Positions 1 through 64,000 of a stretch of 64,000 nucleotides of DNA are shown one piece after another. Source of the DNA: Macrostomum lignano. Its lineage: Eukaryota. Location of the stretch: assembly GCA_002269645.1 (NCBI GenBank), contig NIVC01001624.1, forward strand, positions 22,141 through 86,140. Reading direction: 5' to 3'. Under the pieces are notes generated by a model that saw only the letters and a list, made by a program, of their open reading frames with translations, had not been told where the DNA came from and made no database searches. How positions within the stretch are numbered: position 1 is the first letter of the stretch; every line of letters starts with the position of its first letter. The position numbers and the translations under genes were made by a program.

Positions 1-2651
1 GTACAGGCCGGAGGGCGAGTTATAGTTGTTGTGGAACACCTGCTTGGTGCGCCCGCCCGGCGTGGTGGTCACCGTGCGGCCGATGTTGAAGGGCCGCGGG
101 CTGTTGTTGAACCCGCCGCCGCCTGCGGCGTACCCGGGAGAAGATGGGCCCGCCGGCTGGGGGGAGCCGCTCGCCTGCAGATGGAGGGAGGCGGTACAGT
201 CTGAGCTTTCAAATATTCTGGGGTTCTGGGATTTTGGGATTCTGGGATTTTTGGTTATTTGGGATTTTGGGAATCTGAGATTTTGGAATTCCGAGATTTC
301 GGGATTCCTCGATTCTGGAACTCTGTGATATTTGATTCTGGGATTTTGGATTCTGGGATTTCGGAATTCTGGGATTTCGGGAGTCTGGGATTTCGGGATT
401 CCAGGAAGTTGGAATTTTGGGAATCTGAAATTTTGGGAATCAGGGATTTTGGGAATCTAGGATTTTGAGAATCTGGGATTTTGGGAATCTGGGATTTTGG
501 AAATCTAGGATTTCGGGATTCTGGGATTTTGGAAATCTAGGATTTCGGGATTCTGGGATTTTGGAAATCTAGGATTTCGGGATTCTGGGATTTTGGAAAT
601 CTAGGATTTCGGGATTCTGGGATTTTGGAAATCTAGGATTTCGGGATTCTGGGATTTTGGAAATCTAGGATTTCGGGATTCTGGGATTTTGGAAATCTAG
701 GATTACGGGATTCTGGGATTTTGGAAATCTAGGATTTCGGGATTCTGGGATTTTGGAAATCTAGGATTTCGGGATTCTGGGATTTTGGAAATCTAGGATT
801 TCGGGATTCTGGGATTTTGGAAATCTAGGATTTCGGGATTCTGGGATTTTGGAAATCTAGGATTTCGGGATTCTGGGATTTTGGAAATCTAGGATTTCGG
901 GATTCTGGGATTTTGGAAATCTAGGATTTCGGGATTCTGGGATTTTGGAAATCTAGGATTTCGGGATTCTGGGATTTTGGAAATCTAGGATTTCGGGATT
1001 CTGGGATTTTGGAAATCTAGGATTTCGGGATTCTGGGATTTTGGAAATCTAGGATTTCGGGATTCTGGGATTTTGGAAATCTAGGATTTCGGGATTCTGG
1101 GATGCTGAAATTTTGGAAGATAAAAATCTTAAATGCTGTGTCCCAGTGTTTCAAAATGGTCCTTGATGTTAAGATTTGGTTTCGATTCGTTCATCATGGC
1201 AAAGCGGAACCACAGATTGAAAAGCCGTGGAAATCTCCGCGGGTGGTCGAATCCCTCCTTGGGCTGCGATCTCCGGCTCTAAGCTTCCTCTGTGTCCAAG
1301 GCCGTATGCTTCACTTGTGCGCGTTTCAATGACATGCTCCTTCACTGGCACAAATAATTCATACTTATTTCTCCTGTGTACTTATAATCTAGTTTAAATG
1401 CTGCCCAGCTACACTGCCGGGATGCCAATTCAATAAAAACCATCGGAATCTCGAAATGGCTGACGCTTACGCCCGAGCGCGCTAATGTCACACGCGCTTC
1501 ATCAACCGCGGCCTTCCCCGAGAAGCAGGGCTTGGAAGATGTGAAAGCGATCTGCAAGGCGGTGCTGAGCTTCATTTTGCAGAGTCTGCAGCCGCACTTT
1601 GCCAGTTGCTGGGCGGGCGGGACTTCCATTCAGATTTCTAATTGAAGATGCGCCCGTCAAATCCCCGGGGGGAAGGGGGGGCTGTGCGGTTCGAATTGGC
1701 CACGACCGCCTTCCCCTCTGCCCGGACAGAAGTGCGCGGACTGGCAGACAATGCGCGAAATGTCAGGAGCAGCGGAAATGCCACTCAGCTGGAGCTGCGG
1801 GAGAAGAACTGAAGATCCGCCCTGCCACTTGCGGCCTTGCACTGCGATGGCCCTTGACTAAGTCTCGCGAGGTCTGGGGCTCGGGTTCTTGCTTACCAAG
1901 GGGCGCCAGCACCAAAGGGCGCCAGCACCAAGGGGCGCCAGCACCAAGGGGCGCCAGCACCAAGGGGCGCCAGCACCAAAGAGCGCCAGCACCAAGGGGC
2001 GCCAGCACCAAAGGGCGCCAGCACCAAGGGGCGCCAGCACCAAAGGGCGCCAGCACCAAGGGGCGCCAGCACCAAGGGGCGCCAGCACCAAGGGGCGCCA
2101 GCACCAAGGGGCGCCAGCACCAAGGGGCGCCAGCACCAAGGGGCGCCAGCACCAAGGGGCGCCAGCACCCTTGCCAAGGCCAAGTCCTGCCTTCACCTCC
2201 TGGCTGCTTCCCTGCCCCTCTCCTCATAAGCTGCATTTACCCTCGGTACACTGTTGTAGGTTGCGCCTGCGGCAGCCGCCATTGCAGCTTGGCTTCGGTG
2301 CTGCTGCTGCTGAGGCGGAGGCGCCACCTGCTGCACCGCCGGCCGCCAAGTCGCGGTGGCAACGCCAGCCGCTCCATCGGCTCCGCCTCGCTGCACAAAG
2401 AATTCGACGCTGTTGCCGGAGCGGATGATCTCCATCTTGGCGGCCTCGTGCTGCATGGCCCCAGCTGGCGCGCCGTTGATGGCGAGCACCAGGTCGCCCG
2501 CGCGGAGGCCGCACCGCTCCGCCACCGAGCCGGCGGCGACGCTCTCAATGGTCAGCGGGGCCTGGAACTCGGCGCCGCCGTGCAGCCGGAAGCCCCACGG
2601 CTGCGAGGTGTCCGGCCGGCTCAGGCTGACTCGCTGCTGCTGCTGCGACAT
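1..2651 (-). CDS. PDZ + ZM-motif protein of the Zasp/ALP/Enigma (PDLIM) family, 5' part; exon 1 2651-2241, exon 2 174-1 (continues beyond the window)
   Basis: Exon 1 encodes an N-terminal PDZ (PWGFRLHGGAEFQAPLTI...GDLVLAING). Donor AGG|GTAAAT at 2240 and acceptor CTGCAG| at 175 are both phase 0. Exon 2 reads ASGSPQ...FNNSPRPFNIG...VFHNNYNSPSGLY, matching the ZASP-like (ZM) motif. Confidence 0.9.
212..1102. repeat. Intronic minisatellite; 8-bp subunits building a 32-bp unit (GGGATTCT GGGATTTT GGAAATCT AGGATTTC)
   Basis: Degenerate 8-mers from ~212; near-perfect 32-mers from ~500 to 1100. Confidence 0.95.
1896..2168. repeat. Intronic 16-bp minisatellite (GGGGCGCCAGCACCAA)n
   Basis: About 17 tandem copies read directly. 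Confidence 0.95.
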
Positions 2652-3239
2652 TTCTGCTTTGCAGAGGCAATTCGCCCTCTGCCGAAGCGTAGGCGCGCGC
2701 TTTTATTAGAAACTGGGCTCGGAGGGCAATCAGGGGAAGAAAGCGGGAAGGGGCAAACGGGGCAGAGAAAGAGGCGCCTTCAACTTTCCATGCGCTCCGG
2801 CGCGTACACAGCGGCGACCCCTGGAGTTTACGACCGAATTGTTGGCCAGGGCTGAACTTTCCACCGAAAGGGAGAAAAATGCGCAGAGACGGCGGCCGGG
2901 CGGGCGGCGGCGAGGAAAGCGGGAGAAATTTTTTGCCTGCGGCGAAAATTCGACGCCCCCCCCTATTTCGGATCAGCCGATTCGAGGTTCAAACGCGCCG
3001 AACGAATCGAGCCGAAGAGCTGCGGGCAGCGGATTAAGAAGTTCGCGAGAGATGAAAGCGGATGAATTCATAAGCGAGTCTGATCGATGCTTTTAAAATA
3101 CCCAAACACGAATTTGCGCGCAGGAGGCCCGACGTGCAGCAGAAAAGTACAAACTCTGGTGCACCAGGACTGGTAAGCTGCCTTCGAGGTAGCAACTTCG
3201 GTCCGACTTCATACCGTATTGGGTGAACTGTCTTCTACA

Positions 3240-5055
3240 TCAACTGTCACCGACAGGACTGTCAAATTCAACCTGTCACCGACAGGAACTGTCAGACACA
3301 ACCTCTCACCAACAGGAACTGTCAGACACAACCTCTCATCAACAGGAACTGTCAGACAACCTGTCACCAACAGGAACTGTCAGACAACCTGTCACCAACA
3401 GGAACTGTCAGACACAACCTCTCACCAACAGGAACTGTCAGACACAACCTCTCACCAACAGGAACTGTCAGATTCAACCTGTCACCAACAGGAACTGTCA
3501 GATTCAACCTGTCACCAACAGGAACTGTCAGACTCAACCTGTCACCGACAGGAACTGTCAGACACAACCTGTCACCAACAGGAACTGTCAGACTCAACCT
3601 GTCACCGACAGGAACTGTCAGACACAACCTGTCACCAACAGGAACTGTCAGACACAACCTGTCACCAACAGGAACTGTCAGACACAACCTCTCACCAACA
3701 GGAACTGTCAGACACAACCTCTCACCGACAGGAACTGTCAGACACAACCTGTCACCAACAGGAACTGTCAGACTCAACCTGTCACCAACAGGAACTGTCA
3801 GACTCAACCTGTCACCGACAGGAACTGTCAGACACAACCTCTCACCGACAGGAACTGTCAGACACAACCTGTCACCAACAGGAACTCTCAGATTCAACCT
3901 GTCACCAACAGGAACTCTCAGATTCAACCTGTCACCAACAGGAACTGTCAGACACAACCTCTCACCGACAGGAACTGTCAGACACAACCTGTCACCAACA
4001 GGAACTGTCAGACTCAACCTGTCACCAACAGGAACTGTCAGACTCAACCTGTCACCGACAGGAACTGTCAGACACAACCTGTCACCAACAGGAACTGTCA
4101 GACTCAACCTGTCACCAACAGGAACTGTCAGATTCAACCTGTCACCAACAGGAACTGTCAGACTCAACCTGTCACCAACAGGAACTGTCAGATTCAACCT
4201 GTCACCAACAGGAACTCTCAGATTCAACCTGTCACCAACAGGAACTGTCAGACTCAACCTGTCACCAACAGGAACTGTCAGATTCAACCTGTCACCAACA
4301 GGAACTGTCAGACACAACCTGTCACCAACAGGAACTCTCAGATTCAACCTGTCACCGACAGGAACTGTCAGACTCAACCTGTCACCAACAGGAACTGTCA
4401 GACACAACCTGTCACCAACAGGAACTCTCAGATTCAACCTGTCACCGACAGGAACTGTCAGACACAACCTGTCACCAACAGGAACTGTCAGACTCAACCT
4501 GTCACCGACAGGAACTGTCAGACACAACCTCTCACCAACAGGAACTGTCAGACACAACCTGTCACCGACAGGAACTGTCAGACACAACCTGTCACCAACA
4601 GGAACTGTCAGACTCAACCTGTCACCGACAGGAACTGTCAGACACAACCTCTCACCAACAGGAACTGTCAGACACAACCTGTCACCGACAGGAACTGTCA
4701 GACACAACCTGTCACCAACAGGAACTGTCAGACACAACCTGTCACCAACAGGAACTGTCAGACTCAACCTGTCACCGACAGGAACTGTCAGACACAACCT
4801 CTCACCAACAGGAACTGTCAGACACAACCTGTCACCGACAGGAACTGTCAGACACAACCTCTCACCAACAGGAACTGTCAGACACAACCTGTCACCAACA
4901 GGAACTGTCAGACTCAACCTGTCACCGACAGGAACTGTCAGACACAACCTCTCACCAACAGGAACTGTCAGACACAACCTGTCACCAACAGGAACTGTCA
5001 GATTCAACCTGTCACCAACAGGAACTCTCAGATTCAACCTGTCACCAACAGGAAC
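3240..5055. repeat. 30-bp minisatellite (CAACCTGTCACCAACAGGAACTGTCAGACA)n, ~60 copies
   Basis: Directly visible periodicity. The unit has no stop codon in several frames, which creates the spurious 550-650 aa ORFs. Confidence 0.97.
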
Positions 5056-5866
5056 CGTACAACGCTGTCACGGGCACAAAATGTGGCTTGACAGATCGCG
5101 AAATGAATACAAGAATTGAATTTCTCCATGCCAAGCATGCGAGCTTATCGGATTAGCCTAATCCCTTGATCAATAAATATTTCTCGGCAAAGTGCAGCAA
5201 ATGTTTGCGCTTAGCGAAGCCAGAAATTCCTACGCCAACAAAAACAGCACGTACGAGTATTTGGCGCAGAAATGCCTGGAGGCCCGCGATTCCCAGAAAT
5301 CGTACTGGGGGTCTGCGGCTACTGCCAACTCAAAACAGCTCAGTCAGAGACTGGAGGAAGAGCAACTCTGAGCAGCAGTGCGAGCAGACGCAGAATTTCC
5401 GGGTCAAAGTGTTGTTTTTCTCGGAAGATTTAGCCAACAACTCGCTCGTCATCTACTCTTAGTAGCAATGCACCAACTTTACTGTTTAAAATGTATGACC
5501 CGGGGACGTGGCAACCTTGGACTGAGGCAAAGTAGGCAAAGAGTCTTTCAAGCTTTGAACACTTGCGCTGCTGCAGGTGGCCGCGGTGGTTCCCGCAGAA
5601 CCTGTCACTCAATCGCATTCAGTACGTCATCGTAAAAAATAAACTCGGAATCGCGGTAGTTTTCATCGTTGAGTTCACCCAGCCAACGAACTGGTCCAGT
5701 GGCTCGGCTGGACCAGTGCTAGAAATTACTTTGACAAGTTCGGGCCTTATGCCGCACACTGAGTCCAACCAATGCTCCACTCCAGGGCAATCTCGTGAGC
5801 AAGAGTTGTCTCACGAGTTCCTGAGTATACCCATTAATGGGTAACTTAGTTCCACGCAGCTGTGCA

Positions 5867-6113
5867 CAGGGGCGTCGCCATGGATTTTATGGTGGGGGGG
5901 GGGGACAAAGCCAAGAATTCTACATGTACATTACTAGCAGAATCGGTGTTTTCAGCGCTCATTTTAGCGCCACAGGCACTCATTATTGGCGCCGCAGGCA
6001 CTCATTTTAGCGTCGCAGGCACTCATTATTGGCGCCGCAGGCACTCATTTTAGCGCCACAGGCACTCATTATTGGCGCTTCAGGCACTCATTTTAGCGTC
6101 GCAGGCACTCATT
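5867..6113. mobile_element. Short interspersed element with CAGGGGCGTCGCC end, poly-G tract and internal 21-22 bp repeats
   Basis: AGGCACTCATTATTGGCGCCGC / AGGCACTCATTTTAGCGTCGC alternate. Similar GGCGTA...poly-G heads occur at ~16951 and ~51766. Confidence 0.5.
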
Positions 6114-7039
6114 TGACTTGAGTTCATTCTCAACTGCTGTAGCAGCTGTTTGTGCTTTTAGTATGACCACAAAACTATTCAAGTCAAGAACGAGGATTTC
6201 AAAACCTTGGTTCAAGGTTTACAATCAATCTCCCCATGCAGAAGATGAAGGCGTTTGCGAAGACTTTGAGATGTCAGGATTTCGTCAATTGACTATGCTG
6301 ATGACAATGTATATTTGCCGGTGGCAACGCGGCTTGCACACACACTGGTCAACACGCAAAAGAATGTCTGGGATAAAAATGAGTCAGACAGGCTCAGCCG
6401 CAGCAAGTGGGGCTGTCAGCTGCTAGAAGCAGAACTTAGGAGACACAGCGAGCAGTTCAGAACGCAAAAAGCATTGCTGCAAGCAGTGAGCAGCAGCAGC
6501 AGCAGACACCCAAAGATAAGAGCGCAAACAGTTTGTACAAAGCAGGGAAATGAGGACAAAGACGGGAACAAAGAGCAATATTAAATGTGAGAAATGGCTG
6601 GGCATAAAACGCTGAAGCAGTGACAGAACTTGCTTCAAACACAAGAAAACTAAAACAGGAGGGAATAACCACGGGGTGCAAAACAACATGTACAACAGCA
6701 AGCGGGTGCCGGGCATGCCAGACACAAGCAGGTGTGCACTTGAACTGCACAAACAGATCAGAGGGAACATGTGTGCACTATTAGTAGGCAAAACACTGAA
6801 TGGAAAAGTGCATAAATTCGTGAATATTTGCTTGCTACTGCAATTGTTAGCACTAAATATGAAAAAAATCCATTTTAATTGCGTTATTAACCTATCCATT
6901 TTATGAGCCGGTGCTAATAGTGAGTATTAAAAAGGAATTCATAAACTACAATAAAATCAAATATTTGTATGTACAGTCAATTTCATCCGAGACCCCCGTA
7001 GTCCCGCAGCCCAGATTCTGTCCCCTAAAAGCAGAAATC

Positions 7040-10000
7040 TCAAAGCCCTGGCGAGCTGCCGGCGCCGCGTAGTCGCTGCGAGCAGCGCCTGGAGCTGCCG
7101 GCATCGGCGGCCTCCGCAGAGCTGCCAACGACAGGCGATTCCGGCGCTGCGGCGGCTGTCGGCGCGGCGTCGCCACCAGCGCGGCTTAAGTCGGGCCGGC
7201 AGCGTCGGTTGTGGCGTCGGAGCGCCGTTCGCGACTGGCGCGGCGGAGGCGGCATGGGCGGGTAGAAATCCTCGGCCAGGAATTCGGCCAGCGAGTCCGC
7301 GACCTCCCCGCCAACTGGCGGCATCCGAGGCAGCACCTTCGGGAGGCGGGACTGCGGATCGGCGGCTTCAGCGGGTCGCGAGCTGTCGGATCGGCGCTGC
7401 CGTTTCTCTTCGGACGGCGCCGCTAAGTCGCCATCGCCGGATTTTTCTGCGGAATCTCCGACGGCCGCCGTCTCCAGGGAAACGTGCCGACGCCGCAGGC
7501 GGCGCTCTCTGGCTGTTAGAGCGGTCAGGGGCGACGGAGGACGCAGCAGCGGCAAAGGTCGCGATTCGGCCGGCCACTGCTGCGACTCCCCGGTTGCTGC
7601 CGGGGTGGCCGTCTCTTTGGCTTTGGCGTAGCGTCTGGCGGTTGCCGCGGCGTCTTCAAGAGCGCGCCTGTGCTTTGTGACGGCAGTGTCCATGACAACA
7701 GGAGCATCCATGGCAACTGGATCAATAGAAATCTTGGCTGTCGGATGCTTGGCAATCTCGGACTCGGCCAATTCCATAGCTTTTGAAGCGTCCTTAGTAA
7801 CCACATCGTCTTCAGACACCGAGGGGCTTCCGCTAACAGCTTCCGCTGCAAGATTCTGTGCGCGCCTGTCCAAGCAGGATGTCTTAGAAGAGCTCCTAAC
7901 TGGTGGTGCACTCTTCATAGCGGTGTTCAAAACAGGAGCTTCTGTAGCAAAAGCAGTTTCCATGACAACAGGTGCTTCTTTTGAAACAAGAGCTTCTTCT
8001 TCAGGAGCTGAATCTCCAGCGGCAACTGCAGCCTCTTCAGAAACGGACAATTCCTTAGCAAAATCTTCCGTAGCAACGGAGACATCCATAGGAATGGAGG
8101 CGACGTTATCAACAGGGGCATCAATAACAGAGGAAACTTCCTTAGCAACGGGGGCATCCATAGCATCAGGAGCGTCCTTAGCAACAGGGGTGTCTACAGT
8201 AGCGAACACTTCCATAGCAACGGAAGCGACCTTAGCAACAGGGGCGTCCATAGCAGCGGAAACTTCCTTAGCAACAGAGGCTTCCTTAGCAGCGGCAGGT
8301 TTCGCAGCTGCAGGAGTTTCCTGAGCCACGGCAATTTTAGCCGCATGGGCAGCCCTAGATGCGGGAGTTATATTCAAAACACAATGGTCCATGATAGTAG
8401 CGGCGTCCTTGACAACAGTTTCAGTTGTCAAAGCAGCGGACGGCTCTTTTTCAACAGGGGCTGCTGATGCAGTGGCATCTTCGACTGTCTCAGCGCCCTC
8501 GTCACTGCCATTCTCGGCTTCAGACTTAGCGCCTTCTTTGTTGCTATGGCTACCAGCCTCATCCAGGTCGTCGTTGACGCTGCCTCGCCGGCGAACCTGT
8601 CGCCGAAGTTTCCTCTCATCCAGCAGGCCGGTGCCGAGGTGGCCGAGGCTGCGTGACTCGGAGCAGTGGCTCAGGCGGTTGCGCACCTTTGCAGGCAGCT
8701 CCTCGCCGTCGGCGTAGACGAATCGCCGCTCCAGCTGGCATTCGTCGCCGGTGGCGAAGCGCACCCGAAATTCGTCCACAATGCTGCTGCCCATGAAGCG
8801 CACGGTGTACACCTGGGGATGGGGCAGGGGAGGCTGCAGCCTGAGCACAATGGCTCTCGTGCATTCAGCAACGTCAACTACTGCTGTTTTTGCGTCATCT
8901 CTGACTTCGGTGGCTGCTGACCTTCAGCCCTTCACCTAGGCAGAGCTTCTGGACCCTCAACAGGTGGCGACTATGGACCCCATGTTGCGAATTTCTCAAA
9001 CATCGCTGATCAAGCTATGACAGCGGCTAAGAAGTCATGCCCATTCTGCTGACTACGCACCCGCTCAGCCAAGGAGTACAGCGGGCCTGACTTTCTACTG
9101 CACACTGGCATCCATGGGTGCGAATCGCGAGGAAACTCAAAATTTACTCAACACTAGTTACAAGTTGAGAGCAGCCAGAATAACTGGCTGCTCCCATTAA
9201 AAAGAGCATAGAAGATGCAAACCTCATTGTTAGTCCAGACCACTTTAGTCATGTCGCCAACGCTCGGCATCTCGGCGTCCTCGGCAACATCGATGAAGCT
9301 GGACCGAGGCACGTCCTCGCTGAACGAGCCGTCCTGAAAGTCCACGGAGAACTGCTGCGCGCTGACCCGCTGCACAACCTGGCCCGGGTAGTACCTGCCG
9401 TTCTTGTGCTTGGCCACCACCCGGTCCCCGGCCTTGATCTGCACCGGCGGCTGCGACTCCGAGCTGGCGAAGGAGCCCCGGTGCCGCCGGCAGGTGATCC
9501 ACGAGGGCCAGGGCCAGTCGTACACCTCGATCAGCGCGCCAGAGTAGTAGGCGCAGCCGGGGTGGAAGTGCGTGCTGCAGTTGTAGGAGCACTTGCACAG
9601 CGGGTGCGGCCCCGCCTTGCCGTTGCACACCGAGCACCTGCGGTCGGGACAGTTGGCTTTAGGGCTGCTGATCCCCTGCTGACTCTCCCTGATGCATCCT
9701 GACTCACCCTGATGTATCCTGACTCACCCTGATGTATCCTGACTCACCCTGATGTATCCTGACTCACCCTGATGTATCCTGACTCACCCTGATGTATCCT
9801 GACTCACCCTGATGTATCCTGACTCACCCTGATGTATTCTGACTCTCCCTGATGCATCCTGACTCACCCTGATGTATCCTGACTCTCCCTGATGTATCCT
9901 GACTCACCCTGGTGTATCCTGACTCACCCTGATGTATCCTGACTCTCCCTGATGCATCCTGACTCACCCTGATGTATCCTGACTCTCCCTGATGTATCCT

Positions 10001-13000
10001 GACTCACCCTGATGTATCCTGACTCTCTCTGCCGCCTCCTGACTCTCCCTGATGCATCCTGACTCACCCTGATGCATCCTGACTCTCCCTGCCGCCTCCT
10101 GACTCTCCCTGATGCATCCTGACTCTCCCTGATGCATCCTGACTCTCCCTGCCGCCTTCTGACTCTCCCTACCGCCTCCTGACTCTCCCTGCTGTCTCCT
10201 GACTCTCCCTGCTGTCTCCTGACTCTCCCTGTTGCCTCCTGACTCTCTCTTCTGCCTACTGACTCTCCCTGATGCATCCTGACTCTCTCTGATGTATCCT
10301 GACTCTCTCTGATGTATCCTGACTCTCCCTGCCGCCTCCTGACTCTCCCTACCGCCTCCTGACTCTCCCTACCGCCTCCTGACTCTCCCTGCTGTCTCCT
10401 GACTCTCCCTGCTGTCTCCTGACTCTCCCTGTTGCCTCCTGACTCTCTCTTCTGCCTACTGACTCTCCCTGTCACCACCTGACTCTCCCTGTCACCACCT
10501 GACTCTCCCTGTCACCACCTGACTCTCCCTGTCACCACCTGACTCTCCCTGTCACCGGATGACTCTCTCTGCCACCTCCTGACTCTCCTTGCCGCCTCCT
10601 GACTCTCCTTGCCGCCTCCTGACTCTCCCTGCTGTCCCCCGACTCTCCCTACTGCCTCCTGACTCTCCCTGTCACCTCCTGACTCTCCCTGCTGTCTCCT
10701 GACTCTCTCTGTTGCCTCCTGACTCTCCTTGATGTCTCATGAATCACCCTATTGCCTCCTGACTCTCCCTGCTGCCTCCTGACTCTCCCTGTCACCACCT
10801 GACTCTCCCTGTCACCACCTGACTCTCCCTGTCACCGGATGACTCTCTCTGCCACCTCCTGACTCTCCCTGTCACCTCCTGACTCTCCCTGCTGTCTCCT
10901 GACTCTCTCTGTTGCCTCCTGACTCTCCTTGATGTCTCATGAATCACCCTATTGCCTCCTGACTCTAACTGCTGCCTCCTGACTCTCTCTTCTGCCTACT
11001 GACTCTCCCTGTCACCACCTGACTCTCCCTGTCACCACCCGACTCTCCCTGTCACCGGATGACTCTCTCTGCCACCTCCTGACTCTCCCTGTCACCTCCT
11101 GACTCTCCCTGCTGTCTCCTGACTCTCTCTGTTGCCTCCTGACTCTCCTTGATGTCTCATGAATCACCCTATTGCCTCCTGACTCTCCCTGCTGCCTCCT
11201 GACTCTCCCTGTCACCACCTGACTCTCCCTGTCACCACCTGACTCTCCCTGTCACCACCTGACTCTCCCTGTCACCGGATGACTCTCTCTGCCACCTCCT
11301 GACTCTCCCTGTCACCTCCTGACTCTCCCTGCTGTCTCCTGACTCTCTCTGTTGCCTCCTGACTCTCCTTGATGTCTCATGAATCACCCTATTGCCTCCT
11401 GACTCTAACTGCTGCCTCCTGACTCTCTCTTCTGCCTACTGACTCTCCCTGTCACCACCTGACTCTCCCTGTCACCCGATGACTCTCTCTGCCACCTCCT
11501 GACTCTCCTTGCCGCCTCCTGACTCTCCCTGCTGTCCCCCGACTCTCCCTACTGCCTCCAGACTCTCCCTGTCACCTCCTGACTCTCCCTGCTGTCCCCT
11601 GACTTTACCTGCTGCCTCCTGACGCCCCCTGCTGTCGTCTCCCTGATTCTCCTTGCTCTCTAATCCCAGCCCCGCACCCATCCTCAGCCAATTTCACACT
11701 GTCTGCTTACAACTTGGCGGCTTTGCCCTCTCCAGTCGATTTCCGCGGCAGCAGGATGGGCGACCGGCGGCCGAGGTCGCCGAAAGTGGCGCCGCGGACG
11801 GCCAACGCGCAGGCAACGTGCGCCCACATGACGGCGCCAGTAGATGCCGGGGCGTCGGCCAGCAGCGCAGGCTTGAGGGCGCCGCCGCGGTGTCGGCACA
11901 GACGGCACTGGGCAGCGGCAGCCGCCGCCTTGTCCACCCCAGCGGCGGTGTCGGAACAGCAGCGGTCGCAGAGCCAGCCGGCCGCTGGCGTGTCCTCCGG
12001 GCAGCCGTAGCAAAATGCGTGCACGGCCACTCGGCACCTGGTGAAGTTGAGGAAAATGTTATTTTACTTACTTAGTAAGTAGTGCCTAAGGAATGATGCT
12101 TCGATAATTTAGGTGCATAACTTAAAAGAATTGAGTATCCGAATGAACTAAACACAGATTTGACCAACTCAGGAGGCGGCAGAGGGTCAGGGGACAGCAG
12201 GGAGATTTAGGAAGGCAGCAGGGAGAGTCAGGGGACAGCAGGGGCAGTCAGGGGACAGCAGGAAGGGTCAGGGGACATCAGGGAGGGTCAGTGGACAGCA
12301 GAGAGGGTCAGGGGACAGCAGAGGCAGTCAGGGGCAGTCAGGGGACAGCAGAGGCAGTCAGGGGACAGCAGGGGCAGTCAGGGGACAGCAGGGGCAGTCA
12401 GAGGACAGCAGGGGCAGTCAGAGGACAGCAGGGGCAGTCAGGGGCAGTCAGAGGACAGCAGGGGCAGTCAGGGGCAGTCAGAGGACAGCAGGGGCAGTCA
12501 GGGGACAGCAGGGGCAGTCAGAGGACAGCAGGGGCAGTCAGGGGACAGCAGGAGCAGTCAGGGGACAGCAGGGGCAGTCAGGGGAAGGCAGAGAGCCAGC
12601 AGCACTCCCAATGTCTGAGTGAGAACAATCTGAGCCAGTTAGCAGCAAGGCGCAGACCTGGCACACTGCAGCACAGCGGAGAATTCCACAGTAGACCGGC
12701 CCAGATCGAAGGGGCCGTCCTTGGCGAACAGCAGCTCGGGCAGCCAGACTGAGGAGCGGCTCTGCGGGCACTGCTTCCTAGGCGAGAAGCCGGACCAGAG
12801 GACCTCGGCGCGGCGGTCCGGCAGCAGGAAGAAGGTGCAGACGGCGCAGTGCGGCTCCACCAGCGCCATTCGCTCGTTTAGCGCCGCCTCCGCCGCCGGG
12901 TTGGCCGGCGCGTCCGCCCACAGGGCGCCCTGGGCGGCCACGAAGCGGCGGCCGCTGGCGCCGAACTGCACCGGGCAGGCGTCGGCGGAGACGGTGGCGG

Positions 13001-14862
13001 CTGCTGGCGCCTCAGCCTCGCCGCCGATCGAAGCAGCAGCCGCGGAGGTGGCGGCGGCCTCGCGCAGCAACTCAATGGGGCCGCAGTGCCGGCGCGGATC
13101 GTCGCTCAGCGTCAGCGACGGAATGTCGGACGAATGGTCGCTGCCGGCGTCCCAGTCGGCTGCGGCAGCAGTGTCAGCGGAAGAGGAGACGACGGGCGCC
13201 TGCGGCTGCGGCGTTGGCGCCGGCTGCGTTGGTCGCCGCTGCCGCTTGATGTCGTCCTCGGGGTGCGGGCTGGCGTCGCGGCCCTCCAGCCAGTCCTCGT
13301 ATCTGCGGGGACAACAGGCGAGGAATTGCGCCATCATTGATTTGATGCTGGTGCGCTACTGGCTACTGAAAAGTAGGCTGAAAAGGCATTAATAGTAACC
13401 AGATTCCAGGCCTCAAGGAGTCTCAAAAGTATGTGCCCAGCCTTGCTCTTACCAACGAATGAATTTTTTTTATTAGAGGCAGGGGGTTGTGTGCACCCTG
13501 GCGGACTTTAAGCGACATAGGCACACAACCGGCGAGAGGCATTACTGCCCATTCCGCCGACTCCCCTGAGCAGGCACACAAGCGCACGGATACGTACGCA
13601 GGCACACACTCACACAGGAGTGTACAGCGGCCCTAACTTTATATTATCGTTAGGCATGTACAACTTCATTGCGCCTTGGGCGGTTGGCTCTCAAGGCCGT
13701 TAATTGCACGAGCAGAGCCAAGCCGAGATTCCAATTCAGCCCCAAATTAATGACTGCACTTGGAATCGAGCCTGGGTCGCTGGCACACCAGAGCCGGCAC
13801 TAGACTGCTGGGCTACGGCCCCTTTACCAACGAATGAAGGTATATAGAAAGGATTGCCCCCCCGTACAAGGCCTCTCAAACTCACTTGTCCGGCTCGAAC
13901 TTGCGCACAAACAGGCCCATGTCGATCTTGACGCTGTCCTTCTGGCAGCAGCAGAGAGTGGCCTTCTTGCCGTAGGAAATCCAGCGCCTGCTAGCAAAGT
14001 TGGTGCTCTCGGCGCAGTTGTAGCCAACGTTGAAGCCGCTGTGGTAGCCGTACGGAAAGGTGATGATGATCTCGCCCGAGTGCTGCGTGATCTTGTCAAA
14101 GGGCACGCCGTACTTGTGCAGCACCTGCGGACTGATCAGAGTGGTTTTGTGCCGCAGGAACGCCGGGCAGCTCTTGTAGGAGGCGCCGAAGAAGCTCTGG
14201 GCGAGGCGCTCCAGCTTGCGGCCGTGGGCGGGCGGCACGGCGTACCAGTGCTTGGGGGCGCCGAAGTGGATGTAGTTAATGGAGTACAGGTCCATGTCCT
14301 CCGTGTGCCAGGGGAACGAGGTCTTCCACATGCCGAAGTACAGGTAGGGCGTGTTCACGCCCTCGATCTTGACTCCGGAGTCCAGCCCGATCTCGTCGAG
14401 GATGCTGCCCAGGTTGGCGATGTTCCAGCAGGTCTGGTCGGGGTCGGTGACGGAGCCGCTGACGTCGGCGCCGTAGATGCCGGGGTTGATGGTGAGGTTG
14501 GCCCAGTACTTCTTCTCCAGGTGCTCCATGTCTGTGTGGGCAGGGGTCTGGTACTTGCCGCTGGTGGCTAGCTGCCGAAAGCTTGCCACTGTCAGCGGCT
14601 TTTGCAGCTCGTTCCACTGGCTGAACACGCCGCCCGTGCCGCAGACCTTCTGCCTGATGGGGCCGGGGATGACCAGCTGGTCCAGGTCCGCGTAGCCTCC
14701 GCGGCGGGGCACCCACTCGGCCGGCGGCACGATCTTGCACACCCCGGCCAGGTGCGCGTCGGCCGACTCGATCTTGGCGATGTAGGCGTTGAAGTCGCGG
14801 AACTCCTCCATGGTGGGGCGGAATGTCTGGATCCTGGTGCCGGTTGAGCCTGGGCTGGCCAT
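7040..14862 (-). CDS. KDM4: Lysine-specific demethylase 4 (JMJD2 family): JmjN, JmjC, PHD-Zn knuckle-PHD, double Tudor, long low-complexity C-terminus. Exons 14862-13886, 13302-12658, 12037-11711, 9637-9223, 8812-7040 (1378 aa)
   Basis: JmjN ([14 protein letters not shown]...GVCKIVPP); JmjC with intact Fe ligands ([14 protein letters not shown]...GYHSGFN); PHD (LQCAR|[25 protein letters not shown]); Tudor ([18 protein letters not shown]...[14 protein letters not shown]). All four introns are GT-AG with matching phases 2,2,2,0, and the total of 4137 nt is divisible by 3. Confidence 0.96.
9670..11640. repeat. 20-bp minisatellite in KDM4 intron 3 (GACTCTCCCTGCTGTCTCCT-type), with variant blocks
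   Basis: About 98 units. The variant changes along the array (gatgtatcct -> gccgcctcct -> gtcaccacct), with higher-order repeats. Confidence 0.97.
12170..12590. repeat. 10/20-bp minisatellite in KDM4 intron 2 (CAGGGGACAGCAGGGGCAGT), the reverse complement of the intron 3 array
   Basis: GCAGGGAGAGTCAGGGGACAGCA at ~12218 matches the reverse complement of TGCTGTCCCCTGACTCTCCCT-type units near 11500-11600. Confidence 0.92.
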
Positions 14863-14989
14863 GGCTGCGGGGGCTGCTGGTGCAGTGCCGGGGTTGCGAA
14901 GCCTTAACTTTGATTTATACTCCTAATATTCAGCAAATTATGCTGTAAGAAGCAATTGACAATTTACAATTGACAAAGAAATTGGGCTG

Positions 14990-15365
14990 ACGGGTGTGTG
15001 GGGTGCAGGATGGGGTAGTTGGTGTCTGGAGTGTGGGGTGCAAGATGGGGTAGTTGGCATGTGGGGTGCAAGATGGGGTAGTTAGTGTGTGGGGTGCAGG
15101 ATGGGGTAGTTGGCATGTGGGGTGCAAGATGGGGTAGTTAGTGTGTGGGGTGCAGGATGGGGTAGTTGGCATGTGGGGTGCAAGATGGGGTAGTTGGCAT
15201 GTGGGGTGCAGGATAAGGTAGTTGGCATGTGGGGTGCAGGATAAGGTAGTTGGCATGTGGGGTGCAGGATAAGGTAGTTGGCATGTGGGGTGCAGGATAA
15301 GGTAGTTGGCATGTGGGATGCAGGATGGGGTAATTGGCATGTGGGGTGCAGGATAGGATAGTTGT
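14990..15365. repeat. 28-bp minisatellite (GTGGGGTGCAGGATAAGGTAGTTGGCAT)n upstream of KDM4
   Basis: About 13 copies read directly. Confidence 0.93.
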
Positions 15366-17580
15366 GTATGAGGTTATAGGATGGGTAGTTGGCATATGCA
15401 GTTTCACTTAATTGATTGATTCTAATTGATATATAGCTAGGCATAGATTTAACCAAGACAATATTGGCTGACTGACTAAGTTTTACATTTTAAAATGATA
15501 ATTCTCTATCATAACTAATTGTCTTAGTTGTGCCTTACACTAGTTATTTTTCTTAATAAAAGATATTAGTAAAATATTAACTTAATAATTTTCGTTTCAG
15601 TATATACAGATAATAAAAACATTTTTATATATTTTCTCTATAAGCATAATATAATAAAAAACTTCTAACTTATATTTGTTAGTTGAGAGCTATTGTATAA
15701 TATAATCTAGATCATAGAAAAACTACAATGCACATGATTTTTTATAATCTGGATCTTGATTAGAGAATAGACTATACATACAAAACATATTAGACATTTA
15801 AATCTTTAATAAACAAACAAAATAAGAATTTTATAGCAATTTTCTAGGTTGCTTTGCATCATCATTTGTGTGCATTTTTTATATTTGTTGTTATTTCTAA
15901 TAATAAACACTATAATATTTTATTTTAGCAACTTCTATATTATGTCTAGTTAGAGTTTTATACTTTTATGATACATCTTCTATTAGTTATCTTATATAAG
16001 TTATCTTGTTTAAAATATATATGTAAACTTAGAAACTAGACTTTAAAAACTAAAAACCCAAGACTTAAAGACTTTTTGCATTTTATACAATATATTTACC
16101 CATTACCACTTTTGTTAGACTTTCACCATGTCTATTTCATTCACTTATATTTATCTCAGTTTTCATATTAAAGCTATCAATATTTGATCACTAACAATGC
16201 TACTTATATGGCAAAGCATGCTGCTTTGCTAAAATTACCATTAGTATCTTGTATGTAAGATATCACCTCAAAGTCAATGACATTGTTGTTCTGGAAAAAA
16301 GATTGAAAAGTTCATTTTTAAGTGTAAATTTCAAGCTTTAAAGTTTTTAAGCAAATTATCAGCCAATAAAGGGTCATTACAGGGCCAATAAGGGTCCTTT
16401 ATTGGCTGATAAATTGGTTGATTACTCATTTTTCTTGTTTATACTATTTAAAGCAGAAAATTGATATGCATAAACACTTGTTAAAATGCCTTATTACAAG
16501 CCTAGAAACTGGAAAGCTTGAAATAGTTGCAAAACAAAAAGGTCATTTGTACCTATCTTTGGAAGATGTAGTGCATGTCAGAATTTTCTAGCATGCATTG
16601 AAAATGTCAACATGTATATCATGCATTTTAAAATATCATCAAGCAACTGAAAGAAAGTATAGTTATGAGCATACACAATTGGCATGCAATGTGCATTATG
16701 GCATATCAGTGTAGGGCATATGATAGATAGATGTTCAAAGTTATTTGCCACAGAAAGTTTTTTTACAATTCAAGGCTAAATTAGAAGAGTGGTTTTTCTA
16801 AAGGTATTAACTAGGATAAATATAAATAATTGAAAAGATATTGACAGTTTGTTAGTAGGACCATGTACATGTAGGTTGTATCATTAGTTTAGTTTTAACC
16901 AAAACTTAGATTATAAAATGAAAACCAAAAAAGGTCCTTTATTGTTGCCATTGGCGTAGCCAGAAATTTAATTCAGGGAAGCCCATTCAATACCCAAAAG
17001 AGAGAGTATAGGAGGGGGATAAATTTGGAGGGGGCCAAAGGGGCCTATTGTTGCAACTGCAATTGGCATTGGTGTGCATTTACTTGGGGTTAGCAAGGAA
17101 ATGAAATAAAATTCAAAGCATTCTGGTATGTATTTAGCATGATCTACACTATGGCATTTATAGTTGCAATATAAAAAATGTTATTTATTCTTGCAATACT
17201 GGCCTAGATTTGAGAATACTCATTTTTAGCATGTATTTTAACTATTCAATTTTTGTTTGGGTACCCAGTATAATCTAGGCTCTGGGTTGACAATAAGTTT
17301 AGGCCCCTAGCCCAAATTCTAGAACTGACATATTATTAGAAATTCCAGCTTATCCAGACATCCAGGTTTAACAATTTTAATAATAAAAGATTATAGAAAA
17401 ATGTTCAAAAATAGATATGCAAAGAAAACTAGAAAATTCCCAACTTTATAATTGTATCTTTTAAAATAAAATGCCATCTAGCTCAAATAAGAAAGCAATT
17501 TTCAAAAAATATTTGATATACCACATCTTTTGAGGCTAGGCCTACCTATACTCTATAGAATTATTCATTATATTATTTTT

Positions 17581-18137
17581 GCTTTAATTTAATTTCTTTC
17601 TATTTTAGAGTCCAAAATATGAAACAAGTGAACAAATTAATAGTTTAATATGTACTGATAACAAATTTGTTTGTTATAGTCAATCACCACTCTAAACCTA
17701 GCTATACTTCCACAGGTGGCACATTCCAACTCGAGGCTACTAGTTGTCTAGCTATCTAGAGTAGAAGTCTAAAAATTAGAAAAGTAAGCAATGGCTTGAC
17801 TTGAATCCCAGTATTGATAGCTTGGCAACTAATTTTTTAAATCTCAAATGCATTGCCCTTAAAAGGTCCCTTTGTATTGTCTTAGTCTTTTGACCATAGA
17901 CATATTTTAATACTTTGTGTGTATAAACCAATAATTCAAATATTGTAGAGATTTATCCTAAAAAATTTACCTAGTTACACTATATTATCCTATGTTAAAG
18001 TAGTAGGCTTACCCTTGTATTGTAATATAGCAATTGACTATAACAAACAAATTTGCCACTAGTACATGTTAAACTATTAATTTGTTTACTTGCTTTATAC
18101 TTTTAGATTCTAAAAATCAAAAAGAATTGAATTCAAG
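17581..18137. mobile_element. Degraded foldback/MITE-like element with ~105-bp inverted arms (17581-17686 and ~18031-18137)
   Basis: GTGAACAAATTAATAGTTTAATATGTACTGATAACAAATTTGTTTGTTATAGTCAATCA versus the reverse complement of 18031-18089. No TSD recognised. Confidence 0.7.
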
Positions 18138-19214
18138 CAAAAAAAAATTAACAAACAGTTCTATAAGATAGCTCCATAGCTTGGATTGTGTAGGCCTATT
18201 AGTGTATGCTGGGTTTAATATTGGAAAAAATGAGGAGACCTTGTTTGTATGCAAGGTTTGTGCACCAATACAAAAAAACTTGTCATTTGACACAATCATG
18301 CTTGGGTGCAACCAAGGGATTCACCCAGCCATTTCTATTGGCAACATACACATGTAAGTTGCTATTGGATGGAAGACTATTAGCCAATAGCAACTTACAT
18401 ATGTGTGTTGCCAATAGAAATGGCCAAGTGATTCCCAAGGTTGCGCATGTATGGACACAATGTATCTGCTATGCCATGTACACCGGGATATAACCTGATG
18501 TACACTACACTGAAAAATGGTAAGACCTTTGTTGTATACAGGAAATCCTGGCGTAGGCCTATATGTCTCCTTTCAAACTATGGGATAGACCCTTTTGATA
18601 ATTTGTCATTTGGCACAATAATGGGTCCTAGTCATTTCGTCAACTGGCGTTTCATCAACTGGCCATTTTGTCAACTCAGTTTTATCACTGGTTGTTTCGT
18701 CAACTAGCCAATGAAGCGATCTCAAACCTTGGTCACTTCGTCAACTGGCCAACAGGAAGTGTTCCAACATTGGTCACTTCGTCAACTGCCAATAAACTAC
18801 CCCCCCAGCCGCAAAAAAAGTAAAACTGAACCCTGAAATGACTAAGTCGACAGGCTAATTAATGTTCATACCCTCTGCAACATCTGCCGGCTTTTGATCG
18901 ATGCGTCTCTGTTATACGCTTGTACATGTACTAACAAAATAAAATGTGCTCATGTGTTTGAAACGTGTGCAGCACGACGGGGTTGACATGCCGCGTGTGC
19001 ACATTTGTATATTTTTAATTTTGAATGCAGAAGTTAATTAAGAAGTAGTACATGTAGTTGAGGAGAACCCGGACCAAAGATAATGCTTGAAGTGGCCGGG
19101 TCCTCTATTCGCAAAACATACATATAGAAAGCATTCCAAATCAAGCCATTACATACATGAATGTGGTCATGTATGACTGCGCAGCCGGTCGCTTGGACGG
19201 AACAGGTCGGCGCG

Positions 19215-19440
19215 GTGATACAAAAGCCGTGTTGGTCACTCGCGTAGGCGATCTTGAAGGCGGCGCGCAGCAGGCCAGCATGCGCCGCGTCAACTTGTTG
19301 CTCGAGCGACTTCATCAGCGTCCAGGTCTTGACAGTATACAGCAGGACGGTCTCGATCACCGCCTCGCCTGGAACAACGCTGCCCTCTAGCAGTCAGCTG
19401 TACATTAAGCTGGCCTTGGACTGCAGGACTCCCCAGACTA
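19215..19440 (-). mobile_element. RTE-clade LINE fragment (post-RT region)
   Basis: Minus-strand translation IETVLLYTVKTWTLMKSLEQQVDAAHAGLLRAAFKI resembles the RTE post-RT motif LLYG.ETW.L.K.. Confidence 0.7.
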
Positions 19441-19760
19441 CCATGTAAATGTACTGTAGCTCAAGCCAGTAGTGTCGGAACATTTCAGAGTTGGGGGGGG
19501 CTAATGATGGGAGGGCACATTGCACATAATTTCTTCTAATCTAAGGGCACCCAAACTGCAGCTACATGAGAAGGAATGCACGAATCAAGAGCTAGCACGC
19601 CGCTGTGGTACTGCACCTAATATCGCTGATCAGTTTGCGCGTCTGCCTGTGCCTTTGCGTCTGTCTGCTCTTGTCTGCTTGTGCCTTCTTACAGTGCATT
19701 GTACATTTTAGTGTTATACGGCATGATTGATCGATGAGCGCGCGTGAATCATGCGTAATT

Positions 19761-20788
19761 CAAGGACTTCTAGACTAACAGGACGTAAAACTCAAAGATC
19801 GTGCAATTTTTTGGAGGCCACGATTTCCTGGAAAAAATACACTGCAAAGATAGGAAAAAATCTGTTTTTTGTCACAAAATCTGTGATTGTATTTGATCTG
19901 GGGCAGTGAAGACTACCATTCTTTTAATTTACCATGCACAACATGTTACTCTATTATATTTTCATATAGCTGTGTAGTGAAGTTTTCATTTTCATATTGT
20001 TTTCACTTTATTTCATAAGCCCAAAGTTGCAAACTCACAAGTGGCATTAGCCAAATATCAAATTCAAGAAAAGAAAAGCTATTCAAATTTGTAATATAAT
20101 AATATTTTTAGCCTTTAAAATAAAAATTATAAAAGGACTAATCAATGTTTTTTCTTATAGATACCTAGTAAAAATGGTTAGGGCCTATTTTTGTGATTAA
20201 GTCTATTCTTCTTAAATCTTAGTCTTAAATATAGGCTTGGCTTAAAAACTGATAATACAGCTTTCTCAAGCCTAGGTAACCAACCATATGAAACTATGTA
20301 TTGATAATCTATATATAATAAAAAAATCATTGTCTAAATTTAATTACTTATTAGGCTAGATAGTGTAGTGATAGGTCTAGTTCTAGTAGGCCTAGGAATT
20401 AGTATAGTTACTAAACCTACAATAATAGCTTAAGACTAAGAGTACCTACTTGCAATGTTTTTATACTTTATTTTAAAAAGAACAACACAAAAAGTTTGGC
20501 TAATGCCACTTGTGAGTTTGCAACTTTGGGCTTATGAAATAAAGTGAAAACAATATGAAAATTAAAACTTCACTACACAGCTATATGAAAATATAATAGA
20601 GTAACATGTTGTGCATGTTAAATTAAAAGAATGGTAGTCTTCACTGCCCCAGATCAAATACAATCACAGATTTTGTGACGAAAAACAGATTTTTCCTATC
20701 TTCGCAGTGTATTTTTTCCAGGAAATCGTGGCCTCCAAAAAATTGCAAGATCTTTGAGTTTTACATCCTGTTAGTCTAGAAGTCCTTG
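19761..20788. mobile_element. hAT-like MITE, 1028 bp, with ~295-bp inverted arms
   Basis: Arms 19761-20055 and 20495-20788 start CAAGGACTTCTAGACT. 8-bp TSD GCGTAATT / GCATAATT differs by one CpG transition. Confidence 0.88.
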
Positions 20789-22749
20789 GCATAATTATAT
20801 ACTCCGATCAAGAGCATTACCGGATATCAAGATTCGCTGTGGGGGCTTCGGTTGACTGTGCACAGCGGGGTGGAGGGGTGGGAATTAGGCGCACGCAGTC
20901 CACCAATTTTCACGACTCCATATATAGGGGACTTTATAGCAGTCCTCGACGCGTTTTGATAGAAGAACCCATGTTATGTAGTCGCATGTATGGTCGCATA
21001 ACACACAAATACTCAATTTTCATTAATGCCCGGATGCATATGGGTATGAGTGCGCATGGGGTGACGCATTTGCATAGAATATTTGCATCGAAACATTTAA
21101 CCTAATGGACATACAGTCTGGTATTGCAGAATTTGTTCATTTTTAAAAATAAGGCAATTAATAAAACAAGTCATCGATATAGCAATAATTGTAAGCTATA
21201 CAAGATATGCAGCTGTATCAGCTACATACGTATATCATTCATATAATGAAAATTTTAGTCACTTTGTCAAAAAGCAAATTGGAAGGACTTAGGCATTGGT
21301 CACTTCGTCAACTACAAATAAAGTCGCCCCAACACTTTGGTCACTTTGTCAACCGAGTTGACGAAACGCCAGTTGACGAAATGACCATCACCCACAATAA
21401 TAGCCTAGTCAGTATATAACAATAAATATAATACATATGAATATGATATAATCTCTAGGCCCTACCTATAAAAATATAAAAACCTATAAAAGATCTCTAA
21501 GTAAAAAAAACTATGGTATGGAGTAGGCCTAGGCTATAAAATCATTAAAATCACATTTGCTAAAAATTAAAACTTGATATAAAGCAAATAGCATAAAGAC
21601 AAAGTGCATTGATTTTACAGGCTGTAGAGATCTTGGCTGTAGAGGTGTTTTTAATTAATGAATAAATTAAATGAATAGATGGTCGATTTCCAAATTAAAT
21701 AAGGACAGGGTTTTAAAAAATGCTACAGTAACATATGCCTGAAACATATGCCTGAAACGCCTGAAACTCATAGGAGGCCTAAGAAAATAAAGAGGTGTAT
21801 GTACATCAACTTGCTGCCTACTACTACAACAATTTTTTTCGCCAATTTTAATAAAATTAAATTTGTGACATTATACTTCGACAAGTATAACGAGCGCCTC
21901 AGACAACCTACGTTTTATGATAGGCCTACACCAAAACTAAGCCAAAAGCAGCAAAATACGCTTTTAATTTTCGGCAGGTCATAATGTATATATTTTGCAG
22001 TTATATTTTGTATAACTTTTTTTGAGTTGGCCTTTGTTTTTGAACATAAAGAAAATAGACGTGTTGAGCTCTTGACTGAGAATACTATAAAGTCCAAAAA
22101 GAAAATTGTTCTTAAGTTGGATCATGATTCATGAAAAATGAAAGTTAATTAGTCATCTATTCACTGCTGCTATATACTGTTAGTCTTTTCAAATCCTGCT
22201 GATTCAAAATCGCATTGACTCCTTTGACATTGTCACAATCACAATCAAGAAGACAAGAATCAATGTATGAAATGAACAATAAAAGTTAAAAATAAGCAGA
22301 CTTATTTCATAGACACAGAACTCTGTGGTCATAGATAGGGTTATTATGTGCTTTATATTTTTTTTGGTTTTTGTTTACTAGGCCTACTTAATGTTAATAT
22401 TTTCTTATCAATTGACTCCCTCAAAATTTAAAGTAACACTAACACTGAACTTAAATATATCATGCACTTACTATAGTAACAGACAATGTTAGGCCTAGGC
22501 CTTAGGATTAGGAATGGGAAGTGTGGTTCACATTGCTAGAAATAAAATTTAAAGATAGGCCTATAAGTATATTATCTGGCTATCTAGGCTATTTTTGCTA
22601 AAAAATGTGCATGATAACACATTGAAGTGTGCAATTAAATGATAGGCCCTTACTCACGACTCACTTATCCAATGGATTGGTTTAGACTTATCAGTTATTT
22701 CTAGATAAGACTAGGTCATAGATAACTTGTAGAAAAAGGAGCATCAAAG

Positions 22750-24015
22750 TATTGGGTTAGGCCTATCATAAAAGTTTTGAGCATTTTCTTTAAACTTCTA
22801 GAACTTTCTCTAAAGAAATTTCTAGAATGTTCTATGGGGGTATATAAGAGTAACCAGTGTGCACTACCGTATCCATATAGATAACTGATAAGCTCAACCT
22901 GTAACTACAATGGCTATATAACAACACAATCAACTACCTTATTTGAGCATCTTTACTTTTCTGCTTCAAGCTGGGCGACTCAGCAGTTGAGGTGCATTGC
23001 AAGTTATGTCAGGCATATGACAAGGACTATCTAAGCAAGCAACGCTGCCATGCCTGGTTTGTGCATTTCAAAAAGGATGATGAATCCCTCAAAGACAATG
23101 AGCACTCTGGTCACCCACCTGAGCTTGATATCTAGCAGCTTGCCTTGCTTGTCGAAGCTTAGCCACATCTCACAATATGTGAAATGGCAGAGTACTTTAA
23201 GGTCTTTGCCATGACCATTGACCGCACCCTTCATCAACTTGGCAAGGTGCATAAGCTTGGTCAATGGGTTTTGCACAAACTTTCATATAAGAACAAGGAT
23301 CAATGCATCATCACATGCACCCAACTCCTATCCTATTGTTGCAACCTAGGATGGCTTAATACCCTGGTGACTGGAGATGAGATTTGGGTAGCTTATTTTA
23401 ACATCACACGCAAGCATCAGTGGCTTGGCATGGGGGATCAGCCACAACCAATGCCCAAACCTGATCTATACCAAAAGAAGGTCATACTGTGTGTCTGGTA
23501 GAATTCCATTGGAATTGTCCACTGGGAGCTTCTGCCTTGTAACACCAACATCACTGCCAATGTCTATTGTGAGCAGCTAGATAAACTGCACTAGGCAATT
23601 GTCAAGCAGCAGGGCATTGGCACAAAAATTCAATTTCTTTGCAACAATGCCTGACCTTACATGGCAAAGAAGACACCACAGAAGTTGCTTAAGCTGGGCT
23701 GAAAAGTCATGCCCCACCCTCTATACTCGCCTAATCTTGTATTATCAGACTACCACCTGTTCCGCTCAATACCAAACCACATAAATGGCATGACATTAAG
23801 AGATGAAGAGGAGGTGAAAGCCTGGCTTGAGCAATACTTCAAGTCATTGCCACCTAAGTTCTTTAAGAAGAGCATCCATGATCTTATCGCCAGATGGCAA
23901 TAGGTCATTGATCAGGATGGTGATTATATCCTAGAATAGAAACTGTTATGAGACTAGAAAAATAAATTCAAAGTTTGAGTACAAAAACGCTCAGAACTTT
24001 TGTTACAACCCAATA
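22750..24015 (+). mobile_element. Full-length (~1.26 kb) mariner (DD34D) element, inactivated by multiple nonsense codons
   Basis: TA-flanked TIRs (TATTGGGTT...AAAAGTTTTGAGCATTTT / AAAACGCTCAGAACTTTTGTTACAACCCAATA). One continuous frame from ~22941 to 23940 carries WVLHKL, VTGDE, KKVILCVW*, NNA*PY and HPLYSPNLVLSDYHLF. There are 34 residues between the second and third catalytic positions (23643 and 23748). Confidence 0.93.
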
Positions 24016-25494
24016 GTTGATCAGCATGCTAGAGCCAAACCACATTGTCTATTCATTGGCCAATACTGCAATATGAATCTGGATAATAATGACTATATGA
24101 TTGAACCAGACCTTAGGTTAGAAATTGGGACTACTACTCTAAAGCATTTTGTATAGATTTTGAGTTTTAGGAATTAGGACATTGAGACAGAAATTTTTTT
24201 GGTTTCTAAATATAGTCTAGGCTATACTTTGGAAAATATAGTTAGTGTATATCAAAATTTTCTAAGTGTATATTCTAAAACCTCAATGCAGTGTGCACAG
24301 CATGCAAATGGAGAAAATCTATAGTTGTCAGTGTCTACTATGCATGTCATGGCATGTTTGTATATGTTAGTACATGTTACGACATGTGCAGGCATACCTA
24401 TAAAAAATACAAAAATGTCTTATTGTGTTGCAATGGCTTAAACATTAGCATTGGCTAGATGAAATTTGGCCTTTTGATCTATTGTTATATGCTAGCATGA
24501 ACTTAGCATGGTCCCAACTATAGATTCTAGGATTATGCCATGATCCTAACTATGGACTAAATCACTTTCTAAATAATAAATTAACATAAAATATCCATTA
24601 GACTTTAGATCAAAATCCTTAGCTTAGTCTTAGTCTGCTTATATGCTGTGTTCTAATGTATCCCTTTTAATTATCATAAACTTATTATTATTATAACCGT
24701 AAAGTAAAAGAAATCTAGGTTTAACCTTGGTATACCTAGCCCTTGTAAGTAGTTTGTAAGTTCATAGAATTAACATAGGATATGCTTATCTGGCTAGTAT
24801 TTTAGATGAAGGCAAAAAGATCATAGATGTTTCTAGGATAGTCAGTTTCTCCTTTTGCTAAGAATGACCAAATTTATACTACATCTTATTGAATTAAAGG
24901 CAAAATTTGATTTGATGTTCAATGGTCTTCTTCTCTCCTATGCCATAAAAAGACAGATAAGAATGCAATTAGTTTGCAATAGGATTTGTCTTAGAAGAAC
25001 TCATGGCATCTATGATTTTTAGACCTAATAATAGCCTTTTTGATAGTATTTTCTAAAAGACCTATAATATTCTGATAGATAATCTAACATATATTCTAAT
25101 CAACCTAAACTCGATTTTTTTAGTTATCGTAAATAAGAAAAGACCCAATCTATTATGATTAAAGTATATTAAAGGATATAGTTTTAAAACTAGTAACTTA
25201 GCATATAATATAAATATAAGTTCAGTTACTCATAACACTATTTTGCTATAATCTCTATAGTCCATAGTATATAGATTGATACCAAATGGCAATTGTTTCA
25301 ATATTCAAATAAAACTTTACTGCCTTGTATCATCTTGCTATATTTGATTGCATTTCATATTTATAGACTTATCTATTACCATTTTATAATCTTCATATTC
25401 TATTGTGTATTTTCTACTTTTTTATTTGTCTAGTTCTACTGTTTTGCATTGAAAGTTTCAATCTGCCATTGCCTTCTTCTCCACTCATGCAGCC

Positions 25495-26091
25495 ATGGCG
25501 CACTCCAGCCAGCCCCGGAAGGGCATTCTCAAGCACCGCGCCAGCTTTGACTGCACAGGCGGCTCCAGCTTCCACCAGCCGCCAGACAGAGAGGCTGCCG
25601 CAGCGCAGCCAAGCTGCCCGACAGACGCCGAGGGCCGCAAGCTGTTCCAGTGGGACGAGATGAACATCCTGCGCACGTACCATCCGGTCGACAAAGACTA
25701 TGGCCACATGAAAATCGACGAGGCCCCGACGCCCTACGAAGCGTCCTCGGGGGCGTCGGGCAGCGATGCGGAGGCCGCGGAGGCGGAGCCGGGGCCCAGC
25801 AAGGACCAGCGGCGCCGGGCCAGCTTCAGCGACGCTGTGCAGCCGGACATGCTGGCCCAGCGGCTGGAGGAGACCGCCGCCGCCGACGAGCTTGAAGCCT
25901 GCGGCTCCTCCGACGTCAATCACGACGCCGACGCTGACGACTCGGAGCTGACGGAGGCGGAGCGGGAGCACCGCAGGCGCTTTGACGAGCTGCGCCGGCA
26001 GCACTACAACGAGTTCCAGGCGGTGCTGCTGGCCAGGGCGCGGGCCGCCGCCGAGGATGACGACGAGGAGGAGGACGAGGGCGAGAAGTAG
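25495..26091 (+). CDS. PPP1R2: Protein phosphatase 1 inhibitor 2 (IPP-2), single coding exon, 198 aa
   Basis: KGILK (SILK) motif, [30 protein letters not shown] (I-2 signature with the GSK3 Thr site), F..LRRQHYNE helix and acidic C-terminus. Confidence 0.95.
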
Positions 26092-26118
26092 CGGCGTGGG
26101 ACCGGGCAGGCAGTGCAC

Positions 26119-26319
26119 GAGATGTTGAACCAGGGCCTGGAGTGTCAACTCCTCTGAGACCCTCCTGTTCATACATGATAAGGCCGAGATGTTGAACCAG
26201 GGCCTGGAGTGTCAACTCCTCTGAGACCCTCATGTTCATACATGATAAGGCCGAGATGTTGAACCAGGGCCTGGAGTGTCAACTCCTCTGAGACCCTCAT
26301 GTTCATACATGATAAGGCC
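26119..26319. repeat. 3 x 67-bp tandem repeat immediately 3' of the IPP-2 stop (probable 3' UTR)
   Basis: GAGATGTTGAACCAGGGCC... starts at 26119, 26186 and 26253. Confidence 0.92.
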
Positions 26320-26439
26320 GACCTCTGCATGATAACATTAGGAAAATTCTACTCTGTCTTGTCGTGTAGCTGTGGCCAGCCTCATCCTGTATGAAAATGA
26401 AGCTTAAGGGGGGGGGGGTCGGGCATTGCAATATTCTGG

Positions 26440-27320
26440 CCTAAGTTCTTCTTGGTGGAGGCGCGGGGTCCTTATCGGTTCGGGGGATCGGTGATAACGT
26501 GATAAGCTTTGGTGATAAGTGATTTGGTGATCGGTGATAAGCTTTGCCCTGCCGCGTTGGGATGCGAAAGAATTTCCTGGGAAAGAATTTGTTGGAATTA
26601 CGAGTATGTTGGCAATTTCTCACCGGGGGTCTCTAAATATATGGCTTGGCTGTCCGGTCACTTCACTAATTTACTTGTGCACTTTTAGGACCAGTTGTGA
26701 GTGGTGCAAAGTACGAGCGTATTTTTGGTTGCTTCATACTAAAGCCACTTAAAAATTTTGAATTTCCTCGGAGCCATCGACAGGTGTAGGCTTTCTCCAG
26801 CCGCAGGACTTGAAGGTAGTCAAATGGGAAGCCAGTTGATGGAAACTCCAAATGAAGCCCTTGAACTTCATCAACTCTGGCCTGTTGACATGGAAAGAAT
26901 GGCAAGAGATTTTTTGCATAAGCGTTCTTAAAACTGAATGAGAGAATGGGTGACTTGCAAATGGACTAGTCGTGGTACCTGCGATTTAGGCTACTGGTTT
27001 CTATTGCTAAGGATTTTACTAGTGGATTTACTTCCTACTGGTTTGAGACTTTTGGTAGTTCGCTGCCACCAGGTTCCTGCTGTTCCCTAATTCTAGCTTT
27101 AGGTTTAAAGAACTGAGTCAGGACACCGATAAATTTAGTTAACACAAGTTTAATAAAGAAGTAAATTAATTGTTACGGTACAAAGTATCGTTACATTAAC
27201 TCCCTATTTAAGTTTTCCCGTTATTGTGCGTTGGGCAAGACTCCCAGTTATAGATTTAGAGGCAAGACTCCTCTGTGCAAGCCTAAATTATATTCTGACA
27301 TTTTTTCCCCCTTCTTACCA
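26440..27320 (-). mobile_element. Degraded LTR-retrotransposon remnant: putative LTR ~27300-27072, PBS-like TGGTGGCAGCGA at 27071-27060, PPT-like AGAAGGGGGAAAAAA just upstream of the LTR
   Basis: Minus strand reads polypurine tract, then TGT..., a TATA-like TTAAATAG, ATTAAA, then TGG... complementary to a tRNA 3' end. No convincing gag/pol ORF remains. Confidence 0.45.
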
Positions 27321-28575
27321 CTTCCTTTCGTGAATTTTCTAAGTTAGATCGCAATGGATCGCAACGAGGATACTTTTCCGAGAGCCAAACTGCTCTGTAG
27401 TTCTAGAGAAACCCCAAAACTAGCGATTTACCCCCGCTCTAATTATTTCCCCGGGTTAAAACTACTGATAGTAGGCAAAAAGCATATTTGAACCCACAAT
27501 AATTCCCGTTCCTAAAATAATGCCCTACTACACAAAGTTAAAATGTGACTCGTGTCTCGACCCTATTGGCAGATAGATAAATTAATCTTAGCATATTCAA
27601 ATTATACTGCTGCCCTATGAGTAGTCACATGCCTGTTGAAAACGTTACCTTGACAAGCATTGCTAAAGGATCGTCTCAGGGGCGACTCTGACTTTTTTAA
27701 CGACTCAAACGACTGCAATGCGACGGAGAGGCGGCTGTTGAGTCGCGAGCGCATCGCCCGAGCTGCAGAATCGTAAAAGAGCCGCGAAAAAAGTTCGTCG
27801 TTTCAAAGTCGACCTGTGTTACCTGCCACCACTCTGGGGTGGCGCAAGTGACTAGGTCATTAACTAGCTGTTCAATCTAGTTAATGTATTATTCAGCCCA
27901 CGGGTCCGTGGAAGGAGGGTCTGGCTGCCCTGTGTGCCTGCTGTCTGCAATAATTTTAGCTTATATTTTAACATGCAGTTCATTTTCGCTCCAGCTGCTC
28001 CCCTTCATTATAGGCCAGCGCTTCTGTTAGTTGCTACCTGAAATCGGAGTTGTACTGCATTTTGGTTTTATTGCTCCATGTTTTCATTTTATCATTGCGT
28101 CATGCTACACTTTTCTGTTACATTTTGCAGCCTTCTTCGGCTATTATTTTACTGCGCTGAATATACTACTGTTTGCAAAGTAGACTATTAGTGGTGAGTA
28201 GTGTGTGCGTTTGTGCTGCTGGATTTAGTTTGCATGTTGTTTTATACCCGCCTAGTTGTGTTAGAGAGGCACAATTGCTGTGGTTATTTATACATGTCTC
28301 AGTTTGCCGCATAGAGCAAATATTTCACTTTATATTGATTTTGTCTGGCTGCTGTAAATACTTTTATAAGTTTATTATAACAATTTGGTATCCGCTTGCA
28401 TCTCCCAGCGATCGCTTTATCAACTCGCAGCTTACAAATGCACATCTTTATTTTAAAGATGCGGATCGTCTATTTATCCGCCGAAAAAATTGTTTTTCGT
28501 TGTAGAAATAATTATTGGAAGCTGTTTGAATTCGTGCCATTTTTTCACTTTATATTCTCCGATGCTATCTTTGAT

Positions 28576-29478
28576 GGTGGGACTTCAGTGCCGGCTGGTA
28601 CTCAGCCAGGTGGGACTTCAGTGCCGGCTGGTACTCAGCCAGGTGGGACTTCAGTGCCGGCTGGTACTCAGCCAGGTGGGACTTCAGTGCCGGCTGGTAC
28701 TCAGCCAGGTGGGACTTCAGTGCCGGCTGGTACTCAGCCAGGTGGGACTTCAGTGCCGGCTGGTACTCAGCCAGGTGGGACTTCAGTGCCGGCTGGTACT
28801 CAGCCAGGTGGGACTTCAGTGCCGGCTGGTACTCAGCCAGGTGGGACTTCAGTGCCGGCTGGTACTCAGCCAGGTGGGACTTCAGTGCCGGCTGGTACTC
28901 AGCCAGGTGGGACTTCAGTGCCGGCTGGTACTCAGCCAGGTGGGACTTCAGTGCCGGCTGGTACTCAGCCAGGTGGGACTTCAGTGCCGGCTGGTACTCA
29001 GCCAGGTGGGACTTCAGTGCCGGCTGGTACTCAGCCAGGTGGGACTTCAGTGCCGGCTGGTACTCAGCCAGGTGGGACTTCAGTGCCGGCTGGTACTCAG
29101 CCAGGTGGGACTTCAGTGCTGGCTGGTACTCAGCCAGGTGGGACTTCAGTGCCGGCTGGTACTCAGCCAGGTGGGACTTCAGTGCCGGCTGGTACTCAGC
29201 CAGGTGGGACTTCAGTGCTGGCTGGTACTCAGCCAGGTGGGACTTCAGTGCCGGCTGGTACTCAGCCAGGTGGGACTTCAGTGCCGGCTGGTACTCAGCC
29301 AGGTGGGACTTCAGTGCCGGCTGGTACTCAGCCAGGTGGGACTTCAGTGCTGGCTGGTACTCAGCCAGGTGGGACTTCAGTGCTGGCTGGTACTCAGCCA
29401 GGTGGGACTTCAGTGCCGGCTGGTACTCAGCCAGGTGGGACTTCAGTTCCGGCTGCATGGTACTCAGCCAGGTGGGAC
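28576..29478. repeat. 33-bp minisatellite (GGTGGGACTTCAGTGCCGGCTGGTACTCAGCCA)n, ~27 nearly identical copies
   Basis: Direct periodicity; the only recurrent variant is CCG->CTG. Confidence 0.97.
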
Positions 29479-30142
29479 TTGTGGCTTGGGTTCAAAAGTA
29501 AGAGAGTATGCAGGAAAGTACAGATGCGCATATTTATTTTTCATAAAGTTATTACAATACTAAAATAATGTTCTTTATAGGCAATAAAATTTTCATTCAA
29601 ATCGAGCTCACCAGTTTCATAGAAAAATTCAAATTAGAAAAATATTTCACTTTGCAGTAGATCTGTTGCCCGCGGTACAACATGTACATTAAAAGAGTAA
29701 GATGTTTCACAGTGCAGCCGCAACCATTGGTAACTACACATTGACTGCTCTCTTTCATATTCATGCCTATTTTCATGAAAATTTCAAGAATTTTTTGTAG
29801 CAGCAGAGCAAACTATGGAGTTGGCGTCTGGTTCTTGAGCAGTCTCTGCTTCGATTCCGTGGGGGATTTTAGACTTGGATGGGCAGAGATTGTAAATGCC
29901 TGTGGGTGCGAAAGTCCGGCCTGTTGTACACCCTGTGAGAGCACGTACGTCCGCATCCGGGTGCGTCAGTGGGAATTCTTCTGCCTTCAAGTCCCAATTG
30001 CATACAGCATTTTTATCTTACGAGGCTGCTCTGTGGCTGCGGCTGGATTAGAGGAAAAACAAAAGAGATCGACCCAGAAGGTGTTCATTTACAGTAAACA
30101 GTCTGGTCGCTTAAATAAGCGGTTGATGAATCAAATACAAGC

Positions 30143-32105
30143 TCACACGCAGGCGGATGCCGCCCCGATCAGCTGGATGCTGACCCGCCCGGCGGCCTGG
30201 CTGTTGCCCCCCGCCGAGCCCTGCACTGCGGTGGCGCCGACAGCCACGAAGCTGCCACCACCGCCGCCGCCTTCCATGCCGTTGCCGCTCGCACCGCCGC
30301 CCGAGTAGCCGCCGCCACCGCCGCCGCCTCCGGATGAGCCGCCTGACTTCTTGCCCCCTCCGCCGCCGCCTCCATAACCGCCGCTCCCGGCGTTGCCGGT
30401 CGACGTGCCGCCACCCCAGCCACCGATGCGGGAGACGCCGCCGTCGCCACTGGTGCCTCCGCTCTGAGACCCGCCGTTCGACAGCCAGCCGGCGCCACCG
30501 CCACCCGAGCCACCGCAGCAAGTCGCCGAAGCCGCCGGAGCGCCGCTCCCAGCCGTTCCGCCGCTGCCGCGGTAGTTGTCGGCCGACGCTGAGGCGCTGC
30601 CGTTCTGACCGACGGCGCCATCGACTCCCGCTGATGACTCAGCGGCTCCGCCGCCTCCGCCGGCCGCCAGCAGCAGTGACGTGGACTCGTAGACAAAACT
30701 CCCGCCGCCACCGCCGGCCCCATTATCGCTTGCAGTCGCGTCGCTGCCGGCTTCCCCGACGACCACCGTCAGCTGCGCGCCGCTGAGCACGAAGGTCGCC
30801 TCCTTGTGGGCGCCGTTACCGCCGGGGTTCGCGCCGGAGTTCGAGCCGCCGCGGGCGCCCCACGCTCGGATTCGGTAGCAGGCGCCGGGCACGGGTGGCG
30901 AGTAGCTCTGGGGAGACGAGCTGCCTGCGGCTGTCGGGGAGGCATTGCGAAATGAACGACTGCAATTCTCTGACAGCGCTGCAACAGCGGCTTGAACATT
31001 GTTCGGGGTTAAAAAGAGTAAACAAGCTGTGCTTACAAAGCGTCACTTCCGCGGTTGGCGTGATAGTTTGAAGTGTTGTTGTCGGAGTGGTAGTTGTCGG
31101 TGTTGTGGTAGTTGCTGTAGTTGTCGGTGTAGTTGTCGGTGTTGTTGTGGTAGTTGTCGGTGTTGTTGTGGCTGTCGGCGTTGTTGTGGTAGTTGTCGGT
31201 GTTGTTGTGGTAGTTGTCGGTGTTGTTGTGGTTGTCGGCGTTGTTGTGGTAGTTGTCGGTGTTGTTGTGGTAGTTCTCGGTGTTGTTGTGGTTGTCGGCG
31301 TTGTTGTGGTAGTTGTCGGTGTTGTTGTGGTAGTTGTCGGCGTTGTTGTGGTAGTTGTCGGTGTTGTTGTGGTTGTCGGCGTTGTGGTAGTTGTCGGTGT
31401 TGTTGTGGTAGTTGTCGGCGTTGTTGTGGTAGTTGTCGGTGTTGTTGTGGTTGTCGGCGTTTTTGTGGTAGTTGTCGGTGTTGTTGTGGTAGTTGTCGGC
31501 GTTGTTGTGGTAGTTGGTGTTGTTGTGATTGTCGGCGTTGTTGTGGTAGTTGTCGGTGTTGTTGTGGTTGTCGGCGTTGTTGTGGTAGTTGTCGGTGTTG
31601 TTGTGGTTGTCGGCGTTGTTGTGGTAGTTGTCGGTGTTGTTGTGGTTGTCGGCGTTGTTGTGGTTGTCGGCGTTGTTGTGATAGTCGTCGGTGTTCCAGC
31701 TGCGGTGGGATCGGTGTCGTTGGCACTGTCAGCCGCAGCCAGAGTGGTATCCGGGCAGCCGGGCCGATCCGCCGCCACCCAGGTGCTGCAGCCGCCGCCA
31801 CCAGATGCAGTCCAGAGGCTGCGCAGGTCGCAGGCGGTGCCCATTCGGCACACGGCGGCTCCGATGTCGAACTCGGCGACCGCGCAGGCGGCCTCGACGC
31901 CGCAGAGGAGGGCGCAGGCGGCCGCGCTGACGGCCTGCCTGGCCGGGAGGTGGACGGCCGAGGCGTTCGAGCAGCAGAGACCGCGGGCCGGCAGCAGCCG
32001 GAGCCGACTGGCAGCGCAGCTGGGCTGGGCCGATGAGGCCGAGAGGAGGCTGGGCTGCAGCAGCAGCAGCAGATGTAAAAGTGTGATGAAGCCGATGTTC
32101 AGCAT
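30143..32105 (-). CDS. Secreted protein A: signal peptide, PAN/Apple-like domain, Thr/Pro mucin stalk, ALK/LTK-type glycine-rich domain. Exons 32105-31037 and 30930-30143 (618 aa)
   Basis: MLNIGFITLLHLLLLLQPSLLSASSA leader; C-x3-C-x5-C-x11-C PAN-like core; ~210 aa of TTTP repeats. Donor T|GTAAGC and acceptor CCCCGACAG| are both phase 1. GRD motifs YRIRAWGARGG, LTVVVGEAG, GGGGGSFVY, LLLAAGGGGG, GGGGAGW, GGGGYSGG, GGGGGSF. The acceptor choice is inferred from alignment to paralogue B. Confidence 0.85.
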
Positions 32106-32489
32106 CTGGCTGGACCAGCAAATTTTCGGGCCAAAAACAGTACTTGGCCAAAATCTCGCTTTATAATAGAGATGAGCTGCCGGTGCGGCGCTGGCCAGTG
32201 GCAACTCACTGCTCTGAGGTTGGCTTTGTTTTGAATCTGAAATCCTACGTCGCTTCCGTGGCACCCAGCAGTTCTTCGGGTCCGTTTCAGAGCCAGGAAA
32301 TTGCCCACGTGTTTTAAAGCAGTTGGGTTTTAAAAGCAGAGGTTGTTGATTTTTGTGAAGCACCAATCAAAGCAACTCATGAAGCTCTTTGCACTGGGGG
32401 CAAGTTAACTGCTCTGTAGCAGAGCGGCAACATGTCGGACTCTGGGTTCGATTATGATCGTGTGAGTGCGTGCGTATCCGAGTTGCTCA

Positions 32490-32832
32490 GGGGTTGTAGC
32501 CTCATGGTTAGAGCGTCGGACTCAGGACTGAAAGGTCGGGGGTTCGATTCCTGACCCACCCGGAACAATTTGTGTCCTCGAGCAAGACACAATTAACTCT
32601 GCATTGCTTCAGTTCATCAAGCTGTAAAAGGGGTGCCCAGCTAGCGGAATGGGCGCCCGCGCCTTCCAGCTGTGTCCCCTCCGGGACAGCCCTGCAGTTA
32701 AGTCAAGGGGTGCCCAGCATTAGCTGGGGTAATTGAGGGAGGGTTTGTGGCGACCCCCAGCAATTGCTGCGGTGAGCTGTCGGTTGCACATCTGTCCATT
32801 GTGGCAGGTGAAATCAATTATTGCTATTCTTA
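32490..32832 (+). mobile_element. tRNA-derived SINE with a CORE(MIR)-like central domain
   Basis: A box TAGCCTCATGG, B box GGTTCGATTCC, then TGTGTCCTCGAGCAAGACAC..AACTCT..CTTCAGTTC..CTGTAAAAGGGG and a TTA-rich tail. A second copy lies at 48801-49093. Confidence 0.88.
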
Positions 32833-32882
32833 TCAGGGGTTGTCAGGACGGCTTGTCCTCTCGTTGACTGTTTCGTCTCGAT

Positions 32883-33136
32883 GGGTCGCTTTCCTTCCAC
32901 GATCCTTCACAAGACCGAAACTTCATAAGACCGAAATTTCACATCGTAGAAAACTTAATACAATAAGGAGCATACAGAATTTTCGGCGTTGTGAAATTTC
33001 GGTCTTATGAAGTTTCAGTCTTGTGAAAGGCCCTGCATTTTGAGTTTTCGGCGTTGTGAAATTTCGGTCTTATGAAGTTTCGGTCTTGTGAAGTATGGTG
33101 TTTCGGCGTTGTGAAATTTCGGTCTTATGAACCCCC
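32883..33136. mobile_element. 254-bp MULE-like MITE
   Basis: Exact 9-bp TSD CGTCTCGAT (32874-32882 and 33137-33145), GGGT...ACCC termini and inverted TTCATAAGACCGAAATTTCAC repeats. Confidence 0.85.
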
Positions 33137-33586
33137 CGTCTCGATTTGCGCCAGTGTCCGAAGCCCCCCCCCCCCCCTAGCAACTCTCGCCTTTGCGCCG
33201 TGATGATGTTAAGCGTCTAGGCAGGTACGCCTTGAGGCGAAGCATGAACGGGCAAACCGGTTCTCCTTATCACCAATTCATCTATTGAGTTGAGCACTTT
33301 CCCGAGGAAGGGGCTGAGCAAACCGCAGTTGGTTTGGTTGAGCAGCTCAGCCTGCCTGAGTTTGCTCGATGAAAAATTTATCCGGGAAACTCTGGAAGCG
33401 AGGAATTTTGCAAGTCAACAACTCACGGGGAGAAGGAGGCTTGAGAGCGGGGCTGCTGCTGCTGCTGGCCCTTCAAGCAGGACTGGAGACTACCATGTGG
33501 TCAGGTGATGCTGGTGACCTGTCAGTTACTCTTCATTTTTAAGAAAGGTGCCTGTAGCGAAATTAATTTTTTCCGGGTGTTGCGAT

Positions 33587-33625
33587 CATGGACAACTAGA
33601 GTATCTAGGACTCTAGTTGTCCATG
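33587..33625. mobile_element. 39-bp minimal hAT-like element (two 16-bp TIRs and a 7-nt spacer)
   Basis: CATGGACAACTAGAGT-ATCTAGG-ACTCTAGTTGTCCATG flanked by an exact 8-bp direct repeat GTTGCGAT. Confidence 0.8.
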
Positions 33626-34269
33626 GTTGCGATGCAATTTAGCGCACCTTCCTGGAGCCCCGGTCGCATGTTTTTATTATGACCAACACGCGTCGCGCCT
33701 TAGTTTGCTATAACTGCATGAATAATTCACTGAGAACTAATACATGAGCTGCTGGCAAAGGTAAAGCAAGGCCACTCCGTCCCTCTGGCACTGGCTACGA
33801 GTACTGTAGTGCGGAAACTTGACGAAATGACTGCCCTTTCAAGTCATGTGATTACAGAAAGAAACCTGCAGTGCATCTTTTAGAAGCAGAAATAATGCGA
33901 TGCAAAAATAGCTTCCAAACCGAAAGATTTATTGTTTCTATATTTAGATTTGCCAATGGGCAAAAAATCGAAATCAAGTAAAAAAAACGGTGATAAAACT
34001 TCGTGACAAAGCTTCTTTCCAGAGTTTCTCGCTAAATAGAGCTCCCTTTCATGATGCAGCAGTGAAAGATTTATTAAAAATGACTGGCTTAACACTCTCT
34101 ATTATCGCTAGCTGCGCTGTCCCCCTTGCAGACAGTCGTGAGTGCAACAATAGGCAGTGCTCAAATCCTGAGCTTTGCTACCCTGCAAGCTGGATTGCTC
34201 AATTATTGTTTTTTTCAGGCTTTCACTGCTTCTTTTGGGAAAAATGTCTGACATGTGCGTTTCTAGTCA

Positions 34270-34797
34270 CTAGATGGGTCACTAGATGGGTCACTAGATG
34301 GATCACTAGATGGATCACTAGAAGATGGGTTCACTAGATGGGTCACTAGAAGATGGGTTCACTAGATGGGTCACCGGATGATGGGTCACTGGATGGGTCA
34401 CTAGATAGGTCATTAGATGGGTCACTAGATAGGTCACTAGATTGGTCACTGGATGATGGGTCACTGGATGGGTCACTAGATAAGTCACTAGATGGGTCAC
34501 TAGAAGATGGGTCACTGGATGATGGGTCACTGGATGATGGGTCACTGGATAGGTCACTAGAAGATGGGTCACTAGATGATGGGTCACTGGATGATGGGTC
34601 ACTGGATGATGGGTCACTGGATAGGTCACTAGATGGGTCACTAGAAGATGGGTCACTAGATGATGGGTCACTGGATGATGGGTCACTGGATGATGGGTCA
34701 CTGGATGATGGGTCACTGGATAGGTCACTAGATGGGTCACTAGAAGATGGGTCACTAGATGATGGGTCACTGGATGATGGGTCACTAGATGGGGTCA
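34270..34797. repeat. Mixed 13-16 bp minisatellite (GATGGGTCACTAG / GATGATGGGTCACTG)
   Basis: Direct periodicity. Confidence 0.95.
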
Positions 34798-34990
34798 CTC
34801 GCGCTATCTACGTAATACAATAAATGATTCTTTTTTATCTAGTTTCTTGTGAAAAAGCAAATTTACACAAAAAACTCTAAACATACGCTCAATTCTGAAA
34901 GTAGTATTATTAGCTAAGGGAGTGACGAATGTAGCGTTTTCAAAGATCTGTTGTTTGCCTAAAAATAACGAAGATTCTGATCTCAGAACC

Positions 34991-35212
34991 ATTCTGATCC
35001 CAGACCGAGAGTCATTCTGATCCCAGACCGAGAGTCATTCTGATCCCAGACCGAGAGTCATTCTGATCCCAGACCGAGAGCCATTCTGATCCCAGACCGA
35101 GAGTCATTCTGATCCCAGACCGAGAGTCATTCTGATCCCAGACCGAGAGTCATTCTGATCCCAGACCGAGAGTCATTCTGATCCCAGACCGAGAGTCATT
35201 CTGATCCCAGAC
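34991..35212. repeat. 23-bp minisatellite (ATTCTGATCCCAGACCGAGAGTC)n
   Basis: About 9.5 copies. Confidence 0.95.
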
Positions 35213-36347
35213 CCTTTTCACTGCCACCATAATCCCATGAATTTAACAATCATTTTCCAGAAAAAAATTAAACGTGGTCATCTTATTTCTAAAACTTCCA
35301 AACATACTACTTGCTTGTAATCTTCTCATTATCAACAAGTTATCAACGGCTTCCCAACAACTTTCAGTCATCAGCGCAGGGTCCTCACCCTCTCAAAAAC
35401 AAATACCAGGTTCCTATTGTAAACAGCGCGAGCCTAACCTACAAATCCAAGTGCAAGAAGGAATGCACCCAGTGCCATGCACAAGTTTTGGTCCCAAGAA
35501 GAAACTAAGAATATGGCGCTCATAGCTCACTGGTTGCATCGGCAAAAAGTAATAATTTATTCTTATGACAGCTCGAATAACTTTTCTCAAATTAAAGGGC
35601 CGAATCTCTTATAGTCAACTGGCCGATTGAAAGAGAAAACAGGAAAAGACAGTTTTTTTCTATTGAGGGAAGAGAATCGACGGTGGTCACGTGCTCCCCA
35701 CCCCCTTCCTCGCGCTCAAACTCCACACGAATCCGAATGCTGCCTGCAGCTGCCTCTCTGCCCGAGAGCCCGGTTACCCCGCGGTTGCTCTTCCCCATCC
35801 CGTGTCTCGTCTCTCTCGAAATCCCTTGGAAAGGGATTAAAACTAAGGAAGTACTCAGCTGGAGAGAGATTCACTAAGCGCACTGTAAAATGTACAGTTT
35901 GCTTTCTGCTAATGCAAAGCACAGTTGGCTGAGGTTGTATTGATTTTTTATTTACCTAGACAGGGGACTAGAGGTTTATAAAGAAAGGCATAAGCCGGTC
36001 AGCCCTCTTCACCCCATTGCCATCTATCTCTGGACAACAAAACGGAATCGTTAATCCAATTTCCAAACCATGAAAGCAAGAATCCGTACAAAAGGATACG
36101 CAAGAAGCCAAAGGTAACCATGACCGCTTGAAAGCAAGAAGACTAAGTTTTTGGTCACATTTTTTACTCTTAAGACTTACGGGACCTCCCAGACCGATGT
36201 TGCCCAGTCTCCAGAAGAAATTATGGCTATGTCAAGCTACCAGATAAATGGCTCATCGAACCGACCTACTTATTGATAAAATAAATTTTTCACTGGCTTT
36301 AATGCGTTCAACAGCAATATTTGCTTTATGGTTTCTACACATTGTAG

Positions 36348-36991
36348 GGTATACATGAGAATCTGATTGATCGGTGGTCCACTGCCCACGATAAGGACGC
36401 ACTGGAATTCTATTCGTATGAGGACTTCCGCAGAAACTATTCAATTCCGGAGCTGCCAAAAAACTCGAAATCGTACGCGGCCCCATTAAATATTTGATGA
36501 AGTCGATTCTTTCGAGAACTCCATGCGGAAACTTCAAAGTGTTGTCCCTCGGCTGCGGTCCGGGCACTGACCTGCTGGCTGTTATCGAAGCGATCCAGCA
36601 TGCTTTTCAAAATAATAAGCGACCACCATTTAACGAAGTCCACTGCACTGGTGTCGACCTGTACAGCTGGCCCTTGGATGAGTTCAACAATAGAAATGCT
36701 ACTTTTCAACACCCGGTTCGCACGCAGTTCATCTTTGACATTGATATGAAGGACTTTATCATCGAGACAGACGACTCATTCCACCTTATTATTCTGAGCT
36801 TCGCCGGAGTGAAGTCGAAGGTCGAATTTCTCGGCAGCGAACTTCCCCAATTGCTGCTTCCCGGAGGCAGCGCGATCGTTATCGACATCAACATCCCAGC
36901 AGTTCGGCAGCTGGAAAACTATGGATTCCAGTGTGAAGCCAGCCACCGTACTCGACAGAAAAGTCGTCTGCTCTGTGTTCGACAGAAGTGA
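36348..36991 (+). pseudogene. Class I SAM-dependent methyltransferase-like exon with a -1 frameshift in an A6 run (36458-36463); pseudogene or assembly homopolymer error
   Basis: Motif I FKVLSLGCGPGTD, motif II GVDLYSWP, FHLIILSFA, LLPGGSAIVID. Adding one A joins upstream GIHENLIDRWSTAHDKDALEFYSYE...LPKKL, which aligns with ALESWEAAAKKDTYFYYE...MPKKV of the paralogue at 61-62 kb. Acceptor TGTAG| lies at 36347. Confidence 0.7.
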
Positions 36992-37814
36992 GAGCTCCTT
37001 GATGGATGTCTGGAATCGGACTTGGAGGATGTTCTGTATTGCTCCCAGTATGACGTGAGTACATTTTCTGTTATTACTTTTATTACAAGAAATTATGAAG
37101 CCGAATAGCTAAGTATCCAAAGTAGCCAAATAGCGAAACTGCTGAGTAGCCAAACAACTCGGACCCAACAAATTGATTCATCGAACCCACCAAAGGATAG
37201 CCGATCCCGTCCTTATAACAGATCGAACTATCAGTTACTACTGATAACCCCTCCTTATAACAAACTTGAGCTAATAAAATCTTAAATGGAACACCTTTAT
37301 ACTCGTAATATATCTGATATTCTCTGTAAGCAAGCATCACTGAAATTGAGATTGACAAAAACTGCTGCATTCCTGAATCGCATTGTTTAGGAACTTCACC
37401 GACTGGCTCGGAACATCTACTCTGGAAGCAGCGACGTCGCAAGCATTGACAAAAATTCGTGCAGCAGGCGTTTCAGAAAGAAACAACGCCAGATTTCCGC
37501 GTTTCTAACGAAGCAGTATAACCGTCGCGAAATTCTATCTTGAAATATTTATCTCTGTAATTCTCTCTATCGCCCTCCGGTGTTTTACGTCCCCTTCCTG
37601 AGTGCCTAGCTTTGTTTTGTTTCTCACCCTCTCTGTACATAAATAGCGCGTTCTTCTCTACCGTCAATTTGTAGAGTACTGTTGGTCATGCCGTAATGCA
37701 CTACTTAAAGTATTATTCTATAAATGTCACTTTAAATTCCAATATATCTTTAGAATGAGTCATGTGCAAACAGAAGTGACTCAGAACCCTACGTAGGGCC
37801 AACGTTTTTTTGAT

Positions 37815-38698
37815 CAAGGAACCGGATTTCAGCAGCTGTATTTGCTTAACTCCATATATGGTAGTGCTCAAATATTCATGGCCCCTTTAATCAAATACGT
37901 ATGACCTAAGTAAATATCCGATCTTAAAAAAAGGTTTTCCCCAAAATTTTACAATAAATATAAGTGAATATCCTAGAAAAAAATTACGAGTAAAGGGGCG
38001 GATCAATGCGCCTTAAAGTGCAGCATGTCGCCTATAGTAGATAGCAAAGCGGCCGAAAGGTTGAAAACAAAGAGGAGGAGAGGAGAGGTGTGAGATCTGA
38101 CAGCAAAATATGTTTTACTTTTATTTGTAGTCTGTCAGAGCCCCCCCTCTCAAGCGGGTTGGTGGGTGGCGGCCTGCCGATCTGAAATCCCAATTGCACT
38201 GGACCCGCGGCTCGCTCTCAGGCCTGGCTATATAGATCCTTGCAATCCGTGCCACTTGCAAGGAACCGGATTTCAGCAGCTGTATTTGCTTAACTCCATA
38301 TATGGTAGTGCTCAAATATTCATGGCCCCTTTAATCAAATACGTATGACCTAAGTAAATATCCGATCTTAAAAAAAGGTTTTCCCCAAAATTTTACAATA
38401 AATATAAGTGAATATCCTAGAAAAAAATTACGAGTAAAGGGGCGGATCAATGCGCCTTAAAGTGCAGCATGTCGCCTATAGTAGATAGCAAAGCGGCCGA
38501 AAGGTTGAAAACAAAGAGGAGGAGAGGAGAGGTGTGAGATCTGACAGCAAAATATGTTTTACTTTTATTTGTAGTCTGTCAGAGCCCCCCTCTCAAGCGG
38601 GTTGGTGGGTGGCGGCCTGCCGATCTGAAATCCCAATTGCACTGGACCCGCGGCTCGCTCTCAGGCCTGGCTATATAGATCCTTGCAATCCGTGCCAC
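37815..38698. repeat. Near-identical 444-bp tandem duplication (37815-38258 / 38259-38698)
   Basis: The only difference I saw is a C7 versus C6 run. Confidence 0.92.
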
Positions 38699-39814
38699 GT
38701 GCCCCAGGTCTTCGCAAGCCGCAACCTATCAATAGTTCTAGTCTGACTTCGCGTACTTTGAGAACAATAGCCAAAATAGCGAATAACAAATAACAAATAT
38801 TAACAAAAAATAATAACAATTCGCATAAGATGCTCGCTCTAAACGATATTTTGAAAGAGTGATAGCAATCCACACTTAATTTATACTTAAATCTTAACTA
38901 AATCAAACTAAATTCTCCACTTAATACAAATTACAATAAGTGTAGAGATTTCTGCGGCGGAGTGCACATACGAATAGCTCATACTGCTACGCCTGAGCCA
39001 AAGGTAACCATGACTGCTTGTAAGCAAAAATTTATACTTTTTGGCCACTTATTGCACTCCTAATGGCGTGCGAGACCTCCCAGACCGATGTGGCCCAGTC
39101 TCCAGAAGAAATTATGGCTACGTCAAGCTACCAGATATATGGATCCTCAAACCGACCTACTTAAAAAAATTGGAACTTCTGTTGCGATTTCATTTTCAAT
39201 GGCGAATGTCTAGCACGACGGCAAGCAAAATGCATCACAGAACTGCTGCCGGCGTGTTTCTAAGAACACCCAAGAACAAGAATCCACCCGAGCCCCTTCA
39301 AATCTTCAAGATGCTGGAAAGAAATCTCCGGAGTCTTCTTCCATGCAGTGGCAGTGCTGCGATTTCATTGCTGTCAGTTTCTTCAAGCAGCTCTCCAGTC
39401 ACCTCTGCTCCAGCTGCACGAGTAGCTCACGCTTCTTGATGACGCTTCGAAATTTTTATCAAATTAACGGCTAAAGACTCTCCAACAACTTGAAGTGCAA
39501 CTGATTGGCATGAGCAGCTTCATCAACTCAAGAGCAAATTAATTAATTCTGCCTGTCAAACCCTCAAGCTGGGCTCATCCTGGGCTTAAAGTCCGTTGCC
39601 AAGGTGGCGCGAAAACATTCGCAAAACAGAAGCCCCTCCACCGGCCGGGAACTCAAAGCCCCATTGGCCCGCTCGCCCATCTCGGAGCCGCGCAGACGCC
39701 CCGCCCGCCGTCGCGAGCTCCATAAAAGCCCCGCCTCCGGCCTCGCCGGGAACTCGCGCCCCTCCAGACTCCTCAGCGACATCAGCAACTCTCTCGGCTC
39801 TTCCTGTTTCTGCA

Positions 39815-42800
39815 ATGCATTTCCCTGTTCTGGTGGGCCTTCTGCTTCTTCGCGTAGTCAGTAAGTTCCTTCAGTTGTCAGGCTGTGCTGTACACCATCA
39901 CTCAGTGCTGAGCACTCCGCCTGTTTAAGCATCACTCAGTGCTGAGCACTCCGCCTGTTTAAGCATCACTCAGTGCTGAGCACTCCGCCTGTTTCAGCAT
40001 CACTCAGTGCTGAGCACTCCGCCTATTTCAGCATCACTCAGTGCTGAGCACTCCGCCTCTTTCAGCATCACTCATTGCTAAGCACTCTGTCTGTTTCAGC
40101 ATCACTCAGTGCTGAGCACTCCGCCTGTTTCAGCATCACTCAGTGCTAAGCACTCCGCCTATTTCAGCATCACTCAGTGCTAAGCACTCTGTCTGTTTCA
40201 GCATCACTCAGTGCTGAGCACTCCGCCTGTTTCAGCATCACTCAGTGCTGAGCACTCCGCCTGTTTCAGCATCACTCAGTGCTAAGCACTCTGTCTGTTT
40301 CAGCATCACTCAGTGCTGAGCACTCCGCCTCTTTCAGCATCACTCATTGCTAAGCACTCCGCCTGTTTCAGTGGCATCGGCCTCAAGCGGCCAGGAGTTC
40401 AACCTGGTCCCCAGCCGCTTCCTGGTGCTGAATGACACGTTCAGCGTCAGCATGTTCAGCGAGTCCGGCATCCGCTCCGATGCCGAGTGCCTGACGTGGT
40501 GCCGAAGGAGAGGCTGCGCCGCTGCGGTGGTGAACATGACCAGCCACGTCTGCCTGATGGCCGTCATCAATGATGAGTCATCGGGACAGCCGGGCCCTGA
40601 CGGAAGTCACGTGACCAGGCACCTGGGCTCGCGCGGCGACGCTGCAGTGAGGGTGTGGACGGCGGACGACTTTGAGTCGCAGCTGCGGAATCGGGCCTTC
40701 GAGCAGGTGCTCCGAAGTGAGTGAAGCTGACAGGTGTGAGTGAAGCTGACAGGTGTGAGTGAATCTGACAACAACAACAAAAAAGTACACTGGAGAGTCT
40801 CTAGTGTCACAGGGCGCGTCTCAAGGCCAGGGTGCGAACATAGGCCACTCCGCCGGCAGAGTCCGGGGCGCCGGCGTCAGCCAGCAGGCAGTCGACGAAA
40901 CGCCGAGTGCGCGCCTGTCCTCGCCGGTAGGGTGCCTGCAGCGTGATCAACAGCAACCAGTCGATCAAGCTGTCACTGGGCGCCCTCAACGGTAGAGGAC
41001 AGCAGGGCGAGATCGTCGGCGTAACCAAGCACGCTGAGCCGCCTCTCCGGTTGAAGTCGTCCCACGCGTCGCCGCAGCAGGAAGCCATCGTCGTTGGAGG
41101 GAAGTGCAGTCCGCAGCACCCAGTCAAGCACCAGCACGAACAAGAACACGGCGCTAGCGTATCTCCTTGAAGAACCCCCGAGGAGGTCTCGAAGAAATCC
41201 GATAGGCCGTCCGGCGTTGTCACAGCAGCTTTCGTGTCGCGGTACATCGCCATGATGGCGGAAACCAGCTGCTCTGGCACCTTGTACGCACGGAGCACCA
41301 TTGGGAGCGCAGCCCTGACAACCGAGTCGAACGCCTTCTTGAAATCAACAAAGATAACAATCAGGATCGACTGGCGCGTCCGCGCCTCCTCGATGACTCG
41401 GCGAAGAGCCAGGATCTGAGTCACTGTGCTGCGATGGGGTCGGAAGCCGTTCTGCTCTGGGCGCAGGCACGGATCCAGCACCGGCTGTAACCGCGATAAC
41501 AGCAGGCGGTTGAACAGCTTCGCAGCGCAGGACTGAAGGCAGATGCCTCGATGCTCTTCAAGCCTCGTGGTTCCCGGCTTCTTAGGAACTGCGACGATGT
41601 GTGCCGTGGTCCATTCGTTGGGCGCCGCCTCATTGGAAAGCACTCGATTCATCAATCTGGCGACCTCACTGGCCACACAGTGGATGCGCAGTGCTTCGAT
41701 GGGCACCTCGTCCGGACCCAGCGCCTTGCCGCCCGGTGACAGCTGGGCGAGCTTCACAACGTCGGCTGTGCTGACTGGGGCTACACTGAAACTCTCCTCT
41801 GCCGGCAACGGCGTCTCCGGCGGCAGCGTCAGGTTATCCGGCAGCAGGGGTGGCGGCGCGTTGACGATGGCGGCGAAAAACTCACGCAGCTCATTTCTGC
41901 GCTCGTCCCAGTGTCGCCTGCCAGATTTAGCGCCGTTTTCGTCCCGTCAGAGCATTGATGGCCACGCGCCCTCTGGCATCGGGCCCAGCAGCAGAGACGG
42001 CCTGAATAGCGTCGTCGACAGCGGCCTGCTGGCGCTTGAGATAGATAGCCGCCAGTACATTCTCTGCTTCGCGGGTTGGCTGTCTGCTCAGACGGAGCCT
42101 CTCCACCTCCTCCTTCGCTTGCCGAATCTCGGGGTCGTCCTGCCAGACCGGCTGCCCGCGCTGGGCCGGTTGCATCAGCGGGACTGCTTGCTCTGCGGCG
42201 GCCCGAACTGCAGCGCACACATCCGCGTACTCGGCACCTCCACGCTTGCCGCCAAGCGCAGTGATGAAAGCGCTGACAAAGCGGCGATGCGTGTTGGCGT
42301 CCCTGAGCGCGCGGTAGTAGCGCCGCGGTGGCCGCTTCGGCGGACGGTAGAGCTGATCCCGAAGTCGAAGGTCGCATATAAGCAGACGGTGATCGGACCG
42401 CAGAGCCAGCGGCGTGATGGCGCGGCAGTTGAAGGCGCGACGGCGCTCACGAAAGCGCAATAGCACGTGGTCGAGCTGTGCCTGCCTGCGTGTTGCGTTC
42501 CGCCTGCGCGCGTTCCGCCGCCTCCTCTTGCAGCCCACGAAAGTCGCGAGCCCACCCGATGACTTGCGGAAGCGGGTGTTGACCGACACCATGTCCTGCC
42601 TCTCCAGGAAGTCCTCCAGCGCTCCGGTGTTGCCGTTCTCGCGCGGTGTCACGAACAGCGACCGTTAGGACCTACGCAGGACCGCGTTCAGGTCTCCGAA
42701 AACAGCCACTGTGTCACGCTGCGTCATAGCCTCCACCTGCACCGAGAGTTGCTCAAAGAAGGTCTGAGCTTCATCTGGGCGGGTGGCAGGGGGCGCGTAC

Positions 42801-45002
42801 GCGCAGAACAGGCGAGCGTTCCGGCCGCGAAGCCGGACGTCGACCCGAAGCAGCCGAGGGGACAGGGAGATGCAGCGACAGCTCTGCTGCAGCCTCGGTC
42901 CGATCAGCACTCCAACTCCTCCATGACCTCGTTCGTCCGCCGATGTGTAGTGAAGCGTCCACCCGGCGCCCAAGTCCTCACATTGAAGTCCCGGGTCGGC
43001 CTTGATGGACACCTCCTGCAGAGCAATGACGTCACAGCTAAGGTCGAGCGCTAGCTTCGCCAGCAGCCCTCGTCGCCAGGCGGCCTTGAGAGTGCGGCAG
43101 TTCAGCGTCCCGACTCGAAGCGTGCCCTGTGGTGCGGCTGGGGCTCGATGCTGTTGAGCCTCATGGTCCACGGCGCCACCCGGAAGATCCGTCTGGACCA
43201 ATGCAGAAGCAGCTCGGCGGGCGGCTCCTCGCCGTCGGCCTCGCCGGTTTCGCTCACGTCGGCGGGCTGACACAAGCTTCAGCTTCATACCTGAAGCTGA
43301 GGATGAAGCTGACAGGTGTGAGTGAAGCTGACAGGTGTGAGTGAAGCTGACAGGTGTGAGTGAAGCTGACAGGTGTGAGTGAAGCTGACAGGTGTGAGTG
43401 AAGCTGACAGGTGTGAGTGAAGCTGACAGGTGTGAGTGAAGCTGACAGGTGTGAGTGAAGCTGACAGGTGTGAGTGAAGCTGACAGGTGTGAGTGAAGCT
43501 GACAGGTGTGAGTGAAGCTGACAGGTGTGAGTGAAGCTGACAGGTGTGAGTGAAGCTGACAGGTGTGAGTGAAGCTGACAGGTGTGAGTGAAGCTGACAG
43601 GTGTGAGTGAAGCTGACAGGTGTGAGTGAAGCTGACAGGTGTGAGTGAAGCTGACAGGTGTGAGTGAAGCTGACAGGTGTGAGTGAAGCTGACAGGTGTG
43701 AGTGAAGCTGACAGGTGTGAGTGAAGCTGAGGCTGTCCGATGGACAGGGCAGGATGCTGAGTCCTAGTCAGGAGTTCCCATCTCGCACTTGAATGAGAAG
43801 CTGAGGAGGAACCGGAGACCTCACGCTGCCAGAAAACCGAACCGCAGTCGGGTGATCGGCAGGGTCAGCAGCAGAAGGCGAACTCTTAGCAAGCCGTTTG
43901 TTTGTGAGAGACCGCGGTCGGCCCTCAGTGGGTCAATACAATATTTAACTGGGTTGCATAGGCCAAGGCCCAAAGACGCACATTAGGGGATTGGGGCTTG
44001 GGAGTGGCGTGTTTTACCAAAAGTGCAACGGCACCTGAGGCGGAGGCTGGCTCAGTTCGCAGCACCCAAACCTTCGGCTCCCGCCTTTGACGCCTTCACT
44101 CCAGACAGCAGCGCGGGTCGCAGCGGCTCCGTCCAGAGCGTCGCCGTGAAGTTCGCCGGCTGCTACCGCATTGAGGCGTTCGGAGCCGCTGGGGGCAACA
44201 CAACCGGCAGTCCATCCTCCAGAGGCGCCTCTGCCGCCGGCTGCTTCAGTCTGGCCGCCGGCGCCCGACTGCAAATTTTGGTCGGCCAGGCAGGCGGCGA
44301 CTCGGTCTGCGGATTCGGCGCTGGCGGTGGAGGCGGCAGCTTCGTGTACGTCAGCAACGGCTCGGACAGCCAGCAGCTGCTCGTGGCCGCGGGAGGTGGC
44401 GGTGGAGCCTCAAGGAAATATGCTGGTGAGCTGATGCGAGTCCAGAAATGCGTAGAATTGCGGATTTCAATGCGTGATCATCTGACATTTTCTCAGGCAG
44501 TGACGGCAGCGGCTCTACAAGCGGCACGAGGAGCCATCCTGAAGACTCCGAGTACTCCGGCCCCGGTGGCGCTGGCGGACAGCCGGGCAAGGTGTCGGCC
44601 AACCGGCTCGCTGCTAGGCCGAATGTTTCCTGCGGCGGTGCCGGTGCCGGCTGGAGCGGCTCGGCTCAGCCCAGCAGCGAGTCCTTTCTTCATCCCGGAG
44701 GTCCCGGCCTGAGCCTCAGCGACGGTTGGCTGGGCGGAGCGCGCAGCGGCTCCTGCCCGACCGGTGACGGCGGCTTCGGCGGCGGCGGCGCTGGAGGCGG
44801 CTGCTGCGTTGGAGGTCGCCATGGTGCCGGCGGCGGCGGAGGCGGCTTCAGCGGAGGCGGCGCTGGGACGCGTCCAGGCAGAGGAGGCGGCGGCGGCGGT
44901 GGCTCCTTCTGCGGCGGCGTCGGCTGCGCCACCTCCTCGGGCGGCAACGCAGAGCGGCAGGGCCGGGTGCGGCTGAGCCGTCTGGGAGCCGCCTGTGAGT
45001 GA
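39815..45002 (+). CDS. Secreted protein B: signal peptide, PAN/Apple-like domain, ALK/LTK-type glycine-rich domain. Exons 39815-39860, 40372-40716, 44105-44425, 44497-45002 (405 aa)
   Basis: MHFPVLVGLLLLRVV|MASASS leader; ECLTWCRRRGCAAAVVNMTSHVCLM; YRIEAFGAAGG, LQILVGQAGG, GGGGGSFVY, LLVAAGGGGG, GAGAGW, GGFGGGG, GGGGGFSGG, GGGGGSF. All three introns are GT-AG phase 1, and 1218 nt is divisible by 3. Confidence 0.88.
39895..40371. repeat. 34-bp minisatellite filling intron 1 of gene B; most units end in a 3' splice-site consensus (...CTCCGCCTGTTTCAG)
   Basis: About 14 copies; the last unit supplies the functional acceptor at 40371. Confidence 0.93.
40759..43290 (-). mobile_element. RTE-clade LINE (APE endonuclease + RT), antisense in intron 2 of gene B, defective
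   Basis: LRVGTLNCRTL...DVIALQEV...GDLNA (APE); RPEQNGFRPHRST, FVDFKKAFDSV, GVLQGDTLAP, GYADD (RT). In-frame stop at 42665-42667, frameshifts near 41930 and 41150, internal deletion after the RT, and a (TTG)n tail at 40759-40774. Confidence 0.95.
43303..43730. repeat. 19-bp minisatellite (GTGAGTGAAGCTGACAGGT)n, ~22 copies; two more copies at 40717-40755 on the other side of the RTE
   Basis: The array starts exactly at the exon 2 donor GTGAGT (40717) and is split by the RTE insertion. Confidence 0.95.
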
Positions 45003-45319
45003 CGAGAAGCTGCAGTAACATCAAATTCAGGCAGACTCTGAAGAGCTGCTCGTTATTGAGATTTTATATTGACTTTTGATTCACGTCTGATGCGAACTTG
45101 CAACACCCAGCTGATTCAGTGCCAACTGGCATGCCTGTGTTATTCTCTTATCAATGTTATACTGACAACTGGCACTGCCTGCGTTATTCTCTTATCAATG
45201 TTAAACTGACAACTGGCATTGTTATTCTCTTATCAGTGTTATACTGGCAACTGCCAATGTGAAGCAAATGTGAAGCAAATGTGAAGATGATTTTCTTGGC
45301 GTTGTTTGCCGGAAGCCGA

Positions 45320-45485
45320 AGATGGACTGTAAGAGACTGTCGATGGACAGAATGGACAAGGCAGAGATGGACTGTAAGAGACTGTCGATGGATAGAATGG
45401 ACAAGGCAGAGATGGACTGTAAGAGACTGTAGATGGACAGAATGGACAAGGCAGAGATGGACTGTAAGAGACTGTAGATGGACAG
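45320..45485. repeat. 45-bp tandem repeat, ~3.5 copies
   Basis: GATGGACTGTAAGAGACTGTCGATGGACAGAATGGACAAGGCAGA repeated. Confidence 0.85.
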
Positions 45486-48144
45486 AATTATGCAATGCAG
45501 AGATGGACTCGCTACCAAGAACAACCAGAGAGCAACCGCTTGTTTATCATATGGCCTTCGTTGACTACGACCGAATTAGCGAAATCCCACTTGATTTAAA
45601 TTTAAAGCGGTTCATCCAGTTTGCAAAGCATTTCTTCCCCGGCCAGAATCGATGTAAGAACGGAGCGACTCTATTTGATAAAAAGCAGCGAAAAACGAGC
45701 TGTCAATGCTGAAATATCAATACAAAATGTCCAACAGTTCAAACAACGCCCGCAGTAAGTCACTGTGTGATTTAGTCTACTGTTGCATTGTTAATCACGT
45801 GCAGCACAGATTCAACCTCTCTCTTCAAAATCTGCACTCACCAAGCAATGCAAAGTCAGGTTCGCGGCTTGTCGACTGGAGAGTTCCAGGTGAAGTGCGG
45901 GAACCGACAGGCCCTCTTCACTGTTGCCTTCAGAGAAGAACCTGCTCACTCGGTGGGGTTGAGTACGGAGAGTGCAGTGAAAGTCCAGGGACTTAAGAGG
46001 CCCCATCAAAGATGACACCCACTCAGCCTCTAACCAAACGTCCAGCTTACTGGATTGTCAGTTCGAAAACCTCCCAATGCATAAGTGAAGTTGTGTCCGA
46101 GCTGACCACATACTGTTCTTATGACAGGCTGACCTCGATGTTCCCATCATTAGTTCTCGCTGTTCAAAGGCCTGTGATGAACCCTGTTATTTGACCATAG
46201 TCTATGGTCCAAAGTTGAAAAAATCAGTTGATAATGAATACATTACTTTGATAAGATAATGAAAGAGTGTGATAATAACACTTGTTAAATCTGTCATTAA
46301 ATTATCGCTGTGCCTTATTATGTACAATGCCAATGACAATAATGTCTTATCTAATATAGACTTTTTTCTTTTTGAGGGAATCAATGTCGAATGCTTTGAT
46401 TGTTTGACTGTTAGGCAGCTTGTTTGACTGTTTAGCAGATTTTTTGACTGTTTAGCAGATTGTTTTGCCGTCATCCCCTTTGACAAAGGCAAAATGTGTT
46501 TGTCATAGAAATGCAAGGGCCAGCCTCTTTGTAATGAGCCCTGCCAAGAAACGGTCGACCGTCGCGACGCCTGCCGACTAAAAGGGGATTCTCGAGGCCT
46601 TGATCAGGCGCTTTGATGGCCGCATCCCTCGATACAGAAATTCAGTCAGGTCTTCGAACGCTCGACCTGAGACAATCGACCTCCACATCGTAGCTGGCAG
46701 TTACTCATCGCGAGAAAGTCGAATTCACTTGTCAAGCTCAACGCGTCCGTCTCGAAGACTTGATCATCCACGAGGCCCGCAAAGTGAAGCTCCACTACTC
46801 TGTGGTGTACTGACATTTTCAGTCTGTTAAAGGCTATACTCGTAGACTTGAAGCTTGCTAAACAACTCAAGAGTGACCGACCCCCGCGACATCGATGGAA
46901 TCTGAAACAATTTCCTCAAACAGGCCAGGCTGCTCAGAACACGTCATCCGCAAACTCTCTGACGGCTGTACCAGCTGGACAGACCGCAGACGGGCGATGA
47001 TCCGTAGACAAGGCAAAGACTCCAGCACGTTCAGGAACCATCCGCATTCCGTTCGACCTCGGCGAAGCCTACAACAATAAACTCTTTGCAATTTGGTGAT
47101 TCAAAATTAGGCTAATAACACTTTTAAAATACGAGCTACAAGGGAAATCAAGGAAAACTTTTAAAAGAAGGGAATGCCGACTATTAGAAAAAAAGCGGAA
47201 AAATTAGTTTAAAAAGACTAATAAGATGAAGATTTTGCTTTTAAAAAATGGATATATTAAGTGTCTGACCGCTTGCCAACAAAATCAGCTGATGGCTTCC
47301 ATCTTTATCATTGAAGTATTCGATCTGAACAAGCTCAGTTATAATCTGACAAGAAGCTCAATCTTCAAACCTAAAGCTGTGCATTTTCCACTGACAGAGC
47401 GGGGATGCCAACAATATCAGCTTTTTCTATGAGCATAAAAGGCCGCTTACAAAAGCACCCAAAACACTTTGAACCTGAATTCCTTTCCTGAATTGCCTTT
47501 CCGCAAGGGCGTATGGTTCAAGGTCACTCCAACTCGGTGAGCATGACGACAGTTGTTACCCACCTAATGACCTGGGTGCTCCTTCAGTTATAGCGTTCAA
47601 GCCGGGTGGGGTTCGTTGCTTCTCAGGGTCAAAGGATTGCCATTAACGTTTTTGAGGAGTTTGAGAAGCTGACCCCTTTTCTGCTGGACTTGCTCGCCCA
47701 CCTGGATTGGCAAGATAGCGGGCTCAACTCGATTGGGTTTTTTCTTCAGAGAGAATGATCCGAGCCCTGTAAAGTCATTTTGCTTTCTTACTATCGCATA
47801 TCGACATACATGTAACTAACCATGCCATGAGTATCGGTAGGTTCGTTGGCAGCATCCCAGAGTAGAGAGCTGTAGTCTCCATGGCCCCTACAAGCTATAG
47901 TGCAGCACATTCTTGCATGCCGCAAATTACCACCAGCTTGCCTCGGTTTTCAGGCCGCGCGATCAGATCAGCAAGGATTAAACCAATGACGGCGGCGACC
48001 CATGGAGGAGGATAAAGACTTTGAGAGAGAATTTTCATTCCTGTTAGAGGTGAGATTGCGAGTTTAAGTCAAAATGGGATGGACAGGTGCCTGACACTTG
48101 ACAATCCGCATTTAACTTCAGGCAAAATTCTTATCTACAGTTTC

Positions 48145-48330
48145 TACAAATTTGTGTCAGCTTGTGTAAGTTTGTGTCAGCTCGTCTACATTGGTGTCAG
48201 CTTGTGAACATTGGTGTCAGCTCGTGTAGATTGGTGTCAGCTCGTGAAAATTTGTGTCAGCTTGTGTGAAGTTGTTTCAGCTTGTGTACAGTTGTGTCAG
48301 CTTGTGTGAAGTTGTGTCAGCTTGTGTGAC
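48145..48330. repeat. ~19-20 bp degenerate minisatellite (TTGTGTCAGCTTGTGTAAG-type)
   Basis: Direct periodicity. Confidence 0.85.
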
Positions 48331-48800
48331 GAGCTACTCAGCCCCCGCCGGTAGACCGTTCATTCAAAGCATCTTGAAGCATCTTGAAAGCAAAAATCGT
48401 GTTGAAGGTCTCGAGGGTCATCTGAGTCTATTCCGGTAGACATTCTGGTATCTCGCAGAGGCTCTGAAAGCCGATTCACTAAAAGGTCAAACTCTCCGAC
48501 ATTCGAGTATTTAATCGTTGAATTGTTTCATTTCCGACGGCTCTTGAGACACGATGGCCTTGATTGAAATTGCTGCAAGTTTCAGAGTCCAGACAAGCTT
48601 TCATTTAGGTTGATCCAAGGCAGACGCGCACCCCCTGTTCAGGGTGTTCAGGGATCAGCGCTCGACTGTCGCAAAAACTTCACTTCTTCGATCTGGAAGA
48701 TCCCATTAAGTTGGATTTCTGAAAGTCAGTTTGAATAGCGGCTTTGCTACTGTGATTTTTAGGAAATTTAAAGTTGAGGAATTATGGAAACTAAGGGCTA

Positions 48801-49093
48801 TAGTAATAATAATAATTGATTACACCTGCCTCAATTGGAGAACCGACAGCTCAGCCGCAGCTATTGCGTGGCGCATCTGAAGGCTGCGTACGGCTATTCA
48901 GTCCAAGGACTGGGGGTTCACCACACAACCTCAATTACCCCAGCTAATGCTGGCACCCATTTTACAGCTGGGTGAACTGAAGCAATACAGAGTTAAGTGT
49001 CTTGCTCAAGGACACAAATTGTTCTAGGGGACCGGGAATCGAACCCCCGACCTTCAAGTCGTGAGTCCGACGCTCTAACCACTAGGCTACAAC
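48801..49093 (-). mobile_element. Second copy of the tRNA-derived CORE-like SINE
   Basis: Reverse complement reads GTTGTAGCCTAGTGGTTAGAGCGTCGGACTC...GGTTCGATTCCC...TGTGTCCTTGAGCAAGACACTTAACTC...CTGTAAATGGG, ending in a (TTA)n tail. Confidence 0.88.
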
Positions 49094-50079
49094 TATGACT
49101 TTTCCCGTTGGTCGCACACTGGATCTCTGATTTTTGTTGGGTTTGTAGCGGATTTCATGAAATGAGCAGCGCAACCAGGATTAGCGATCCCAGCTCCATC
49201 TCATTTTCCTTCCTTAGCCTAAACCTAAACGGTAGCTGTGTATGAAGCATGAAAATAAATGTAATAAAGAGTTGTCCGACCGGAATTTCTGGCATTTATT
49301 TAACCAAAGTTGGAATAATAGAAACATTAAGACACCAGTACAAGCATAAGAATTCTGGAGTGGTCTTCCTATCAAAATTTCTTATCAAAAGCTGCATTAA
49401 AATAATAATAATAATTAATATCGAGATGATTAATATCGAGATTTCGAGGATAAATGTTTCAATGTAACATCGTATCGTAAGGGCTTGTCATGTCATTGCA
49501 GCTGGAATAAGGCTAAGTTCTATATACGAGCGTACTAAAATTGAAGATTCTAAAACTACGAGAATTACGAGAGAATTAAATTAAATTGTAGAAATTATAA
49601 TATTAAATTACAGAGTATTCCGTACTCTTAGTAGCACTAAATTAACCTAACAAAGGCGGTACTACTCGTATTTCTAAGACACAAATACACAAAAAAATGT
49701 TTTACCAGAAACAATAACCTGAGCCACCATTCTACAGTTGTTCCTAAATGTGCATTTACCCAGTCTCGGGACTTTGTTAGGCTTAAATTAAGTCTATCTG
49801 CCCTCTTCCCCCGTCTCACTCTCTCAAGTTCAGGCTTGCTATCTCATCTCTGTCCCTCTGTCCTGTTGAGATTTGCTATCTTATCTCTCCCCCTTGCTGC
49901 CTTCTGATTGGCTCTTCAATCTTGCCTCTTTCTTCAGTCACAGACACCACCCCTCCTTTTAATATCCACACTCAACCCCTCTAATTTAATGTCTTTCAAA
50001 TATACTCGTTTGGACCCTGCCCTCAATTTAAAGAGTTTTTCAAGTCAATATACCATCTTTTTTCTCCATATTTCTGGAG

Positions 50080-50385
50080 GGTGCTTGCTATCTGCGGGCT
50101 TGCTATCTGCGGGATGCTTGCTAACTGCGGGATGCTTGCTATCTGCGGGATGCTTGCTATCTGCGGGATGCTTGCTATCTGCGGGATGCTGGCTATCTGC
50201 GGGATGCTTGCTATCTGCGGGATACTTGCTATCTGCGGGATGCTTGCTATCTGCGGGATGCTTGCTATCTGCGGGATGCTTGCTATCTGCGGATGCTGGC
50301 TATCTGCGGGATGCTTGCTATCTGCGGGATGCTTGCTATCTGCGGGATGCTGGCTATCTGCGGGATGCTTGCTATTTGCGGGATT
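50080..50385. repeat. 18-bp minisatellite (GCTTGCTATCTGCGGGAT)n
   Basis: About 16 copies. Confidence 0.95.
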
Positions 50386-50534
50386 TCTTCTCTAATACTA
50401 AAAATATAATAAAAATTGGTTGATTAAAAGCTACCAAATGTTCAAATGGCTAGAATAGCTTGACTCAGTTTGAGTTATACTGTTTTGTATAGTGAAGCAT
50501 TCCACAGGGCAACCGAAATAAGGCGGCATTTCTA

Positions 50535-53500
50535 TCAATTGCCAGTCTGGATAAGGAAATCCCAGAGAGCGTTGCCGTTCACTCCAGCATCAGGTTGGCG
50601 GGCGCTGCCGTTCACTTCAGCATCAGGTTGGCAGGCGCTGCCGTTCACTCCAGCATCAGGTTGGCAGGCGCTGCCGTTCACTTCAGCATCAGGTTGGCAG
50701 GCGCTGCCGTTCACTTCAGCATCAGGTTGGCGGGCGCTGCCGTTCACTCCAGCATCAGGTTGGCAGGCGCTGCCGTTCACTCCAGCATCAGGTTGGCAGG
50801 CGCTGCCGTTCACTCCAGCATCAGGTTGGCAGGCGCTGCCGTTCACTTCAGCATCAGGTTGGCGGGCGCTGCCGTTCACTTCAGCATCAGGTTGGCGGGC
50901 GCTGCCGTTCACTTCAGCATCAGGTTGGCGGGCTTCGCCGTCCTCAACAACGGATTTTAAAGGCAAACCGGCGTCGCCGTTGTTTGCGCCTGTCACAAAG
51001 TTTTTTCTCATGCGCCGTCTGCACGACCTTAGCCGGCGACGCAATGGCCTACGAAATGTCCAGATAATCGCCACTACAATGGCTACTATCAGAGCTATGG
51101 CTACTGTGATTCCTGTGATGATTCCTGCGATTCCTGATGATTCCCGGTGGACATTGCTGTCCACCGGGCAGGGAACTTGCTCGTCGGAGTTGGTTCCTTG
51201 CATCTTTGGGTTGAACTCAACGGGAAGCAGCCGATGTACTGGTAGGCGTACAGCTTCATCGCTTCTGATCGGAATCAACTTCGGTTTTTTGTTGGAGTTC
51301 ATTCGAAGAGCAACTTGCGTTCGCTGCTCATCCCTAGAAACGTTTCTGTCGGACGGTAGAGGTGGCGATAACATATGGACAACCAGTTTCACGATATTGC
51401 CTGATCTTCCAATCCCTTCTAACAATACTCACCCCAAGAAATCGATCAGCTCAGACTGGTTGGCCAAATATGTCCAGTTGCCTTTGTGCGTCAAATTCCT
51501 GTTGCTGCAGTCGAGGTAAAACAGCTTCGCGCCAAAAAAAGCCAAAAATGGCAGCAGAATTTGATTGTCTTTGACTCGGTGCAGGACTCTGGATGCTGTG
51601 GGTATTGGTTCGGTTAGTTTTGCGAAGTTGCTACCTATCTTTCATGCAAGTGAACTCAGTTAATACGCTCGTAGTTGGGAATACAAAGTCCTCAGATTTG
51701 TCAATCCTGAGATCCCTGATATACAAGATGTGGTGTCAATAGGACAATGTAAACTCGTTTTTAGCACTGGCGTACCCAGGATTTTCCATTGGGGGGGGGG
51801 GGGGCCGCCACCGACAAGTTGCGACAATAAGTATTGACCTTTTTTGGGTTGCGACACTAAGTATTGACCTTTTTGGGGTTGCGACAATAAATATTGATCT
51901 TTTTGGGGTTGCGACAATAAATATTGACCATTTTGGAGTTGCTTGCGACGATTGAAGACCTTTTTGTCGCCTCTGGTTAGAACTCCGTAACCCCCTCAGG
52001 TAATTGAGGAGGGGGGGATAATTTGAGTGCTGAGAGCTGAGACTTGAGAGACTGATATTTGAGTCATTGACTGTTGACTCGTCGAGTCGAGTGTTGACTC
52101 AACCCCACGATGTTTAACAATCATGCAATGTAATTTTAATTTTTTAAAAGATCCCGGAACTTCATAAGCTCGGGATTTGGAACAAGGACCAGTAAAAGTT
52201 ACCGTTACCAGGATGGAGCTTTCATAAATATAGCAATTTTATTTGAAGGCTCACTTCTTCACGTGTATTTAGCGATATTTCCTTCGAGAAGCATTCTCGC
52301 CTTTGTGCCAAACCAGCTTCAAAATTGGTGCACCTTGCCCTGAAGCGCGCGACTTGACGCCCCCCCCCCCCTGTGGCCACTTGTGTGGTCGGCGCGGGGC
52401 GTGACATTATTATTATTATTTAAGGTTGCACAATTTTACCTGACTAAGATAGGAAACGATAGTACTGTAAATTACTTGCAATTGCATTATTTTTGACTGC
52501 AAGAAACATTGCACATACAGGCTGATCCCTGATCCCACATGCAGATATAGGGTGGATTTTCGAGTCAGCTTAAAAAGAGCAAAATGTCGAACAACCTGGT
52601 GAAAAATATTCACCTCATTGTACGAGCGTAAGTGCAACTGAAAATTGTATTGCCCAGGATTGTATTCCCCAGTTGATGAGGCATTAATGCTTCGTAACCG
52701 AAATATTACTGCTCACCGTTCCGCAAAAACTCGCCAATTCGGCGTGCATCGCAGTGCTGCAGCGGACAGCCACTCGACAGCTGCAGACCGTGGCCCAAGG
52801 CCGAATCAGCAGGAATCGGCAAGGAGCATCTCCCGCCGTGCCTGAAGCTTGTGCTGGAGTTGCACGACTCCTGGCTGGTTGCAGTGACTGTCAGATTGTC
52901 GGATGCAGTCACATTTGTGACATTTGCCAGCTTGGCTGTGATGTTCACTGTGTCCCCACTGCAATGTAGGGTGTCACTTATGCACTTCAAATCATTTTGA
53001 CTGAACTCAACATTGCATAGCTGTTGCAAGAAGTGTGCGATCAGGTAGACGGTCAACACTTTTTGAATCGTGTCAATTTTGTCAAATCCACCACACACGT
53101 CAACACAACTGAAGTAAATGCAGTTTAAAACAAAGAAGTCCCTTACGCATTCGCCAAGATGTAGAGGACAGAGCTGAGGTTCACTGAGTAGTTGGCAAAG
53201 TCACCTCCTAAATTAAGAATGTAATAAGATTAGTTAGACAATAACACATCCAAGGTATCTAAAATGTATAGGAATAATTAAGCAAACGTGCTCACCACTG
53301 AAATGCGCAACATCCAGTCGGAGTCCTCGTCTTAGATCCGGAGGTTTGATCGCCAGAACGGTGTTGTTCTCAATCACCTTGACTTTCCAGATACAAGCCT
53401 CTGTTATCACGGCGGTCTTGTCAGCAAAACCGTCGTGGAGATAGAAAAATAGACGAATTCCTCCATGGACACCGAAAAATTTCCAATGGGTCTGTTCTCG

Positions 53501-53575
53501 ACAGTACCCCACGTCATGCTCCACAGCCGTTACGATTCTGAAATTCAATGGAAGGATTTTTGGCTGATTGTACAC
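50535..53575 (-). CDS. Multi-exon type I membrane glycoprotein, model incomplete: N-glycosylated Cys-containing ectodomain, TM helix, cytoplasmic 11-aa repeats
   Basis: Phase-consistent exons ...-53296, 53207-53147 and 53108-52717 (many NxS/T sites). An LRR-cap-like LDCSNRNLT occurs near 51500. The terminal ORF has TM GIAGIITGITVAIALIVAIVVAIIWTF, a basic stop-transfer RRPLRRRLR and ~11 copies of ARQPDAEVNGS (33 bp). Exons between 52700 and 51400 could not be joined unambiguously. Confidence 0.6.
51766..51970. mobile_element. Short element with CACTGGCGTACCCAGG head, poly-G tract and 30-bp internal repeats
   Basis: TTGCGACAATAAATATTGACCTTTTTGGGG repeated about 4 times after a long G run. Confidence 0.55.
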
Positions 53576-54029
53576 GTGGCTGACTGATTGAAAAAGAATA
53601 ATTTAACAAAAGACAGACAATCTGCTAGAGAATGGGAGAAAACTATTTCGTGGCAATCAGAAGTGTCAGAGCTTATACTCAAGTGCCGTAAAACATTCAA
53701 GCTGATTAAACAGTAGCAAAAGAAGATAAGAAACTTTTGATGTAAAGCAAATTGACAAACAAGCAGAACTACAGCTCATTATCGAGAGAAGCTGACATTG
53801 AACCTCATTAAAAGAAGAAGCTGTTAAGCACATTCGACAGACAAGACAAGTATCTTAGGCCGACACAGTTTACAGAAAAGTATAAGGCTGGAGACAGACA
53901 GTTGACAAAGAAGACCAGTGTATAAAATCTACATTTTGACAAAGAAGGCAAAGAATTGCGCTGACAAAAACTCCAAACAAACAGAAGAGTTCGTTCACTC
54001 ACTGAAATTGACTAACAGGCAGAGATCAA

Positions 54030-56075
54030 TAGCAGAAGACAAATAAGCAGACCTCACTAAAAAAAGAAGTTAATGCGAGCTGACGAACAGAACAAGCTGA
54101 TAAACAAGCAGAGATAATTTTCTGAAGATGGTGACAAACAAGCAGACCTCACTAACAGAAGAAGCTGACAAACAAGCAGACCTCACTAACAGAAGAAGCT
54201 GACAAACAAGCAGAGATAATTTGCAGAAGAAGCTGACAAACAAGCAGACCTCACTAACAGAAGAAGCTGACAAACAAGCAGACCTCACTAACAGAAGAAG
54301 CTGACAAACAAGCAGACCTCAATAACAGAAGAAGCTGACAAACAAACAGACCTCACTAACAGAAGAAGCTGACAAACAAGCAGACCTCACTAACAGAAGA
54401 AGCTGACAAACAAGCAGACCTCACTAACAGAAGAAGCTGACAAACAAGCAGACCTCACTAACAGAAGAAGCTGACAAACAAACAGACCTCACTAACAGAA
54501 GAAGCTGACAAACAAACAGACCTCACTAACAGAAGAAGCTGACAAACAAGCAGACCTCACTAACAGAAGAAGCTGACAAACAAGCAGACCTCACTAACAG
54601 AAGAAGCTGACAAACAAACAGACCTCACTAACAGAAGAAGCTGACAAACAAGCAGACCTCACTAACAGAAGAAGCTGACAAACAAGCAGACCTCACTAAC
54701 AGAAGAAGCTGACAAACAAGCAGAGATAATTTGCAGAAGAAGCTGACAAACAAGCAGACCTCACTAACAGAAGAAGCTGACAAACAAGCAGACCTCACTA
54801 ACAGAAGAAGCTGACAAACAAGCAGACCTCACTAACAGAAGAAGCTGACAAACAAGCAGACCTCACTAACAGAAGAAGCTGACAAACAAGCAGACCTCAC
54901 TAACAGAAGAAGCTGACAAACAAGCAGAGATAATTTGCAGAAGATGGTGACAAACAAGCAGACCTCACTAACAAAAGATGCTGACAAACAAGCAGACCTC
55001 ACTAACAGAAGAAGCTGACAAACAAGCAGACCTCACTAACAGAAGAAGCTGACAAACAAGCAGACCTCACTAACAGAAGAAGCTGACAAACAAACAGACC
55101 TCACTAACAGAAGAAGCTGACAAACAAACAGACCTCACTAACAGAAGAAGCTGACAAACAAGCAGACCTCAATAACAGAAGAAGCTGACAAACAAGCAGA
55201 CCTCACTAACAGAAGAAGCTGACAAACAAACAGACCTCACTAACAGAAGAAGCTGACAAACAAGCAGACCTCACTAACAGAAGAAGCTGACAAACAAGCA
55301 GAGATAATTTGCAGAAGAAGCTGACAAACAAACAGACCTCAATAACAGAAGAAGCTGACAAACAAGCAGACCTCACTAACAGAAGAAGCTGACAAACAAG
55401 CAGATCTCACTAACAGAAGAAGCTGACAAACAAGCAGACCTCACTAACAGAAGAAGCTGACAAACAAACAGACCTCACTAACAGAAGAAGCTGACAAACA
55501 AGCAGACCTCACTAACAGAAGAAGCTGACAAACAAGCAGACCTCACTAACAGAAGAAGCTGACAAACAAGCAGACCTCACTAACAGAAGAAGCTGACAAA
55601 CAAGCAGAGATAATTTGCAGAAGAAGCTGACAAAAAAGCAGAGATCATTTGCAGAAGAAGCTGACAAACAAGCAGAGATAATTTGCAGAAGAAGCTGACA
55701 AACAAGCAGAGATCATTTGCAGAAGAAGCTGATAAACAAGCAGAGATAATTTGCAGAAGAAGCTGACAAACAAGCAGAGATCATTTGCAGAAGAAGCTGA
55801 TAAACAAGCAGAGATCATTTGCAGAAGAAGCTGACAAACAAGCAGAGATAATTTGCAGAAGAAGCTGACAAAAAAGCAGAGATCATTTGCAGAAGAAGCT
55901 GACAAACAAGCAGAGATCATTTGCAGAAGAAGCTGACAAACAAGCAGAGATCATTTGCAGAAGAAGCTGATAAACAAGCAGAGATAATTTGCAGAAGAAG
56001 CTGACAAACAAATAGAGATCACTACAGAAGAAGCTGACAAACAAGCAGAGATCACTACAGAAGAAGCTGACAAAC
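54030..56075. repeat. 34-bp minisatellite (GACAAACAAGCAGACCTCACTAACAGAAGAAGCT)n, ~60 copies, switching to a GAGATAATTTGC variant at the right end
   Basis: Direct periodicity; degenerate precursors extend left to ~53740. Confidence 0.97.
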
Positions 56076-58049
56076 AGAGCCCACTATTGTTGCTATTCTA
56101 AATTTGATGGAAATCCCAAAGCTATAACTCATGTGGTTTTAGAGTAGCTAAAAATCACTTATTTAGTCCGCACAGCCACTTTTTTAAATCAGAGAGCTGC
56201 AAATTAATCAACTCACTGCAGTCCGGCAACAATGAAAAGAAACTGGAGCAGCACTTTTGTCCGAATAAAATTCATTTTAATTTTATTCTGAAAGATCTGA
56301 ACTTTCATGTTTAAGATTTGAGCTCGAAGGCTTAATACATATCGAACATGGAACCGAATTTTTGTAATATATAACTTTAAAATTTTCATATAGCTTTTAG
56401 TTAAATTAGACAATATGTTTTGTAATAAACTCTGAATAGTAGCATTCAAAAGGTTGTTGTATTGGTAGTAATAATTAATTGTTGCTTTAATTTGTTTGTT
56501 CGAAGTCGAGTAATTTAATTTATTTTTGTTAGACTATTTTTTAACATCTGACTGCTGTCAGACTACTGACTACGTAAGTACGAGTAGTCTGAACTGCATT
56601 ATTAGCGTGTAAATTTGTTCTCCGAGGAGCCTGCAATAAATCTAGAATTTCCAGAGATAGCTTTTCAATGCTACTAGAAGACATTAGGAGATCGGAAAGA
56701 AGCGATTCTAGTTCGTATATTCTGAAAAACAGCAGATGAGGAGACAATTACCATCAAGTATAGCTGCCCCGCTCGGGCGTTTGAGCAGTTCGTTGACAAA
56801 GTCGCTGGTACAGAAGTCGAATCAAATCTGCGTCCATATCAGGTCTTTTCCTGACTTCACGTATCAACTGGTGAAAACAGTAGTCGAGCGGGACGCCTTC
56901 ATGTTAACAGATGACGCACTTCCAGAAAAGCTCTGAAGTCGACATGGCAAGTCGCACACATCCTCTTACCGTCAGTAGTACCCAAAATAACTCTTTATTT
57001 ACATTGTGCTATGATGTCGCAAAATATTCTCTGTAAGATTACTATACTGACTCCAGAGGGTCACTAGGTTTTGTGTTTGAAGTCTGATCGAATGAATTCA
57101 GGCAGCATAATGGTACTTTGCATAGTCATGGTAGTCATAGATTGCGCGGAGGGCGGCCGCGGATTTGCCACGGAACTCCCAGCCCTATTCAAACAATACA
57201 GCGAATCCAACCATGAAGGGTGGGTCCAACCATTAGAAAATATGCCAGTAGAAACAGCCCGCACCGATAGGGCCGTTTTCTGACTATGCAGTTTGTCATA
57301 AATGTACGGATAGAGAGAACTTCAGAGAGAAAAAATGCAGTCTGGCATTATCGCAGCAGTGGTGTACCCTGCTATCTACATTTGCATGCATGTACAGACC
57401 GCGACGAAATTTTTTGTATTGCAAAGCAAACAGAGGGTAAAGCAAACAATAAGCCTTCATGGCAACAGGCAGGGGCCGGTGTGAGAGCTTAGTGCACAAC
57501 TGCTTGGTAGAGGGAATTGTTAGTCATGCAGAAAAGTATTGCTTACAATTTTACATTGCACAAATGTCAGACACTAGACTTTGCTTTTCTGTGGGGTGGA
57601 CTGCTGCTTTGCAGAAAGAATTTCTATGCAAATTTAAGCTCTTCTTTCTCTAACATCATAAAGTGATTGCTAGTGGCTGTCTGCTTTGTGCGCTATTGCC
57701 CTTCTTTCAAAGTGGTGTGCATAGCTTCATCTGTGTGGCCTGCACTAACTAGCTTGTACACAGAGCATCCCGTGATGCGTCAGCTAGTCAGTGGAAGGAT
57801 GGAAAATGGTGGAAAGATTGCCTGCCAGGACAATATAGCAATACTAGAAATGACTAGTAAAATCTACACACACTTATACAACGATATGGTGCAATTATCT
57901 CGGTTTTCATTCAAGGATGGGTTTCTCACAATTCGAGCGTCAGGGGTGCGACTGACAGAGCGATTTCGGGCAACAAAAACAACAAGTTGCGCCTTAAAAT
58001 GAGAACCGTGTCACATGGTGCGCCTGAAGGAGCGAATCCGGGGTGCCGA

Positions 58050-58330
58050 CGTCGGCCAGCGGGCAGTCGACGAAACGCCAAGTGTGCGCCTCTCCTTGCC
58101 CGCTACCCACTGACGAGAAGTACGACTTGGTGCGGATGATGTGGCATATGAAGCTGGAGTCGCCGACGGCCACGATTTAAACATGTTAGACTGGCGTGGC
58201 GATAGAGTGCCGCTTTGGTGACTCGCTCATCGCTGATTTGTAAGCATCCGCCGCCTCAACCTGCTGTTCTAGCGAGTCCTACATGTCGGTTTCAAGTAGA
58301 ATGAACTCGACCACCACCTAAAGCATCGCT
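58050..58330 (-). mobile_element. 3' fragment of the same RTE family as 40759-43290
   Basis: GCCAGCGGGCAGTCGACGAAACGCCAAGTGTGCGCCT nearly matches 40880-40916. Confidence 0.7.
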
Positions 58331-59419
58331 GCCCTGTGGCGAAAATGTGTGGTAACTGCATTCCAATTGAATTTAATTTAGCATTTGTAAGAATTATCAT
58401 CGAACTACCACCAAATAGAGAATGCTTTCAAACAGCAAAGCTCCAGGTTATTCACACAGATATGTGGCTTTGACTCTTTATTTACTGCCTTGCTTTCTTC
58501 AAGTCTTTATTATATAAACTAAGCAACTCCTAAAAAATAATCGTTTTAGGCATAGAAAAGCATAAACATTGCTCTCACTTTTCTTGCCACTACTTGCAGT
58601 AGCGTAAATAGTCAGCCAACAGCTCGTTTAATCAATCCGTTCAGCTTGTAAAATAATTCATGAAGACTGTGAGAAATTGAAAATTGAATCACAATCGCTG
58701 GACATCATGCTTAACAGCTCTTTCTCACGTGACGCACCACAGCTGGGCCCACCGGATCACTTTTCGGGTGGAAGATCTTACATGGCATCGACCATCATTA
58801 GCAGAGAGAAGAATGGCTCGCGCCGCGAAATCCTACTCCTGGAGTCCCGGATCCCACTGCAGTTGATTCAAGTAAGTCCAAAGTTACTCACGCTAGCCAG
58901 GTTGATGAAGACAACACCAGCAGCAGCGAAGAGGATGACGAAGTGAATCCAGACGGCGCCAGCGTCCTGAAGGGCACCGACGACCAGGACCAGGTGATCG
59001 CCTGAAAGACAAGCCGGATGTCATCATGGCCCTCGACACCATCTTGAAAGGGACCTGCTATATAGCTCGTACTTGGGTTTCTGGCACTCGTGCAAAAAGG
59101 AATTTATTAGCCTTTAGGGCTCCGTCGCTTTCATTTAATGTAAAGCGCTTTAGAATGGTTAAACTGAGGGACGAGAGTGATCAATCAGAACCGACACTTT
59201 GTACATGGACGTTGACTATATTGAACTGTTTGAACAACACTGCTGTACATCAATTTCAGCTTTCAAAGAGCTATACTCTGGCAATTTAACATTTAATAGT
59301 ATACAAGCCTGAAGACGCATGGCTGAGAAATCGAAACTAGTCGCAATTTCGAAATGCTGTTATCATTGATTTTCTTGTTTAATATGTATTCTGTACGAAC
59401 GGCATTCAATGCTTGTTTT

Positions 59420-59720
59420 TCAGCTCCTTTTGTTAATCCCCTCTGCTTGTATGCCAGCTCCTTCGGTTGCCAATTTCTTAATTGTCACACGACAGTCCAA
59501 ATCCACTGCTGTCGGAGCGGCAGCGACTGTCTCTATCGAGCGCTTGGCATTCTTCGGGTTGAACTTCGGCTGGTCTTAGTTGTCACATCCGTCTTTCACA
59601 TGTCGGATGAGGAAGTAGATCTGTCTCTCCGACAGCTGATTGTCTGGCTAGGTCGTGGACAGGGCCTCCTTGATTTCCTTCATGCCTGCTTTCACCATGT
59701 CACACACAAATTCATGAACG
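59420..59720 (-). mobile_element. Degraded mariner-like transposase N-terminal (HTH) fragment
   Basis: GMKEIKEALSTT*PDNQLSERQIYFLIRHVKDG...KRSIETVAA...DCRVTIKKLA resembles the mariner DNA-binding region; it contains internal stops. Confidence 0.5.
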
Positions 59721-61011
59721 CTTGTTCATAGTCAACAAGCTGGAATGCTGCTCATAACATGTTGCCATATAAAATGGTTAAACTCTAGTCAAGACGGCGT
59801 TTCAAAGCTAATGTAGAAACTGGGGTGTGTGCGTATTAACCTACGGCCGAGGTCTCAGCCCGTCGAGGGCGGCCGATTCCAGAAAGGTGAACGCCTCGAT
59901 CGGCTTGGTCCATAAGTCACGCGGCCTTAGCTGCGTCGGGTTAGCAGGGCAGCTGAAAAGGTGGGTCACCGTTGAGGCTCTAGGTCACAGAGTCCCGACA
60001 GGCCTGGGTTGACCTTGGCCTTAAAGTCACGGAGAAGCGAGCAGAAACTGGAGCGAAGCTGCGCCAGTGTGCACCGCATGCAGTGGGGAAGACGGGCCTC
60101 AGCGCCGCCTAGAAACTGAGGTAGTTCGGTAATTGGTTAGGAAATTAGCCTGCAAATGTCCGGCTGGCAAACGTCCCGCTGGCAAACGTCGGTTGGCAAA
60201 CGTCGACTGGCAAACGTCCGGCAGGCAAACGTTGTAGACCCAGGATTGATTACTGACTGACAGACTTACCAACAGACCTACCGACAGACAATTCATTTTT
60301 ATGATGCTAAATTGAAAGTAGCAACTAGCTCGTAAAGCTAAATAACAAAGTAGGCAATACAATAGCCGAAGAGAAGCAATGAGTGTTACTGAGTAGTGCT
60401 GTCGAAGTTGACAATGAATTATAATACGCTCGTAGAGCGAAAACGAGTTTATTGCAATCGATCAGCGGGGAAGAAAACGAAAGAAAAGAAGTGAAGGGCC
60501 TAAGCGCGAGTTAAACTATAGATCATATATACAATATAAGATCTATGAAGATCTAGATCTATGATATAGGAATACAAGATCTATGGGTTGAATTTGTATT
60601 TATACTTGTATTAACATACCAAACTGGGTACAAGCGTAGCTGAAATATCTGTGGTAAATTAACGGTTGGGATTGTCTGTGCAGAAGAGCATGGTAGACGC
60701 AGGGAGTCGGCTAACTAAAAATTGCAAAACAGAAAATACAGATATTTGGAGGATTGCGAATCCAATAAGTGCAGTAGGTTGAGTTTAGTCAGAGGCTTTA
60801 TCGGGGCGAAATTATCGCCGCTGGAGTAGATTGCACTTTAACGGGATTTTGATTGCTACGAGCCGTAAAACACAAAAAGCTAAAATGTTACTTTTACAGT
60901 CACATTTTCTATGTAGGAAATCACGCAGCTCATCCGATTGTTGATAGGCCCGACGAGTACAAGACCTCAACAACTACATTAAATTATAGAAAAGTAAAAA
61001 AACCTAAGACG

Positions 61012-62636
61012 CTACTCAGTCACTGTCTTGCTCAAAAGTAGCCAAGGTGCTCGCGGCGTGTCGCTTTGACGGAAGAGAAAAAATTCCTCGGATTCGCTGT
61101 TGAATTGTGATTCATCATTCACCACGACGCATGTCAAACTTGAGGTCTCGTTCGAAGCCTCCTGGACATGTTTCTCCACTTCCTTCGCAATGAGCTGATA
61201 ATCCACATTAGTGCGACAAGCGTTATTGCGCAGAGCCTTCACCGCAGAGGTGTAGGCATGGAGCCTTTTTCGATAGGGCATATTGCTCTGTTTTGCACTA
61301 ACAAAGCCATATGACGCATCACAGAATTGTAGGAAAACTTGAAATTCGTCGTCAGGATCCGTCTAAAACAAAAGCATTCATTGTAACTCTAAGCTACGAT
61401 AAACTCCAACAAAGTAACTCGTGCTCACCTCACACTTTCGGTAGACCAGACAAAATTTTGCGGGGTGCAGCTCTTCGGCAGTTGTCTGTCTTTCATCTAG
61501 CAGTGACAGCCAAATAGCCGTTGGATAAAATCCCAGATTTAAGAGATTCAACCCGCTGTTTGTGTAGTTGTCAATTAGAAAAATGGCGCCATCTTCTGGA
61601 AGCAGCCGTGCCAGATCCTCAACAAATACTTCAGCTGAATCAAAAACTCCACCAACAAAGCTCAAGACGGCGATGTCGAATTCAGTTACTGAGTTTTGCA
61701 CGAACTCCATCATATCCTGCTGCACAAAAACTGACTTCACTGAAGCATTCGAAATTCTGCAGCAGTTGGTTAAGAAGGCCTTCTTCGGCCACCAGAATTT
61801 ATCAACGCCAATGCAGCTAAACTCGCCTTGCTGGTTGGTTCGCTCTGCCCAGACATCCAGTACCGCCAGCAGCTCGCTACCCGGCCCGCAGCCCAATGAA
61901 AGCACACGGAAGCTGTTTGTTTTCTTGTTCCAGTGTTTATCAAGATGCTTTCTGAGCTGCCTTTCAAAAGATATTTTGAACTTTTTTACTTTCTTAGGCA
62001 TGTGCTTCTTGGTGTAGCCACTCAGCAGGTCAGGACGCTCATAATAGAAGTAGGTGTCCTTTTTTGCGGCTGCCTCCCAAGACTCAAGCGCTTCTTTTTC
62101 CTCCTTAGAAAGTTTCTCTTCAAACAGATGTGACTGCCTGGGCTCGTACTTTAAAATCTCATCCAGGGCTCTTCGCACAACCTGCTGCGCGTCATCAAGA
62201 TTGCCGTCAGTTGACCTCAGCCTCCATGACAGCAGCTCAACCATGCACTCAAATGCTGTTGAGCTTTTTAAGTTCTCATCTTGATTTACTAGATAAGCCG
62301 TGAACCTGAAAACATGAGCAGACTGATGCATTCAGATGAAAGTAACATTCTCACATTAGCTGAAGTTGAGCAAGTGCTAATCTACTCACACAATGCAGTC
62401 GTACTGCTCCTCCAGTCCTACATGTTCTTCAATTTCAGGGTTAGTGAAAATTTCTCGAGACTGCCTGGCCAGATTCTCAACCCCATCAGGTTTCGGATGC
62501 AGCTGAATATTTTCAGTATTTTCAACGTAGTTAAAGTAGCAACTAAATATCAAACGGAATTTCAACTCAGCGCTATTTTGATAAGCTCGCTCACCCTGAT
62601 CTTGTTGCAGACCGCCTTCCAGCCCTCGGATTTCGG
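61012..62636 (-). CDS. Class I SAM-dependent methyltransferase-like protein. Exons 62636-62595, 62502-62390, 62305-61429, 61287-61012; 5' end unresolved
   Basis: FRVLSLGCGPGSELLAV (motif I), GVDKFWWP, QDMMEF, FDIAVLSFV, RLLPEDGAIFLIDN. Three GT-AG introns with matching phases 0,2,0. Confidence 0.78.
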
Positions 62637-62814
62637 CTGAAATTCATCATGAAACAATTCTGGTAATGTCGTGTGAAGTTTTCAGGTCAATAAACGCCTC
62701 AGCATATATACTCAGCAACAGTGACGAGTATTGCGAGTGACGCCAGGATGTCCACACCTGGCCACTAAGCAGACCTAAGCCCAGGAACAACGCCCCGCCA
62801 CACCAAGCCGATGC

Positions 62815-63110
62815 TGTTAATCAACTGAAGGAACAGCTACAGCTGCGCACTCTGCGCTGGCCTTCCCGGTCCCCAGACATGAATCCCATCGAGCATGTCT
62901 GGGACTTCCTAAAAAGTAGCATTCGAAAAGAGAATCCACCATAGAATGTTGCGGAGAGCTCTGCGTCATGCCATTGAAAACGCTTCGGAGCAGCTTCCCC
63001 AAGACTTTCTGCGCCGCCTCATCCTTGGGATGCCCCGCAGAGTCGCCGCACTTCTGCATGCAAGGGGATCCCACACGCATCGCGATTCTAACTGAATATT
63101 GCATAAAAAA
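62815..63110 (+). mobile_element. Tc1-type transposase C-terminal remnant
   Basis: LRWPSRSPDMNPIEHVWDFLK and, after a frameshift, LPQDFLRRLILGMPRRVAALLHARGSHT. Confidence 0.88.
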
Positions 63111-63499
63111 TTTATGATTTTGTGCGACTGACGTTTACTACGAGTGTTGATATTCAATCAACCTTCCCTTCCTCACGGCGGCTTAGTTGCGTAACTTGAG
63201 GGTTGAATTGTGAGTGTGAAGTTGTCGCAATTTGGAGGGTGGAACTTTTGACTGTTGCTGAGTATATACGAACACAATCTTCAAAAGGATAAGCTGCAAA
63301 ATTATCGCATACCTGGAATGCTCTTTCGCGAATCGCTAGTCGGAGTTGCTTAGCAAACAGGTCATTCCACTACAAAGATTTGATAGGAATGCGAGAGGAA
63401 TTATTTGTTACAACTGAAAGGCTGGGTTTATGATCTGTTCGTTCCGATGCGGTTAGAAAAACACACAAATACGAGCTAAGACCGCATGAAGAGCTCAAA

Positions 63500-63965
63500 A
63501 CCGGCTGGAATTCATTGGATTTGGTTTTCTAAGAAACCGTATCAGAGCCGGATGATTAGAAATCCAGCCCTTGTCTAAACTTGGCCGCATTAAACTTTTA
63601 CGTTCATACAGTAGCCTTACAATCTGAGCCTTTCCAATGTGTTGGTTGAGCGCCTTGTCGATGTCGCAGAAATACGCCAAGATGTGCTGGCTCCGACTCA
63701 CTAGCATCTGCAAAGGTAAGCAAGAGTACCTGGGTATTTGGGCGGTATTGATAGCCATGTAGTAAATTGGAAGTATGCAGGTATTACCATTAGCTTCTCC
63801 AGAGTTTCTTGCAAGCCGTCCATCCAGAGCTGGTCTCGTTCGCTGTGATAATAACTCAGCTGACACAGAGCGATTTTGTGCAGACAGCAATAGGCACTGG
63901 CTGACATACTGCCGGCCACAAACAGATGGCCAAGAAAACTGTAAATATTTTTGGTGTTCCTTCAT
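63500..63965 (-). mobile_element. Degraded reverse transcriptase remnant, possibly DIRS/Ngaro type
   Basis: EHQKYLQFSW, a decayed Y.DD (ILAYFCDI) and ERKSLMRPS follow the order seen in DIRS RTs; heavily degenerate. Confidence 0.45.
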
Positions 63966-64000
63966 ATACGAGCTAGAACAGCGATAATTTTCTTATAGGC

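Follow-up and report, generated by a model that had tools for sequence, protein, structure and literature searches.

Locus-restricted C>T hypermutation of transposons in Macrostomum lignano and its possible origin in CpG and non-CpG cytosine methylation

We analyzed a 64,000-nucleotide stretch of Macrostomum lignano DNA (the window), in which transposons lying between a KDM4-type gene and an IPP-2 gene have undergone C>T hypermutation. The changes occur on both strands in a characteristic sequence context, they are limited to some loci, and they have continued since the duplication that separates the window from a second contig, in a genome that encodes DNA methylation genes. As their cause we suggest cytosine methylation targeted to particular loci, both within CpG and outside it, followed by deamination, an explanation that we hold with modest confidence, a little better than even. 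The part played by methylation, its reach beyond CpG, and its action in the germ line are what we infer from the mutational footprint.

Composition of the interval between KDM4 and IPP-2

The interval is made up of old, mutated segments interspersed with younger insertions (Table 1). GC steps from 0.52 to 0.24 at ~15400 and from 0.24 to 0.52-0.68 at ~25400, and the KDM4 and IPP-2 flanking exons have a CpG O/E of 0.7-1.1 overall, in agreement with the sharp edges and CpG-rich flanking exons described in an earlier note on this DNA. That note had counted three CpGs in 15400-18400; there are exactly three (15593, 16955, and 17732), at a GC of 0.29 and a CpG O/E of 0.05, and the block has few recognizable relatives besides the repeats at 16563..16953 and 17554..18173. 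The segment 22001-25400 is likewise poor in CpG, and CpG O/E is ~0.8 in the remainder of the window outside the depleted island. The single ~10-kb domain that the earlier note envisaged is instead a mosaic, as 18401-22000 keeps 102 CpGs (O/E 0.77), with patches at 18.4-19.8, 20.6-21.4, and 21.8-22.0 kb. In the depleted blocks, a CpG O/E of 0.05-0.17 is accompanied by a CA/TG O/E of 1.2-1.7, so that CpG loss is matched by TpG/CpA excess. The abundance of CTAG, TATAG, and CTATA was also borne out: CTAG O/E is 2.0-2.8 inside versus 0.73 elsewhere in the window, and the other two words are enriched as well. Throughout the CpG-free blocks, beyond the mariner alone, CTAG, TAG, and CTA are raised and CAG and CTG are lowered.

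Table 1. Features of the interval and its boundaries, in window positions
Feature	Position	Strand	Details
KDM4-type JmjN/JmjC exon; left boundary gene, CpG-rich	13882..14922	-	ORF; ~62% identity to animal KDM4A/B/C; PF02373 + PF02375; CpG O/E 0.67-1.04
Tandem repeat, CpG-less	14950..15400		GC 0.52-0.57; self-matches 14994-15398
AT-rich block, virtually CpG-free	15400..18400		CTAG O/E 2.78; TAG/CTA raised, CAG/CTG lowered
Dispersed-repeat fragment, family B	16563..16953		Retrieved copies all CpG-poor too, so no direction of change inferable
Hypermutated MITE, family A	17554..18173		Inverted arms ~130 bp, 17554-17684 / 18033-18165
Site at which duplicate contig C1623 has an additional CpG-rich transposon of 4.9 kb, carrying terminal inverted repeats	18020..18027		Transposon absent in window
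CpG-bearing patch, 69 CpGs	18401..19800		CpG loss rapid: transition differences between duplicates at 7/69
MITE bounded by terminal inverted repeats of 295 bp (97.6% alike)	19761..20788		AT-rich by nature; not hypermutated beyond CpG
CpG-bearing patch, quickest recent CpG loss	20601..21400		Duplicates differ by transition at 9/34 CpGs
Hypermutated Tc1/mariner copy	22770..24015	+	10 CpGs; GC 0.42; 12 premature stops
CpG-poor AT-rich block beside mariner	24016..25400		GC 0.23-0.34
IPP-2 (protein phosphatase inhibitor 2) exon; right boundary	25453..26091	+	PF04979 E = 7.6e-31; CpG O/E 0.84-1.14

The patch at 18401..19800 is probably a younger insertion. Its non-CpG transitions between the duplicates amount to 0.2%, and a Pfam search with its ORF at 19034-19393 returned no family. 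All copies of the MITE at 19761-20788 are AT-rich, with a GC of 0.32-0.35 for those in the window, in C1623, and at L023. Its spectrum is ordinary: comparison with L023 gives 12 C>T/G>A, 12 T>C/A>G, and ~16 transversions, and its own arms are separated by 3 transitions at CpG, 3 transversions, and 1 indel. The earlier note's caveat that this MITE diverges normally within the domain was therefore well placed.

Substitution spectrum and sequence context

The longest ORF of the mariner copy (23163-23501) matches PF01359. The ancestor of this copy was inferred from three CpG-rich subfamilies, and changes were counted only where the ancestral base was unambiguous. The CpG-rich consensus codes for an intact transposase of ~340 aa, and 10 of the 12 premature stops in the window copy were created by C>T or G>A, in support of C>T as the direction of change. 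The window copy carries 68 C>T/G>A changes versus 2 T>C and 8 transversions. They are divided equally between the strands (32 vs 33 in a count of 65), and 37-38 of them lie outside CpG, with CpA the commonest context. By site, C>T affected 30/67 CpG (45%), 22/130 CpA (17%), 6/78 CpC (8%), and 9/116 CpT (8%), on a background of 2/398 for T>C (0.5%) and 8/789 for transversions (1%).

The earlier note had read both this mariner and the inverted arms to its left as dominated by transitions, and both readings hold; between the two arms (17554-17684 and 18033-18165) there are 29 transitions and 16 transversions. Measured against an ancestor represented by the CpG-rich copies L057/L061, the MITE they belong to shows C>T at 6/14 CpG, 18/45 CpA, 3/23 CpC, and 6/40 CpT sites, with T>C at 6/223 and transversions at 19/345. 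The spectrum and context order of the window mariner recur in this MITE and at another three hypermutated mariner loci, independent of one another (C10, L016-20, and C199); on contig C10 the patch extends over just ~3 kb. The analysis covered two families (mariner and MITE family A) and a handful of loci. Hypermutated copies have 11-18% of non-CpG cytosines and ~85-92% of CpGs changed, compared with a neutral clock of 1-2%. Outside CpG, the per-site ratio of C>T to T>C is ~23:1.

In the pooled data, the C>T rate depends on the +1 neighbor (G 0.47 > A 0.22 > T 0.10 > C 0.06) and, within CpA, on the base that follows, CAG (0.28) and CAC (0.24) exceeding CAT (0.14) and CAA (0.11; p = 8e-5). The effect of the -1 neighbor is mild (pooled, T 0.20 vs G 0.08; in the window copy, TCA 0.31 vs GCA 0.00). 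Mammalian DNMT3A/B favor CpG, and after it CpA with C or G as the next base, and the non-CpG methylation that they lay down in oocytes, ES cells, and neurons follows the same order, CG>CA>CT>CC (PMC7335073). As a footprint in sequence, the order found here with its CAG/CAC preference matches what a DNMT3 would be expected to leave, and matches neither APOBEC nor Neurospora RIP.

Restriction to loci and pace of change

Copies of the same families that are just as old but lie elsewhere lack this two-stranded excess of C>T/G>A outside CpG. In three control mariner copies whose transversion age is equal to or greater than that of the hypermutated ones (L013, L015, and L021), non-CpG C>T is 0.9-1.7%, about the same as their T>C, and CpG loss is just 2-4%. 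The earlier note had made its reading depend on how such equally diverged copies compare; their spectra differ from those of the hypermutated copies by a pooled odds ratio of 11.5 (p = 7e-27), so that the refutation it had put forward fails. Hypermutation is tied to the locus and not to the repeat family, as other family copies in CpG-normal surroundings are untouched.

Three groups of mariner copies that are 96-99% alike (L003/5/6, L007/8/13, and L009/10/11) also lack the C>T excess and hold 51-63 CpGs within the element (59-69 with 100-bp margins); some of these pairs may represent assembly redundancy, yet no fewer than three subfamilies remain intact, each of them at several loci. Duplication alone is thus not the trigger, and the process is not repeat-induced.

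Changes since the duplication were counted by comparing the window (C1624) with the duplicate contig C1623. In the mariner, 11 C>T have arisen versus 1 A>G and 3 transversions. The post-duplication shares of C>T (7/~68) and of transversions (1/8) match, which suggests steady accumulation rather than bursts, and this pace would fit the slow decay of a methylated locus better than a burst. At L022, an older copy (transversions 4%), the C>T load does not exceed that of the window copy, which is younger (transversions 1%); among copies of ~70% identity or more, which the search reached, C>T accumulation is therefore not simply clock-like. In 18401-22000, CpG transitions between the duplicates reach 18/115 (15.7%) versus 105/1766 (5.9%) outside (p = 3e-4), and the non-CpG background there is equal to or below that outside; the ratio of CpG to non-CpG rates is ~25 inside versus 3-5 outside.

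Candidate enzymes and competing explanations

Genes for DNMT1, DNMT3, DNMT2, SRA-domain, and TET/JBP proteins occur in the genome in about three copies each, DNMT1 matching a PDB DNMT1 chain at E = 2e-64 and DNMT3 matching DNMT3A at E = 7e-45. A genome search with PF00145 returned three groups only (DNMT1, DNMT2, and DNMT3), with no fourth, RID/Masc1-type group among the hits. Exon-by-exon searches of the genome, an insensitive design, gave 0 hits to PF08210 (APOBEC_N), PF18778, and PF18782 (NAD1/NAD2), the NAD searches being without a positive control. Of the enzymes that the earlier note had proposed to look for, DNMT1 and DNMT3 are thus present, while an RID-type group and an APOBEC-like gene were not found by these searches. 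M. lignano has been reported to retain DNMT1 and DNMT3, with low global 5mC in adults (PMC11292947, PMC9246332).

The region between KDM4 and IPP-2 is a transposon nest, parts of which, we propose, have carried dense germ-line cytosine methylation set by the animal DNMT3/DNMT1 system, and probably still do. Methylation would fall on CpG and CpA, above all CAG and CAC, and less on CpT and CpC; methylated CpA would be unusual for an invertebrate. Deamination of 5-methylcytosine to thymine would then give C>T on either strand. This would account for the loss of nearly all CpGs and of roughly 10-20% of other cytosines (about 1/8), for the stop codons in the transposase frame, and for the fall in mariner GC from ~0.49 to ~0.41 and to 0.2-0.3 in older pieces. 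The probably younger insertions within the island retain CpGs while losing them several-fold faster than the rest of the window.

Two rates weigh against this proposal, as does the C>T load of L022. The implied CpA rate is ~1/4 of the CpG rate per site, which would need non-CpG methylation far heavier than is known from any invertebrate; to our knowledge, a survey places the non-CpG methylation system in vertebrates, and among animals it is treated as essentially a vertebrate trait. The CpG rate is ~75x the neutral background, whereas methylated CpG in mammals mutates at 10-20x, and the difference allows for an enzymatic boost.

In a true RIP-like defense, an enzyme would actively make C>T in chosen repeats during germ-line development, at a pace well beyond the spontaneous decay of 5mC. 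Candidates would be DNMT3 or DNMT1, working as a deaminase, and a deaminase not yet discovered that is drawn to methylated or piRNA-marked DNA. We regard such a defense as doubtful, although several observations speak for it: the large magnitude at both non-CpG cytosines and CpGs relative to the neutral clock, the transposase knocked out by nonsense mutations as in RIP, the mutation of either strand and the scarcity of indels in the window copy, and an extent of C>T that does not scale with transversion age (L001, L004, L016, and L022), which hints at a self-limiting process. In Neurospora crassa and other Ascomycota, RIP likewise converts C:G to T:A on both strands of transposons, with few indels, creating stops, AT-rich islands, and TpA enrichment, and a review considers that methylation put to RIP-like use "may well have evolved outside fungi" (PMC9246332). 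However, CpG is the top target here and CpA, the one preferred in Neurospora, the second; near-identical repeats escape, so that homology is insufficient, whereas RIP mutates all repeats longer than a few hundred bp with ~80% identity; no RID-type DNMT was found in the genome, and the agreeing post-duplication shares point to gradual change, whereas RIP is confined to one sexual cycle. The RIP product index (TpA/ApT) is 0.96, above its threshold of 0.89, but the substrate index, (CpA+TpG)/(ApC+GpT), is 1.34 and so not depleted below 1.03; the composite is -0.38. Methylation with deamination, as the earlier note read it, is the best fit, given the context and the DNMT1/DNMT3/SRA/TET genes, and strict RIP is not supported. 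Slightly less likely again, in our view, is a full animal counterpart of RIP in M. lignano, in which a germ-line defense would mark chosen transposon islands, perhaps via piRNAs, and DNMT3/DNMT1 or a partner enzyme would actively mutate C to T at CpG and CAG/CAC; transposase genes would then be permanently destroyed rather than merely silenced.

Ordinary CpG-methylation decay combined with a regional AT bias (e.g., where a pocket without recombination has lost GC-biased gene conversion) would make a non-CpG process unnecessary, and we consider it improbable. CpG loss is indeed the largest component, with TpG/CpA in excess; mutated copies sit in AT-rich flanks, and the transition/transversion ratio between the duplicates (1.7 for the whole domain, 1.4 at 15400-18400) resembles that of the flanks. 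Yet C>T:T>C outside CpG lies far above the mutational bias of 2-3:1 in other animals, and the strong +1/+2 dependence (CAG/CAC) is unexpected under fixation bias. S>W versus W>S transversions number 23:12 for the hypermutated copies, against 15:4 for the controls, the excess being limited to C>T transitions; biased gene conversion is largely refuted because transversions lack the GC>AT bias. We give still less weight to an AID/APOBEC-like single-strand DNA deaminase that edits transposon DNA in transposition, replication, or transcription, which we think very unlikely. Such families are present in many invertebrates, the 5' T preference described above would suit them, and vertebrate APOBEC3 footprints are also G>A/C>T clusters that inactivate mobile elements. 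Those footprints, though, are strand-specific, 5'-driven, and made on reverse-transcription intermediates, while the targets in this case are DNA transposons together with their flanks, both strands are affected equally, in-place change went on after duplication, and strand runs in the window mariner (33 vs 33.5 expected) reveal no strand-coordinated clusters. Mainly the 3' neighbor (G>A>T>C) governs specificity, which is typical of methyltransferases and atypical of AID/APOBEC enzymes, whose specificity follows the 5' neighbor (TC, CC, or WRC), and the genome gave no APOBEC_N, NAD1, or NAD2 hit in the searches above.

The proposed locus-targeted methylation followed by deamination has parallels in several systems. 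Silenced vertebrate transposons likewise turn CpG into TpG/CpA next to spared CpG-rich promoters, with a DNMT1/DNMT3/UHRF1/TET toolkit; unlike them, the window has a near-normal CpG O/E elsewhere, so methylation must be island-confined, and non-CpG cytosines are lost ~10x faster than in control copies. Plant transposons decay by C>T in all contexts (CG/CHG/CHH), and the CAG/CTG (CWG) preference resembles CHG loss; plants, however, rely on CMT3 and DRM2 guided by small RNAs, whereas here a chromomethylase-type hit is absent and the sole candidate is DNMT3-type. Mammalian non-CpG methylation, for its part, is not known for a strong mutational footprint, and we know of no description of CAC/CAG methylation in flatworms or invertebrate transposon islands.

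The low global 5mC of M. lignano together with this footprint suggests that methylation may be concentrated on particular transposon islands, where it would extend to non-CpG sites. The mutational outcome would be transposons that are permanently inactivated and AT-rich islands created beside CpG-rich promoters. M. lignano is a tractable model with RNAi and transgenesis, which makes the question directly testable, and the combination of CpG loss, CTAG/TAG gain, and CAG/CTG loss provides a sequence-only marker for mapping such islands genome-wide.

Composition and limits of the AT-rich domain

The AT-rich, CpG-poor domain of the window (15400-25400) had been proposed in an earlier note as a single ~10-kb stretch of C>T/G>A change resembling fungal repeat-induced point mutation (RIP). 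In 1-kb bins, 15-18 kb has a GC content of 0.30-0.35, 1 CpG/kb, and a CpG observed/expected ratio (O/E) of 0.04-0.05, and 22-25 kb has a CpG O/E of 0.08-0.19, while the remaining window is mostly at 0.6-1.1. The compositional details of the note hold: its three CpGs are found at 15593, 16955, and 17732; the edges are sharp, with GC falling from 0.52 to 0.24 at ~15400 and climbing back at ~25400; and the TA-containing words CTAG, TATAG, and CTATA are all enriched (CTAG O/E 2.0-2.8 within the domain vs 0.73 in the window's other non-genic parts).

A single uniform domain, however, is rejected: 18401-22000 still has 102 CpGs spread over three patches (O/E 0.77), the MITE at 19761-20788 is naturally AT-rich, and a depleted patch on another contig, C10, spans ~3 kb. 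This MITE has a GC content of 0.32-0.35 in all copies seen, and its comparison with a distant copy gives 12 C>T/G>A, 12 T>C/A>G, and ~16 transversions, an ordinary spectrum that the earlier note had allowed for in its caveat on MITE divergence. Repeat family B was dropped as a witness, since every fetched copy is CpG-poor and no ancestor can be inferred.

Two further features lie at compositional boundaries. A tandem repeat with a GC content of 0.52-0.57, which separates the KDM4 exon from the AT-rich block, has zero CpG and a CA/TG O/E of 1.57; it may be CpG-decayed without non-CpG loss, or its unit may simply be CpG-less. Where the CpG-free block meets the first CpG-bearing patch, a stretch of 137-140 bp is 82% identical to its own reverse complement.

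Features of the window and related loci (window positions unless stated)
Feature	Location	Length	Remark
Likely exons	2193-2702 (-), 9154-9723 (-), 11707-12063 (-)		by eye from translations
Long tandem repeats	3177-5156, 9924-10511, 12147-12752, 28575-29500, 31072-31730		near-perfect
KDM4 JmjC exon			left of domain
CpG-less tandem repeat	14950-15400
Repeat family B	16563-16953
Hypermutated MITE	17554-18173	620 bp	C>T spectrum taken against CpG-rich copies
Self-complementary stretch	18305-18444	137-140 bp
CpG-poor mariner, locus 1	22770-24015		plus C1623 duplicate
CpG-poor mariner, locus 2	contig C10 (L004)
CpG-poor mariner, locus 3	L016-L020		two alleles, single locus
CpG-poor mariner, locus 4	contig C199 (L022/L026)
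IPP-2 exon	begins ~25400		PF04979; domain's right edge
Satellite	54000-56080		period ~34 bp
C1623 element	18551-23461, reverse-complement coordinates of the fetched C1623 stretch	4.9 kb	absent from window

Substitution spectra of mariner and MITE copies

A genome search found ~40 pieces related to the window mariner; the fetching query was itself a mutated copy, which biases the sample toward mutated relatives. By GC and CpG content the copies form two sharply distinct classes: CpG-rich (GC 0.46-0.52, CpG O/E 0.68-0.98; 51-63 CpGs when full-length, or 59-69 with 100-bp margins counted) and CpG-poor (GC 0.40-0.44, CpG O/E 0.09-0.19), the latter comprising four loci. L016-L020 (on contigs C2393, C2219, C1764, C261, and C208) were rejected as five independent witnesses; they carry the same 4-kb hypermutated stretch in two sequence versions 0.7% apart and exemplify how assembly redundancy inflates apparent repeat copy number in the M. 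lignano genome.

The ancestor was restricted to positions identical across three CpG-rich subfamilies (84-88% mutual identity). Because the CpG-rich consensus has an unbroken reading frame for a mariner transposase of ~340 aa, the direction of change is fixed. Relative to this ancestor, the window mariner shows C>T at 30/67 CpG (45%), 22/130 CpA (17%), 6/78 CpC (8%), and 9/116 CpT (8%) sites, vs T>C at 2/398 (0.5%) and transversions at 8/789 (1.0%). There are two indel events, and 10 of the 12 new stop codons arose by C>T or G>A. As the earlier note had observed, transition-dominated change affects both strands (32 vs 33), with 33 strand runs against 33.5 expected.

The other three CpG-poor mariner loci show C>T frequencies of 0.46-0.49 at CpG, 0.18-0.29 at CpA, 0.08-0.14 at CpT, and 0.05-0.06 at CpC, with T>C at 0.003-0.035; the context order is the same as in the window copy. 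A MITE within the domain (17554-18173) represents a second family that behaves like the mariner. Elsewhere in the genome it has CpG-rich copies with 16-21 CpGs and CpG-poor copies with 0-2; against the former, the C>T changes of the window copy amount to 6/14 CpG, 18/45 CpA, 3/23 CpC, and 6/40 CpT, with T>C at 6/223. In all, the spectra cover two repeat families and some six loci.

The CpG-rich control mariners have transversion ages equal to or above those of the mutated copies (L013 1.3%, L015 1.1%, L021 1.9%), yet their non-CpG C>T is 0.9-1.7%, approximately equal to their own T>C, and their CpG loss is 2-4%. The earlier note had named a shared non-CpG spectrum in equally diverged copies as the result that would tell against it; instead, the pooled odds ratio for non-CpG C>T in mutated vs control mariners is 11.5 (p = 7e-27).

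Extent and timing of C>T change

The region C1623:55001-125000 (L031-L037) is a collinear copy of the entire window 1-64000 at 93-99% identity. The copy fits the known redundancy of the M. lignano assembly, which stems from extra large chromosomes in the sequenced line. The pair provides a built-in comparison for recent change. Since duplication, polarised by the family ancestor, the mariner has acquired 11 C>T/G>A (8 non-CpG), 1 A>G, and 3 transversions. In the window mariner, post-duplication changes make up 7/~68 of C>T and 1/8 of transversions, close shares that fit steady accumulation.

Within 18401-22000, 18/115 CpGs have a transition difference between duplicates vs 105/1,766 outside the domain (p = 3e-4), and non-CpG transitions are not commoner inside than outside. 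CpG decay relative to background is therefore ~25x inside and 3-5x outside, so the CpG-bearing patches resemble younger insertions whose decay is under way. The transition/transversion ratio between duplicates is 1.7 over the whole domain, similar to the flanks, and 1.4 over 15400-18400, a block whose preferred targets have already been exhausted.

Flanks are AT-rich and CpG-poor around mutated mariner copies, which is not so around intact ones, and the patch at the C10 mariner has CpG-normal DNA on either side. The unit of action is thus the locus or patch rather than a repeat family or an extended chromosomal domain. At window 18020-18027, C1623 alone carries a transposon with terminal inverted repeats (CATACATGCGCAAC...), which is CpG-rich (O/E 0.83) and has ~2.2 kb of internal tandem repeats; either it inserted on C1623 after duplication or it was excised from the window.

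Sequence context, methylation machinery, and alternative explanations

Pooled over the four mutated mariner lineages, C>T by +1 base is 0.47 for G, 0.22 for A, 0.10 for T, and 0.06 for C. Among CpA triplets, CAG (0.28) and CAC (0.24) exceed CAT (0.14) and CAA (0.11; p = 8e-5), and among CpT triplets CTG is 0.14 vs 0.07 for CTC and 0.06 for CTT. The -1 base exerts a mild preference (T 0.20, C 0.16, A 0.12, G 0.08). AID/APOBEC enzymes read the 5' side of the target C, whereas the specificity here is on the 3' side; Neurospora RIP targets CpA far above CpG, whereas CpG is the top target here. The pattern is the same as that of mammalian DNMT3A/DNMT3B in deep enzymology, namely CG>CA>CT>CC, then C or G after CA, with 3'-side specificity (PMC7335073).

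Matches to PF00145 in the genome form three groups, each with three loci; their open frames match PDB DNMT1 (E = 2e-64), DNMT3A/B (E = 7e-45), and DNMT2 (E = 3e-26). SRA-domain (UHRF1-type) and TET/JBP genes are also encoded. Of the enzymes that the earlier note suggested seeking, DNMT3 was found; the PF00145 matches include no fourth, RID-like group, and an exon-by-exon search of the genome, with two of its three queries run without a positive control, gave no match to APOBEC_N, NAD1, or NAD2, leaving AID/APOBEC-like deaminases not found. Published work reports that M. lignano retains both DNMT1 and DNMT3 and that its 5mC is low (PMC11292947, PMC9246332); the literature on free-living flatworms describes the genomic 5mC pattern as not known.

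Judged from sequence, locus-targeted methylation of cytosines followed by deamination has the best support: a DNMT3/DNMT1 system would methylate cytosines at targeted loci, at CpG and, unusually, at CpA(G/C), and deamination would then convert the methylated cytosines to thymine. The outcome, dead transposases and AT-rich islands, resembles RIP. RIP in the strict sense is nevertheless not supported, as its testable defining features differ. Besides the target preference and the absence of a RID-type enzyme from the PF00145 matches, there is no duplication trigger, with mariner copies 96-99% alike staying intact. The domain's TpA/ApT of 0.96 lies within the fungal product index (>0.89), whereas its (CpA+TpG)/(ApC+GpT) of 1.34 lies outside the substrate index (<1.03) because CpG decay constantly replenishes TpG and CpA. 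Searching the literature for an animal process akin to RIP yielded fungal work alone.

An older or naturally AT-rich mariner subfamily is rejected because the transversion ages match those of controls, the intact reading frame belongs to the CpG-rich consensus, and each lineage has about half of its changed sites to itself, so that the changes must be of separate origin and do not descend from a single AT-rich master copy. Had strong GC-biased gene conversion acted on the controls and left the mutated copies with the raw mutation spectrum, all GC>AT changes, including transversions, should differ between classes; S>W vs W>S transversions are 23:12 in mutated and 15:4 in control mariners, so S>W changes are not suppressed in controls, and fixation bias of this or another kind is rejected. 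Only C>T transitions are in excess. Deamination through "breathing" of AT-rich DNA predicts CAA/CAT above CAG/CAC, the reverse of what is observed, and hypermutation solely at transposition conflicts with both the depleted flanks and the C>T bias persisting between post-insertion duplicates. We consider an active, enzyme-assisted C>T process unlikely but worth retaining, given that per-site change exceeds a copy's own neutral background ~75x at CpG and ~15x at CpA and that L022, older than the window copy, is no more C>T-mutated.

DNMT1, DNMT2, DNMT3 (L040-L049), SRA-domain, and TET/JBP genes are present at three loci each, in keeping with hidden polyploidy. Introns of the DNMT, SRA, and TET genes are full of coding-looking tandem repeats like those in the window. 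The long window repeats are open in several frames, some within or beside genes, and include a 30-bp unit encoding HQQELSDTTC, a 33-bp unit encoding GTSVPAGTQPG, and a Thr/Pro-rich run; according to the published M. lignano genome paper, simple and tandem repeats amount to 15%. By eye, the likely exons include putative Tudor-like and PHD-like KDM4 parts and an upstream PDZ-domain ORF. The satellite, its period taken from offsets between blast matches, has an AT skew of ~0.6 and 0-2 CpGs/kb; its lack of CpG stems from the repeat unit and not from decay of a known ancestor, and its copy number differs between the window and C1623.
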